Part shown: positions 1 through 40,435 of the stretch, in pieces | How positions within the stretch are numbered: position 1 is the first letter of the stretch | Layout: each line of letters begins with the position of its first letter | Origin: Candidatus Bathyarchaeia archaeon | GTDB taxonomy: Archaea; Thermoproteota; Bathyarchaeia; TCS64 | NCBI GenBank assembly: GCA_050014495.1 | Contig: JBEKDF010000026.1 | Location: 1 to 40,435, forward strand | Direction: 5' to 3' | Length of the DNA stretch: 40,435 bases | Made by a program: the position numbers and the translations under genes | Notes under the pieces: generated by a model | What the model was told of the DNA's origin: nothing | What the model saw: the letters and a program-made list of their open reading frames with translations, nothing else | Database searches by the model: none

Positions 1-197
1 TCCCAGCTGAACTCCGGGTACTTGGGTCGACCCGGGTTCTCCTCCAGGAGCCGGTGAAGGCAACGAAATGCAAGTTGAGCCTTCTCAGGATCATTCTTTT
101 CCTCGAGCAGCTGAATAAGCCGCAGTCTCAGACCCAGGATCACCTCCGGGATCTCTGACGGGTATAGGCGGTGCCTCTTCTCTGACAATGGTACCAT
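1..197 (-). CDS. Hypothetical protein, partial (runs off the left edge): MVPLSEKRHRLYPSEIPEVILGLRLRLIQLLEEKNDPEKAQLAFRCLHRLLEENPGRPKYPEFSW...
   Basis: Open frame from ATG at 197 to the window edge, translated by hand. Protein-like composition; no family recognised. Confidence 0.45.
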   Translation of the reverse strand, partial: MVPLSEKRHRLYPSEIPEVILGLRLRLIQLLEEKNDPEKAQLAFRCLHRLLEENPGRPKYPEFSW

Positions 198-238
198 TAA
201 GGTATTGGAGGTGGCTTGGATATCTGACTTTTGGTTCG

Positions 239-571
239 TCAGATAGCGGCGTAAGTTATATGAAATATTGGAACCATTATGACCCCACCACGATCCATTG
301 GTAATACATCAGGGTCGTGGTACTGTATCTTCCGTTTCATCTCGATGAGTTCGGCTAGGCTCAACTCCTCGGTGATGCCCTCCTTCGTTTCCTTCTTGGG
401 TGGTGGTGCTTCCTTTTCAGGTGATCCACCACCTGTACCACCACCTGTACCACCACCTGAGTTGCCACCACCTACCACCACTTGACCACCACCTGTACCA
501 CCACCCACCACCACTTTGAGTACACCTTCCACAGTAGGGGGCTGTAACCATCCGCTATATTTGGGGTCCAC
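239..571 (-). CDS. Hypothetical Gly-rich low-complexity protein (possibly a remnant)
   Basis: 110-aa ORF with GGGT repeats followed by a charged segment; no family recognised. Confidence 0.35.
   Translation of the reverse strand: MDPKYSGWLQPPTVEGVLKVVVGGGTGGGQVVVGGGNSGGGTGGGTGGGSPEKEAPPPKKETKEGITEELSLAELIEMKRKIQYHDPDVLPMDRGGVIMVPIFHITYAAI
426..514. repeat. Imperfect 12-bp tandem repeat (CCACCACCTGTA)n
   Basis: Directly visible; encodes GGGT units on the minus strand. Confidence 0.8.
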
Positions 572-814
572 CTCATGGACTCTTCCTCGGTGGTGGTGGT
601 CGTTTGATCATTAACCATGGTGGGTGGTGGTTTCTGTTCCTCCTGTGGTGGGTGATCCTCAAGTTGTCCAACCCACTCGGGTAGTGAGTCCTCCTCGTAG
701 CGCGCGCGGCTTTGTTGTACGCATGCAACTTGTGGTACTATTTGTTTTCAACTAGAAACAGGGGGACTATATTCGTAAGTTAATTCGTAGGTCCAACCCA
801 ATTCTGGGATGTTA

Positions 815-941
815 AATGGTGCCATTAATAGATTTGAAAAGAGTAGCGTGCGCATTAATTACGGTACCATAATTCGACGTTATTGAATTGGTCCCATTAT
901 ACATTAACAGGTTTACATGTATAACTTTTAATGGTACCATT
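815..941. promoter_or_regulatory. Cluster of palindromic operator-like sites, consensus AATGGTACCATT
   Basis: Copies at 815-826, 860-871, 887-898 and 930-941, with further copies at 187-198, 267-278 and 731-742. Confidence 0.6.
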
Positions 942-978
942 CCTTTTAAAAAGGGCTTTCAAATTGAGTTTAGAAGGT

Positions 979-1283
979 GGTCGGTGTGCCGGTCGTAACC
1001 CACCTTCTGTTTTAGGCGGCATTCAGCTATACGGGCTACCCGCGCCCCCTGCAGGTGGGATTCGGCGCCTATTCGCCCTTTCACCCTGCGGGTCGGCCGT
1101 CTCATCCCTGCCCCTCGGCGTCCTCGCCCCTGACCGGGGTTCATCGCATTAGCCGTGGGAGGTTTCGTTTCTGTCCGGAGCCGACGCTCTCGCGCCACGC
1201 CTCGCGGCGTCGCAGCCCTGCTCGGTGGATGGAGTTTCCTCAGACCCATATGGGCCCGGCGGCCGCTCACCGGCTCACCGACC
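979..1283 (-). ncRNA. rnpB: RNase P RNA (archaeal)
   Basis: Minus strand has the conserved P4 halves GAGGAAACUCC and AACAGAAGGUGGGUUAC. Terminal P1 helix GGUCGGUGAGCCGGU pairs with ACCGGCACACCGACC. GC-rich, 305 nt, with a TTATA box about 25 nt upstream. Confidence 0.95.
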
Positions 1284-1314
1284 GAGACACAAGAAAACGG
1301 GAGAGGGTATAAGC

Positions 1315-2391
1315 CTACTGGGGAGCCCAGAAATCCTTTGCGTGAGCCTCCGAACGTCCCTTGGTGTAGGGGCAGACGCTAATACACGTGCTACAATCCA
1401 CCCCGTTGTCGCACCAATACCCGAAGCACTTCTCCGCGTTCATATACCACTTGAGTGCCCCCGGACTGCTGCTCTTTGTCGCAGGTTCCCAATCCGGCTC
1501 ATCCTTGAAGCTGATGGCGTCAACCTCGCAGACCTCAGCGCACCTCTTACAACCTTTGCAGAATTGTGTGACGCCAAAATCTATCGGCTTGTCTGGAACG
1601 AGGGGTAGATCTGTGAAAACCTTGAAGAGGCGGACCCTTGGGCCGTACTCGGGTGTGATGAGAAGGCCATGTCTTCCAAGCTGCCCAAGTCCCGCGTCAA
1701 TCGCCATTGGCACGCTGAGCCCAACGTTATTCCCTGCGGGGATCGCTGTGTAACCGAGGTTTCTAATGAACTCTGAGAGGGTCGCTGAGACGAATGCCAT
1801 CCGGGAGTAACCGGTCCCTGTTGCCGCACCAGCCGTAGCCTCCGGACTCGTAGCTATCCCTAGTTCATCCATTTCTATCGCTCCCACGATGGCGTATTTG
1901 ATCTCCTTAGGCATGTCGAGAGGCGCTAGGTCGTATCTCTTGTTCAGCTGCATCCACAATGAATTATAGGAAGTTACACCCACCAGGCTCGCCCCATAGA
2001 GCCTAGCCGCTTTCTTCACTTTCCGCGTCATCTCAGCGTAATCTCTCACTCTATACCTAGTCTGGTACCATTTGGTCCCCATAAGGCTCGGGCCTAGGGG
2101 GCGTTCCATCCTCTCCCAGTCCCACGCCTCCTGAAAGCACTCGTGCACAGTCCATGCAGCCTCAGCGAGGGCGTAGTCGACGCGCGTGTAACCAGGCTTA
2201 CTCTTGGCTATATTATGGAGCCCAACCTTCTCCTCGCTTCTCATATAGCCCTCCCAGCTTGGGTCGCTGCTGACACGGTTGAAAATCAGGTTATTCTGGT
2301 CGTATCGACCAATTTTATCTGGGTCATATGTGTAGGGTGGTTTATCGACGCGCCTCACCCTGACGGCGCTTCTCCGTTTGCCTTCGCTCAT
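1315..2391 (-). CDS. Reductive dehalogenase-like cobamide/2x[4Fe-4S] protein (RdhA family), no TAT leader
   Basis: GLGQLGRHGLLITPEYGPRVRL motif; Fe-S motifs FCKGCKRCAEVCEVDAI and CSTCISVCPY; KKAARLYGASLVGV segment. Confidence 0.85.
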   Translation of the reverse strand: MSEGKRRSAVRVRRVDKPPYTYDPDKIGRYDQNNLIFNRVSSDPSWEGYMRSEEKVGLHNIAKSKPGYTRVDYALAEAAWTVHECFQEAWDWERMERPLGPSLMGTKWYQTRYRVRDYAEMTRKVKKAARLYGASLVGVTSYNSLWMQLNKRYDLAPLDMPKEIKYAIVGAIEMDELGIATSPEATAGAATGTGYSRMAFVSATLSEFIRNLGYTAIPAGNNVGLSVPMAIDAGLGQLGRHGLLITPEYGPRVRLFKVFTDLPLVPDKPIDFGVTQFCKGCKRCAEVCEVDAISFKDEPDWEPATKSSSPGALKWYMNAEKCFGYWCDNGVDCSTCISVCPYTKGRSEAHAKDFWAPQ

Positions 2392-2559
2392 GGTTCCAGA
2401 ATATGCATTGATGGGTGTTTAATATCTACTCCGTCCGCGCGAAACGGGCATGTCACATGCTCCGCGGCATCCTCAGCGAGGACCCGATGCGCGCGCGCAA
2501 TAAATGAGACTCGATTATCGATGAATATGAAGTATTAGCCGAGAAGAGGCAAGTTTTAT

Positions 2560-3798
2560 GTGGGTACAATACGCATACCCTCCGACTTGGAGAAACAGAG
2601 GCGTATAGCCCTAACTATTCTTGCGGCAGTATGCCTGACTTACTTCGTCGAGACCTTTTTACGAAGTGCGGCTTCAGCTCTAACCCCTGTGCTAATCGTG
2701 CAGCTGGGAATCAGCCGTGGCGCGATGGGCCTCCTCATCACTGGATACTTCCTCATTTACGGGATAATGCAGTTCCCTGCTGGGGTCCTCGCTGATGCCC
2801 TCGGACCCAGAAAATCGATACTCTGGTTCACTGCCCTCACATGCATTGGATGTGCACTATTTTGGCTTAGCTACAGGTACGAACTCCTTTTCGCTGCCCA
2901 GGTGATGATGGGTATCGGGACAAGCGTCTTCTACATCAACGCCGTCACTGTGATAATCCGCTGGTTCCCACCCGAGAGGAAGGCTACAGCGATAGGGGTT
3001 TTGAGCGCGGCAAGCGGCGTTGGTGGTTTTACGAGCTATATGGGATTCCCCCTCGCAACCTCCATCTTGGGGGATTGGAGGGCCCTTTACTTCGTGATTC
3101 TTGTGATCCTGGTCGCAAATTGGGGGATAAATATCGTTGTCCTAAAGGACGGGCCCAAACCTATTGCCCCAGTGAGGCGGGAGATGGGGGAAATTGTCAC
3201 CTCCTTCAAGGAGATCCTCGCTGATAAGCGCTTCAGTCCAATGATAATCGCTTATACAATGTTGGGATTCAACTACGTCCTCTTATCCTGGGGTAACCAG
3301 TTCCTTATAGAGTCAAAAGGCCTAACCTACGTCGAGGCAGGACTTGTAACCAGTCTTGGTACAGTCGCGGGCTTCGTTGGTTGCCTCGCCATGGGTGTAA
3401 TCAGCGACAGATTAAGGAAGAGGAAGACTCCCATATTGGCCTTCTTCGGCTTGTTCCTAATAACCCTCTCCGGGCTCGTGTTTATGCCCGCTGGGTACTC
3501 GGTCGCGATCTACGCGGGACTATGGGCTCTTATGTGTGCTGGCAACAGCATTTGGGTGCTCTACTTCAGTATGGTGGGTGAGGTTCTTCCATCTAGGAAG
3601 GTTAGCATCGGCCTCGGGTTACTCAATGGATTGAATCTCATATTCTCCAGCTTGATGACTCCTCTCTACGGGAGCCTGGTTGATCTTACAGGGAGCTTCT
3701 TCATTCCAACCCTGATCAGTATCGGAATAGCAGTGGCTTCTTTGTTAGTTCTACTTGCATATACGAAGGAAACTTATGGCGTCATCATTAATGACTGA
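2560..3798 (+). CDS. MFS transporter
   Basis: About 12 hydrophobic segments; MFS motif A GVLADALGPRK and ISDRLRKRK. Confidence 0.93.
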   Translation: MGTIRIPSDLEKQRRIALTILAAVCLTYFVETFLRSAASALTPVLIVQLGISRGAMGLLITGYFLIYGIMQFPAGVLADALGPRKSILWFTALTCIGCALFWLSYRYELLFAAQVMMGIGTSVFYINAVTVIIRWFPPERKATAIGVLSAASGVGGFTSYMGFPLATSILGDWRALYFVILVILVANWGINIVVLKDGPKPIAPVRREMGEIVTSFKEILADKRFSPMIIAYTMLGFNYVLLSWGNQFLIESKGLTYVEAGLVTSLGTVAGFVGCLAMGVISDRLRKRKTPILAFFGLFLITLSGLVFMPAGYSVAIYAGLWALMCAGNSIWVLYFSMVGEVLPSRKVSIGLGLLNGLNLIFSSLMTPLYGSLVDLTGSFFIPTLISIGIAVASLLVLLAYTKETYGVIIND

Positions 3799-3844
3799 CC
3801 TGGCTCTGGAAACCATTTTAGCCCCATCTACCTGATCCTAGTTC

Positions 3845-5188
3845 ATGTGGACGGTCAACTCAGAGTCGGGCAGGCTCAACGCGGTTCTCATTCAGGATAG
3901 TGTGGAGTCTTTCTGGGAGAAGAGGCTACCCTTTGAGGGCGTTGAGTCCAGCCTTCAGTATCTGCCGCGGTGCGTCCATCCACAGATGGATGGAGGTCAT
4001 GAGCAGTGGCTCCAACTCCCAAAGATTCTGGGGGAGGAGGGCGTGAAGGTCTTCGAGGTCACGGGTATAATTTCGAATGCACTCGAGAAGGCGACGATTA
4101 ATGAGAAGAAGGCAATAATTAATGAGATCTGGGAAGGTTTTCCAGGGGCGCCAAAGCCAGATGAGCTCAAGCTTGAGCATTTAATCTACGGTTACCCTGA
4201 GGCCCCATATTTCGACGTAAAACAGGATAGAGTTGTGCTCCCCGATTTTCGACGCCTTGCCTGGCCCTACAGCAGGGACACGAGCTTCACTTCTCAGGTG
4301 GGAACCGTAATCTGCAATATGCGCCGCTATAGCAGGCGTCATGAAGTACGGGTTGTTAAGCTCGCCTACAAGCTCGACCCTACACTTGCCAAGCACGTTG
4401 AGATCGTATGGGACGCAAACGAGTTAGGTGGCGTAACTACTGAACCGCCAAATGTGGAAGGGGGTGACACCCAGATTGTAGACGGGGAGACTATGGCCAT
4501 AGGGATGGATCAGAGGAGTACACTGACTGGCATTAAGCGATGCGCCGAAGAGCTGTTTAAACATGACAGGGAGGGAAAAATAAAGTATGTATGCGCTGTT
4601 CAGCTCCCTGACTACCCCGCCCTCGACTACATGCACCTTGATGTAACTATAAATTACCCTGATACACGGCGGGCTCTCGTAATGCCATACATCTGGGACT
4701 CAGAGGTCGTCAAAGAGATGCCCCCGAAGAGGCTTCTCCTCAAGACATTAGAGGCGCTCCGGAGGCAGAGCGACGCAGACTACCGCCCTATGGGGCCGAT
4801 GATCCACCCCGAAGGATTCAGGCACAGTGGTAGGACCACGATTTATGTAAACAAAGGGGGCAAACCCGAGATTCTGCGTACGGAGGTGAGCCTCATAGAC
4901 TTCCTTGTCAAGGAGGGTAAACTAGACGCTGACGGGCTTATGTACGTCGGCGGTGAACCGGAGAAAGAGAACGATGTCGGTCACCTCTACTCGGCCTTCC
5001 TCGAGCAGGCTCGAGGCGCGGGAAACATCGTCGCAACGTGCCCAAAGACGGTCATTGCCTATAGGAGGAACAGGAAGACGATTAGTGTGTTGAGAGAGAA
5101 TGGAATAAAGGTCAATGAATGGGACGACAGCTACCTAGACCTTCTCGGTGGGCCCCACTGCAGCACAAGCCCACTAAGCAGGGATTAA
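3845..5188 (+). CDS. Arginine deiminase / amidinotransferase-fold protein
   Basis: Motifs SESGRL, RDTSF, EGGD, MHLD and C-terminal GGPHCSTSPLSRD with the catalytic Cys. Confidence 0.88.
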   Translation: MWTVNSESGRLNAVLIQDSVESFWEKRLPFEGVESSLQYLPRCVHPQMDGGHEQWLQLPKILGEEGVKVFEVTGIISNALEKATINEKKAIINEIWEGFPGAPKPDELKLEHLIYGYPEAPYFDVKQDRVVLPDFRRLAWPYSRDTSFTSQVGTVICNMRRYSRRHEVRVVKLAYKLDPTLAKHVEIVWDANELGGVTTEPPNVEGGDTQIVDGETMAIGMDQRSTLTGIKRCAEELFKHDREGKIKYVCAVQLPDYPALDYMHLDVTINYPDTRRALVMPYIWDSEVVKEMPPKRLLLKTLEALRRQSDADYRPMGPMIHPEGFRHSGRTTIYVNKGGKPEILRTEVSLIDFLVKEGKLDADGLMYVGGEPEKENDVGHLYSAFLEQARGAGNIVATCPKTVIAYRRNRKTISVLRENGIKVNEWDDSYLDLLGGPHCSTSPLSRD

Positions 5189-5189
5189 C

Positions 5190-5765
5190 CTACTTCAACC
5201 CTTTGACGAACCTGATAACTTCGCCATAGAAGGCATCGGGGTTGTCCTCCATCATGGCGTGCCCCGCTCCGGGAATGTAAACGAGGGAAAACTGGTCCAC
5301 CATCTTCTTTTCGCTTGTCCAGAGCCCCTTGTTCTTCTCACCGTAAATTACGAGCACTGGAACTTTGAGAGACTTTAACCTCCCCAGTACATAAGCCCGT
5401 CAGCGTCTAGTTTACCCCCCTTTTTTGAAGCCCGAGTTGACATACTGTTCGTAGGTGAATTTGATGATAACGAGATTACTACCAAAGCAGTCGTTGAAAT
5501 CTATATTTCCCTCAGCGTAGACGATGCCCTTTACCCTTGGACCTAGCATCTCGGCGAGCATCACACAGATGGGTCCATGCTGTGGGGAATGAGGAGGATG
5601 TCACCCCCCACTTCGAGGACATTGATACGCGCACAGTCGTGTATCGGCTGCCAGTAGTCCTTGGAGCCACCGAGGCCATGGATAGGAACTATAGTGAGGG
5701 GATTCACGCCCATGTGGTAAGTAAGAAAGAATGTATTCACCCGACTTGATGGTCTCGCTCTTCAT
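5190..5765 (-). pseudogene. Degraded alpha/beta hydrolase
   Basis: Fragments in different frames: IHGLGGSKDYW, LIPHSM, KGIVYAEGNIDFNDCF, VPVLVIYGEKN...IPGAGHAMMEDNPDAF. Deletions and frameshifts present. Confidence 0.85.
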
Positions 5766-5803
5766 GGCTAGCGGTGTGATTAGGAGGTATATGAAAATGA
5801 AGG

Positions 5804-6868
5804 CTAGAAGTGGCGGAAGCAGCGTTCGTCTGTGAAGGCCATGACTATGCCCTGCTCATTACAGGCGGTTATGACCTCGTCGTCCTTGACACTGCCACCG
5901 GGCTGGCAGCATGCCTTTATGTCGTACTTGGCTAGAGCGTCGATGCTATCTCTGAAGGGGAAGAAGCCGTCACTAGCTAGTACGGCGTCCTTAAGCCTGT
6001 CCTTGTGACCGCGTTCCTCGGCTTTCTGCAGTGCTTGCCTCACAGCGATGACGCGGTCTTGCTGCCCTGTGCCAACGCCAAGAGTTTGCCTGTCGTCTGC
6101 GAGGACGACGCCGTTGCTCCTCACGTTGAGATTCACGTACCATGCGAAGAGGAGGTCTCGGGCCTGCTTCTCGGTGCCCTTTCTCTCGGTGACCCATCGG
6201 AAGTCGTTGACGCTCTTCATTCTTGTGAGCATGGGTGTGCTAAGGACGAAGCTGCCGTCCGTCATGGTACTGATATCAAGTGGCCATGGGTCCTCACCGA
6301 CGAATCGGCTGAAGGAATAGATGTTGTCAACCTGAATGATGCGGATGTCCTTTTTCTGTTCGAATACTGGCATCGCCTCTGGGGCGTAGCCGGGGGCTAC
6401 GACCGCTTCGACATAGTTGTTCATTATCTCTTCGGCTGTCTCTTTGTCGACGGGTTTGTTGAAACCAGCGACGCAGCCGTATGCTGCGACGCTGTCACTC
6501 TCCCAAGCTCTCTTGAAGACGGCCCTGAGGCTGTCTTCCTTCCGAGCGGCAGCGACACCGCTTGGGTTGACATGCTTCATAATGGCGCAGGCAGCTTCGT
6601 CGAAGTATCGCACTATATTGCAGGCGTTATTCATGTCCTCGATGTTCGTCCTGCTGAGGCCGCCCTTCCCTGTCTTTAGTATTTTCATGGCGCCAACTGT
6701 CAACTTCCCCTCATCGGGTGCATAGTAAGCTGCAGGCTGGTGGGGGTTCTCCCCGTACCTGAGGCTCTGAGCCTTATGGTACTCTATCTCCTGGTCCCCG
6801 AGGACTATTTTGATCTTCTCGGGGAAGCTCTCCTCGACCTTCGTCCGGTATAGTTTCCTTATACTCAC
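5804..6868 (-). CDS. purH: AICAR transformylase domain of split PurH
   Basis: Motifs LRYGENPHQ, KHVNPSGVA, RSNGVV, ASDGFFPFRD, QPGGSVKD and terminal RCFRHF. Confidence 0.93.
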   Translation of the reverse strand: MSIRKLYRTKVEESFPEKIKIVLGDQEIEYHKAQSLRYGENPHQPAAYYAPDEGKLTVGAMKILKTGKGGLSRTNIEDMNNACNIVRYFDEAACAIMKHVNPSGVAAARKEDSLRAVFKRAWESDSVAAYGCVAGFNKPVDKETAEEIMNNYVEAVVAPGYAPEAMPVFEQKKDIRIIQVDNIYSFSRFVGEDPWPLDISTMTDGSFVLSTPMLTRMKSVNDFRWVTERKGTEKQARDLLFAWYVNLNVRSNGVVLADDRQTLGVGTGQQDRVIAVRQALQKAEERGHKDRLKDAVLASDGFFPFRDSIDALAKYDIKACCQPGGSVKDDEVITACNEQGIVMAFTDERCFRHF

Positions 6869-7470
6869 TTCTTCTTCGCCTCCATCTCAAGGTAGGTCGT
6901 GATGGCTGAATCGTAGGCTGATGTCCGCCGAAACGCAGCCTCTGCTAGTTCCCTGACAAGCTTCATAGGTGTCTCTCCCTCGTTCTCATTAAGCGCTTTG
7001 ACAATAACTGGATACTGTTTGGGATCCGTTATCACCGTGACCCTCCCGTAGAGTAACGCTGCCTTAGCTGCGCTTCGGATCATTGTGGGCCCGCCAATGT
7101 CTATGTTTTCCGCGGCTTCTAGTAGCTCTGCGCCCTTGGCGACAGCCGCCTCAAATGGATACAGATTGACGACGACCATCTCGAAGGGCTTGATGCCATA
7201 CCTTTCCATGTAATCCCTGTGTTCGGGGACATCCCAACTGAGAAGGAGGCCACCGTGAACTCGAGGGTGTAGAGTCTTTAGTAAACCTCCAGGGCTCTCG
7301 GGATGACCAGTGTAGTCGCTCACCTCGGTGAGCCTCACATAGCCAAGTTCCCTAATCTTTTTGGCAGTTCCACCACTACTCACAATCTCAACACCATAGG
7401 CACCAAGGGTTTTAACAAGGTCCTCCAAGCCGTTCTTATCAGAGACACTTATGAGGGCTCGCTTTATCAT
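6865..7470 (-). CDS. purH: IMP cyclohydrolase (MGS-like) domain of split PurH
   Basis: Motifs RALISVSDK, SSGGTA, KTLHPRVHGGLL, VVNLYPF and IDIGGPTMIRSAAK. Confidence 0.93.
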   Translation of the reverse strand: MIKRALISVSDKNGLEDLVKTLGAYGVEIVSSGGTAKKIRELGYVRLTEVSDYTGHPESPGGLLKTLHPRVHGGLLLSWDVPEHRDYMERYGIKPFEMVVVNLYPFEAAVAKGAELLEAAENIDIGGPTMIRSAAKAALLYGRVTVITDPKQYPVIVKALNENEGETPMKLVRELAEAAFRRTSAYDSAITTYLEMEAKKK

Positions 7471-7570
7471 GGGTTTAGACTCCCTTGCTGGGGTAGGCTT
7501 CGTGTCGGGGTATTAGAACTTGCCCTCACATTAGATGCAGAATTAACAGGGTTAGCTAAAGTGAATAGTT

Positions 7571-9022
7571 TCAGAGTAGGCGGTTGGGGCCTGTAAGCAT
7601 GATATCGTGAGGTGCGATTTCTTGGTAGCCGCGTTCAGTGACAAGTGCTAGCCTCGCTTTCTCCCAAATTTGTTGGATGTCTGATGCGCCTATGTAGCCC
7701 ATAGCTGCCTTGAGGCCCCCGATGTACTCATTGATGATATCTGCGACTGGGCCCCTGTAGGGTACCCAACCCTCTACGCCTTCGTTTATCGCTTTACTGG
7801 GCTGGCTGTAGCGGTCCTGTGCGAAGCGCTTCTTCCTAGCCCTAGCGCTACCCATCCCATAATACTCCTTGTAGTATCTGCCCTCCATAGCTACAAGGCG
7901 ACCCGGTGACTCGCTGCAACCCGCGAAAACGTTGCCCATCATCGCGGCATCGGCCCCGACGCTGAGGGCAACTGCGATGTCACCCGGATTACGGAGCCCA
8001 CCGTCTGCGATGACACTGATATTGGCCTTGTTGTTTCTAACGGCGTCTGCTGCATTACTTGTCGCGAAGAGTGTGGGGGCACCGGCGCGTGTAACCACAC
8101 TCGTTGAGCAGATTGACCCCGAGCCGATACCACACTTTACACCGGCGATACCATCGAGCTTAGTTATACAATCCTCGGCGGCCTGATATGTGCCTATGTT
8201 GCCTACTATGACCTCAGCACTCATTTCCCGCATAAGTTTCTTGGTGGCTTCGAAACAATTCTTGTTGTGAAAATGGGCAACGTCGGTGAAAATTACGTCA
8301 ACGTATTTGTCGAGTGCCTTAGCGCGTTCGAGGTCGAAGGGACTTACGGCAGCGGCACAGATGAGGCGACCCTCCTCGTCTCTAATTGCCTCTGGAAAAT
8401 CACCCTTGAGTGTGATGTCCTTCATCGTGATTAATCCCTTAACGTGACGGTCCTGATCGACGATGGGGAGTTTCTCTATCTTGTGCTTGTGGAGTACCTG
8501 CTTCGCCTCATCTAGGGTTATATTCTCCTCGCCGGTGATGACCTTTTTAGTCATGATGTCGCGGACCTTGAGAGTTTGCTCGGCAAGGCGAACGTCACGC
8601 CATGTGGCTATGCCGACGAGCTTGCCCCCACGTCCCACAACCGGGAACCCCTTGATGTGGTGCTCCTCCATGAGCTTTAGTAGTTCACCCACCGTAGTGT
8701 CAGGGGCGACTGTTACAACATCCCTGATTATCACCGCCTCGGCGCGCTTGACGCGGCGCGCCATGTCCACCTCCTCCTCCACCGAACAATTTCTATGAAG
8801 AACACCTAAACCACCGTTGCGTGCCATAGCGATAGCCATGTCAGCCTCAGTGACTGTGTCCATTGGGCTACTAAGGAACGGGGAATTTAGTCTGATGCTC
8901 TTTGTTAGTCTCGTCATGACGGTTGCCTCGTTGGGCTCGAGGGTCGTCCATCCGGGAAGAAGAATCACGTCGTTGAAGGTGAAGGCGGTATCCGCGTCCT
9001 TGAATTTATCACGGAAACCCAT
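7571..9022 (-). CDS. guaB: IMP dehydrogenase with CBS pair
   Basis: Motifs TFNDVILLP, SSPMDTVTE, GIGSGSICST, IADGG, YYGMGS and EGVEG. ATG at 9022 chosen because AGGTG lies just upstream (ORF track starts at 9031). Confidence 0.95.
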   Translation of the reverse strand: MGFRDKFKDADTAFTFNDVILLPGWTTLEPNEATVMTRLTKSIRLNSPFLSSPMDTVTEADMAIAMARNGGLGVLHRNCSVEEEVDMARRVKRAEAVIIRDVVTVAPDTTVGELLKLMEEHHIKGFPVVGRGGKLVGIATWRDVRLAEQTLKVRDIMTKKVITGEENITLDEAKQVLHKHKIEKLPIVDQDRHVKGLITMKDITLKGDFPEAIRDEEGRLICAAAVSPFDLERAKALDKYVDVIFTDVAHFHNKNCFEATKKLMREMSAEVIVGNIGTYQAAEDCITKLDGIAGVKCGIGSGSICSTSVVTRAGAPTLFATSNAADAVRNNKANISVIADGGLRNPGDIAVALSVGADAAMMGNVFAGCSESPGRLVAMEGRYYKEYYGMGSARARKKRFAQDRYSQPSKAINEGVEGWVPYRGPVADIINEYIGGLKAAMGYIGASDIQQIWEKARLALVTERGYQEIAPHDIMLTGPNRLL

Positions 9023-9063
9023 CACTAGCACCTACATTTTAAAAGCCATCTCACCTTACGCAT

Positions 9064-9080
9064 CTTATATACTTTTGGTT
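9064..9080 (-). promoter_or_regulatory. Archaeal BRE-TATA promoter for guaB
   Basis: Minus strand reads ACCAAAAG-TATATAAG about 45 nt upstream of the start codon. Confidence 0.6.
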
Positions 9081-9135
9081 TCTCTAACATAAGCTGTTTG
9101 ACACAATCTTGTTAAGTTACTTGGGTTCCGGTTTT

Positions 9136-9333
9136 TTAAAACACATCTGTACCCATTCCTCGGGTGCCCTCAATGCTGGTGAAGACGCAGTGTGCTTCAG
9201 ATCCTACTACTATAATAACCTCGTCGACAACAGGCTTGACCTCTCTACAACGTGAGTGACTAGAGACTTCGTTCAGCATAGCTAGACCCTTGTCTCCACC
9301 CATTTGGCTGGACCTCTCCCCGGAAAGTATCAC
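9136..9333 (-). pseudogene. N-terminal remnant of a MobA-like nucleotidyltransferase
   Basis: VILSGERSSQMGGDKGL resembles ILAGGxSxRMGxDK, followed by VVDEVIIVVGSE; the rest of the gene is absent. Confidence 0.7.
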
Positions 9334-9460
9334 AGCAAGACCTCAAAATAACCACCCCTGAGAGAGCCGAGCCAATGGAGTATTGACCCGCAAACGCTGA
9401 TTAAATTGACTTTGGCATCGTCTCCATAGCTTCAAGTACACAGTCGTCGAGTCGAAATCC

Positions 9461-10801
9461 ATGATTCAATGGTGGTTATACATCTCGAAGGAAGACATCC
9501 AGTCTGAGAGGCTTCAGTGCACGCAAGAGGGTAAGGACCTCACCCCCCTTGAGGAGGAATTCAGGCGGGTCGAGGCGCTGGAACTCACCGACCCATTGAA
9601 TCAACCTGCGGCGCAGGCCCTTCTTGACGCTAGTATCGCCCTCCCGACCCGCATTGGGTACCCTTACCATGAGCCCTCGACGCTTGAGGAAATAAAGGCC
9701 ACACGTCCAAAGAGAAAGGGCAAACTCACAGTGCTGAGCCAAAATAGGGGTCAGCTATTCGATAAGATCTATGGCGCTTGGCTCGGGCGCGTCTCTGGCT
9801 GTCTCTTGGGGAAACCCGTTGAGAGGTGGATGAGAACGCAACTCTGGGGATATCTCAGGGATACGGGTCAGTTCCCACTCAGGAATTACATCAGCGTTGA
9901 TGTCTCCAAGGAGATCCTCGAGAGGTACGATGTAAACCCCAAAGGGTGCTTCATAGAGAATATTGACCATATACCCGAGGACGATGACACGAACTACACA
10001 ACCATCGGCCTAGCAGTCATGAAAAAGCATGGCAGAGGCTTTACTCCTCTCGATGTAGCCAATTTCTGGTTGCAGGAGCTTCCAATTCTCCACACATTCA
10101 CGGCTGAACGCGTCGCCTATAGAAACCTCTGCCTCCTCATTCCTCCGGGAGCTTCAGCTTCTCACAGGAATGTACACAGAGAATGGATTGGAGCACAGAT
10201 TAGAGCAGACTTCTGGGGATACTCTGCGCCCGGTGATCCAGAACTTGCAGCAGAGTACGCGTGGAGGGACGCTTCCATCTCCCATGTGAAGAACGGGATC
10301 TACGGGGAGATGTGGGCATCAGCCATGATCTCCGCAGCATTCACAACGGACGACTTAATGGAGATCATCGACGCGGGCCTCACTCAGGTACCAGCTCGCT
10401 GCCGCCTCGCCAATGAGGTAAGGGAAATGATTGAGTGGAAGAAGGAGGGTATTACTTACGAAGATGCTGTTGAGCGCATACACTCTATCTGGGACGAGAA
10501 AAGGCTACACGATTGGTGCCACACGATAAGTAATGCCCGGATAGTCACCCTCGGTCTCCTTTGGGGAGGCGGCGACTTTGGAGAAAGTATCACAAAGGCT
10601 GTTCAGCCTGGCTTCGATACGGATTGCAATGGTGCAACCGTTGGCTCAATTATTGGAGCAATCCATGGAGCATCCAAGATCCCTGAAAAATGGACTCGAC
10701 CATTCAACGATACCCTGGAGACGGGTGTGTCCGGTTACCACCGCGTCAACCTCAGGGAGATAGCGGAGGAGACGATGCGCCTCATAGAGGCACAATCTTA
10801 A
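9461..10801 (+). CDS. ADP-ribosylglycohydrolase family protein
   Basis: Motifs IYGAWLG, EDDDTNY, IGAQIRAD and DTDCNGATVGSIIG. Confidence 0.92.
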   Translation: MIQWWLYISKEDIQSERLQCTQEGKDLTPLEEEFRRVEALELTDPLNQPAAQALLDASIALPTRIGYPYHEPSTLEEIKATRPKRKGKLTVLSQNRGQLFDKIYGAWLGRVSGCLLGKPVERWMRTQLWGYLRDTGQFPLRNYISVDVSKEILERYDVNPKGCFIENIDHIPEDDDTNYTTIGLAVMKKHGRGFTPLDVANFWLQELPILHTFTAERVAYRNLCLLIPPGASASHRNVHREWIGAQIRADFWGYSAPGDPELAAEYAWRDASISHVKNGIYGEMWASAMISAAFTTDDLMEIIDAGLTQVPARCRLANEVREMIEWKKEGITYEDAVERIHSIWDEKRLHDWCHTISNARIVTLGLLWGGGDFGESITKAVQPGFDTDCNGATVGSIIGAIHGASKIPEKWTRPFNDTLETGVSGYHRVNLREIAEETMRLIEAQS

Positions 10802-10828
10802 ACTGGCTGAGCCACTCGTTGAGCTCAT

Positions 10829-11206
10829 ATGTCCAAAATATTCAAGGCTCAGGAAGCAAGGAAATCCACAAACCCCGGCGTCAACGATATGTATTGGCTA
10901 GTCGACAAAGACCTTGGTGCCACTCGGATTATGGCTGTGCTCTATGAATACCAGCCTAACTTCATAACTAAGAGGGTTCACTACCATGAGAGGAGAGAGA
11001 GTGCTTACTTCATCCTCGAGGGTGAGGCTAAAATCCACCTCAACGGGATGGAGCACATCCTCCAGCCAGGTGACGTCGCCTACCTCTCACCAAAGGATAT
11101 TCATGGCGTGGTGGGATCTGGCCCGAAAGGGCTCAAGATGATCGAGATCTGGGCCCCTCAAGAGAAGGATGTCATTTACCTTGAAGATGGTAAAGTCGTT
11201 GACTGA
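10829..11206 (+). CDS. Cupin domain protein
   Basis: HYHERRESAYFILEG...LQPGDVAYLSPKDIHGV cupin motifs. Confidence 0.9.
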   Translation: MSKIFKAQEARKSTNPGVNDMYWLVDKDLGATRIMAVLYEYQPNFITKRVHYHERRESAYFILEGEAKIHLNGMEHILQPGDVAYLSPKDIHGVVGSGPKGLKMIEIWAPQEKDVIYLEDGKVVD

Positions 11207-11262
11207 AGATTGTTAGTCTGACACACGCTCGATTGAAGGTATTTTCATTCGGCGAAATATTC

Positions 11263-12540
11263 TCATTTGATAGGAAGATCTGATACAAACCAACTAAGAG
11301 GTTTGTACCCTGATGCACTGTTTGTGGCAGTCTTGTTCCACTCTGGTGTAGGTTTGAAGTAACCCAATTCGGGATATTTCAGATGATTCACTATGACCTC
11401 TTCATTCAGATCCACTCCGAGACCCGGCTTTTCTGGAACGTTGACGTAGCCATTCACCATCAGCGGGTCAGGTAATCCAGTAACGAGATCCTTCCACCAG
11501 GGTATATCGAGACCATGGTGTTCTAGCGCAACGAAGTTGTGGATAGCAGCTGCGACGTGGATGTTCGCCATGAAGGAAATTGGGGATCCAGCAAAATGTT
11601 GGACAGTTGACATTGAGCTCTTCTCCTCAGCGTAATCAGCTATCTTCTTAGTTTCGCGAATCCCGCCGGCGGTGGCTAAGTCAGGTTGGATTAAATCAAC
11701 TGCGCGTTTGTCTATGATCTCACGGAATCCATCCAACGAGAACAGACCTTCACCAATCAATGTAGGCGTCCTAATTGCGCGTGTTATTTCAATCATACCA
11801 TCTACATCATATTCTGGACGCATATCTTCAAGCCAGGCTAGGTTAAACTTCTCTAGAGTGTTGCCTACACGGATGCAGTCTTTAACGCTGAGGGGACCAA
11901 GATGATCTATGGCTAGGGGGATCTCCCAGCCAATGGCTTCTCTTACAGCTGCGACGCAGGACGCCATGTAAGCTATTCCCTTCTCGGTGGGTCGGTTGTC
12001 TGTTAACGAATCAGTGATCCTTGCCTCCTGAAGGACATCTATTCCCATGTCGAATTTGATGAAGGTTAGTCCCGCTCTTTTTCTCTGTAGGGCTCTTTCA
12101 GCGAAGCATTGTGGGGTAGGGTCCACTGGAGCAGGTGTGTCGGCATAGATGCGAATTTTGTCTCTGTACTTTCCGCCTAGGAACTGATAGACCGGTACCT
12201 CGTATACCTTACCAATAATATCCCAGAGGGCCATCTCGATGGCGCTAATTCCCCCACTTTCTCTGCCACCTTGGCCACTAAAACCATTTTTTCGTTGGCC
12301 AGTACGACCTTTCATTTCTCGAAAAAGTGCTTCGATGTTCATAGGATTCTGGTCGAGTAACATACCCTTGAACTGGAGAGCATACTCTCTGTTCCCCGCG
12401 TCTCTGACTTCACCAAGCCCGTATACGCCCTGATTGGTGTCGATCCGAATTATAGGGTAATCAAAGTTGGAGGCTATTATTACAGTACGCAGGTCTGTAA
12501 TCTTCAGGGTAGATGGGTTATAACTTTCATGATTTACCAT
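11263..12540 (-). CDS. Mandelate racemase/enolase-superfamily dehydratase
   Basis: Motifs ISAIEMALWDIIGK, LGGKYRDKIRIY, WLED, IGE, QPD and PEKPGLGV. Confidence 0.92.
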   Translation of the reverse strand: MVNHESYNPSTLKITDLRTVIIASNFDYPIIRIDTNQGVYGLGEVRDAGNREYALQFKGMLLDQNPMNIEALFREMKGRTGQRKNGFSGQGGRESGGISAIEMALWDIIGKVYEVPVYQFLGGKYRDKIRIYADTPAPVDPTPQCFAERALQRKRAGLTFIKFDMGIDVLQEARITDSLTDNRPTEKGIAYMASCVAAVREAIGWEIPLAIDHLGPLSVKDCIRVGNTLEKFNLAWLEDMRPEYDVDGMIEITRAIRTPTLIGEGLFSLDGFREIIDKRAVDLIQPDLATAGGIRETKKIADYAEEKSSMSTVQHFAGSPISFMANIHVAAAIHNFVALEHHGLDIPWWKDLVTGLPDPLMVNGYVNVPEKPGLGVDLNEEVIVNHLKYPELGYFKPTPEWNKTATNSASGYKPLSWFVSDLPIK

Positions 12541-12654
12541 TCAAAGTCACTGAGAATTAGAGATTGGTAACGTCTATTAATCGTTCGCGCGCGAACTATT
12601 TCTTAGATAGGCTTTGAAAAAAGAAGATTACCTAAAATTACCGAAAACGGTGTT

Positions 12655-13629
12655 TTATTTTTGAATTTGTAAAATCACAAAAGTGTTTGGTAAAACTGGT
12701 GGTCGGGGTTTTGGTTGTTCAGCTGTTGGCTGAGGAGTCGGACCATATTCTGCAGTTGGAAGAAATAATGAATGAGTCTTCAAATCTATGGTCATAGTAC
12801 GAGCCCCCCGCTGTGTATCAACTGTGTCCAGAACAGTGAAGAAAGTCGGAGACTCTTCGCGAACAATGGTCATTGTACCCTCCCCATTGGAGCTGAAGGC
12901 TAGTTTCCTCTCGGGATCAAACATACATCCATCGCAGCCGCCACCAATCGGTAATGAGGTGAGTATTGTTCCATCGTCAGCATCTAACACGATCATTAAT
13001 TTGTTACGGCACACCGAGAAAAGGCGACGATTCTCCGTGTCGATTGCAAGTCCCGTTGGGGATTCCCCTGGAGATATGGGCCAATTTGAGAGAATTTCAA
13101 GTGTCTTGGAGTCGATTGTCATGACCGCACTTGTATCCTCATTATTGACGTAGACGTGACCCAACCCGTCTGCAACCGAGAACTCAGGTTTGCCACCGAG
13201 TGGAATAGTCGCAATCAATTCCCCGGTAGCCGCATCGATCACTGAGGCGTCGTGGCTTATACCGTTAAAAACGAACACTCTCTTTGAGAATGGGTCAAAG
13301 CGGATAGCATCAGGGTTTCTGCCCACAGCAATCTCTCCGATAACTTTCAGAGTATTCAGGTCGAAGATGCTTACAGTTGAGGCTCGGCCATTACTCGTGA
13401 AACCTCGTCCAAATTCGCTTGCAATGGCTACGCCATGTATTCCTTCTGTTTTGGTAACTTCACCTATCAGATTGAGGGTGTCCGCGTTTAGAACGTGAAC
13501 TCTGTCGTTGTGGGTAACATAAAGTCGACGTGAGGCATCGTCGACTGTTAAGTAGTCCCACCCTCCCTCCCCGCCTAGGAGGAGCTTTTTATTTAAATGA
13601 TATCCCGACGGAGATTGTTTGTCATCCAT
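12655..13629 (-). CDS. YncE/YVTN-type beta-propeller protein
   Basis: GGEGGWDYL start, repeated propeller blades, GGKPEF, TQRGARTM. Confidence 0.88.
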   Translation of the reverse strand: MDDKQSPSGYHLNKKLLLGGEGGWDYLTVDDASRRLYVTHNDRVHVLNADTLNLIGEVTKTEGIHGVAIASEFGRGFTSNGRASTVSIFDLNTLKVIGEIAVGRNPDAIRFDPFSKRVFVFNGISHDASVIDAATGELIATIPLGGKPEFSVADGLGHVYVNNEDTSAVMTIDSKTLEILSNWPISPGESPTGLAIDTENRRLFSVCRNKLMIVLDADDGTILTSLPIGGGCDGCMFDPERKLAFSSNGEGTMTIVREESPTFFTVLDTVDTQRGARTMTIDLKTHSLFLPTAEYGPTPQPTAEQPKPRPPVLPNTFVILQIQK

Positions 13630-13767
13630 TTTGTATCAAGAAATTTGAGGCTGCTGATGAATTTAAAACATGGTAAAAAAGCGCTCAAGCCCTCACCCAC
13701 ACTACAACAAGTATTGGGCGCAAAAGAATATACACTCGTACTAAGCTGAGACAACCGTATCTTCATC

Positions 13768-15174
13768 ATGACCAATTATTGCAAAGTGACCCAAGAGATC
13801 TTACAGGAGCTCGAGGGCATTGTAGGTTCAAAAAGCATCTCGATTCTAAGTGAAGACCTCGAGAAACACAGCAAGGATGAGAGCCTTGAGCCTCCTCACA
13901 CTCCTGAAGTGATCTTGTATCCAATGAGTACAGGCGAGATATCAGCGGTTATGAAAATAGCTTCCACTTATAACATCCCAGTGACACCACAGGGATCCAG
14001 AACCGGCCTCAGTGGCGGAGCCCACCCCATTTATGGGGGAATAGCTCTCAGCCTCGAACGAATGACAAAGATCTTGGAGATCGATGAGGCAAACCTAATG
14101 ACCGTAGTCGAACCAGGCGTCCTCATCATGGATCTTCACGCAGAGACAGAGAAGAGGGGTCTCATGTATCCTCCGGACCCAGGTCAAGAGTCCGGTAGTC
14201 TCGGAGGGAACATCTCCACCAATGCCGGTGGCGTCAAGGGTATGAAATATGGAGTTACGAGAGACTTTGTTCAAGCACTCGAGGTGGTCCTGCCTAGTGG
14301 AGAGGTTCTCTCATTCGGGGGAAGGCATGTTAAAAACTCGACGGGATATGAATTAATCGACCTTATAGTTGGCTCGGAAGGAACATTGGGGGTAGTATCG
14401 AAGATTACACTAAGGCTTATTCCGAAGCCAAAAAACACCGCAATAATCTATGTCCCATTCAAATCTGCGAGGGCTGCAGCAAGAACCGTCTCCGAGATCG
14501 TAAGTAGGAAAGTGGTACCATACGCCTTAGAGTACGTTCCCCAACATGCAATATTGACAGCTGAACGCTTCCTAGAGAGGACGCTGCCTGAACACGATCA
14601 CCCAGCCTATCTCATCGTTGGCGTGGACGGGAATAGCGACAACGAGATAGATAGACAACTCGAGATCGTTGGGGAGGTATGCCTTGAGATGGGGGGAGCA
14701 GACGCGTATCTTGCAGATACCGCATTGAGACAGCAGCAGTTATGGGAGGCGAGGAAGCGGCTCTTCGAGGCTTACAAGGCGTTCTATGAGATCGATGAGG
14801 TGGATGCATGCGTCCCGAGAAGTCGGTTCCCCGATTACGTTGAGGGCGCTGATGAAATCTCGCAGAGACTAGGTATCCTGATCTCGACGATTGGCCATGC
14901 GGGAGATGGCAACGCCCATAGCATCATAGCACGCGAGCAAAACGAAGACAGGGGTGTCTGGCTGAAGAAGCTAGACATCGCGATCGACGAATTAATTGAA
15001 CTTAGCCTAGGATTGGGAGGTACCATCTCGGGTGAGCATGGTGTCGGTTACTCTAAAAAGAAGTATTTAGTCAGGAAGGTTGGCGAGACACAGATAAATC
15101 TAATGAGGATGATTAAGCGAGGTTTTGACCCTCAAAATATATTAAACCCGGGGAAGGTTTTTGATTTATCTTAA
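13768..15174 (+). CDS. FAD-linked 2-hydroxyacid oxidoreductase (GlcD/D-lactate dehydrogenase family)
   Basis: Motifs GSRTGLSGG, GGNISTNAGG, GSEGTLG, GHAGDGNAH, SGEHGVG and DPQNILNPGK. Confidence 0.93.
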   Translation: MTNYCKVTQEILQELEGIVGSKSISILSEDLEKHSKDESLEPPHTPEVILYPMSTGEISAVMKIASTYNIPVTPQGSRTGLSGGAHPIYGGIALSLERMTKILEIDEANLMTVVEPGVLIMDLHAETEKRGLMYPPDPGQESGSLGGNISTNAGGVKGMKYGVTRDFVQALEVVLPSGEVLSFGGRHVKNSTGYELIDLIVGSEGTLGVVSKITLRLIPKPKNTAIIYVPFKSARAAARTVSEIVSRKVVPYALEYVPQHAILTAERFLERTLPEHDHPAYLIVGVDGNSDNEIDRQLEIVGEVCLEMGGADAYLADTALRQQQLWEARKRLFEAYKAFYEIDEVDACVPRSRFPDYVEGADEISQRLGILISTIGHAGDGNAHSIIAREQNEDRGVWLKKLDIAIDELIELSLGLGGTISGEHGVGYSKKKYLVRKVGETQINLMRMIKRGFDPQNILNPGKVFDLS

Positions 15175-15193
15175 CGCAGATAAGCACAGGTGT

Positions 15194-16444
15194 TTAGAGA
15201 ACTTTTTTCCTTGAAAGGTACTCATAAGCGGACGCTAAATGCACTTTTGTGACATGGATGAGCTCATCAACCTCCGCGTACTCGTCGACTGTGCCCATCC
15301 CGTGGTTTGTCAACCCATAATAATAACTTGGTATGCCAAGTGCCCTCCAGAATTTTAGGTCGCTTCCGCCTAGACTAACTATGGGCTTGGGGTCAACGCC
15401 GAGGAGACGTGCATTACCCCTAATGATCTCAGCCATCTCCCCATCCGGCTGGCTCCATAGAGGTTCATCATATCTAATCACCTCCACCTCAGCCTCCGGA
15501 TACGTTCCTAGAATCTTGTTAACTTGGCTCATTACATTCTCCTTAGCCAACCCCGGCGGTAGCCTGAGATCAACCTCAAAGACACACTCCCTAGGGATCA
15601 CGTTCACCTTAACTCCTCCAGAGACCACGCCGATGTTCACGCTGACCTTCGACATGATGTCGGCTCCACCTCTACCCAGAGCCCTCTCAGCAGCGCCCCT
15701 ACCTTCCTCTAATGCCTTAGTCAGGTTCTCTGGGTATGACACAAGGATGTCCTTCAACGCCTCCAGATCGATGATTAGTTTGGAGGCTATCTTAATTGCA
15801 TTAGTGCTCGTATGTGGATATGCGCCATGGCCACCTGGTGTCCTAATTGTCACTCTCAGCCAGAGGATCCCCTTCTCACCAAACCTCAGAGTGTAGGGGC
15901 TACTAGGCTCAACGGTGACACAACAGTCACCCATAACCTCAGGCACGTTCTCTACCAGCCACCCTGATCCGAGTCTCCCACCGGACTCCTCGTCGCTGAC
16001 CACAGCAAGAGTTGCACCACCATCCAGCTCATCAATCAGCTCGTGCAGAATGGCGTAGGTATAGATCATTGCCGTTGTCCCGGCTTTCATGTCACATGCT
16101 CCACGTCCGTAGATCCTGCCTTCGAGGAGCTCACCTCCCCAGGGGTCATGGCTCCAACCGGCACCGTCACCCACAGGGAATACGTCCATGTGGCCGTTGA
16201 GCACCAACCTACGCGCCTGCCCTGCTGAAAAGCTAGAGACGATATTGGGTTTTTCTTCGTCAGGTCCAACTACCTTGAACGGAATGCCTTTCCTCTCTAA
16301 ATAACTCGTGACATATGCTGCTGCATTTTTAGTATCCCCGGGTGGGTTAGGACTCCTAGCCCTAAGGAACCCCCTGAGGAAATCGACCAGCTCATCTCGA
16401 TCGGTTTCAACTCTCTTGAAAAGCCTGTCTTTAACATCTGACAA
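15194..16444 (-). CDS. M20 family metallopeptidase/deacylase (ArgE/DapE-like)
   Basis: Motifs NGHMDV, GRGACDMK, SDEESG and GGSD. Confidence 0.92.
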   Translation of the reverse strand: MSDVKDRLFKRVETDRDELVDFLRGFLRARSPNPPGDTKNAAAYVTSYLERKGIPFKVVGPDEEKPNIVSSFSAGQARRLVLNGHMDVFPVGDGAGWSHDPWGGELLEGRIYGRGACDMKAGTTAMIYTYAILHELIDELDGGATLAVVSDEESGGRLGSGWLVENVPEVMGDCCVTVEPSSPYTLRFGEKGILWLRVTIRTPGGHGAYPHTSTNAIKIASKLIIDLEALKDILVSYPENLTKALEEGRGAAERALGRGGADIMSKVSVNIGVVSGGVKVNVIPRECVFEVDLRLPPGLAKENVMSQVNKILGTYPEAEVEVIRYDEPLWSQPDGEMAEIIRGNARLLGVDPKPIVSLGGSDLKFWRALGIPSYYYGLTNHGMGTVDEYAEVDELIHVTKVHLASAYEYLSRKKVL

Positions 16445-16610
16445 GCGGAATCAATTAAACAAGCCAGTGTAGGGTTAAAGACTAACGGATTCAAATTCAG
16501 TTTTGTTTCCTAAATCGCGCGTGCCAATGCGTGATCTACTCCTGTTGGCGTTGCTCATCGAAAGCTGATCTAGAAAATCGCGCGTACCTACCATAGCTAA
16601 TTTAGTTTCG

Positions 16611-19205
16611 TTATTGTTCTTTTTGAGAGAGACCACGCGCCACTATTCTCTTCTCAAGTAGATCCTTATGAGCCTTGACAGGTTTACTGACTTGATCTGG
16701 CAAATTAGTTGATCTCAGCAACTCATCAGTTTTAGCTACTATATCTTCCTCAGCGTGGTTGGGAAACATTAGTCTCGCAAAATTTAACATATACTCAATT
16801 GATTTGATGTCCACAAATTTGGGGATGTAGTCGAAATAGGGGTTAATCGCGAAACGTGTCAGCTCCTCCTGTCCGAGTTGATGGAAGCCAGCCATAGCGA
16901 TTCGTAGCTTAGCTACGGGGATTTTGCCTGAGTCGTCGCTCTCCGAGATTATTTTATCCAACCATTTCTTCTTGATCTCAAGGTTTGGTATAGATACCTC
17001 GGCTCCAATGGCGTTTTTCTGGCCGGAATCCGTGTAGTCTCTCTCCAATTCTTTTGAAATGATCAATTTAGCAGATTCGATGTCTGTGGTGTTCCTGACA
17101 ACCATTGAGACCATCTCCCACCTACGCACCTGGTCAATCTTGAGACCACGGTAATCGGATTTGTCCTCAGTGAGAACGGCCCTGAACTCATCCAGATTCC
17201 CGCTGCTCCGAGACATCCCCATAAGCGTTTGGAAATATATCAGCTGTGTAATGCTACCGCCCTCAGCCCCCATAAAACCCGTCCTCAGGAACCCCTCGAT
17301 CTCTGACCAGTATTTTTGCCTGACTTTGTCGGCCATGTAGCCGAGGGAATCCACTAGGTGACCGAGCAGTGTCCTGAGCACGAGTTCATCCTTCTCCGCG
17401 GATGCTTGGGCTAATACTATGTCTGCGAATCTCTGTGCTGAAAGCTTGGTTTCTCTAACCATCCACCAGAGCGTATCCCACAGCATCTCCCGAGGCATAG
17501 GGTCCCTGATCGTGGATGTCCATTTTTTAGCGGCTTCGAGGCTATGTTCGTCGAGTTTAATCCGCACATAGTCGTAGTCGAGGTAATTCGGGAACACTAG
17601 GGCTGGACACGGTAACCCTCGTGCGTCGCTGACCTCTGTCGTCTCGTCCAAGTAGGTGGCGGGGAGGACTTCTTTGGCGATTAATTCGTCTTTCTCCTTA
17701 TAGTATAGGGCGATTTGCGTTCTGTGAGTCCTCAAAATGTGGCTGGATTCATCTGTAGTCTGGATCAGGTTTAGCTTAGCGATCTCTTCGCCTGCGCAGA
17801 TGTAGTTCGCCTCTAGTGTGTTTGTGCCGCTTGATCCGAGCCACTCTGACTCCCACTTGCTGAGGTCCATCCCGGCGGCTTCACCGAGTTCTCTGAGGAA
17901 GTCCGATCTCGTCGCGTTGCTGAACGCGTACTTCCTGAAGTATTCGCCGAGGCCCTTCCTGAAGCTCGTCTCAGATATGAAGTAGACGAGCTGCTTAAGC
18001 ACAGAGGCGCCTTTCCCGTATGTTATCCCGTCGAAGTTGGCCTCCGCCGCGTCTGTATCATCCGCCTGCGTGATGATTGGGTGAGTGGTTGACTTGATCT
18101 CGTCCTCCAAATACGCCCAGTTCTTCATTCCCCGATAGAACTCGTGCCATGGGTTTGGGAGATCCAGGGACCCGTTATTTTCGTTTATGGCCCAATACGC
18201 CATGTAAGTAGCGAAGCTTTCATTCAGCCACAGGTCGTCCCACCACTTCATGGTGACTAGGTCACCGAACCACATGTGTGAGAGCTCGTGCAGCAGCGTC
18301 TCGGCGGTTCCCAGCCTCATCAGCGGGGTGACCACCGATGCCCGGCTCAGATTGCTCTCGCTGAAGGTCACGGCTGCCACGTTCTCCATCGCGCCCTCGT
18401 TGAAGTCCGGTACGAGTATCTGGTCGTATTTTCGGTTGCCGGGTCTCCCGAATGGGTATGGGTGGCCGAATTTCTCCTCGTAGAACTCGAAACCAATCTT
18501 GGTCGTCTTCAGCCATTCCTCGCTGCGGACGTACTTCGCCAACGATGCGCGGGCGAATAGCCGGAACTCGATATCCCTCCAGGTTGAGCCCCAGACCGTG
18601 TATGGTCCGCCTATTAGCGCGAATAGGTATGTGCTGAAGCGCTGGGACTCGGGGAAGACCCATGTAGCTACCCCATCTACGGACTTGATCTCTGCCTCCT
18701 TCTCATTTGAGATGACTTTCCATTCAATAGGCGCCTGTACTGTCACCGTATAGGTCGCCTTGAGGTCGGGTTGATCGAAGCAGGGGAAGACCTGGTTAGC
18801 ATTGTATGGTTCCAAGTTGGTGTAGACGTAGACTTTGTGATCGTATGGGTCTTGGAAGTGGTGTAGTCCGTCCCCCGTTTTGCTGTAGGGGTGGCTGAAG
18901 TTGATCTCAATCCGATTATATTTACCGATCTTTAAGCTGATGTTCTTGATCGTTATCCTTTTTCCATCGTATTGGTTGGCTCCTTCTTGGCCATTGATTT
19001 TGATGGTTTTTATCTCCCCCCCTGAAAAGTCCAGGAAGATTGACTCGTCTCCGGCTTCTCTGAGAAGGAAGTTTATGCGGGTGTTACCGGTGAATTCTTC
19101 ATCGTTTTCGCCGAGGTTAAAATAGAGGTTGTACTTCACGTCGGCTATTTGTTGAAACCGTTTTTCGGCTTCGCTTTTCGTGAGGTGAGCCCTTGCGTCG
19201 GTCAT
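16611..19205 (-). CDS. pepN: Aminopeptidase N (M1 family)
   Basis: Motifs GAMEN, HELSH...WWDDLWLNESFA and FDGITYGKG. Confidence 0.95.
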   Translation of the reverse strand: MTDARAHLTKSEAEKRFQQIADVKYNLYFNLGENDEEFTGNTRINFLLREAGDESIFLDFSGGEIKTIKINGQEGANQYDGKRITIKNISLKIGKYNRIEINFSHPYSKTGDGLHHFQDPYDHKVYVYTNLEPYNANQVFPCFDQPDLKATYTVTVQAPIEWKVISNEKEAEIKSVDGVATWVFPESQRFSTYLFALIGGPYTVWGSTWRDIEFRLFARASLAKYVRSEEWLKTTKIGFEFYEEKFGHPYPFGRPGNRKYDQILVPDFNEGAMENVAAVTFSESNLSRASVVTPLMRLGTAETLLHELSHMWFGDLVTMKWWDDLWLNESFATYMAYWAINENNGSLDLPNPWHEFYRGMKNWAYLEDEIKSTTHPIITQADDTDAAEANFDGITYGKGASVLKQLVYFISETSFRKGLGEYFRKYAFSNATRSDFLRELGEAAGMDLSKWESEWLGSSGTNTLEANYICAGEEIAKLNLIQTTDESSHILRTHRTQIALYYKEKDELIAKEVLPATYLDETTEVSDARGLPCPALVFPNYLDYDYVRIKLDEHSLEAAKKWTSTIRDPMPREMLWDTLWWMVRETKLSAQRFADIVLAQASAEKDELVLRTLLGHLVDSLGYMADKVRQKYWSEIEGFLRTGFMGAEGGSITQLIYFQTLMGMSRSSGNLDEFRAVLTEDKSDYRGLKIDQVRRWEMVSMVVRNTTDIESAKLIISKELERDYTDSGQKNAIGAEVSIPNLEIKKKWLDKIISESDDSGKIPVAKLRIAMAGFHQLGQEELTRFAINPYFDYIPKFVDIKSIEYMLNFARLMFPNHAEEDIVAKTDELLRSTNLPDQVSKPVKAHKDLLEKRIVARGLSQKEQ

Positions 19206-19302
19206 CCTTTTCAGATATCAGCTTGGAAAGGCAAGTTAAAAATCGAATAGCTCGCGACCATAAATTTAAACCACATTATCGGGCAAATCTATTTCGGTTA
19301 TA

Positions 19303-19554
19303 ATGAAAGAAGAGAAACAGAGGCCAAAGAAGGTACTCAACAATGCGAAAGAGATACTGGATAAGAAGGCAAATGGTAAGAGAATCGACTTTGTCGTAAC
19401 TTATGAAGTGGAGGGATCCAGATCCAAGAAACAGAGGGTACACGCTTATTCGAAGGAAGAGGCGGAGGAGATAATGACCACGAAACTAGAATCACAAGTA
19501 TCAGGAGGGGAGATCAATGGTTTTAAAATCATCTTGGTAGAAATAGAAAACTAA
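19303..19554 (+). CDS. Small hypothetical protein
   Basis: 83-aa ORF preceded by a TTTAAA TATA-like box; typical codon composition. Confidence 0.65.
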   Translation: MKEEKQRPKKVLNNAKEILDKKANGKRIDFVVTYEVEGSRSKKQRVHAYSKEEAEEIMTTKLESQVSGGEINGFKIILVEIEN

Positions 19555-19773
19555 CCATTATAACATATTCATAAATCTTAATCCAATAGCCCATTAATTT
19601 CTGCGTAGTGTAAAAACAGGTCAATTGGTATTTATTGGGGAGCGCGCACGAACGAGAGAGCGTGCGACGCCAATCACATCGAAATAGCTGAACAGACATT
19701 TGGAACCTATGATCGGCATCTGCTCGACGAAGTCGTGAGGCAACTATGAAGCTGGTTTGACCCATTACCATTA

Positions 19774-21234
19774 CTAAACAACACGTTGACTCGTAGAGAG
19801 CCGCTCAGCCTCTCTAACAATCTCCTCGATCCTAGTCGCGATGTCATTGTCCAACGGCTCCACTTGGTGGTCCCTCAGCTTCTCGCGAACGATCTCCTTA
19901 GCCCTCTCGATGACATCTCTACTACCCGCCTTCTCCCAGGCTTCCCTTGTGTTCCTGTCGCTTAACTTTGTTAGGTCATGTTCCTTCAAGTAGAACGTCC
20001 TCGTATGCTTTTCACCTAGGAAGTTGCCGCCTGGCCCTACTTTCCCGATCACATCCACGGCCAGCGTATCCGTGTTAACCTCTATGCCCCTCATTATCCT
20101 CTTAACCATACCAATCACCTCGTCGTCTATCACCATCTGCTCCATGCTCCCAGTGATCATCTTGTCGAGCATGCCTGCGGCGTTATGGATCAGGTTGCCT
20201 CCAGCCAGCCCCACAAGAACCTGCTGCAACGCCTTCTCGTAAGCAGCCTGGGCATCGGGTACCTTCGAGTCCGTTATCCCCGCCATCGAATAGAGGGGCA
20301 TCCCATAATACTGAGCGATCTGTGTAACGGCCACACCGAGCAGCGCGACCTCAGGGACACCAAGTATTATGCTACCGTTCCTCATATCCATAGGGCTTGA
20401 GACCGCACCATAGATCACCGGTGTGCCGGGGTTCACGAGCTGGGCAATCAGGTTCGCGCTAAGGACTTCGGCGTTCTGCTGTACAAGTGTACCAGCTAGG
20501 GTGACTGGAGCCGTTCCGCCACTAATCGATTCACATGCGAATATAATGGGGGCCTTATGCTTAGCAAGCTCGATCGCTGTCTCGGTGTTGCGGGCATCCT
20601 GAGTGAGGGGGCTTACCGTGCATAGGATGAAGGAAAAGAGTGGGTTTCTCTCCAACTCCTTCTCGCCCCCCGCCACAAGCGATGCCATCTTGAGAACATC
20701 CCTGGCACCCTCGGCGCCAAGAGCGCCAGTGAAGGAGTGCTTCACCGTTTTGTGGAGTTTTACCTGCGCGCTGTACCTGTCCCAGATCCTCTGGTTAACA
20801 TCCTGTGGGATGATGAGCCCCATGAGGAAGTCGATGTTCTCGAGGGCATCCGCCAGCCTCGTGGTTTCCTCAAGATCCCTCCTTGTAGCCGCCCTCCTCT
20901 CACCCGTCTCTAGGTCAAGCATGTAGATCCCCGAACCACCCAAGCCGAAGTAAGACCTCTTGCCCTCGATCCTCAGAGCCTTCTTAGGGTCACGCCCACA
21001 GAGCCTGATCGTCTTAGGCGCTTTCTCTACGCCCTCCATCACAAGGTAAGCGGGTATCCTCACCCTCTGGGTCTTGTAATCTACGTCAGCCCCTGCGCCG
21101 TCTAGCAGCTTAAGGGCATTCTCCTCCTTCACCTGGACTCCTGTCCTCTCGAGCACCTCAAGGGTCGCCATGTGGATCGAGTATATCTGGTCCGAGGAGA
21201 GTACCTGGAACCTCCCGCCATAGTAGTCAACCAT
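19774..21234 (-). CDS. MttB-superfamily corrinoid methyltransferase, non-pyrrolysine
   Basis: Motifs TAPVTLAGTLVQQNAE, PGTPVIYG, DSKVPDAQAAYEK, HNAAGML, GPGGNFL. No in-frame TAG. ATG at 21234 follows GTGGTG (alternative GTG at 21246). Confidence 0.93.
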   Translation of the reverse strand: MVDYYGGRFQVLSSDQIYSIHMATLEVLERTGVQVKEENALKLLDGAGADVDYKTQRVRIPAYLVMEGVEKAPKTIRLCGRDPKKALRIEGKRSYFGLGGSGIYMLDLETGERRAATRRDLEETTRLADALENIDFLMGLIIPQDVNQRIWDRYSAQVKLHKTVKHSFTGALGAEGARDVLKMASLVAGGEKELERNPLFSFILCTVSPLTQDARNTETAIELAKHKAPIIFACESISGGTAPVTLAGTLVQQNAEVLSANLIAQLVNPGTPVIYGAVSSPMDMRNGSIILGVPEVALLGVAVTQIAQYYGMPLYSMAGITDSKVPDAQAAYEKALQQVLVGLAGGNLIHNAAGMLDKMITGSMEQMVIDDEVIGMVKRIMRGIEVNTDTLAVDVIGKVGPGGNFLGEKHTRTFYLKEHDLTKLSDRNTREAWEKAGSRDVIERAKEIVREKLRDHQVEPLDNDIATRIEEIVREAERLSTSQRVV

Positions 21235-21246
21235 GTTGAACACCAC

Positions 21247-21915
21247 TCAAAGTCGCGATATGAGCCCCTGAGCAACCTTCACAGCGTCATAGGCATTCTC
21301 TGCATATGCATCGGCACCTATGTCTCTAGCCCACTTCTCTGTGACAGCTGCACCTCCGACCATCACCCTGACACTGTCCCTCAACCCCTCTTTGTTCAGA
21401 GTCTCTATGACCTCCCTCTGCATCATTATGGTCGTGGTCATCAGCGCCGAAAGCCCCAGTATGTCTGGTTTCAACTCCCTAGTTTTCTCAATGAACACGC
21501 CCGTAGGCACATCTACACCAGCGTCAAAGACCTCGAAGCCACCAACCTCGAGCATCGCCTTAAGTATATTTTTACCAATGCTGTGGACATCACCGGCGAC
21601 CGTCCCAATAAGAACCCTTCCGAGTTGCACCCTCTCCTTCTTAGACTTGATTATCTCTTTCGATAGCCTTTCCGAGACCTCCTCCATAACGTTAGCCGCG
21701 CCCACCAGCTCGGTTAGGAAGGCTTCCCCTTTACCGAACCTATCCCCAACTCTTTTCAACCCCATAGAGAAGCCCCTATCGATAATATCAACAGGATCGA
21801 CTCCAGCCTTAAGCGCCGCCTCAGTCAATTCTAGAGCCTTCTCCGAGTCAAAGTACTCCAATGACTCCGCCATTTCCTCAAAGATTCTCCCATTGATCAA
21901 AGATGTAGCCTTCAC
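21247..21915 (-). CDS. Methyltransferase cognate corrinoid protein
   Basis: B12-binding motif GDVHSIGKN, SALMTTT, VMVGGA, IGADAY. Start uncertain. Confidence 0.93.
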   Translation of the reverse strand: MKATSLINGRIFEEMAESLEYFDSEKALELTEAALKAGVDPVDIIDRGFSMGLKRVGDRFGKGEAFLTELVGAANVMEEVSERLSKEIIKSKKERVQLGRVLIGTVAGDVHSIGKNILKAMLEVGGFEVFDAGVDVPTGVFIEKTRELKPDILGLSALMTTTIMMQREVIETLNKEGLRDSVRVMVGGAAVTEKWARDIGADAYAENAYDAVKVAQGLISRL

Positions 21916-22195
21916 ATAGAACTCGACTAACCTGATTTAATCATTAATATGCGCGCGCGCAATCGCGTATATGGTGCACGTTGGATTTTCCGTTAGTTCA
22001 AATCTCACCGCTTAGAGTGCATGCACATTCATTCGCCTAGGAAACATTTAGCGGTCTTGGCATAGCTTTTCACTTACTAGCTTACCTGTTGACTGAAATG
22101 AGCATTAACTTCACTCTTACACAACGCGACTGCATATCAGAAAAACAATTTAACTTTTTTCAAAATTATTAAGTAATCTCCTTGCGAGTCTTGCC

Positions 22196-23440
22196 CTACT
22201 CAAATTTCTTAAAGACCTTGGCGAGTGGAACATGTACAATATCCGAACGGAAATGCTGTGGACCCCACAGCTTAAGGCCCATCGGCGTTTCCCACCTATC
22301 ATCGGTCTTAACTCCAATCACCGCGACTTTTCTGCCGGCTTCCCACTCAGCAGGCCAAAAGTTCTGAAGACCCCAACCTGTTTCCACATCGACAATATTA
22401 ACACCGTCCGGGCTCGTAACATATGGCTTGCCGTCGAGCCATGATAGTTGATTCTCGTTCTTGTACCATATCTTCATATCATGTCCGGCATAGGCGCCAG
22501 TACCCTTAATTTTTGAGACTCCCCATATGAAGCTGAACTTACCCTCCTGCCAGTAGTCAAATATCTCTCCCTCGAACAGTTTGAAGCCGATGGGGCCCAG
22601 TGCTTTTAGCATCGCCTCGACTGGACTCTTCTTAGATTTAACAGCCCCCCGAACCTCCTTACCAACCTTCATAGCAAGGGACTGTGTACCTGGGAAGGCT
22701 GCCTTCTTTAGGTCCGATCCTCTGACAGCGTGTACGCCCCTCGTTGTACCACCAGAGTAGGTTGATATGCCCTCGACTATCTCTTCCATACGCTGGAAAC
22801 ACAGAGTCTCCTCGAGGACCAGCATATCCCCCCACATGGTTGTGAACACAGCTGGCGTGCATGGGACATTCGTTAGGTTCAGACCGTTCTGTGAAATCTC
22901 AGGGGCTGCCCTGTTGCCCGCGACCGTTGCATCAATGAAGGGCTTATCCTTTCTCGCTAAGCTCACCAAGAGCCTGAGGAAGGCAGGGGCGATCTCGAAC
23001 TGTATGTGGGAGTATGGCTCCCCTCCGATGAGTTCTTTGAGTTTTGTGTCTCCTCTCTCATTATAGTCCGGGCTAGGCATCTTCGACCATGTATTGAGTG
23101 GACACCACTCACGGTCGGCCTGCATTATTTGATCCTTGATCCTTGCGGCTTGGTCCACGGAGTAATGGAAATCTCTGGCCAACCTCTGCCTAGGGTTGGC
23201 TGAGAACTTTTCCATCATTTCGGTCTGGATACCACCACCAGTTCCACAGTCGGAGAAAACAATCGCGTCATCGTGGATCTCCTTAAGCTCAACGAATCCA
23301 AGTTTATGGCCCTCATCAAGAACTGGCTGGATTGTCTTATCCACGGTCTCTAGGGAGGGAGCTACCTGGCCTCCGCCGGTTGAAAGAGTCGTGCAACCAA
23401 ACATGTAGTTGAGTACATCTTCCTTACTTAGATACCTCAA
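22196..23440 (-). CDS. DUF917 family protein
   Basis: GCTTLSTGGG N-terminal motif, RAAPEI, WYKNENQ, SPDGVNIVD and C-terminal GPQHF. Confidence 0.8.
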   Translation of the reverse strand: MRYLSKEDVLNYMFGCTTLSTGGGQVAPSLETVDKTIQPVLDEGHKLGFVELKEIHDDAIVFSDCGTGGGIQTEMMEKFSANPRQRLARDFHYSVDQAARIKDQIMQADREWCPLNTWSKMPSPDYNERGDTKLKELIGGEPYSHIQFEIAPAFLRLLVSLARKDKPFIDATVAGNRAAPEISQNGLNLTNVPCTPAVFTTMWGDMLVLEETLCFQRMEEIVEGISTYSGGTTRGVHAVRGSDLKKAAFPGTQSLAMKVGKEVRGAVKSKKSPVEAMLKALGPIGFKLFEGEIFDYWQEGKFSFIWGVSKIKGTGAYAGHDMKIWYKNENQLSWLDGKPYVTSPDGVNIVDVETGWGLQNFWPAEWEAGRKVAVIGVKTDDRWETPMGLKLWGPQHFRSDIVHVPLAKVFKKFE

Positions 23441-23580
23441 ATCAATTCCCCCGAATAGAATTGAACTTTAACGGAATAAAAAAATATGCTATTATAACAT
23501 GTGTGCTGTTAATAGATAGGGTGAAATGGACTTTCAAAGCCTTTACAAGTCTCCCTTCCTGAGAACTCAACCGCCGTGAG

Positions 23581-23763
23581 CGATTAAATATCAAACTAAG
23601 TTATGATAAATTCAAACGCAATAAGTAAACACAAGTTATACAATAGAAGATAGAAGCAGCAAAAACAGTTATTCCGTTAAAACAGTCTTAATATTCACAT
23701 CTTTTATTTTTATATAAAAGAGCCGGGCGATAGAAGTATTCAACCGTTTTAATTTATCATAAA
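23581..23763 (+). repeat. att-like repeat, copy A (partial: 162-bp inverted-repeat-bounded module only)
   Basis: Ungapped hand alignment of 23601-23762 gives 132/162 identity to copy B and 123/162 to copy C. Confidence 0.9.
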
Positions 23764-23916
23764 CGCGCGCGCAGCGGCTAGTGTGACGATTGCGGCTGTC
23801 TATTACATGTTCACGCGCGCACAGTTCCCATCGGGGCGCGGGTGAACCTTCTCCGAATAGTGATATTGATTTAAAACGCCGTGATTGGTAACATAACTTT
23901 GAGAAGGTGAAGATGT

Positions 23917-24132
23917 TTGGAAAAATCTGAGACTAAGAAGATGTTAGAGAACGCTGTAAAGGTTACAGCCTCAATCAGACCTGATATGGAGGAGCTTTTA
24001 GGCATTCAAGCGAAGATAATGTGGGCTTATTATAACCAGCTCAAAAATGAAGGTTTCACGGATGATCAATCGTTTGAACTGGTAAAAAATGCGGCACCCA
24101 AACAGTTAGAGGTAAAACTCAAGAAACAGTAA
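23917..24132 (+). CDS. Small hypothetical protein (YxxLxxEGFTxDQ motif)
   Basis: 71 aa, AGGTGA ribosome-binding site and TTTAAAA box upstream. Confidence 0.7.
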   Translation: MEKSETKKMLENAVKVTASIRPDMEELLGIQAKIMWAYYNQLKNEGFTDDQSFELVKNAAPKQLEVKLKKQ

Positions 24133-24212
24133 TAGTGGAAAACATGTGGGGGTTCGCTAGTTTTTCTTTTCTCTCAATAGCCTTATCCTCACTTCCACCT
24201 GCTACTCAACCA

Positions 24213-24284
24213 TTACTTGATTGGCTGACCTACCTCCAGTCAGTGTCATACATCGCTGGAGCCTTAGGAGTAACAGTAGCCTCC
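24213..24284 (+). pseudogene. N-terminal remnant of the Bathyarchaeia-expanded 'LQSVSYIAGALGV' (DUF4760-like) membrane-anchored family
   Basis: Translation LLDWLTYLQSVSYIAGALGVTVAS recalled as resembling this family's N-terminus; the rest is missing. Confidence 0.55.
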
Positions 24285-24340
24285 GCTACCTGGCCCAAGA
24301 GCTTCATAAGCACCCGGACCCGATCCATAAATCGATCAAC

Positions 24341-25084
24341 TTGTACTCTGAATCTCACTGCCACCTCGGCGACATGAGCCCCGAAGACGTGAAGAGAGCC
24401 GAGGATGCACAACTCGCCCTCATGATAACTATGGGCTTGGATGAGGCATCCACAAACATCGCGTTGAAGCTGGCGAAGAGGCACCCAAGCATACGATTAA
24501 GCCTCGCAGTTCACCCCTGGTACAGCGATGAGTTAACTGAAGAGACTCGAAAGATGTTCCTGAGGCTCGCCAAGAACCCTGAGGTGGTCGCCATAGGGGA
24601 GACGGGTCTAGACTATACGGGGAGGATGAGTCACCAGTGGGTCAAGGAGGAGAAGTATGTGGATAAGGAGACTCAGATGGCGACGTTCCGCGCCCATGTA
24701 GGGCTCGCGAGGGAGCTGAGCCTCCCGGTCATCGTTCACGACAGGGCGCCGGGACAGGAGGTCCTAGACCTCCTCGAGGAGGAGGGCGCGGCGAAGACCG
24801 GGGTCATAATCCACGGCTTCTCCAAGGATAGGACGTATGCGCTGCGATGTGAGAGACTCGGAATCTACCTCTCCCTCGGGCTCAGGACCCTTCAGGCGCC
24901 TCCCCCCGGTTTCGAGGAGACAGTAAAGCACACCCCCATGAGGCTTATTGTCACTGAGACCGATTCCAATAAGCCCTGGGAGGTTGTGAAGGCCTGTGAG
25001 ATCGTTGGTAGAATGAAGGGTCTTACCATGGAGGAGGTCGGCTCCGCTGCGACGGGGAACCTCCGTCGACTCACTAAGCAATAG
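24341..25084 (+). CDS. TatD family metal-dependent hydrolase
   Basis: Motifs ESHCHL, AVHPW, AIGETGLDY, IVHDR, IIHGF and VTETDS. TTG at 24341 places HxH at the N-terminus. Confidence 0.92.
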   Translation: MYSESHCHLGDMSPEDVKRAEDAQLALMITMGLDEASTNIALKLAKRHPSIRLSLAVHPWYSDELTEETRKMFLRLAKNPEVVAIGETGLDYTGRMSHQWVKEEKYVDKETQMATFRAHVGLARELSLPVIVHDRAPGQEVLDLLEEEGAAKTGVIIHGFSKDRTYALRCERLGIYLSLGLRTLQAPPPGFEETVKHTPMRLIVTETDSNKPWEVVKACEIVGRMKGLTMEEVGSAATGNLRRLTKQ

Positions 25085-25379
25085 TTCTCGTCGTTTCAGC
25101 GTGCGCCCCTTGTGTTTTTGCTATAGCCTCATCCTCGGCTCCATCTTAGTAACTAACCTCTAGAAGTCAGTTATGACCGGCACACAGACGATCGTGAAGG
25201 ACCACAAGTAATAAAATATATTAAAATAAACTATTATTTAACTAACTATCTCACGTTTTCTTACAGATTTGCGCGCGCACTCAAGAAAAACTGGACAAAG
25301 CATTCGAAGAACTCGATACGGGCACATTCATCAAAACCAAAAAGCTAGTAAAACCATATTGATGCATGAGACACGCGCG

Positions 25380-25658
25380 CGTGGTTACTTCACCTCAAGG
25401 TTTGATGGCTCCCCGCCTGAACGCTGGGCCACCGACTTTGAGGAGTGGCTTACTGATAAGGTGGAGAAGGGAGACAACAAGTCTCTGTTCGACTATCGAA
25501 GTAAGGCCCCGCACCCAAAGAAAACCCAACCCCGACCTAACCACATAACGCCTCTGATGGTAGCGGTTGGTGCAGCGGGCATTGATGCTCCTGGGATAAA
25601 GATACAGGGTAGCTGGACATGGGGCGACCTAAGACTGGGTGCTTACCAATTCGAATAA
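25380..25658 (+). pseudogene. C-terminal remnant of a LigB/YgiD-type extradiol dioxygenase
   Basis: WATDFEEWL...DYRSKAPH...PNHITPLMVAVGAAG; the N-terminal two thirds are missing. Confidence 0.8.
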
Positions 25659-25751
25659 TCTTACACACGCGCAACAAGTTTTGAATTCAACGAACACAAC
25701 AGTAACAACAGGTGAGAGGAGACGGGTATAGACGGATCAGACATCTACCAG

Positions 25752-26825
25752 GTGACAGAGTGCCCCATCCCATCAGCTTCAAGAAATCATCACGAGGGGC
25801 TGGATTCACTCCTGAGCCTGATGGCTAGCAACGGCTTAAAATTCTACAAGACACAGAGAGCGGCGGACCTCGGCGGAGAAGACGGGCTAATCGGCAGATC
25901 CGATGTGGTCCTCCTGAAGATCAACGCGCAGTGGAAGTACAGGGGCTGCACAAACACTGACGTCGCCAGGGGACTCGTCCAGAGGATCCTGGAGCACCCC
26001 GACGGCTTCGAAGGCGAGGTAGTCTTCATCGAGAACGGGCAGGGCGGCGGGAGCCTGGAATGCGCCTCCACGTGGGGTGGGCAATACCCGGACGCTAGCG
26101 TCCACGCGAACGCGGAGGACGAGAGCCACAGCTACTCATTCATCGTCGACGAGGTATTCGCGGACAGAAGGGTGTCGAAGTATCTGCTTGATCCGATCCG
26201 CGGAACCTTCATCTCCGGAGACGACCACGCGACCGACGGCTACAGGAAGCTGAATCCAGTATCCTACCCCTGCTTCACCACCGCAAAGGGCAACAGGGTC
26301 GAGCTGAGGGAGGGCATATGGAACGGCGAAGGCTACAACAATAACCTGAAGCTCATCACGGTGCCGGTGCTGAAGCACCACATGGGCTGCGGCATCACCG
26401 GCGCCCTAAAGGTCTTCTACGGGGTGCTATCCATGATGGACGGTGGATCCAGTCAGCGCCACTACGATAAACTGGGTCTGCACTGTGGCACAATGATCGC
26501 CAGGGTCAGGGCGCCGACGCTGAGTATCCTGGACTGCACCTGGGTCTCAGCGGGCTCACTGTCGGGCTACCCCGCCGAGACGACCACTAGACTCGACCAG
26601 CTACTGGCAAGCCGTGACCCGGTCGCTCTGGACTACTGGGGCTCCAAACACCTGCTATACCCCATAGACAACAACAAGGAGCATAACCCCGACGAGTTCG
26701 ATGTTCTCCACGACCACCTCGCCCAGGCCTGTGGGGTAATCAACTCCGCCGGCGGAATCCATGGGAATAGGGTGACCATGGAGGAGAGCGACATGCGCAT
26801 CCACAGCACACGTGGCTGCAAGTAG
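25752..26825 (+). CDS. DUF362 domain protein (possibly N-terminally truncated)
   Basis: Motifs VLLKIN, TNTDV, VPVLKHH, ITGALK and ASRDPVALD. Confidence 0.82.
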   Translation: MTECPIPSASRNHHEGLDSLLSLMASNGLKFYKTQRAADLGGEDGLIGRSDVVLLKINAQWKYRGCTNTDVARGLVQRILEHPDGFEGEVVFIENGQGGGSLECASTWGGQYPDASVHANAEDESHSYSFIVDEVFADRRVSKYLLDPIRGTFISGDDHATDGYRKLNPVSYPCFTTAKGNRVELREGIWNGEGYNNNLKLITVPVLKHHMGCGITGALKVFYGVLSMMDGGSSQRHYDKLGLHCGTMIARVRAPTLSILDCTWVSAGSLSGYPAETTTRLDQLLASRDPVALDYWGSKHLLYPIDNNKEHNPDEFDVLHDHLAQACGVINSAGGIHGNRVTMEESDMRIHSTRGCK

Positions 26826-26885
26826 CATTGCGTGTACACCCGGGTAATTCTTTTCAACATGATTCAATTAATCAAGGATTAGGGG

Positions 26886-27902
26886 ATGATGGAAGTGAAC
26901 TATCGTAGATTGGGGAAAACCGGGCTCAAGGTCTCAGAGATCGGGTTCGGCTGCGGCAATATAGGCGGCTTAATCATCCGAGGGACCCACCAAGATCAGT
27001 TAAACGCCGTCAAGAAGGCCTTGGCGACGGGCATCAACTACTTCGATACCGCCCCAAGCTACGGCGACGGAAGATCAGAGACCCACCTCGGCGACGTGCT
27101 CTCTGAACTCAACCCCGACATCATCCTCGCTACCAAGGTCGGCCTCACACTCGAGGACATGAGAGACGTAAAGGGAGCAGTGCAACGGTCAGTAGATGAG
27201 AGCCTGAGGCGGCTACGACGAAGCAGCGTCGACGTGCTCCAGCTTCACTCCAGGGTGGCATTGACGCGGAGCAGCGCGCCCTGGACAGGCGCATTAAGCG
27301 TCGAAGACGTCATCGAGGATAACGGCGTCGCAGATGCATTCGAAGCCGTCCGCTCTCAAGGCCTGACGCGCTTCATAGGCTTAACCGGCATCGGCGAAGC
27401 CGAGGCGCTACACAGGATCGTGGACAGCGGCCGATTCGACGTTCTGCAGGCTTACTATAACCTGCTGAATCCAAGCGCGGGGTGGAGCGTACCCAACGGA
27501 TTCAAGGGATACGACTTCAAATCAATCATGGATAAGGCAGCGGCGCGGGGCATGGGCGTGGCAGCGATCCGTGTGATGGCTGCGGGGGCCCTCGGAGGCA
27601 TCGAAGCCCGCGCCGGCTACGCTTCACCCACAGTTGGGGGGCCGCTAGTACCCAGCTCGGAGTATGAAAAAGATGAGGCCGCCGCGAGCCGCCTTAGTTT
27701 CCTAGTGTTTGGAGATGTTAAGAGCCTGCCTCAGGCTGCACTGAGATTCGTGTTGATGCACCCGGCGGTCTCGGTGGCTCTCGTAGGCTTCTCCAACCTC
27801 AGGCAAATAGAGGAGGCAGCCGAGTGCTCAGGAGCCGAGCCCCTCCCTAAGTCTCACTTGGATCGTCTGAAGAAAATTTGGGGTGAACTACCCATGACTT
27901 AA
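26886..27902 (+). CDS. Aldo/keto reductase
   Basis: Motifs LGKTGLKVSEIGFG, FDTAPSYGDG, ATKVG and VDVLQLH. Confidence 0.94.
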   Translation: MMEVNYRRLGKTGLKVSEIGFGCGNIGGLIIRGTHQDQLNAVKKALATGINYFDTAPSYGDGRSETHLGDVLSELNPDIILATKVGLTLEDMRDVKGAVQRSVDESLRRLRRSSVDVLQLHSRVALTRSSAPWTGALSVEDVIEDNGVADAFEAVRSQGLTRFIGLTGIGEAEALHRIVDSGRFDVLQAYYNLLNPSAGWSVPNGFKGYDFKSIMDKAAARGMGVAAIRVMAAGALGGIEARAGYASPTVGGPLVPSSEYEKDEAAASRLSFLVFGDVKSLPQAALRFVLMHPAVSVALVGFSNLRQIEEAAECSGAEPLPKSHLDRLKKIWGELPMT

Positions 27903-27914
27903 GTCATGCATACT

Positions 27915-27972
27915 CCATTTGATATTATCATAAATACCTAAATATTAGCAATAATTTGCCTAAATATTGCTT
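27915..27972 (+). repeat. att-like repeat, copy D (right inverted-repeat arm plus 11-bp repeats only)
   Basis: TTTGATATTATCATAAATACCTAAA...CTAAATATTGCTT matches 29470-29524. Confidence 0.85.
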
Positions 27973-28337
27973 AAAAACAAATTACATGGGAATTTTAAGA
28001 GATTAAATAAAGTCTTGCCCTCCAAAGTGGAAGTTTTTCTGTTACTGCAAATGCATTTCGATATACAAGGCCCTTTTCGATTGCGGGATGGGCGTGCACG
28101 GGTTTTCCGAGGTGGTGCATTGAGGCTGAGTATCTAAGTGATCGAATCCTTGAGTATGGGAGGGAGCGTCCGGAGGTCCAGATTGTTCCCAACCTTAACA
28201 CAGCCTCAGCGATTTCAAGATCCTGATTCAATAATCTTATCCTCACTTCCACCTGATACTCACCAATGAAAATGATGGCGCCACCCTCAAGTCGCACCCA
28301 TTAAATCTCTGACGCCACCCATACATCCCGATAAGCC

Positions 28338-29195
28338 ATGCCGAAAGCATCCAGACTAGGAGAAATCGCCTCTGACCCAAAGGTTGAGAAGATCCTCAGC
28401 GGATTCCAGTTCACGGAAGGACCTCTCTGGGATGACGGGAGACTTCTCTTCTCAGACATACCCGCAAGCACCATCTACAGCTGGAAGCCCGGTGTCAAGC
28501 ACGCCGAAGTCTACCGGAGACCAAGCGGCCACAGCAACGGGCTCACCCTAGACAGGTGTGGCCGCCTCATAGCCTGCGAGCACGACAGGCGCCTGACCCG
28601 CACCGAGCGGGACGGCACCCTGAAAGTACTCGCCGAAAGCTACGACGGCAGGAGGCTCAACAGCCCTAACGACGTCGTGGTGGCGAGGAACGGTGCCATC
28701 TATTTCACAGACCCACCATACGGCCTCAACGATGAGCTGGAGGGAAAAGAGCTGCCCTATCAGGGAGTCTACAGGCTGGGAGTCCGCGGGAAGCTGACTC
28801 TCTTAGACGACACCTTCGACCGCCCAAACGGCCTCGCCTTCAGCCCAGACGAGTCTAGGCTATATGTAGATGATACGGCGCGGCGTCACATCCGGGTCTT
28901 CGATGTACAGAGAAACGGATCCTTATGTAACGGCATGATCTTCGCGGAGCTTAGGGGTGCTAAGCCGGGAAACCCCGATGGTATGAAGGTCGATGTTCAC
29001 GGCAACGTCTACTGCACTGGCTCCGGTGGCGTCTGGGTAATCAACCCATCCGGTGAGGCGCTCGGCGTCATCGAAACCCCTGAGGTCTCCTCGAACGTCG
29101 CGTGGGGTGACGCTGATTTCAAGACTCTATACATTACTGCGCAGACCAGTGTCTACAGGGTAAGGACAGCGACAGGTGGCCTCCCACTAACCTAA
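28338..29195 (+). CDS. SMP-30/gluconolactonase/LRE family protein
   Basis: Motifs FTEGPLW, LNSPND, YFTDPPYG, PNGLAFSPD and PDGMKVD. Confidence 0.94.
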   Translation: MPKASRLGEIASDPKVEKILSGFQFTEGPLWDDGRLLFSDIPASTIYSWKPGVKHAEVYRRPSGHSNGLTLDRCGRLIACEHDRRLTRTERDGTLKVLAESYDGRRLNSPNDVVVARNGAIYFTDPPYGLNDELEGKELPYQGVYRLGVRGKLTLLDDTFDRPNGLAFSPDESRLYVDDTARRHIRVFDVQRNGSLCNGMIFAELRGAKPGNPDGMKVDVHGNVYCTGSGGVWVINPSGEALGVIETPEVSSNVAWGDADFKTLYITAQTSVYRVRTATGGLPLT

Positions 29196-29238
29196 TCTCG
29201 TACGTCTATCTTAAACTTAGAGTAAACTCACTTGCTTA

Positions 29239-29524
29239 TTACTGTTCGAGAAACAGTCATTTTATCGAGTAGAAGGTGGGTTACGGCCGGTCCACTCGAG
29301 CACGATTTTTACATCGAACTAAGTTATGATAAATTCAAACATGATTTGTAAACGCTGCATATATGATAGAAGATAGAAGCAACGAAAACGGTTATTAAGT
29401 TAAAACAGCCAACGGATTCACATCTTTTAGTTTTAAATAAAAAAGCCGGGCGATAGAAGCATTCAACCGTTTGATATTATCATAAATACCTAAAAATTGC
29501 CTAAAAAATAACTAAATATTGCTT
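29239..29524 (+). repeat. att-like repeat, copy B (full length, with rnpB 3'-end homology at 29271-29290)
   Basis: Hairpin ACTGTT-N5-AACAGT, core AGAAGGTGGGTTACGGCCGG, inverted repeats at 29324 and 29468, 11-bp repeats from 29487. Confidence 0.92.
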
Positions 29525-30014
29525 ATAAATTGCTTATTCGCGCACGCTTGAGCTGCTTATACTATATCCCATCCCATCTGTAGGCCTGTGGCTCCTCGCA
29601 TCCGCTGACGTAGAATCTCCTCAGGGCGGGGGAATGAAGGACTTCAACTTTTTAGGCGAGGGTGCGCTGGTTCACTGATAAAAGAATAGGCACGAACCAC
29701 GAGATGAGGGGGGAGTAAAAGAGGCGCGTGCGCGCGATTATGTAAGAGCTTGGGAGTGCACCTTGACTTTCAGAGATGAAAGATTCCCGAGTGCACCGAA
29801 TCCCCTGAAACCGAGAGAACAGAATTGGCTTCACAGAGTTCAGAGGCTAAAACAATCGTTTTCAAATGTGGGAGCGTAGGCGTGTCTAGACTGAATTTAC
29901 TGTGTTAGCATACTCTATTGGAATCTGGGGAGCCCTTGAGAACTTAGCTAGTTCTTCTGCTCGAGGGTTTGAACCAGAAATATATATTCTACTCCCTTAC
30001 TCAAAACTCTTAGA

Positions 30015-31385
30015 TTGTCGGAAATAGCGTTAATCTATCCATATACGGATCCGCCACGCAACAAATCGATCTTCAGGTTTCCGCCCCTCGGAATAGGCTA
30101 CATATCCGCCCACCTTCGTGATGCAGGGTACAAAAACTCTATTATCGACGCAACATTCATCGGCGAGAAAGAAGCAATCGCGAAGGTCAGGTCGCTTCAT
30201 CTCAGAATAATTGGTATCTACTCGATGTTTACCATGCGGGAAGCCAGCCTCCGATTCGCACGCGCCCTACGAAACGACTGCGACTTACTAGTCGCAGGCG
30301 GCCCACTCCCCACAGTTGAACCAGAATCCTATCTTAACGACTTCGATGTAGCCGCTGTCGGAGAAGGAGAGGAGACAACGCTCGAAATAGCGAGAGGGTT
30401 AAAACTCAGGGAAATAGACGGGCTTGTCTACCGTGAACGAGCTGGAAGGCCCCTGAGGCCTGGAGAGTCTGGTGGTGATGTAATCCACAACTCCCCACGG
30501 CGCGTCCTCAAGAACCTTGATGCGATTCCTCTACCTGCCCGAGACCTCTTTGACAATCAACACTACATAGGCTACTACAAGCAGAGAGGCGAACCCCCTA
30601 CGACGAGTGCAATAACGAGTCGCGGCTGCCCCTTTGCATGCGACTTCTGCAGCCACCCAATCTTCGGCGAGAGTTTCCGCGAGCGCAGTGCAGCAAACAT
30701 GGCTGATGAGGTCGAGCAGGTTCTCTCACTGGGATACGAGCGGGTCTTCTTCCAGGACGATTGCTTCACACTCACAAAGGGAAGAGTTACAAAGTTCTGC
30801 GAAGAGGTTGAGCGCCGAGGTCTTCGGTTTGGCTGGGAGTGCCTCAGCCGGGTAGACAGTATGGATAGAGATACCGCTGCCCGAATGCATGCTGCGGGTT
30901 GTGACCAAGTTTTCTTCGGACTTGAGTCCGGCAGTGAGAGGGTGCTTAAGATAATGAATAAGAGCGCCACCCCCGAGATGGGAAGGAGGGCAGTTGAGGC
31001 TGCCAAGGCTGGTGGTCTGAAAACGGGTGCCTTCTTCATCTTTGGTTACCCTGGCGACGATACTGAGTCGATGCTTGAGACGCTTCACTTCGCCAACAGC
31101 CTACCTTTGGACTACCTCAGTTTCACGTATCCTTACCCGATTCCCGGTACGCCTCTCTATGAGAGGGTTAAGGATAAGATGATGGAGGGGAACCCCGAGC
31201 CCCAGCAGAAGGGGCTCGTTCATCATCAGCTTATCTACTACAGTGAAATCCCGGAGATTAAACTCAAATTCGGTATAATAGAGGGTTTAACCATCCACTA
31301 CCTAAAGCTCCACTTTGGTCGTGTGGCGCCACTCTTAGTTAGACCGTTTAAATTCATAGGTGATGGGGTGTTCAGACGTCTTTAG
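30015..31385 (+). CDS. B12-binding radical SAM protein
   Basis: PPLGIGYI B12-domain start, GEGEET, TSRGCPFACDFC, FQDD, GLESGS. Confidence 0.93.
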   Translation: MSEIALIYPYTDPPRNKSIFRFPPLGIGYISAHLRDAGYKNSIIDATFIGEKEAIAKVRSLHLRIIGIYSMFTMREASLRFARALRNDCDLLVAGGPLPTVEPESYLNDFDVAAVGEGEETTLEIARGLKLREIDGLVYRERAGRPLRPGESGGDVIHNSPRRVLKNLDAIPLPARDLFDNQHYIGYYKQRGEPPTTSAITSRGCPFACDFCSHPIFGESFRERSAANMADEVEQVLSLGYERVFFQDDCFTLTKGRVTKFCEEVERRGLRFGWECLSRVDSMDRDTAARMHAAGCDQVFFGLESGSERVLKIMNKSATPEMGRRAVEAAKAGGLKTGAFFIFGYPGDDTESMLETLHFANSLPLDYLSFTYPYPIPGTPLYERVKDKMMEGNPEPQQKGLVHHQLIYYSEIPEIKLKFGIIEGLTIHYLKLHFGRVAPLLVRPFKFIGDGVFRRL

Positions 31386-31468
31386 ATCGATTATTGAGTA
31401 TATACGCGATCAAGTTTTTAGTATCTTTTGGTCCTTGTATTAGATAAATAATCTTTAGCGCATATAAT

Positions 31469-31774
31469 CTAAATCTCTACTTGAATCTGATCGCCTTCGA
31501 CTCTCACAAGGTAAGATGGCTCTGGCTTAGCTGCCGGACCCTTGTACACTGCTCCGGACTTCAGTTCAAAGGTTGATCCATGGCACACGCATCGAATTCT
31601 CATACCATCTATCGTTCCATCGCTTAACATGCATCCCCTATGCGTGCACTTCCCCCCAATTGCATAGTATTCATTCTCCAAATTAACGAGCAGAACAGGT
31701 TCACCAGCTAGAACTATACCCAGCTTCTCCCCAGGATTAAGGTCGTTGACGGATGCTGCTCTTCTGAACTCCAT
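31469..31774 (-). CDS. Rieske-type [2Fe-2S] ferredoxin
   Basis: CTHRGC...CVCHGSTF motifs and GPA. Confidence 0.93.
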   Translation of the reverse strand: MEFRRAASVNDLNPGEKLGIVLAGEPVLLVNLENEYYAIGGKCTHRGCMLSDGTIDGMRIRCVCHGSTFELKSGAVYKGPAAKPEPSYLVRVEGDQIQVEI

Positions 31775-31837
31775 CTTCTTGACTCCTAATGACTAGTTCA
31801 GTAGTTTGAATAAAAAATATGCGTGCGCTATCTGGCA

Positions 31838-32537
31838 TTAATATCCTGGGAAGATTTCGGTCTTCACTTGTTGTTGGCATCTTCAGATCCATTATCATAA
31901 TGTTGGTTAGATCGTCGACCATCTTCTGTGGGCCAGATATGTAAGTTACTCGGTCCATGAAATCTGGCACGACCCTACGCATCATATCTTCATTGATTCT
32001 CCCCGTTAGGCCGTCCCATTTTCCTTTCGGCTGGGTTATGGTGTAGATGATTTTGATTTGATCATTGTTCTTCTGCATGTCGTCCAGCTCGGCTTTGAAG
32101 GCGATGTCGTCCTCAGAGGTGTTGGAGTAGAGGAGTGTAATATCTGATTTCAGCATCAGATCAGTGCAATATCGCATAATGCTTCGGATCGGTGTAATGC
32201 CGATTCCACCGGTCAGCGCCAGGATCTTGGTGTACTCGCCCACGAAGGTGAAGTCTCCTTCGGGGCCATCAATCTCAACCTTTTCTCCGACTTTCAGGGA
32301 TGCAAGTGCGTTAGCGAACTCGTGGCCTGTGAGCCTTTTAGTCAACTTAAGGTGGGTTAATTCTGTGGGGCTGCTGGAGATTGTGAAGTGTTTCTCTGCT
32401 TTTTGGCCGCTGATTGTTAGTTCAATGTACATGTATTGGCCTGGCAGATAGTTGAATTCCTCTGGTCTGTTGAATCTGAGACTGATATCATTTGGAGTTC
32501 TCTGGATTATCTCCTTGACAACGGCCTCGAACTGCAT
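31838..32537 (-). CDS. FNR-like FAD/NAD(P)-binding oxidoreductase with a C-terminal frameshift
   Basis: Motifs PGQY, HFTISS, GGIGITP and ISGP. The canonical tail QVKTEIFPGY* is in another frame, ending at 31838. Confidence 0.85.
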
Positions 32538-32703
32538 GTCTGCTTCTTTAATTATTCGGGAAGAGTTGATAAAAAGGTTGGTCAGTGGCGCGTGCAAGTG
32601 TATATGTAGTGGGACCTTACAGCCTCACCCTCGCTCCGCTGCAGACGCGCGCACCATAATCAAGGTTTAATACCTATTTTTTCAATGGTAGTAACGTACT
32701 ACT

Positions 32704-34179
32704 TTGACCGGTGAAATCTCATCAAATAAAGGTGATAGAGGTGAGCAGGTTCTACTAGTGTTTCCAGGAAAGTACAATGTTCCAAACCCACAGATTCCCC
32801 TTTCGATACTACACTTGGCTGCTTACCTAAAGAGGAGTGGCTTCGAGGTAAAGATCCATGATATGAGAATTGAGAAGTACAACGACAATCTACTTCGGGA
32901 TCCCCTCTTCGTTGGAATAAGCTCGATGAGTGGCCACCAAATAAGATACGGACTGGATTTCGCTCGGAAAGTTAGGTATGTCGATGCGAAGATACCGATC
33001 GTGTGGGGAGGAGTTCACCCGAGTCTCTTACCGGAGCAAACCATAACAAACGAGTTTGTGGATGTAGTCGTACGCGGAGAAGGTGAGGAGACGATCGTCG
33101 ACCTCGCCAAGAGATTCGCCGCGAACCAACCGCTCGACGATGTAGCCGGTATAACCTACAAGGCTGAAGGAAAGATCAGGAGCAACCCCGATAGATCGCC
33201 AATTAATCTGGACGAGATCCCTGTAGACCTCCCATACGATCTCATCGATACAGAGCGTTATCCCTCAATCAAGTCAGGCCGATTCCACATACAGACGAGC
33301 CGGGGGTGTCCACATAGATGTGGGTTCTGCTACAACACTGTATTCAACAAGAGGAGCTGGAGAAGTAAGAGCCCTGAGAGGGTTCTAAACGAGTTCGAGT
33401 ACGTACTTGACAAGTATCCCCATATTAAATGTCTAGATTTAATCGATGACAACTACTTCGTCGACAAGTCAAGGGTGGAGGCCATTTGCAAGGGGATGCT
33501 TGAACGAGGAATTGACGCCACATGGCGCGCCGACTGCAGGTTTGACTACATGTCGAAATATGAAGAGAGTTTCATTAGACTACTCGAGAAGTCGGGGTGC
33601 ATCGAGCTAAACTTCGGCGCTGAGACAGGTTCGGACCGCCTCCTGGAGTTGATTCATAAGGACGTCACCACTGACATGATGTTCAAATCGGTCGAGAAGC
33701 TGAGGGACTACGCACCCTCCATCGAGCTATACGTATTCTGGATGAGTGGACTCCCCGAGGAAACTGAAAGCGATCTTGAAAAAACCTACGGGGTGATGGA
33801 GAGACTATCGGAGATAAACCGGAAGACGCAGCATGTTGAGATATGCATCTACACCCCCTTTCCCAGCCCGATGCTCACCGAGTTCGCATCAGATTACAAG
33901 CTCCCAACATCACTCGAGGAGTGGGGAGGTGTGGACGTGTTCCACTTCAGGCCCCCATGGCACGAAAAAGGCTACGTAGACAAGCTTGAGGCCATATCCG
34001 CAGTCACGAGGTACACCTTCTATCCCAAGGCCAGGATCAGAGAGATGAAGCAGCCATTTAGAGCCGGGTATAAACTAATGCATAGGGTAGCTAGCTTCAG
34101 GTGGAAACACAAATACTTCAGCTACCCAATGGAGCTGAAGGCCGTCAGCTCCCTATCTCGTAGGCTACGGGGCTACTGA
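32704..34179 (+). CDS. B12-binding radical SAM protein
   Basis: Motifs IPLSILHL, WGGVHPS, GEGEET, TSRGCPHRCGFC, DDNY and GAETGS. Confidence 0.93.
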   Translation: MTGEISSNKGDRGEQVLLVFPGKYNVPNPQIPLSILHLAAYLKRSGFEVKIHDMRIEKYNDNLLRDPLFVGISSMSGHQIRYGLDFARKVRYVDAKIPIVWGGVHPSLLPEQTITNEFVDVVVRGEGEETIVDLAKRFAANQPLDDVAGITYKAEGKIRSNPDRSPINLDEIPVDLPYDLIDTERYPSIKSGRFHIQTSRGCPHRCGFCYNTVFNKRSWRSKSPERVLNEFEYVLDKYPHIKCLDLIDDNYFVDKSRVEAICKGMLERGIDATWRADCRFDYMSKYEESFIRLLEKSGCIELNFGAETGSDRLLELIHKDVTTDMMFKSVEKLRDYAPSIELYVFWMSGLPEETESDLEKTYGVMERLSEINRKTQHVEICIYTPFPSPMLTEFASDYKLPTSLEEWGGVDVFHFRPPWHEKGYVDKLEAISAVTRYTFYPKARIREMKQPFRAGYKLMHRVASFRWKHKYFSYPMELKAVSSLSRRLRGY

Positions 34180-34180
34180 A

Positions 34181-35419
34181 GTGGGTGAAGCTAACAAAGG
34201 TACCACAAGTCACATCTCCAAGATTATAGACGGCAACGTCAATTTCGGCATAAAAATACCGAAGAGGTACCTAGTCTCCATTGCAGCAGTTCTTGTTATG
34301 AAGACTCTTGTGGCCATCATTGTATATTATTTGCTCAACCTCGGAGTCGTGGGAAGCTACTGGATGGACCAGACCAGAGTATTCTCAGGGCCTCAGAATC
34401 TTATCCTCTGGCAGAATCCTTATCACGCATCGAGCGGGGAGTACCTGTTCCTAGGCTGGGACAGCGCCTGGTATCTCAGCATCATCGCGAAGGGCTACTC
34501 CTTCAGCCCACAGAGCATCGCCTTCTTCCCGGGCCTGCCCTCGATCTCAGGCATACTAAACCTGGCTCTAGCTAACCCTGTCTCTTCCCTATTGATCGTC
34601 ACACTGCTATCCGGAGTTGCTTGGGTCCCGTTGTTTCAGGCTATCTCGGAACACTACATGGAAAAGCGCCTCGCCCTGGTATCGACGCTGATCTTTGCCC
34701 TCTCTCCCTTCACCCTCCTCTTCTCCACGGTGGCTTACGCCGAGGGATTGTTCTTACTCCTAAGCCTAGGTTCATGGTGGCTATGTCTCAAGGGTAGATT
34801 TGGCTCCGCCACGATTGTCGCTACAGTCTCCGCTACCACAAGACCGGTGGGACTTCTCCTCGCTTTACCCATTTTCCTCAAAGCGCTGAAAACCAAGCGG
34901 ATCAAACACATTTCCGAGAAACTTTACATCCTTGCTGCGCCTGGCTTAGGCTACCTGTCGGCGTGGGTAAACGGATGGCTCGTCACCGGCAATCTCTATG
35001 CTATCATCATGGTTAACGAATGGGGGACGATGTACAGTTTCTTCACTTTCATCACGAGGCTTCTCCCGGTCTATCTCCTAGGCTCATTCTCTATGATCAC
35101 ACAGTATCTCACTATAAACCCCCTACTACCCTACTTCATCATGCTATTCCTAATCCTGACACCGATCACCATCATCTATTTTATCAGAATCGACAAGGAG
35201 CTGGCGATTTATAGCCTAACATATTACATTGGGATTCTAGTCTTCGGAGCCATATTATCAATTCCACGCTACTTTTCCTTCCTCTTCCCGCTTTGGCTAA
35301 CCCCCAGTATCTCTCGAGCGTTTTCGGGGAAACGAATACTAATCCCTTACTTGATATTATCTGTGGCAATCACGATAATATTATGGCTGAGTTTCCTCAA
35401 CGGGGTCTTCGTTGGATGA
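34181..35419 (+). CDS. GT-C membrane glycosyltransferase (PIG-V/mannosyltransferase-like)
   Basis: Motifs WDSAWYLSII..GY, AFFPGLP, YAEGLFL and TRPVG; multiple TM helices. Confidence 0.87.
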   Translation: MGEANKGTTSHISKIIDGNVNFGIKIPKRYLVSIAAVLVMKTLVAIIVYYLLNLGVVGSYWMDQTRVFSGPQNLILWQNPYHASSGEYLFLGWDSAWYLSIIAKGYSFSPQSIAFFPGLPSISGILNLALANPVSSLLIVTLLSGVAWVPLFQAISEHYMEKRLALVSTLIFALSPFTLLFSTVAYAEGLFLLLSLGSWWLCLKGRFGSATIVATVSATTRPVGLLLALPIFLKALKTKRIKHISEKLYILAAPGLGYLSAWVNGWLVTGNLYAIIMVNEWGTMYSFFTFITRLLPVYLLGSFSMITQYLTINPLLPYFIMLFLILTPITIIYFIRIDKELAIYSLTYYIGILVFGAILSIPRYFSFLFPLWLTPSISRAFSGKRILIPYLILSVAITIILWLSFLNGVFVG

Positions 35420-35510
35420 CTCCAACTCGACGCATGTTGTTCACAATAAGGAAAACGTGACAGCCATAAGCTCGGGATTAAGTATAGGAATTCAACTCTA
35501 AGTAATACAC

Positions 35511-36959
35511 TTGGCTAATCTCGACAAACCTCTGTACGAAGAGTACACTCTTACTCGCTTTAACGAAGCGATAGCTAAGGAAGTAAAAAACAAGTGGGCT
35601 AGGATCTGGGGCATGTTGATTTTCTCGGGATCAACTATGGTCCTGTTCCCAGGGGGACCGAATATAAGAGACTTTGTTGACGCAGCCTTCTTCGCTACGA
35701 AGATTAGTTGGCTAATCCCTTTACCTTTGCTATTCATCCAGAGCATAGGGGTCAATAGGATCCTCACGCCGGGCCTTATGATTGACTCAAGGAAAATCAA
35801 GTACTGCAGGGATGAGTTAGGCACCAAGCGAATAATCTACACTATAACGACTAAGGGTGAGAACCTCACAACTCTATCCGACTCGTTTAACTCCACGGTT
35901 CATTGGATTACCGAGGTGAAGGACAAGTATCACCTTCAATTCACTTCAGAAGTTTGGGTCGTCACGGAGGAGGCTAATTATGAGAAAAACCGAAGTTTTT
36001 ACCGAAGCCTGGAGGAGAAAGGTGGCATAATCGTTGCCACTCCAAGGTCCTACACAACACAAAACAACTCCCACTTTAAGGCTAGGGCGCTCCAATATGC
36101 AGTAAAAACCAGGATTGAACGAGGCATCAACTCCCCAGAGGATTGGGTATACCACCAAGATACCGAAACCATGATCGGTGAGGACACTGTACTCGGTAAC
36201 TTGGACTTCATAAACGAGGCAAGCGATAGTCGCCTGATTGGCTCAGGCATAATACTTTACCCCCAAGATTGGCGGTACCAGTACAACTCGGTGGAGGAGA
36301 CCACAAGATCAGTTGGTGACATCAGCGCTTTAGGGCAGGCAGAGATGTGGGGCGCTGTCCCCTTCGGCTACCACGGCTCCCACTTCATTGTAAGGGCCGA
36401 TGTCGAGAATACAATAGGTTGGGACTTCGGCGATAACCGATCTGAGGATCTCTACTTTTGGTTACAGGTGAGGAAGAAGTATGGGTTGGTCGCTCGCCCT
36501 CTGAAGGGGTTTGCCTACGAGAAACCACCCTTGACATTCACCGATCACCTCAAGCAGAGAAGAAGATGGGTCCTCGGATCGATTGATGTTCTTAAGCGTT
36601 CAGATAATCCCATCAGATTCAGGGCCCCGCTCATCTACGGTCTTCTGTCATGGTTATCCGCTCTCCCCTCCTTAGCGGCTGCCATGCTGAGCCTAATTAG
36701 ACCTACAGGCGGCATTATCGATTATTTGGGGGGATTAATAGCCGGGTTCACCTGGTGGTCGATAATCAGTAACTACTTGGTTGGGTTAGAGATCCACGAG
36801 GTTTATGTCGAAAAAAAGGTGAATTGGAAGCTGTTAAGACTGATTTGGTCGGCGGCTTTAGGAATCCTAGCAGACGCTGTCTCCCCCTGGTATGCATTGA
36901 TCTGGAGAACAAAGGGTTACGATGAGGTTAAGAAGGATACGCGCGTCAACCCGGCTTAG
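35511..36959 (+). CDS. GT2 membrane glycosyltransferase (egghead/BRE-3-like beta-mannosyltransferase type)
   Basis: Motifs FKARALQY, WVYHQDTET, HGS, SED and QRRRW; N- and C-terminal TM segments. Confidence 0.85.
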   Translation: MANLDKPLYEEYTLTRFNEAIAKEVKNKWARIWGMLIFSGSTMVLFPGGPNIRDFVDAAFFATKISWLIPLPLLFIQSIGVNRILTPGLMIDSRKIKYCRDELGTKRIIYTITTKGENLTTLSDSFNSTVHWITEVKDKYHLQFTSEVWVVTEEANYEKNRSFYRSLEEKGGIIVATPRSYTTQNNSHFKARALQYAVKTRIERGINSPEDWVYHQDTETMIGEDTVLGNLDFINEASDSRLIGSGIILYPQDWRYQYNSVEETTRSVGDISALGQAEMWGAVPFGYHGSHFIVRADVENTIGWDFGDNRSEDLYFWLQVRKKYGLVARPLKGFAYEKPPLTFTDHLKQRRRWVLGSIDVLKRSDNPIRFRAPLIYGLLSWLSALPSLAAAMLSLIRPTGGIIDYLGGLIAGFTWWSIISNYLVGLEIHEVYVEKKVNWKLLRLIWSAALGILADAVSPWYALIWRTKGYDEVKKDTRVNPA

Positions 36960-37392
36960 CGAGTACATAGAGTTCAATATAGAGCAGAATGCCGATGGTT
37001 GCTGTCGTTGCCCATAGGATTATTGTTGGCTTCATAAATCTCCTGTTTTTTAGGCATTCGACCAGGGGTTTATTAAGTCTCCATTTCAATGCGAGGTAGT
37101 AGCCTAAGGTTAAGGAGACTGTTCCCAATCCAGCGTGAAGTATTGCAATGATTGAGAGCGGATTAGCGGGGTTAATTGCTATGAAACCCAGTCCTAATAG
37201 GAGTGAGGGCAGCATGATGGTGGCCAGTGATACGGTGTTAAGAGCAACTGCCACCGTCATGTATTTGCCATGTTGTTTGAAGTTCTTCCTTCTCGCTCTG
37301 CTTCTGCCTATTAATAGAAAGCAGAGAATCGCGATTTGAAGGATTAGGTTAATATCGGCTGGTATCCCGGCTGTCGTGCCTAAAAATCCCAT
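36946..37392 (-). CDS. DUF420-like 4-TM membrane protein
   Basis: Four TM helices, HGKYM, ILHAGLG and C-terminal GILLY. Confidence 0.72.
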   Translation of the reverse strand: MGFLGTTAGIPADINLILQIAILCFLLIGRSRARRKNFKQHGKYMTVAVALNTVSLATIMLPSLLLGLGFIAINPANPLSIIAILHAGLGTVSLTLGYYLALKWRLNKPLVECLKNRRFMKPTIILWATTATIGILLYIELYVLAKPG

Positions 37393-37452
37393 TTTATAGT
37401 ATAGTTATGTGATTAATTAATAAAAGTTGAGTGAACCAGCTCTGTGGTTCAT

Positions 37453-37780
37453 TTATGGTGCGGCGCCTTGTCCGCAGAAATATTCTTCAATCATGTTTGT
37501 TGTATTGTCGTAACTTGTATCCTATGAAGTTCTCACATACTGGGCAAGTACATATTTTTGTAAAGTCTAAATCTTTACAAGGTGACGCGCCTTTAGAACA
37601 ATATACTCCTGATAGTGACTTGGGCTCTGGAAGTTTCTTCCTAAGCTCGCTATCTGCGGATGCCTCCTTGATCATTAAACCAGCATCTCTCCCCATTTTC
37701 GAGCAGGGACTATCTAATTGCACCAGACAATTGAAACAGATACACTAGATAACAGTATCGAGGTTGAATGGAACCTTCAT
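37453..37780 (-). pseudogene. DUF2769-like Cys-rich protein, disrupted
   Basis: MKVPFNLDTVI*CICFNC...VYCSKG...CTCPVC. In-frame TAG at 37745-37747, plus a frameshift separating the YFCGQGAA tail. Confidence 0.8.
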
Positions 37781-37886
37781 GATTTTTCAATTATTCTTTG
37801 TGAATGGCGGTTTAAATTACTTAAGGAACCGTTCTCGCCTTGCCGCGTGCACCGTCAGTTTTAAGATTCTTCACCGGTTTTAAATA

Positions 37887-38735
37887 CTAATTAGGGTCTG
37901 TCCTCGGACCAATCTTTACCTTATAGCTGATAGAATCATGTCTCCTAAACGATAACGTCAAGCCTGCCCAGCTGAGCCTCCCCTTCACCCTCTCTCGGCC
38001 ACGCCAAAAACTAGCCCCCAATGGCTTAAGCACAGTGAATGATAGCCCTCCATCGAGAGTCGAGAGCGTAGCCTTCTCCGCATCAACCTTCTCCCAAGCA
38101 CCAATCTCGTTGTCGATAAGTGTAGAACTCAAGTCATCATATCTTCTAAACGTAAGGGCACCCTGCTCATTAAGTAACATCAACTCCTCACATCCTTCGC
38201 TAAGCTCCGTGGAGACATCAATCCCGATCTCATCCTGGCGGACTGAGTAGAGTACACTAACCCGTCCTCTCGATTGGGCGACTATGAAGCTCGTCCTCAC
38301 CCCAACCATGTTCCTGAGCTCCATTATCTTGTCGAAGAAGGGTCTCAGATAATTAAGGGACAGGTAAAGAATACTGAAAATACGGTGTGCAGGATGATAG
38401 ATGGCGTCGCTTATCCTTGATTCGCCGAGGCTTTTTACTGAGACGGTATCCAACTCATATATTTTCTCGATGATTGGATACGGATCGCTTTGGATCATTC
38501 TGAGTGTCGCTGAGCCGGGGAAGAGGGTTTTATCTCTGAATATGGCGATAGGGAGCCCAAAGCCCGCTCCCTCCTCTACGAGCTCCACACCTCCTTTGAC
38601 TAAAATCAAGGCCTTATGTATACCTGCTAACTCCAGGTTCCCTGGCCTCCGATCCGGGTAAATCCTGAGGGCGAATCCATTCGATAAGTCGATGGTTATA
38701 GACTCCGCCGATCTAACGTCACTGTCTCTCGCCAT
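37887..38735 (-). CDS. Hypothetical protein (beta-rich)
   Basis: 282-aa ORF with EEGAGFGLP, NEQGA and GRE...WAGL segments; no function recognised. Confidence 0.8.
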   Translation of the reverse strand: MARDSDVRSAESITIDLSNGFALRIYPDRRPGNLELAGIHKALILVKGGVELVEEGAGFGLPIAIFRDKTLFPGSATLRMIQSDPYPIIEKIYELDTVSVKSLGESRISDAIYHPAHRIFSILYLSLNYLRPFFDKIMELRNMVGVRTSFIVAQSRGRVSVLYSVRQDEIGIDVSTELSEGCEELMLLNEQGALTFRRYDDLSSTLIDNEIGAWEKVDAEKATLSTLDGGLSFTVLKPLGASFWRGRERVKGRLSWAGLTLSFRRHDSISYKVKIGPRTDPN

Positions 38736-38875
38736 CTCTTCACTATGAAGAATCTCATAGCGGTCCGCAATAAAGATGATAGAAGGCGCGCACTCTGAGA
38801 AGCAGAACCCTGAGCTTCGGTGCCGAATTGAGGAATTGACATCTCGCTAGTCTTATGCTTCGTTCCACCATCAAC

Positions 38876-39162
38876 TTACTGTTCGTCAAATAGTCATTTT
38901 ATTTCAGAAGGTGGGTTATGACCAGCTTATCAACAACTGCATTTTTGAGTATAGTACTAAGTTTTGATAGATCTAAACGCAATAAGTAAACGCCGAATAT
39001 GTAAAAGAATATTGAGGCAACTTGAGCGTTTATTACATTAAGACAACCTAAGAATTCATATCTTTTAGTTATGAGTAAAAGAGCCGGGCGATAGAAGCAT
39101 TCACCCGTTTGAATTTATCATAAATACCTAAATGTTACCAATTGTTTACCTAAATATTGCTT
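38876..39162 (+). repeat. att-like repeat, copy C (full length, with rnpB 3'-end homology at 38905-38926)
   Basis: TTACTGTTCG...AGTCATTTTAT, core CAGAAGGTGGGTTATGACCAGC, inverted repeats at 38962 and 39106, 11-bp repeats after 39125. Confidence 0.92.
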
Positions 39163-39240
39163 CTAAGTTGCATCTACGCGTATGGATGAGGCAAGAAAGT
39201 GGTATCTGGTAGATGTAAATAAATGCACGCGCGCATATGC

Positions 39241-39432
39241 CTAGCAGCCGACTGCAATCGATTCAAAGTCAATGAGTTTGGTCGTCACGCCGCCGCGGAG
39301 TTGCTTCGTTGCCGGATCCTTGATGGCCCTTACGGGCTGTCCCCAGTCGTGGAGTTCCTCGCTGACCCAATCTAAGTCATGGCCCATAGAGGTTAACTTG
39401 TCCCTAACTGATGGCGAAAATCTGCTATCGCT
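39241..39432 (-). pseudogene. C-terminal remnant, gamma-glutamyltransferase-like
   Basis: DSRFSPSVRDKLTSMGH...IKDPATKQLRGG...AVGC* resembles the GGT C-terminus. Confidence 0.65.
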
Positions 39433-39505
39433 CGCGCGTGGCTAACGCGCTCACTTGTGATTATACTTTTGAACCAATAAATAGTAGCTACTATCTTGGT
39501 TTGGT

Positions 39506-40435
39506 GTGCCGAATCGCCTCGCATTTCTTCAAACAGTACCGAGGGACGCGAAGATACTAATATTCTCAAACGCGTTCCGAAGCTTCAGCTCCGCCATCCT
39601 CACCGTCGCTTTCCCCATATATCTCAGCAAGATAGGCGTCTCCCCAGTCCTCATCGGGCTAACCTTCATGGGGATCATTCTGTTCTCCGCCATCAGAAGC
39701 CTGATTGAGGGAGTCATCGCTGATCGATTGGGGCGGAAACCCGTCCTCATCTTCATCGCGGGCAGCCTCGTCATCGGAGGCGCCATCTTCGTGGCAACGA
39801 CGAACATCACTATTCTTCTCATCGCCGCAGTCCTATTCACAGTAGGTGGATCAATCACCTACACCCCCGCCGAGATCGCCCTGTTAGGTGACAAGGTAAG
39901 CGATGAGAACCGGACGATGGCATACAGCATCAACGCAACACTTGCGACGGCGGCCAGCATACTCGGCAGCTTCGCTGGAGCCATACCCGAAGCGCTTCAG
40001 AGACTTGGTCTCCCCGAGATTTTAGCTTACCAGCAGATATTCGTGATCTTCGCAGTCGTCGGGGTCATTTGCATCATACTCTTCGCGTTGATCAAAGAGG
40101 TAAAACCGGAGCACATACCAATCGACTTCAGCTCTCCAACGGAGCAGGACATCAGCGAGAGAAAGTTTTTGCTGAAGTGGAGCAGCGTGGTCGCCTTAGA
40201 CGAGATCGGTGGCTCCTTCAACAACCTCCTCAGCTACTGGTTCTACCTCCGCTTCAGGGTGGGTCCCGCTGAGATAGGTCTAATCACTGGACTTGGCAAC
40301 CTTATTTCAACTGTCAGCTATGCCCTCGGTCTGAAGATGGCGAAGCGCTTCGGGACAATCAGAGCGACGGTGATGAGCAGGGTTCCCATCTTCCTCATAA
40401 ACTTCCTAACCCCTTTCATGCCGAGTTTCGCCTTA
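39506..40435 (+). CDS. MFS transporter, partial (runs off the right edge)
   Basis: Open frame from GTG at 39506; GVIADRLGRK motif A and multiple TM segments. Absent from the ORF track because it has no stop in the window. Confidence 0.9.
   Translation, partial: MPNRLAFLQTVPRDAKILIFSNAFRSFSSAILTVAFPIYLSKIGVSPVLIGLTFMGIILFSAIRSLIEGVIADRLGRKPVLIFIAGSLVIGGAIFVATTNITILLIAAVLFTVGGSITYTPAEIALLGDKVSDENRTMAYSINATLATAASILGSFAGAIPEALQRLGLPEILAYQQIFVIFAVVGVICIILFALIKEVKPEHIPIDFSSPTEQDISERKFLLKWSSVVALDEIGGSFNNLLSYWFYLRFRVGPAEIGLITGLGNLISTVSYALGLKMAKRFGTIRATVMSRVPIFLINFLTPFMPSFAL

Follow-up and report, generated by a model that had tools for sequence, protein, structure and literature searches.

Why should a module of 162 bp recur three times within one stretch of archaeal DNA, keeping its length exactly while tens of its bases change? 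A preliminary description of the window, that is, of the whole stretch of 40,435 nt analysed here, had suggested an intasome-type recombination site, with a replication or transfer origin or a structured RNA as alternatives. We conclude that the modules are very probably the joints of a stack of integrase-less cassettes behind a tRNA-Cys gene, and that a tyrosine integrase likely reached them from outside the array. Each joint would, with the same good confidence, consist of the left arm of one cassette, an 11-bp copy of the tRNA 3' end and the right arm of the next cassette, and the class of the enzyme is a likely assignment based on site anatomy and known biology. By direct observation, the core coincides with the tRNA end, junctions take four forms, arms are swapped at the core, one cassette is shared between arrays and the cassette interiors are free of integrase genes.

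Geometry of the 162-bp module

The reported copies A (23601–23762), B (29324–29485) and C (38962–39123) each measure 162 bp and align without gaps, with 30 substitutions between A and B, 39 between A and C and 37 between B and C, while a register shift of one or two bases raises the mismatches to 107–115. The motif AGCCGGGCGATAGAAG is exact in all three copies, GATAGAAGCA occurs in copy B at 29372 and again 80 bp further on at 29452, and the reported 11-bp units are present downstream of B, C and D. Their phasing extends to 17 right arms, in which the autocorrelation reached 0.52 at lag 11 and 0.63 at lag 22 against 0.32 after shuffling, a value as high at either lag being obtained in none of 300 column shuffles. 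It should be noted that of the near-identical loci L091 and L092 the latter was left out of the periodicity and flush-end tests, both being kept in the box-spacing counts, and that L094, L096–L098, L102 and L103, which duplicate the window's own joints, were excluded from the counts.

Other parts of the early picture had to be modified. The 18-bp inverted repeats are present but imperfect everywhere (1, 3 and 4 mismatches of 18 in A, B and C), and the string given for the left box is exact in A only, that for the right box in C only. The repeat exists, but its copies are hybrid joints rather than one rigid unit, and 162 bp is not their natural size: the two sides are opposite ends of adjacent cassettes, extending 120 bp to the left of the core and about 85 bp to the right. 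Similarity between B and C runs over 308 bp (74% identity, 4 gap openings), and copy A ends at 23763, being linked there to a gene fragment by a (CG)n run. Spacing, too, is gapless in the window but varies by about ±2 bp among relatives. The distance from the left box to the core is 120 bp in 9 of the 16 left arms with a detectable box, 118–121 bp in 14 and 93 bp in two near-identical ones, and that from the core to the end of the right box is 42 bp in 18 of 19 right arms and 40 bp in the remaining one. Selection on this spacing is moderately supported, since gaps relative to substitutions are fewer in eight full joints (28 pairs, 45 gap openings per 1019 substitutions) than in the tRNA 5' flank taken as control (12 pairs, 46 per 401), the pairs being non-independent and the control region overlapping a gene end in part. 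A short core, long unequal arms and conserved spacing, as in a lambda-type attP, are found in the joints.

That the module is a structured non-coding RNA which the 18-bp inverted repeat closes is barely conceivable. Across 10 joints, 85.8% of cells in the 18-bp helix are paired, as such an RNA would have it; however, there is a single both-sided change, equalled in 250 of 500 shuffles, and in the RNAalifold consensus, at −3.3 kcal/mol, none of the 9 pairs is compensatory and the 18-bp helix is absent. Rfam has no match at the module, and its halves are found separately as attL and attR. The covariation check hence goes against the RNA alternative of the preliminary description, the repeat being inverted without covarying. 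It is very improbable that the module is an iteron-bearing origin of replication or transfer, or an Xer/dif accessory site, even though it is A–T rich with phased repeats and its 18-bp box resembles dif in the XerD half. Among the 33 window ORFs scanned, neither initiator nor relaxase families were recognised, leaving the origin without support, and the module is tied to a tRNA end and splits into halves at array ends. Its boxes lie 126 bp apart in three to four copies, whereas dif is described as a single-copy site of 11-bp arms around a 6-bp spacer (PMC8371274).

Joints and cassettes behind tRNA-Cys

The proposal of a recombination site is well supported in the form of an att site, whose core had been missed: every joint contains a copy of the last 10–11 bases of the tRNA-Cys gene. 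The string AGCCGGGCGA occurs 9 times in 3.1 Mb.

In joint A, the left arm (23593..23719, plus strand; 18-bp box 23601–23618) forms the end of an eroded distal cassette and is followed by the core (23720..23730, TCGCCCGGCTC on the minus strand) and by a right arm (23731..23763, plus strand) that is truncated past the inverted box and has no 11-bp units. Directly beyond lie the (CG)n run (23764–23772) and a fragment of a multicopy gene family for membrane proteins of ~180 aa (together 23764..23816, plus strand). Cassette A–D (23731..27905, about 4.2 kb) carries TatD, DUF362 and aldo-keto reductase genes, a phage-like ORF of 63 aa (23941–24132, weak match to PHROG 11511) and an RNase P 3' piece (25170–25189), and it has no left arm at its D end. 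Joint D is reduced to a right arm (27915..27977, plus strand) that retains four 11-bp units besides its box; the joint has lost its core and left arm. The 1.5-kb cassette D–B, with an SMP-30/gluconolactonase gene as cargo (28338..29195, plus strand), leads to an RNase P-type att piece (29237..29302, plus strand), in which a TTCG...TTTATCGA arm precedes a decayed rnpB copy, and to the left arm of joint B (29316..29442, plus strand; box 29324–29341), which is 93% identical to the arm adjoining tRNA-Cys on contig C3. The core of B (29443..29453, minus strand) matches in 10 of 11 bases, and its right arm (29454..29541, plus strand) contains the inverted box, reaching to 29485, and four to five 11-bp units from 29487.

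Cassette B–C (29454..39080, 9.6 kb) encodes two B12-binding radical SAM enzymes, a Rieske protein, an FAD/NAD reductase, a glycosyltransferase and DUF420, and no recombinase. A further RNase P-type att piece (38876..38937, plus strand) stands upstream of joint C, composed of left arm (38954..39080, plus strand; box 38962–38979), core (39081..39091, minus strand) and right arm (39092..39179, plus strand) with box and 11-bp units from 39125. The tRNA-proximal cassette starts here with an MFS gene (39092..40435) and totals 9.0 kb across a 551-bp gap into C3, where a PadR-like ORF, ABC-transporter-like ORFs and ChrB are followed by a left arm that continues directly into the intact tRNA-Cys (C3:117738–117811). 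A metagenome contig bridges the window end to C3 and is identical in both overlaps; the terminal attR of this array, in genome G000, was not found.

Among relatives, four junction forms are seen, namely the empty site, tRNA with left arm, left arm–core–right arm, and host flank–core–right arm. Locus L101 is a complete array running from host flank–core–right arm over three inner joints to left arm–tRNA, and in the empty site of G012 the same flanking genes lead straight to tRNA-Cys, the alignment with L101 stopping at the core. For right and left arms alike a second type occurs, fused to the window arm types exactly at the core. A transketolase cassette is common to G002 and L101, where its neighbours differ; it aligns over 2501 bp with 89.5% identity, and the alignment, whose extent is that given by blastn with an insertion near the second core, starts shortly ahead of one core and stops shortly after the following one. 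Features that define cis-mobilizable elements (CIMEs) are present, namely bounding att sites in which the target 3' end is directly repeated, an empty site in relatives and chimeric attP-like joints. Regarding the tRNA itself, tRNA-Cys genes end in CCA in 35 of 45 cases and in CTT in 4, including the three genomes with a window-type left arm, and in G000 a CCA is encoded in 37 of 41 tRNA calls and not in tRNA-Cys. Several observations count against the model, the missing terminal attR of G000 among them. Left-arm identities show a weak correlation with right-arm identities over the joints (rho 0.50, from 21 pairs that are not independent), which free shuffling does not predict. Decay affects the distal part of the array in G000 and L101, but in G015 damage has reached the arm next to the tRNA, and in G011 that arm is altered. 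By eye, no clear inverted pair of core-type sites was recognised close around the core.

The same junctions could be read as stacked transposons, the core then being the target-site duplication left by a transposase or casposase with tRNA ends as its targets. We consider this improbable, although casposons, as described in PMC5137440, duplicate 15 bp on inserting at tRNA 3' ends and form tandem stacks, Cas1 homologues were detected in four of the five genomes searched (6 matches in G000), and a left arm is also found at tRNA-Ser(GCT) in G016, with a different core. Over 12 joints and 49 choices of boundary no flush inverted-repeat ends emerged (best mean 5.9 of 15), a result by which transposons are already disfavoured. 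Furthermore, the 18-bp boxes lie about 14 and about 100 bp inside the ends, no arm is located near a Cas1 gene in G000, and G011, which has an array, gave no match to Cas1.

Integrase searches and the RNase P RNA gene

None of the 15 bounded cassettes, ranging from 1 to 9.6 kb, contained an integrase or its remnant in a six-frame phmmer search with 31 integrase ORFs and in Pfam scans of the main ORFs, while decayed integrases behind rnpB were detected by phmmer as positive control. An interior lacking integration and transfer genes is again a defining property of CIMEs. As a further point against the model, the cognate recombinase was not found adjoining any arm or examined tRNA-Cys locus: arms were present at 0 of 41 integrase loci from 11 genomes, no integrase adjoined tRNA-Cys in 30 loci inspected to ±1.5 kb, 12 inspected more widely and 30 further stretches, and the three integrase matches of this survey all lay at rnpB. 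G011 and G015, both with arms and 88% and 92% complete, gave no PF00589 match, and the resolvase family PF00239 was absent from all five genomes searched. Nor was an autonomous element with the same ends as the cassettes found in the genomes, viral contigs, plasmids and phages searched. Exact patterns had no match in viral contigs; a looser 15-base pattern hit 70 stretches there, none with a left arm and one with just the 24 bases around the pattern, which we take as chance; and joint B had no match to plasmids and phages in distant blastn. A core-to-core joint was absent from the contigs of 4 of 24 DNA runs, which is uninformative on excision, since contigs drop rare forms.

The RNase P RNA gene lies at 977..1278 on the minus strand (RF00373 984–1278), and its 3' 32-mer (977–1008) is the source of copies in left arms. 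Such a copy occurs in 10 of 20 left arms, in 9 of these at 169–177 bp from the core, and decays past the first 13 bases, 19–26 of 32 bases matching. In the window, the copy before B (29271–29302, inverted relative to rnpB) agrees in 13 of the first 13 and 22 of 32 bases, that before C (38906–38937) in 13 of 13 and 25 of 32. An integrase ORF comes directly after rnpB in G009 and G013, and G002 likewise has an rnpB-linked integrase. The 3' end of the RNase P RNA gene is an integrase target in the same genus, a kind of target that was not evident in the literature titles and abstract openings searched.

A stronger version of our explanation would be a live integron-like system, in which cargo-only blocks never carried an integrase and a helper in trans excises and reinserts them, the RNase P-type site being a possible second exchange point. 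The integrase-free cassettes of all sizes, the cassette shared by two arrays, the rnpB piece in half of the left arms, in 9 of 10 cases at 169–177 bp from the core, and the integrase ORF directly after rnpB are in line with this version, which we nevertheless hold to be doubtful. Many arms end at (CG)n runs, so that deletion alone could explain the absent integrases; a weak phage-like ORF sits inside cassette A–D, the rnpB copy is decayed beyond its beginning, and no helper was identified. An active two-target cassette system, in which cargo-only blocks with a lambda-like tRNA-Cys attP and an RNase P RNA att site ~170 bp away would be loaded, swapped and relocated by two trans integrases, is a more speculative and rather unlikely extension; if true, Bathyarchaeia would possess an integron-like gene store without an integron.

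Proposed mechanism and known systems

We propose a model in which the blocks were likely stacked one by one, the integrase being on loan from a mobile element that visited the cell. A circular cassette with left arm, core and right arm (attP) would recombine with the tRNA 3' end, rebuilding the tRNA to the discriminator plus one C, with loss of the encoded CCA in the case of the window arm type, and pushing the former 3' end away as attR. Later cassettes would enter next to the tRNA, each leaving an attP-shaped joint like A, B and C. With their fixed distances of 120 and 42 bp, the inverted 18-bp boxes are putative arm sites for the integrase, whereas DNA bending or the binding of an accessory protein is the probable role of the A-rich 11-bp units in their phased order. 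The integrase itself probably arrived with a virus or plasmid, or else was deleted once the cassettes had entered, and joint copies would later have decayed, often at (CG)n-marked breaks. Such arrays would offer a base-exact path for gain and loss of metabolic genes, among them those for aldehyde oxidoreductase, transketolase, radical SAM enzymes and transporters, in a widespread uncultured group of sediment and peat archaea.

The choice of a tRNA end agrees with the idea of a 3'-end sublocation of tRNA integration sites. Integrons are defined by intI next to attI and by an attC hairpin in each cassette. The array resembles them as a cargo-only cassette array growing at one fixed site, but no intI adjoins it, attC-type hairpins are absent, a tRNA gene end serves as the site and the cassettes are multi-gene; literature on Bathyarchaeia integrons was not found.

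The general type of array is already known, since elements without an integrase and the repeated, tandem use of a single site have been described (PMC8371274, PMC5704250), and comparable loci could already be contained in island tables of published supplements. Nearest is the tandem accretion of CIMEs. Those of Streptococcus (ICESt1/ICESt3), as presented in PMC5704250, are likewise without integration and transfer genes, keep attL and attR, and stack at the 3' end of the target gene with chimeric attP-like joints. They are, however, described adjoining integrase-encoding ICEs or IMEs, whereas here no array was found to have an autonomous partner, the host is archaeal and the arms include the att piece of a second target. 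The ssrA islands of Dehalococcoides are similarly tandem metabolic islands with repeats of an RNA-gene 3' end; according to PMC3146451, 15 lack an integration module, 16 have one with a serine integrase, and the repeat measures 20 bp, in contrast to the 0 of 15 cassettes with an enzyme, the 11-bp core and the resolvase family found in 0 of 5 genomes here. Tandem casposons also stack at a tRNA 3' end, one element being separated from the next by a short duplicated segment (PMC5137440, PMC6563490), but flush terminal inverted repeats are absent here, as are casposase and PolB families among the cassette ORFs scanned. Finally, lambda attP, with about 240 bp and sites for Int, for Xis and for IHF (PMC8371274), has in common with our joints, of about 250 bp in total, a short core, long unequal arms, fixed spacing and repeated boxes. 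According to that review, characterised archaeal integrases need no directionality factors and the lambda layout is an exception, so that lambda-like arms would be unusual in archaea. The arms described here resemble a lambda-type attP, which is not among the layouts given in PMC8371274 for integrases characterised from archaea, and the joint constitutes a ready substrate for testing archaeal use of arm sites and directionality factors.

Probable cassette joints at the tRNA-Cys gene

The 162-bp repeat copies A (23601-23762), B (29324-29485) and C (38962-39123) are, with high probability, att-site joints in a stack of integrase-less cassettes at tRNA-Cys, with the integrase outside or lost; each joint would unite the left arm of one cassette, an 11-bp core and the right arm of the next. 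The window comprises contig C26 in full; on contig C3 of the same genome we found a fourth copy, in which the left 130 bp are directly followed by tRNA-Cys(GCA), encoded intact on the opposite strand. The 10-mer AGCCGGGCGA, of which the 3.1-Mb genome has nine copies, corresponds to the last ten bases of this tRNA in reverse complement and forms, with the next G, the 11-bp block common to the copies. Without a single mismatch, metagenome contig L094 covers the window's last 11352 bases as well as the final 122 of C3, bridging the 551 bp between them. The right part of the window thus belongs with the C3 terminus to a single array behind tRNA-Cys, whose cassettes measure, from the gene outward, 9.0, 9.6, 1.5 and 4.2 kb.

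Of 79 genomes of the order, five carry the right-arm pattern, and all five belong to the window's genus (4 of the 17 others there); one metagenome scan yielded 13 stretches. Records carrying the joint pattern are labelled Bathyarchaeia or Bathyarchaeota. Between them, relatives show each of the four forms that site-specific integration should leave. At the empty site of G012, a cupin, a beta-propeller-like gene and lactate racemase lead to a tRNA-Cys with CCA, while at the filled site of metagenome contig L101 the same flanking genes are followed by a displaced tRNA end with CCA and a right arm, then by three inner joints and lastly by a left arm next to the tRNA. Additional arrays are present in G002, G011, G013 and G016. 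A transketolase cassette shared by G002 and L101 aligns over 2501 bp at 89.5% identity, from slightly before one core to slightly beyond the next, with differing neighbours. A second left-arm type (G011, G016, L095; variant in L099) adjoins a window-type right arm. G002, in turn, combines a window-type left arm with a second right-arm type (that of G005), and both switches fall at the core. CCA is encoded at 35 of the 45 tRNA-Cys ends read; CTT occurs in the three genomes with a window-type left arm there and in one with another arm. At tRNA-Ser(GCT), which has a similar end, G016 carries a left arm with the 120-bp spacing. Diverged second and third tRNA-Cys genes were additionally noted in several genus members (L265 in G016; L266 and L267 in G012; L268 in G015), apart from the tRNA-Pro-linked copy.

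Arm architecture and spacing

Re-measurement confirmed the preliminary description as to the three 162-bp copies, the substitutions counted between them, the invariant 16-mer and the 80-bp repeat. The 18-bp inverted repeat (the boxes) is present, but perfect in no copy, with 1, 3 and 4 mismatches of 18 in A, B and C. Likewise, the supposedly rigid length of 162 bp applies to A, B and C but is not a natural unit: B and C are alike over 308 bp, and the shorter length results from A being broken by a (CG)n run directly after the box. Copy D (27915..27977) is a right arm alone. The proposed 11-bp phasing is conserved across 17 right arms, units 1 and 3 being the most similar. Among left arms retaining a box (further ones are truncated and boxless), the box-to-core distance is 120 bp in 9 of 16 and 118-121 bp in 14 of 16, the remaining two being near-identical, with a deletion and 93 bp; from core to right-box end, 42 bp are found in 18 of 19 right arms. 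With 0.044 gap openings per substitution in modules against 0.115 in an admittedly rough control, arm spacing looks constrained, though not absolute. Many module copies are in decay. (CG)n runs, at 23764-23772, 29540-29547 and 39229-39236 in the window and at many of the relatives' arm ends, mark breaks in arms and joins to gene fragments.

A structured RNA, proposed earlier as an alternative, was rejected, as covariation of the 18-bp helix did not exceed that of shuffles and RNAalifold did not form it. Module halves found apart at array ends argue against an RNA as well as against a replication or transfer origin; for the latter, no relaxase or initiator family was matched in the 33 window ORFs scanned, nor was any integrase or transposase family. 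The tests run also ruled out an integron, a casposon and a dif site.

Several observations concern neighbouring genes. A 25-bp motif (178 occurrences at <=5 mismatches on 48 contigs, often ~600 bp apart) sits directly ahead of the tandemly arranged members of a family encoding ~180-aa proteins that have an N-terminal membrane helix, for instance at 24174-24213, 28228-28267, 38844-38883 and 23772-23816 in the window and on contigs C72, C74, C75, C50, C24 and others; it probably serves this family, which has expanded greatly, as a common promoter or leader. An MttB-family trimethylamine methyltransferase gene (19774-21915) adjoins a corrinoid protein and carries a PYLIS_3 Rfam match (20178-20277), its ORF being open over 490 aa with no in-frame stop. 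A 48-bp inverted repeat (4910-4957 / 5375-5422; 88% complementary, 417 bp between), one arm of which lies within an arginine-deiminase-family gene, is perhaps a local inverted duplication.

The RNase P RNA gene as a likely integration target

The window carries an archaeal RNase P RNA gene (rnpB; 984-1278, minus strand, Rfam RF00373) besides metabolic genes. Joints B and C are each preceded by a copy of the rnpB 3' end, which is inverted relative to the gene and itself follows the element TTCG...TTTATCGA; A has no such piece. It occurs in 10 of 20 left arms, nine times at 169-177 bp from the core and once, after a deletion, at 111 bp, matching 11-13 of the first 13 bases and 19-26 of 32 overall. 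Across 14 rnpB loci of the genus, a PF00589 ORF stands directly behind rnpB in G009 (L256) and G013 (L259), beginning at its 3' end or reading through it, and in decayed form in G008 (L261) and G012 (L263). In G002 (L049), another integrase adjoins a TTCG...TTTATCGA-type arm with a full rnpB copy. These integrases indicate that rnpB is likely an integration target in the genus, and its 3' end (locus 977-1278 in the window) looks like an integration hotspot. The piece in the left arm would be either a functional second site or the remnant of an old fusion; a (CG)-rich run behind it in some arms fits the relic reading.

Contigs C7 and C67 have further rnpB-end pieces, as does the window at 25170-25189. 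Palindromes resembling AATGGTACCATT recur behind rnpB (750-975) and around the rnpB copy of C7 (290-830); they probably mark both ends of an element that inserted at rnpB in this genome. By eye, 15 bases after that copy (C7 ~585-605) exactly match the central part of B's left arm, and similar letters stand behind rnpB itself in G015; the left-arm profile did not detect the C7 stretch, which may connect the left arm with an element that targets rnpB. In L045 and L046 (G003, G015), an rnpB-type arm starts ~10 bases behind tRNA-Leu(GAG) and includes an rnpB 3' copy that is nearly complete, a second instance of the rnpB-type site nested beside another tRNA target.

The missing integrase and known systems

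Six-frame phmmer searches with 31 integrase ORFs of these genomes as queries yielded no integrase in any of the 15 bounded cassettes, nor in the 14.7 kb to the left of A; the same search did recover the decayed integrases behind rnpB in G008 and G012. Elsewhere in the genome under study PF00589 has 13 matches, with no array arms at the 12 loci read; G011 and G015 have 0 matches, and no integrase adjoined tRNA-Cys at the loci read. A short core at the end of a tRNA gene, flanked by long arms of unequal length, PF00239 in 0 of 5 genomes, and cassette ends free of terminal repeats flush with a duplication point to a cognate integrase of the tyrosine class. The last feature also argues against a casposon, despite solo Cas1 genes. 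Of these, the genome under study holds six matches (one near full length, the others partial; contigs C80, C18, C46, C6, C79 and C24) and G016 four; a simple repeat scan of the former gave no CRISPR-like array, and no other cas genes were evident near Cas1. They possibly represent a small Cas1-solo mobile element.

Among the papers listed by literature searches, no title or abstract opening mentions such arrays in Bathyarchaeia or integration at an archaeal RNase P gene. Related arrangements are described in several sources: tandem ssrA islands, of which 15 lack and 16 contain an integration module (PMC3146451), tandem casposons and tandem reuse of sites (PMC6563490, PMC5137440), and att sites down to 8-13 bp, archaeal tandem and integrase-less elements, and characterised archaeal integrases that need no directionality factor (PMC8371274). 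The array behaves like accreted cis-mobilizable elements (CIMEs), as defined in PMC5704250, in all tests run here, save that the searches found no parent element. What sets it apart from this known kind is its lambda-like arms, the entire lack of an enzyme and the RNase P site embedded in it.

Follow-up and report, generated by a model that had tools for sequence, protein, structure and literature searches.

The closest known system to the gene array described here is the accretion of CIMEs in streptococci, and such structures are already known from bacteria. According to the available text of PMC5704250, CIMEs of the ICESt1/ICESt3 type lack integration and transfer genes, keep their att sites, and pile up at a single target gene, where adjacent elements meet in chimeric attI/attP-like joints. 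Our array is likewise stacked at one gene with such joints, and its units hold no integration or transfer genes. Unlike CIMEs, however, it lies in an archaeon, has up to five sites per array, and shows neither integrase remnants nor, in 17 stretches, an autonomous partner; its cargo consists of metabolic genes with 75–91% nucleotide matches elsewhere in the genus, and its mobilisation is putative.

Prochlorococcus tycheposon islands offer another parallel, as elements that arrive later displace earlier ones from the vicinity of the tRNA, old insertions can be recognised by partial copies of the tRNA, and the cargo is adaptive (bioRxiv 2020.12.28.424599, available text). Tycheposons, however, bring their own integrase module and often replication genes, and their decayed islands retain integrase fragments; none of these was found here, where the tRNA copy is just 11 bp inside long conserved arms. 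Archaeal tyrosine integrases also target tRNA genes, restore the tRNA and give tandem elements, and a short core at the amino-acid attachment end is found here as for SNJ2 (PMC8371274), but our att site lies outside any integrase gene; the available part of that source describes no integrase-less arrays and does not name RNase P. With integrons and CALINs the array shares repeated sites, an end at which the newest unit stands, cargo that encodes no recombinase and the role of a gene-collecting platform (bioRxiv 2022.02.06.479319, available text). It differs from them in having double-stranded attP-type arms and a tRNA target instead of attI and attC, multi-gene units, and no IntI.

Att-like sites and cargo between tRNA-Cys and IMP dehydrogenase

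We analysed a window of 40,435 nucleotides, contig C26 of the source genome (G000), together with that genome's contig C3, which carries tRNA-Cys; further G and L numbers denote other genomes and loci. The window covers the inner part of a 39-kb array. On C3 the tRNA-Cys gene (117738–117811) has the same P' arm directly behind it, and a locus from a second assembly (L070), 100% identical to the window over 11353 nt, continues into C3. Because L070 joins the right end of the window to C3, the length of the array from tRNA-Cys to IMP dehydrogenase is fixed at 39,048 bp. An earlier note on this DNA had delimited the array as 23581..39162; the repeats lie as it placed them, but the array runs about 9 kb further right, up to the tRNA-Cys gene. 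L070, L072–L074, L078 and L079, which are 100% or nearly 100% identical to the window, were left out as independent relatives.

The similarity among the four co-oriented repeat copies, A, D, B and C (Table 1), is far above chance: 82% between A and B over 174 nt (E 4e-44), 74% between B and C over 308 nt (E 2e-48), and 83% between D and B over 63 nt (E 6e-11). The layout of A, B and C is arm-core-arm, as in an attP, with the last 11 bases of tRNA-Cys as the core and AT-rich, conserved arms on its flanks. At site B the core has 10 of the 11 bases of the tRNA-Cys end, and the P' arm is 91% identical to the arm directly behind the tRNA-Cys gene. Such copies of the tRNA-Cys 3' end between arms, which the earlier note had not recognised, bear out the att-derived nature of the sites, and the units follow one another from the 3' end of a single target gene, with att-derived joints between them. 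The number and orientation of the sites held, but the copies are unequal: B and C are complete, A is truncated, its P arm stopping at a (GC)n run (23764–23771), and there are not four functional sites, since D has no core. Fifteen P arms besides that of B are each 81–93% identical to it and stand with unlike cargo. The tRNA and the attP-like sites share, in the same register, an imperfect inverted repeat of 7 bp around a 9-bp spacer; the spacers differ.

An 18-bp box is found in inverted orientation on both sides of A and B, as it would be if the repeats were MITEs, small transposon-like elements that end in inverted repeats of 18 bp and came in separately from the cargo. We consider this origin very improbable, as the tRNA core is the exact point at which the repeat divides into its tRNA+P' and P+host forms, its homology extends beyond the boxes on both sides, no genome has a copy outside the tRNA-Cys interval, and gene order across B is not kept in relatives. 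The combination of dispersed copies, terminal inverted repeats and target duplication that marks MITEs was not found.

Table 1. Positions of the sites, cargo blocks and related features in the window.
Feature	Position	Strand	Details
Archaeal RNase P RNA gene	984..1278	-	source of the copied 3' end
Older interior, IMP dehydrogenase to A	9032..23589	.	cupin and YNCE-like genes common to relatives
Site A, attP-like joint	23590..23763	-	truncated P arm 23731–23763, 11-bp tRNA-Cys core 23720–23730, P' arm 23590–23719
Cargo block A–D	23764..27914	+	small ORF, remnant 24068–24280, TatD, ORF, DUF362, aldo-keto reductase
29-bp motif copy	24174..24202	+	outside the att repeat
Site D, P arm alone, ends before core	27915..27977	-	incomplete att site
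Cargo block D–B	27978..29238	+	DUF4760-family remnant 28071–28231, 29-bp motif 28228–28256, gluconolactonase 28338–29195
Far end of the P' arm of B	29239..29295	+	palindromic box 29245–29268, then copy of the RNase P RNA gene 3' end 29271–29295
Site B, complete attP-like joint	29313..29530	-	P arm 29454–29530, core 29443–29453, P' arm 29313–29442
Cargo block B–C	29553..38875	both strands	two B12-binding radical SAM proteins, Rieske protein, FAD/NAD oxidoreductase, further ORFs
Site C, complete attP-like joint	38876..39167	-	P arm 39092–39167, core 39081–39091, P' arm to ~38951
Inner end of newest unit	39168..40435	+	remnant 39244–39429, intact MFS gene running off the window towards C3 of G000

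The three blocks between the repeats and their gene labels were confirmed. Block A–D has lost its own P' end and core at D, and in block D–B the likeness to relatives of the DNA upstream of gluconolactonase begins sharply at 28290. Block B–C, with 9638 bp between the cores of B and C, also holds a membrane protein, a family-2 glycosyltransferase, DUF420 and two unknown ORFs, and has no mobility gene. The newest unit, from tRNA-Cys to C, is about 9.0 kb long. When 9001–23600 was searched, neither a terminal core (at most one mismatch) nor a P arm was found.

That the blocks differ in composition is true of B–C (G+C 0.482), which stands apart, and not of A–D (0.547) against D–B (0.539). DUF362 (0.597) and the aldo-keto reductase (0.585) are indeed GC-rich, in the top 1–2% of 1416 long genomic ORFs, but the values for gluconolactonase (0.582) and TatD (0.569) come close to theirs. 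We identified three gene remnants (Table 1) by matching the window to ORFs of its own genome; 'strewn with gene remnants' was an overstatement. The 29-bp motif, which has about 150 copies in the genome, precedes DUF4760-family genes and is separate from the att repeat.

Co-oriented repeats between accessory genes, with no integrase nearby, could also be a true integron cassette array (CALIN) with attC-type sites, and CALINs are common in archaea (bioRxiv 2022.02.06.479319, available text). We give this reading practically no credence. The best TIGR02249 match in G000 (genome 96% complete) reaches 53 bits against an IntI cut-off of 265; A, B and C have no significant single-strand fold compared with shuffles (z 2.04, 1.34, −1.08 and −1.44); the site is a tRNA 3' end; and the units, 1.5–9.6 kb long, are multi-gene with genes on both strands. 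For lack of an IntI over the cut-off and of a single-strand hairpin, and with multi-gene units in both orientations, the term integron-like is not supported in its strict sense.

The same interval in relatives

tRNA-Cys and IMP dehydrogenase lie on one stretch, 4.3–9.4 kb apart, in 6 of the 11 relatives' regions examined. With other cargo, relatives show an empty site, the tRNA-side end, further joints and a host-restoring far end, and the full set of states is present in public data. The tRNA-Cys of G012 is an empty site, G011 has tRNA+P' plus two joints, and L077 has on one contig tRNA+P', three joints and a terminal P+core; the 200 nt past this terminal P+core are 85% identical to the sequence behind the unoccupied G012 tRNA. 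Tandem accretion of non-autonomous units, as the earlier note had suggested, is supported by the joints anchored at tRNA-Cys, by the empty and terminal sites in relatives, and by the absence of an integrase from every unit examined.

The units in relatives measure 1–3.6 kb and have both arms well preserved. One of 2.5 kb, with a transketolase gene, is present with both ends in G002 and L077 at 89.5% identity, and its inner and outer neighbours differ. Because its third-position identity (0.79) is barely higher than that of the flanking host genes (0.74, 0.62 and 0.60), it may have come down by descent with later rearrangement. The transketolase gene of G005 stands in the opposite orientation, between other arm types.

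The cargo of A–C is absent from the tRNA-Cys interval of six relatives. The earlier note had named, as evidence against its proposal, a gene order across the repeats that is conserved in relatives lacking them; we found no such order, as the cargo flanking B is unlinked in relatives, and in G012 gluconolactonase and the radical SAM gene lie about 180 kb apart on one contig. Homologues of the cargo in relatives are mostly elsewhere and have no such arms (10 of 11 loci), which counts against the insertion model set out below. A conserved order across A and D, read from neighbouring S-Me-THD and gluconolactonase genes in G008 and G012 (no att sites), was rejected because the S-Me-THD of the window is a distant paralogue (62–67%, compared with 91% between G008 and G012); a closer S-Me-THD fragment lies on C33. 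DUF362 and the aldo-keto reductase are adjacent in G009 too, without arms; this pair is inside one block and has no bearing on the boundaries.

RNase P RNA-like pieces and the search for an integrase

The copy of the RNase P RNA gene 3' end at site B matches at 22 of 25 positions and is inverted relative to the tRNA. Site C has a palindromic box at 38876–38905 and an RNase P-like piece at 38906–38930 (20/25), and site A has no such piece. Read by eye from the alignment, the piece occurs in 9 of 15 type-1 P' arms, and in G013 up to 25 of 26 bases are identical to the RNase P gene. In relatives, integration also takes place at that gene: the genus has RNase P arrays, and an integrase family stands behind the whole gene in 5 of 22 loci and beside the box and core in G002. 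On contig C42 of G002 the palindromic box of the P' far end lies directly before the integrase start, and in G008 and G012 gluconolactonase is followed by a decayed RNase P-type joint. Our literature search turned up no description of an integration hot spot at the RNase P RNA gene that has an integrase family of its own.

These pieces, joints and integrases could be read as signs of a working second att, the inverted RNase P RNA-like site, at which an RNase P-targeting integrase loads or moves tRNA-Cys units. Such a role appears improbable: six of the 15 arms, A included, lack the piece, the RNase P copy decays after 13–15 bases, no partner RNase P-like site lies within the units of the window, the palindromic box does not stand between gluconolactonase and the joint in G008 and G012, and the C42 integrase of G002 has no close relative in G000 (best 25–32% identity). 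That the units are natively integrase-less cassettes with two addresses (tRNA-Cys and the RNase P RNA gene, inverted 130 bp away), shuttled between two chromosomal arrays by helpers in trans, is likewise unlikely. We rejected a reading of the RNase P RNA 3' end as the repeat core, with an inversion of 984–23580, because relatives keep the order and strand of tRNA-Cys, IMP dehydrogenase and RNase P and because the repeat splits at the tRNA-Cys core.

A profile of 12 recombinases found no tyrosine recombinase domain in 17 stretches of 121,802 bp in total (best i-E 1.2; it recovers 3 of 3 controls, one of which belonged to the profile), and no integrase gene or remnant was found in these 122 kb. 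None of the 13 PF00589 matches in G000 is on C26 or C3. Pfam mobility families were absent from the window ORFs (36 scanned) and from the 22 scanned of the 53 listed array ORFs of relatives and C3. Across 401 genomes the P-arm pattern matched four, all of this genus, and no integrase was linked to the arms; an att DNA search in 79 genomes of the order and scans of metagenomes and viruses gave no cognate integrase, nor did a motif search around the 11 integrases of G000 give one linked to arms.

Eroded ends were seen, and no integrase remnant or autonomous parent was found in the 17 stretches and 401 genomes. By pure decay, integrase-bearing islands at tRNA-Cys would have lost the integrase and most of the body in place, and the arms would be inert scars. 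We hold this to be possible, if doubtful. The truncation of arms in A, D, G013 and L077, the (GC)n runs where sequence breaks off, the gene remnants and the missing terminal site are consistent with it, as are a three-step route of this kind in the available text of PMC5704250 and the box before the C42 integrase of G002; the far end of P' may formerly have held an integrase gene. However, the 122 kb hold no integrase fragment, whereas decayed tycheposon islands hold fragmented integrases (bioRxiv 2020.12.28.424599, available text), the small units of relatives have well-preserved arms, and the integrase-less transketolase unit is found in two arrays with differing older neighbours.

Read-depth steps at the repeats and a B/C hybrid joint, indicating a circle of about 9.6 kb, had been proposed as signs of mobility. 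Depth was flat in the contigs of four runs (X1 10.7–12.7, long pieces), and these contigs, which drop rare forms, contained no such joint. No joint at any core was found in them; two of the four runs may be those from which this DNA came. Nine joints seen in the run contigs were all on the multi-copy 29-bp motif and were treated as repeat artefacts. The lack of any sign of excision in the contigs also agrees with decay.

A model of successive insertion and its meaning

We think it fairly probable that A, B and C are joints between integrase-less gene units, which were likely inserted successively at tRNA-Cys by a tyrosine integrase, probably from a passing helper element. The tyrosine class is suggested by the tRNA target and the arm repeats; the helper is hypothetical because no integrase tied to these arms was found. 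The attP of an incoming circle (P arm, core, P' arm) would pair with the tRNA-Cys end, and the new unit would land beside the tRNA, pushing older units towards IMP dehydrogenase. Judging from the geometry, which is itself observed, each insertion would leave a hybrid P-core-P' joint. Older units would then erode through deletions, often at (GC)n runs, by which A may have lost part of its P arm, D its core, and the array its terminal site. Both ends are still present in the two newest units, of about 9.0 and 9.6 kb, which are predicted to be excisable given an integrase.

Bathyarchaeia are uncultured, and little has been published on their gain of accessory genes; no paper on such arrays in this group was found in the literature searched, the scope of which lay outside subscription journals. 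With this set of site states, the short att substrates needed to test recombination directly are defined. Should integrase-less units prove mobile in this form, tRNA arrays would act like integrons without being integrons, and two addresses, if true, would make an integron-equivalent from double-stranded attP arms, with an archaeal ribozyme gene as landing site. The array in this peat archaeon points to a likely route by which these uncultured archaea gather metabolic genes.

Repeat copies and layout of the array

All four co-oriented repeat copies claimed in an earlier note on this DNA (A to D, table) were recovered, with E-values from 6e-11 to 2e-48. A fifth, on another contig of the same genome (C3), matches B over 196 nt and then runs directly into tRNA-Cys(GCA), so that this site consists of tRNA and P' arm. 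On the minus strand, A, B and C each lead from a P arm through the last 11 bases of the tRNA-Cys gene, the core, into a P' arm of ~130 bp. The core comprises the end of the T stem, the acceptor strand and the discriminator plus a single further base. Cores at the T/acceptor junction reportedly form one of the classes of site that tyrosine integrases target. Each arm carries one 18-bp box, the two in inverted orientation, and the P arm contains short direct repeats, an arrangement that we take to be typical of lambda-type attP sites.

Features in the window
Feature	Position	Remarks
Copy A	23590-23763	core and P' arm; P arm broken at a (GC)n run
Copy D	27915-27977	P arm ending before the core; no core
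Copy B	29239-29552	P arm, core, P' arm; last base of core differs
Copy C	38876-39190	P arm, core, P' arm
29-bp motif	24174-24202, 28228-28256	decayed copy at 38844
Archaeal RNase P RNA gene	984-1278	
RNase P RNA 3' end	984-1008	integration hot spot
AT-rich DNA behind RNase P	1-984	repeated short palindromes; glycine-rich repeats (425-516)
48-bp inverted repeat	4910-4957 / 5375-5422	88% complementary; one arm within arginine deiminase-family gene
purH	5804-7470	two adjacent ORFs, likewise in relatives
Trimethylamine methyltransferase family gene	19774-21915	TIGR02369 525.6 bits (cut-off 525); no in-frame stop; adjoins corrinoid protein gene
Rfam PYLIS_3 match	20178-20277	

L070, an assembly that matches 11353 nt of the window without a difference, carries on across 551 nt to reach the end of C3. 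The array measures 39,048 bp in all and runs from tRNA-Cys through a ~9.0 kb unit, C, 9638 bp, B, 5723 bp, A and 14.6 kb to IMP dehydrogenase, with D 1538 bp into the B–A stretch. The unit next to the tRNA holds ChrB, three ABC-type transporters, a PadR-like ORF and MFS, the ABC and PadR-like labels being read from their sequences. No terminal site was found in the 14.6 kb of accessory genes beyond A. The gene labels given earlier to the blocks agree with their contents, and three gene remnants were found. DUF362 (0.597) and the aldo-keto reductase (0.585) are indeed rich in G+C, in the top 1-2% of 1416 long ORFs, but gluconolactonase and TatD are rich as well, and the sole block set apart by composition is B–C (0.482).

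Judged from the archaeal RNase P RNA in the window, the host is an archaeon. The relatives carrying the same site are Bathyarchaeota/Bathyarchaeia, and the runs containing window DNA are for the most part peat and wetland metagenomes. Window 1-984 is probably another inserted element; DNA resembling it lies on C7, C16, C39 and C62. At G000:C3:117801-117811 the insertion has removed the encoded CCA of tRNA-Cys; CCA is apparently encoded in most other tRNA genes of this genome (G000). Between 9001 and 40435 there are 18 (GC)n runs, compared with 10.9 expected from base shuffles, and several sit at broken arms.

The same site in relatives

Every state of the site (empty, filled, arm-core-arm joints between units, terminal) is found in public data. 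The relative G012 has an empty site. Locus L077 is filled, with tRNA and P', three joints and a terminal P and core, and the DNA after that core is 85% identical over 200 nt to the DNA after the G012 tRNA. G011 carries tRNA and P' plus two joints, G002 a terminal site plus two joints, and further sites occur in G016 and G013. P arms 81-93% identical to that of B occur at 15 further sites among the 28 core sites listed, and P' arms of B's type (65-91%) at 15 sites, B among them. The tRNA and IMP dehydrogenase share one stretch, 4.3-9.4 kb apart, in six of 11 relatives' regions (in the other five, one marker is missing from the fetched stretch), and the A–C cargo is absent between them in those six. 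Cargo varies between arrays: transketolase, aldehyde oxidoreductase, lyase, luciferase-like oxygenase, MmgE/PrpD, AAA ATPase and others. The site is present in 5/79 of the order's genomes, and the P pattern in 4/401 from the class, all in this genus.

Gene order across B, for which a synteny check had been proposed, is not conserved; in G012 gluconolactonase lies ~180 kb from the radical SAM gene. S-Me-THD lies close to gluconolactonase in G008 and G012, but this was rejected as conserved order because a different paralogue is involved. With its geometry, target, and empty and filled states shown, the tandem accretion suggested earlier holds up, and we regard site-specific accretion at tRNA-Cys as very probable. 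Units would have been inserted by a tyrosine integrase, arriving one after another, and would have been eroded by deletion.

A second type of P arm and two or more additional types of P' arm are also found at the tRNA-Cys core (L023, L028, L071, L075, L088, L027), so the site is shared by at least two element families.

Movement of units and the search for an integrase

The earlier note had cargo captured or excised by an integrase acting in trans; both this helper and excision are hypothetical. A profile of 12 tyrosine recombinases, which matched 3/3 controls, found no such domain in 17 stretches (121,802 bp). The genome has 13 PF00589 matches, none on C3 or the window's contig (C26), and no P or P' arms lie near the 11 of its integrases examined. 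We somewhat favor the view that units move without an integrase of their own. The 2.5-kb transketolase unit, both ends kept, is 89.5% identical between G002 and L077 while its older neighbours differ, which may reflect separate insertions; its third-position identity (0.79) is slightly above that of flanking host genes (0.74, 0.62, 0.60), so the case is suggestive only. In G005 the transketolase gene is inverted, between other arm types. That the units only decay seems rather unlikely; consistent with decay, depth was flat, with no steps, in contigs of four runs, two of which may be the DNA's source, and these contigs held no joint at a core, though rare circles could escape contigs. Arms are missing at 10/11 cargo-homologue loci in relatives, the exception being TatD in G013.

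RNase P piece, second motif and known systems

At B, C, the C3 end and six other sites (9/15, by eye), the RNase P RNA 3' end is copied in inverted orientation where the P' arm ends, matching at 22/25 positions in B and 20/25 in C; in some arms a palindromic box follows. The same box and copy stand directly before a tyrosine integrase start on G002:C42, and at 5/22 loci relatives of that integrase follow the complete RNase P gene. The simplest reading is a vestige of a parent element, in which a tRNA-Cys att would have been joined to the end of an RNase P-targeting element, the integrase gene being lost later. That the piece is a working second address is improbable, and the evidence on it is mixed.

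The RNase P RNA 3' end is itself an integration hot spot (L080, L106, L110, L131-L136), and several relatives have tandem copies of it. In five genomes the gene is immediately followed by an integrase of one family, and the reading frame of a second type begins inside the gene (G013, G009). The box and RNase P piece recur immediately after tRNA-Leu(GAG) in G003 and G015, and after tRNA-Ala(GGC) in G011 (L007, L008, L084).

A separate 29-bp motif, non-palindromic with a sharp left edge and no hairpin, occurs genome-wide (e.g., C75, C72, C74, C50, C24) in 154 copies at ≤6 mismatches. Close neighbours are co-oriented in 88/93 cases, at a median spacing of 651 bp. It precedes one paralogous family (170-190 aa; DUF4760 in the one member tested) in 67/97 copies with a following ORF, and is present in 10/17 other genomes of the genus and 1/53 others of the family. 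It may represent another cassette system, one that exceeds the tRNA-Cys array in size.

Among papers listed outside subscription journals, our literature search found none that describes arrays of this kind in Bathyarchaeia or names RNase P RNA genes as att sites in archaea. An excerpt of PMC8371274 treats archaeal tRNA targets and tandem elements and mentions an amino-acid-end site for SNJ2. The array is not an integron in the strict sense, because three defining features (IntI, single-strand hairpin sites, unit make-up), as given in part of bioRxiv 2022.02.06.479319, fail. The array structure is real and well resolved, and it behaves like CIME accretion and the tRNA-seeded islands of Prochlorococcus, as excerpts of PMC5704250 and bioRxiv 2020.12.28.424599 describe them.

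Follow-up and report, generated by a model that had tools for sequence, protein, structure and literature searches.

Composite junctions with an RNase P RNA-type end and a tRNA-Cys-type site in an archaeal genomic island

In a 40,435-nucleotide stretch of DNA from a Candidatus Bathyarchaeia archaeon (contig JBEKDF010000026.1; the whole stretch analysed is called the window), two repeated elements, A (29239-29542) and B (38876-39180), are composite: each consists of an arm X, a 33-nt copy of the 3′ end of the RNase P RNA gene rnpB (core 1), an arm Y, an 11-bp copy of the 3′ end of tRNA-Cys (core 2) and an arm Z. The reading that we favour, with a probability of roughly 70%, is that in A and B, both composite junctions, an rnpB-type arm and core adjoin a tRNA-Cys-type arm-core-arm unit, that these junctions are likely to be the joints of integrase-less blocks stacked behind tRNA-Cys, and that each carries the captured attR of an older rnpB-inserted element. 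Judged from sequence, the Y-core 2-Z unit resembles an attP and is a junction within a tandem array, devoid of integrase, that lies behind tRNA-Cys, and X-core 1 is an attR-type end of rnpB-inserted elements, not an attP. What is new here is the fused junction of two targets, rnpB and tRNA-Cys.

The resident rnpB gene, coding for an archaeal RNase P RNA, lies at 984-1278 on the minus strand (Rfam RF00373, 187.9 bits), and the target site for insertion is its last ∼33 bp (977-1008). An earlier note on this DNA had drawn attention to the recurrence of the rnpB 3′ segment in the window, and rightly so: 29271-29290 is identical at 19 of 20 positions and 38905-38926 at 20 of 22, and an 18-nt core pattern with up to three mismatches has three matches in the window against 0.05 expected, a number reached in 0 of 100 shuffles. 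The likeness is longer than was noted then, covering 33 columns and running past the end of the gene by 7 nt. Conservation on both sides of the core was confirmed as well, A and B being 74% identical over 308 columns, slightly longer than the ∼287 bp claimed, and so was the position of both cores upstream of rnpB and in the opposite orientation. In A, arm X (29239-29270, plus strand) is a dyad, an 8-12 bp inverted repeat with a variable 7-bp spacer, and corresponds to the left (P) arm of rnpB-inserted elements. It is followed by core 1 (29271-29303, plus), a worn rnpB 3′ end with 7 nt more (28/33 identical, or 84.8%); by arm Y (29313-29442, plus), which is 92.9% identical to C3:117996-117801, a copy continuous with tRNA-Cys; by core 2 (29443-29453, minus), which matches the 3′ end (acceptor stem) of tRNA-Cys(GCA) at 10 of 11 positions; and by arm Z (29454-29542, plus), which in the far-end junctions of relatives starts exactly at core 2. 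An 18-bp motif inside Y (29324-29341) recurs inverted in Z (29468-29485), with short direct repeats after it. B has the same parts, all on the plus strand except core 2 (minus): X at 38876-38905 (24 of 30 aligned positions identical to X of A), a worn core 1 at 38906-38937 (20/22; 79% over 33), Y at 38951-39080 (95/130 identical to that of A), core 2 at 39081-39091 (11/11) and Z at 39092-39180 (71/89 identical to that of A). Copy C (23590-23763, plus; 82% to A over 174) comprises Y, core 2 (23720-23730) and a Z that ends at a (GC)n run; core 1 is absent from it, the core-1 score being at shuffle level. Copy D (27915-27977, plus; 83-86%) is an isolated piece of arm Z. One more copy of the rnpB 3′ end, whose left arm is of another type (W) and which has the same sense as those of A and B, is found at 25147-25189 (plus; 81% over 43 to C7:527-569), its rnpB 3′ portion being 25160-25189; type-W sites occur behind rnpB in G015 and G008. 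Core 2 in each element, copies C and D, this further rnpB copy and the C3 copy that joins the real tRNA-Cys gene had all been overlooked by the earlier note.

The tRNA-Cys gene itself can be placed ∼7.6 kb beyond the right end of the window, in the sense of the array, because L092, identical to the window at every position along 11,353 bp, leads from there to the end of C3 (122 bp, 100%). The order rnpB, purine genes, island, tRNA-Cys, tRNA-Pro is common to G016, G012, G015 and L100/L101. Arm Y stands behind tRNA-Cys in G000, G011, G015 (a remnant) and L100, and behind tRNA-Ser in G016. Alignment of 20 tRNA-Cys-type sites revealed all four junction types: three sites of tRNA plus Y, 11 of Y-core-Z, five far ends with Z only and one tRNA without Y. 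The attL, junction and attR forms (3, 11 and 5 sites) swap partners at the core, and the CCA pattern agrees, an encoded CCA ending the empty tRNA-Cys genes and being missing from the Y-linked ones. As in CIME-like arrays, core 2 is a tRNA 3′ end lying downstream of the gene and in its sense, and the blocks, according to Pfam scans, carry no integration or transfer genes. The attP-like junction proposed in the earlier note thus has a counterpart in A and B, but it appears to belong to a family that targets tRNA-Cys, not rnpB. As that note had stated, the window contains no integrase (0 of 36 scanned ORFs); none was found in 65 ORFs of related arrays either, and the 13 PF00589 matches in the genome include none on the window's contig. 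Further searches, which cover incomplete genomes, showed that none of the 29 PF00589 loci of 10 relatives within the genus bears Y/Z arms, and found no serine recombinase in five genomes; outside the genus, Z-like matches are weak only (E 4e-4 or worse). Since no integrase was found beside Y or Z, the enzyme of the tRNA-Cys step is assumed. When contigs of eight public runs were compared with the right half of the window, no excision or inversion joint was seen at either core and depth was even across A and B, in low-depth assembled contigs from which rare forms are dropped; the loose contig ends at 29258 correspond to the C3 copy.

That rnpB serves as an integration target in this lineage, as had been suspected, is supported by two clades of tyrosine integrases located directly behind rnpB in relatives. 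For the first, the full-length A1 family, a protein-only search returned 27 loci, or 26 once the query's own locus was excluded. In 18 of the 26, an rnpB detected with Rfam ends 39-143 bp before the integrase match on the same strand; in two more the rnpB end is cut by a contig edge, or the core is displaced; and in none of the 26 is there a tRNA directly ahead of the integrase. Members have a PF00589 domain with invariant R151, K182, H260, R263, H286 and Y295, which we take to be the catalytic R-K-H-R-H-Y of a tyrosine recombinase; no match to the family was found in G000 at E ≤ 1e-60. The second clade, whose integrase is split, lies behind rnpB in G009, G013 and G085 and forms one starred branch, separate from tRNA-linked relatives, in a quick integrase tree. 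It conforms to the SSV1 type, the att core falling inside the integrase frame and the target being followed by int(C), with int(N) at the far end; in G009 the frame is open across the core into the catalytic part, and short Met-started frames read through both displaced cores. Displaced cores were seen in 11 of 22 rnpB loci, a proportion that is not a frequency, the loci having been picked partly for multiple hits. The left arm and core had been expected at the far end of rnpB islands, and indeed X-core, in the same sense as the rnpB behind which it lies, closes rnpB-inserted elements in six relatives (G063, G032, G074, G080, G082 and G085). The limits of A1-type elements are AACAGTAA next to the gene and, at the far side, its reverse complement, which is the start of X. 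Complete elements reading rnpB-core-AACAGTAA ... X-core, 2.3 kb long and without integrase, are present in G074, G080 and G085. The linked integrase gene that was also anticipated is only partly found: a 390-aa A1 integrase, encoded at L025:306-1475 on the minus strand, adjoins X-core in L025 only, and there is none in the window or on its contig. Viral contigs gave no match to three DNA patterns and contained no A1 relative. The idea that X is an independent dif-like site was rejected; its 7-bp spacer varies, and behind rnpB its outer motif is met again in inverted form.

A scheme in three steps could produce such composite junctions. In the first, shown by the junction pattern, a presumed tyrosine integrase acting in trans would recombine Z-core 2-Y of a circle with the last 9-11 bp of tRNA-Cys; every new block would displace older ones outward, and Z-core 2-Y would be left between neighbours. 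In the second, shown by where the integrases lie in relatives, the full-length A1 family and the split SSV1-type clade would place elements within the last ∼33 bp of rnpB. In the third, fragments that came from the adjacent rnpB island and ended in X-core 1 may have been fused to the outer end of Y, presumably by deletions that left (GC)n scars and on at least two independent occasions, the fused pieces then being carried and multiplied by the tRNA-Cys system.

An alternative, to which we would give perhaps one chance in six, is that X-core 1-Y-core 2-Z is one working unit, used by an rnpB integrase via core 1 and by a tRNA-Cys integrase via core 2, so that cargo is exchanged between neighbouring hotspots. 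Stated as a general device, and held just as tentatively, this would be a two-address docking module: a 300-bp junction with working sites for two unrelated integrases, one for RNase P RNA and one for tRNA-Cys, through which integrase-less metabolic blocks might move between two neighbouring RNA-gene hotspots, be stacked or be inverted whenever an incoming element brings the enzyme; cargo would then be exchanged much as in an integron, but with no integrase in residence. (A true integron was rejected: there is no integrase at the array, and both rnpB integrases score far under the TIGR02249 cut-off.) Such a unit would fit the fixed distance of core 1 from Y in nine of 14 scored Y copies, the other five being without core 1, in lineages that are 60-90% alike. 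Core-1 copies are found on both sides of the Y tree, built on an alignment of 134 columns, and a single clade is rejected (p-AU 0.004). The X dyad and the left half of core 1 are also better preserved than Y; within core 1, non-CpG mismatches number 6/104 in the left 13 nt versus 15/64 in the right part, among copies that are related, so that a p value overstates the contrast. CpG decay contributes to this left-right difference, 14 of 32 CpG cells being changed, but was rejected as its sole cause, the difference persisting without CpG sites. Moreover, both hotspots hold the same cargo genes, and the sense of the cores, opposite to that of rnpB, might lead to inversion rather than to lethal deletion. 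However, the product expected of such a unit, rnpB followed by Y, is seen at none of 53 distinct rnpB ends; the right half of core 1, which would be needed to restore rnpB, has decayed; five of 10 core-1 copies have an X truncated at (GC)n runs; and the single swap that could be mapped lies past the core, not within it. In this case two copies are identical at 132 of the 150 nt that end with core 1 but at only 89 of 150 in Y, and since identity falls only after core 1, the swap point is placed beyond the core, where the (GC) joint lies. On the three-step scheme, what A and B hold of rnpB is most likely an attR carried along as a passenger rather than an attP that still works. The passive-passenger view does not account for the fixed spacing between core 1 and Y or for the better-kept left 13 nt.

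Far less credible is the reading of the earlier note, which makes A and B simple attP sites belonging to a family that targets rnpB, Y serving as their right arm. It would explain why the core is the rnpB 3′ end, why X is a true left arm and why A and B share the sequences on either side of the core, but Y lies behind tRNA-Cys or tRNA-Ser and never behind rnpB, so that the predicted abutment of the right arm on intact rnpB genes fails, and core 1 is missing from some Y copies as described above. In addition, rnpB elements have another motif as their right arm; it follows nine of the 53 rnpB ends, occurs in none of six detected Y-linked cores and is absent from A and B. We find it very improbable that the elements are MITEs, i.e. 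non-autonomous transposons that have acquired RNA-gene fragments and whose ends are the 18-bp inverted repeat: the two repeats are 160 bp apart and copy C is exactly that unit, but homology extends well beyond them, so that they are internal rather than terminal, no target duplication lies beside them in A, B or C, the unit divides at core 2 into tRNA plus Y and Z-only forms (the four-way junction pattern), and copies occur only within tRNA islands. Hardly any weight attaches to the rnpB copies being small regulatory RNAs or decoys acting on RNase P RNA; the preserved part is indeed the most conserved stretch of its 3′ end, but the copies are always linked to recombination arms and island ends, no promoter or terminator was identified for them, and an explanation at the DNA level suffices.

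Site-specific insertion at the ends of RNA genes is textbook knowledge for tRNA and tmRNA. RNase P RNA as an integration target was named in no paper that we found, and large island databases and supplements may hold cases; it is likely that one family uses rnpB as its landing site in many related archaea. To this the present locus adds two separate clades of integrases located at rnpB, the motif that marks the arms of one clade, and complete 2.3-kb integrase-less elements. Among the systems to which it can be compared, the CIMEs, which accrete in tandem at tRNA 3′ ends according to a review (PMC5704250), are, as far as that account goes, similar in that integrase-less blocks, bounded by att sites that they have retained, pile up at a single tRNA end and meet in chimeric att junctions. 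The present array differs in being archaeal, in that a helper element or integrase was not found, and in that each junction also bears the att end of a second family with another target gene. The Prochlorococcus tycheposon islands, in the outline given in bioRxiv 10.1101/2020.12.28.424599, are likewise tRNA-anchored sites of repeated integration with scattered partial target copies, decayed elements and metabolic cargo, but here the blocks are without a replication or integrase module, long arms are kept on both sides of the 11-bp core, and one target is RNase P RNA. Archaeal tyrosine integrases, both classical and of the SSV1 ‘suicidal’ type, share insertion at 3′ ends by which the gene is restored, split int(N)/int(C) genes, tandem arrays and target switching among related enzymes (PMC8371274); the targets listed in the main text of that review are tRNA genes, protein genes and intergenic sites, with ‘RNase P’ occurring 0 times, whereas here one split and one full-length clade are both found at rnpB. 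Prophage phiEf11, whose att site with a 27-nt core is in ffs, the 4.5S SRP RNA gene (PMC12540744), resembles our case in that attB is a stable non-tRNA RNA gene, but it is, as portrayed there, a bacterial phage using another RNA, without arrays or two-target junctions.

The locus also provides direct evidence that att ends and cargo pass between the rnpB island and the tRNA-Cys island. The fused junction offers a ready substrate for studying how integrase systems change target, and rnpB, which is single-copy, essential and conserved, could together with its matched integrases become a landing pad for the genetics of Bathyarchaeia-like archaea. As regards cargo, an SMP-30/gluconolactonase gene (28338-29195, plus; Pfam) abuts X of A, and its orthologues lie behind rnpB in G012 and G015 (86.7% and 79.8% amino-acid identity). 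An S-Me-THD-like gene (22196-23440, minus; Pfam) has counterparts behind rnpB in G012, G035 and G026, and adjoins the gluconolactonase gene in G012 and G008; in G012 both orthologues are behind rnpB with order and sense unchanged, and core remnants follow the cargo gene in G012 and G008. Since genes left of A are thus found behind rnpB in relatives, pieces of the rnpB island have likely moved into the tRNA-Cys island. A simple inversion of the region as its origin was rejected, the sense of rnpB and of tRNA-Cys being unchanged relative to relatives. The gene left of B has orthologues in six of 17 genus relatives.

Positions 1278-984 of the minus strand are occupied by the RNase P RNA gene rnpB. 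Its 3' segment recurs, as the earlier note had seen, at 29271-29290 (19/20 identical) and 38905-38926 (20/22), and the core pattern has three matches in the window against 0.05 expected. Both cores are embedded, again as described, in a conserved element, the two full copies A (29239-29542) and B (38876-39180) agreeing at 74% across 308 columns; the observed elements with an rnpB copy are a real feature. The claim that the window lacks an integrase held for the 36 ORFs scanned, and the 13 PF00589 matches of the genome all lie on other contigs. At rnpB itself, a perfect 9-bp inverted repeat (972-980 and 1000-1008) spans the 3' end in this genome alone; it might fold back onto the conserved 3' strand or serve as a terminator. 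Directly upstream lies a reductive-dehalogenase-like Fe-S gene (1315-2391, minus strand), which is conserved in relatives.

A genome-wide search revealed two partial copies, C (23590-23763) and D (27915-27977), and a further one, 92.9% identical to A, on another contig (C3:117996-117801), where the rnpB-like core is followed by about 170 bp and then by the tRNA-Cys(GCA) gene of the genome. The elements therefore read arm X, core 1 (the rnpB end), arm Y, core 2, arm Z. Core 2 is the tRNA-Cys end, on the strand opposite to core 1, and an 18-bp motif present in both Y and Z is inverted around it. In A and B, X and core 1 are followed by 7 nt of downstream DNA, a (GC)-like joint and then Y.

Twenty core-2 sites were aligned, from the window, C3, loci of four genus relatives and metagenome contigs picked out by a core2-Z pattern (13 stretches, several from the same strain). 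Three are the tRNA gene followed by Y, 11 are Y-core-Z, five have Z with unrelated DNA replacing Y, and one is a tRNA gene without Y. The encoded CCA is present in empty tRNA-Cys genes, absent from Y-linked ones and kept at far-end sites. Such junction forms are the exchange of partners expected at a recombination core. Locus L092 matches the window without a difference across 11,353 bp, and its final 122 bp equal the end of C3, which places tRNA-Cys about 7.6 kb past the window's right end; in relatives, too, rnpB is followed in turn by purine genes, an island, tRNA-Cys and tRNA-Pro. The junction forms, this position and the gene order together mark A, B and C as junctions in a tandem array that stands behind tRNA-Cys. 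The array works like the accretion of cis-mobilizable elements at tRNA ends (PMC5704250) and like tycheposon islands (bioRxiv 2020.12.28.424599). A scan of 65 ORFs (the longer ones of 133 called), taken from rnpB islands and from related arrays, found no recombinase, nor were Y or Z arms found at any of 29 recombinase loci from 10 relatives. In G016, tRNA-Ser(GCT) likewise has a Y-type arm behind it. Near the window's right end, an MFS gene (39467-40431) is 87% identical to C18:50473-51437.

In relatives, the positions of cores and integrases point to integration at rnpB itself. The core pattern matches in 31 of the 71 genomes of the family, several having more than one match, and from rnpB onward direct-sense copies number five in G063 and four in G032. 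In G009, an integrase frame begins within the core immediately behind rnpB, and each of the two displaced cores, which lie 5.6 and 7.0 kb further on, is crossed by a Met-started frame; this is the pattern of the split SSV1-type integrases described in PMC8371274. The protein has 11 matches at E<=1e-40 across the 71 genomes: the best three (100, 73 and 49%) sit behind rnpB and form one starred branch in a quick tree, and the other eight (33-37%) are at tRNA genes. The 5.6-kb element of G009 (L090:1600-7250) also encodes a restriction-like protein, and a 427-aa frame in it is ATPase-like.

Locus L025 has a second integrase, a full-length one, 25 bp away from an X-core site. A protein-only scan for the family of this integrase, A1, with an alignment of 34 homologues returned 27 loci, or 26 without the query's own. 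In 18 of these rnpB ends 39-143 bp ahead of the integrase match; among the rest, one rnpB is cut by a contig edge, one has a displaced core and six have neither. At several loci the sequence after rnpB is AACAGTAA, which is how X starts when read as its reverse complement, and in G074, G080 and G085 complete 2.3-kb elements behind rnpB, with an MFS transporter and an EVE protein as cargo, are bounded by core-AACAGTAA and X-core; the ORFs scanned in G074 and G080 included no integrase. This arm and these bounded elements indicate that X is the far-end arm of rnpB elements. At two A1-element far ends (L121:9212, L134:9661) a Met-started short frame runs through the rnpB core, and behind rnpB the same frame, read by eye, appears to end on the integrase start; insertion may thus split a small leader gene. 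In L120, two full rnpB matches (176-473 and 2861-3161) stand face to face with an A1 integrase after each, either an inverted duplication or an assembly artefact. Remnants of X-core are found, too, 8 bp downstream of tRNA-Leu(GAG) (L006/L007:1501), behind tRNA-Ala(GGC) (L023:1501) and in a tRNA-Leu(TAA) island (L067:8112) having cargo in common with window 30015-36959.

As to known targets, the term 'RNase P' was absent, by word search, from the main text of each of PMC8371274, PMC6563490, PMC11705971, PMC12884075, PMC13626063 and 10.64898/2026.08.12.739948. PMC13626063 assigns 13.5% of RNA targets to ncRNA genes, which the passages matched by the search do not name, and its supplements may bear on rnpB. 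PMC12540744 demonstrates ffs as a target, and PMC8776855 mentions rnpB once.

The earlier note took A and B for attP-type sites of a family integrating into archaeal rnpB. This reading is partly supported: X is an arm of rnpB elements, but the arm beyond the core does not fit. In a rule-based count over the distinct core contexts collected, which missed some worn cores, Y came next at none of 53 rnpB ends and the right-arm motif at nine, and among 15 X-core sites Y came next in three and the right-arm motif in one. By this comparison A and B are most likely an attR end fused to an arm of another system, not an rnpB attP. The tRNA-Cys island has likely received a piece of the rnpB island: counterparts of the gluconolactonase gene that abuts X of A and of the S-Me-THD-like gene to the left of C are both found behind rnpB in G012, ordered as in the window and oriented like the cores. 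The gluconolactonase gene is also behind rnpB in G015, with a DNA match that stops no more than 10 bp short of X. Core remnants lie downstream of this gene in G012 and G008. A W-type rnpB site, with a left arm differing from X, is found at 25147-25189 in the same sense as A and B. Of 16 Y copies collected, 14 could be anchored, and nine of these have a core 1 scoring far above shuffles; that the nine form a single clade was rejected (p-AU 0.004). In one pair, 132/150 nt agree in the stretch that closes with core 1 versus 89/150 in Y, which places the joining of the block to two different Y lineages at a point beyond the core. X, Y and Z are in many cases truncated at (GC)n runs; such runs stand at 21943-21960, 23764-23773, 25271-25279 and 29537-29543 and at many related loci, at cut ends of X, Y, Z and cargo. 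Elsewhere in this genome are two further rnpB 3' remnants (G000:C7:541, G000:C67:9163), of which one is W-type and the other is truncated at a (GC)n run.

A less likely possibility is that core 1 serves as a second working site. Its fixed spacing and better-kept left half (non-CpG mismatches 6/104 versus 15/64 in the right part, over eight copies after two near-duplicates were dropped) leave room for this. However, the expected product, rnpB followed by Y, was seen at none of the 53 rnpB ends, and X is cut off in 5/10 copies.

Other repeats are present in the window. A short family (24170-24280, 28100-28270, 32594-32639), present in dozens of copies in the genome and frequently with several on one small contig, resembles a MITE or the end of a transposon. 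A 48-nt inverted repeat (4910-4957/5375-5422, 88%) with 417 nt between its arms has one arm within an arginine-deiminase-like gene, 12-nt repeats occupy a proline-rich frame at 425-516, and 1-198 is a repeat common to C3, C7 and C16. The first 122 bp are overlapped by contig C39. An Rfam PYLIS_3 match (20178-20277, minus strand, 46.5 bits) falls inside a gene of the MttB family, the frame of which is free of in-frame stops.
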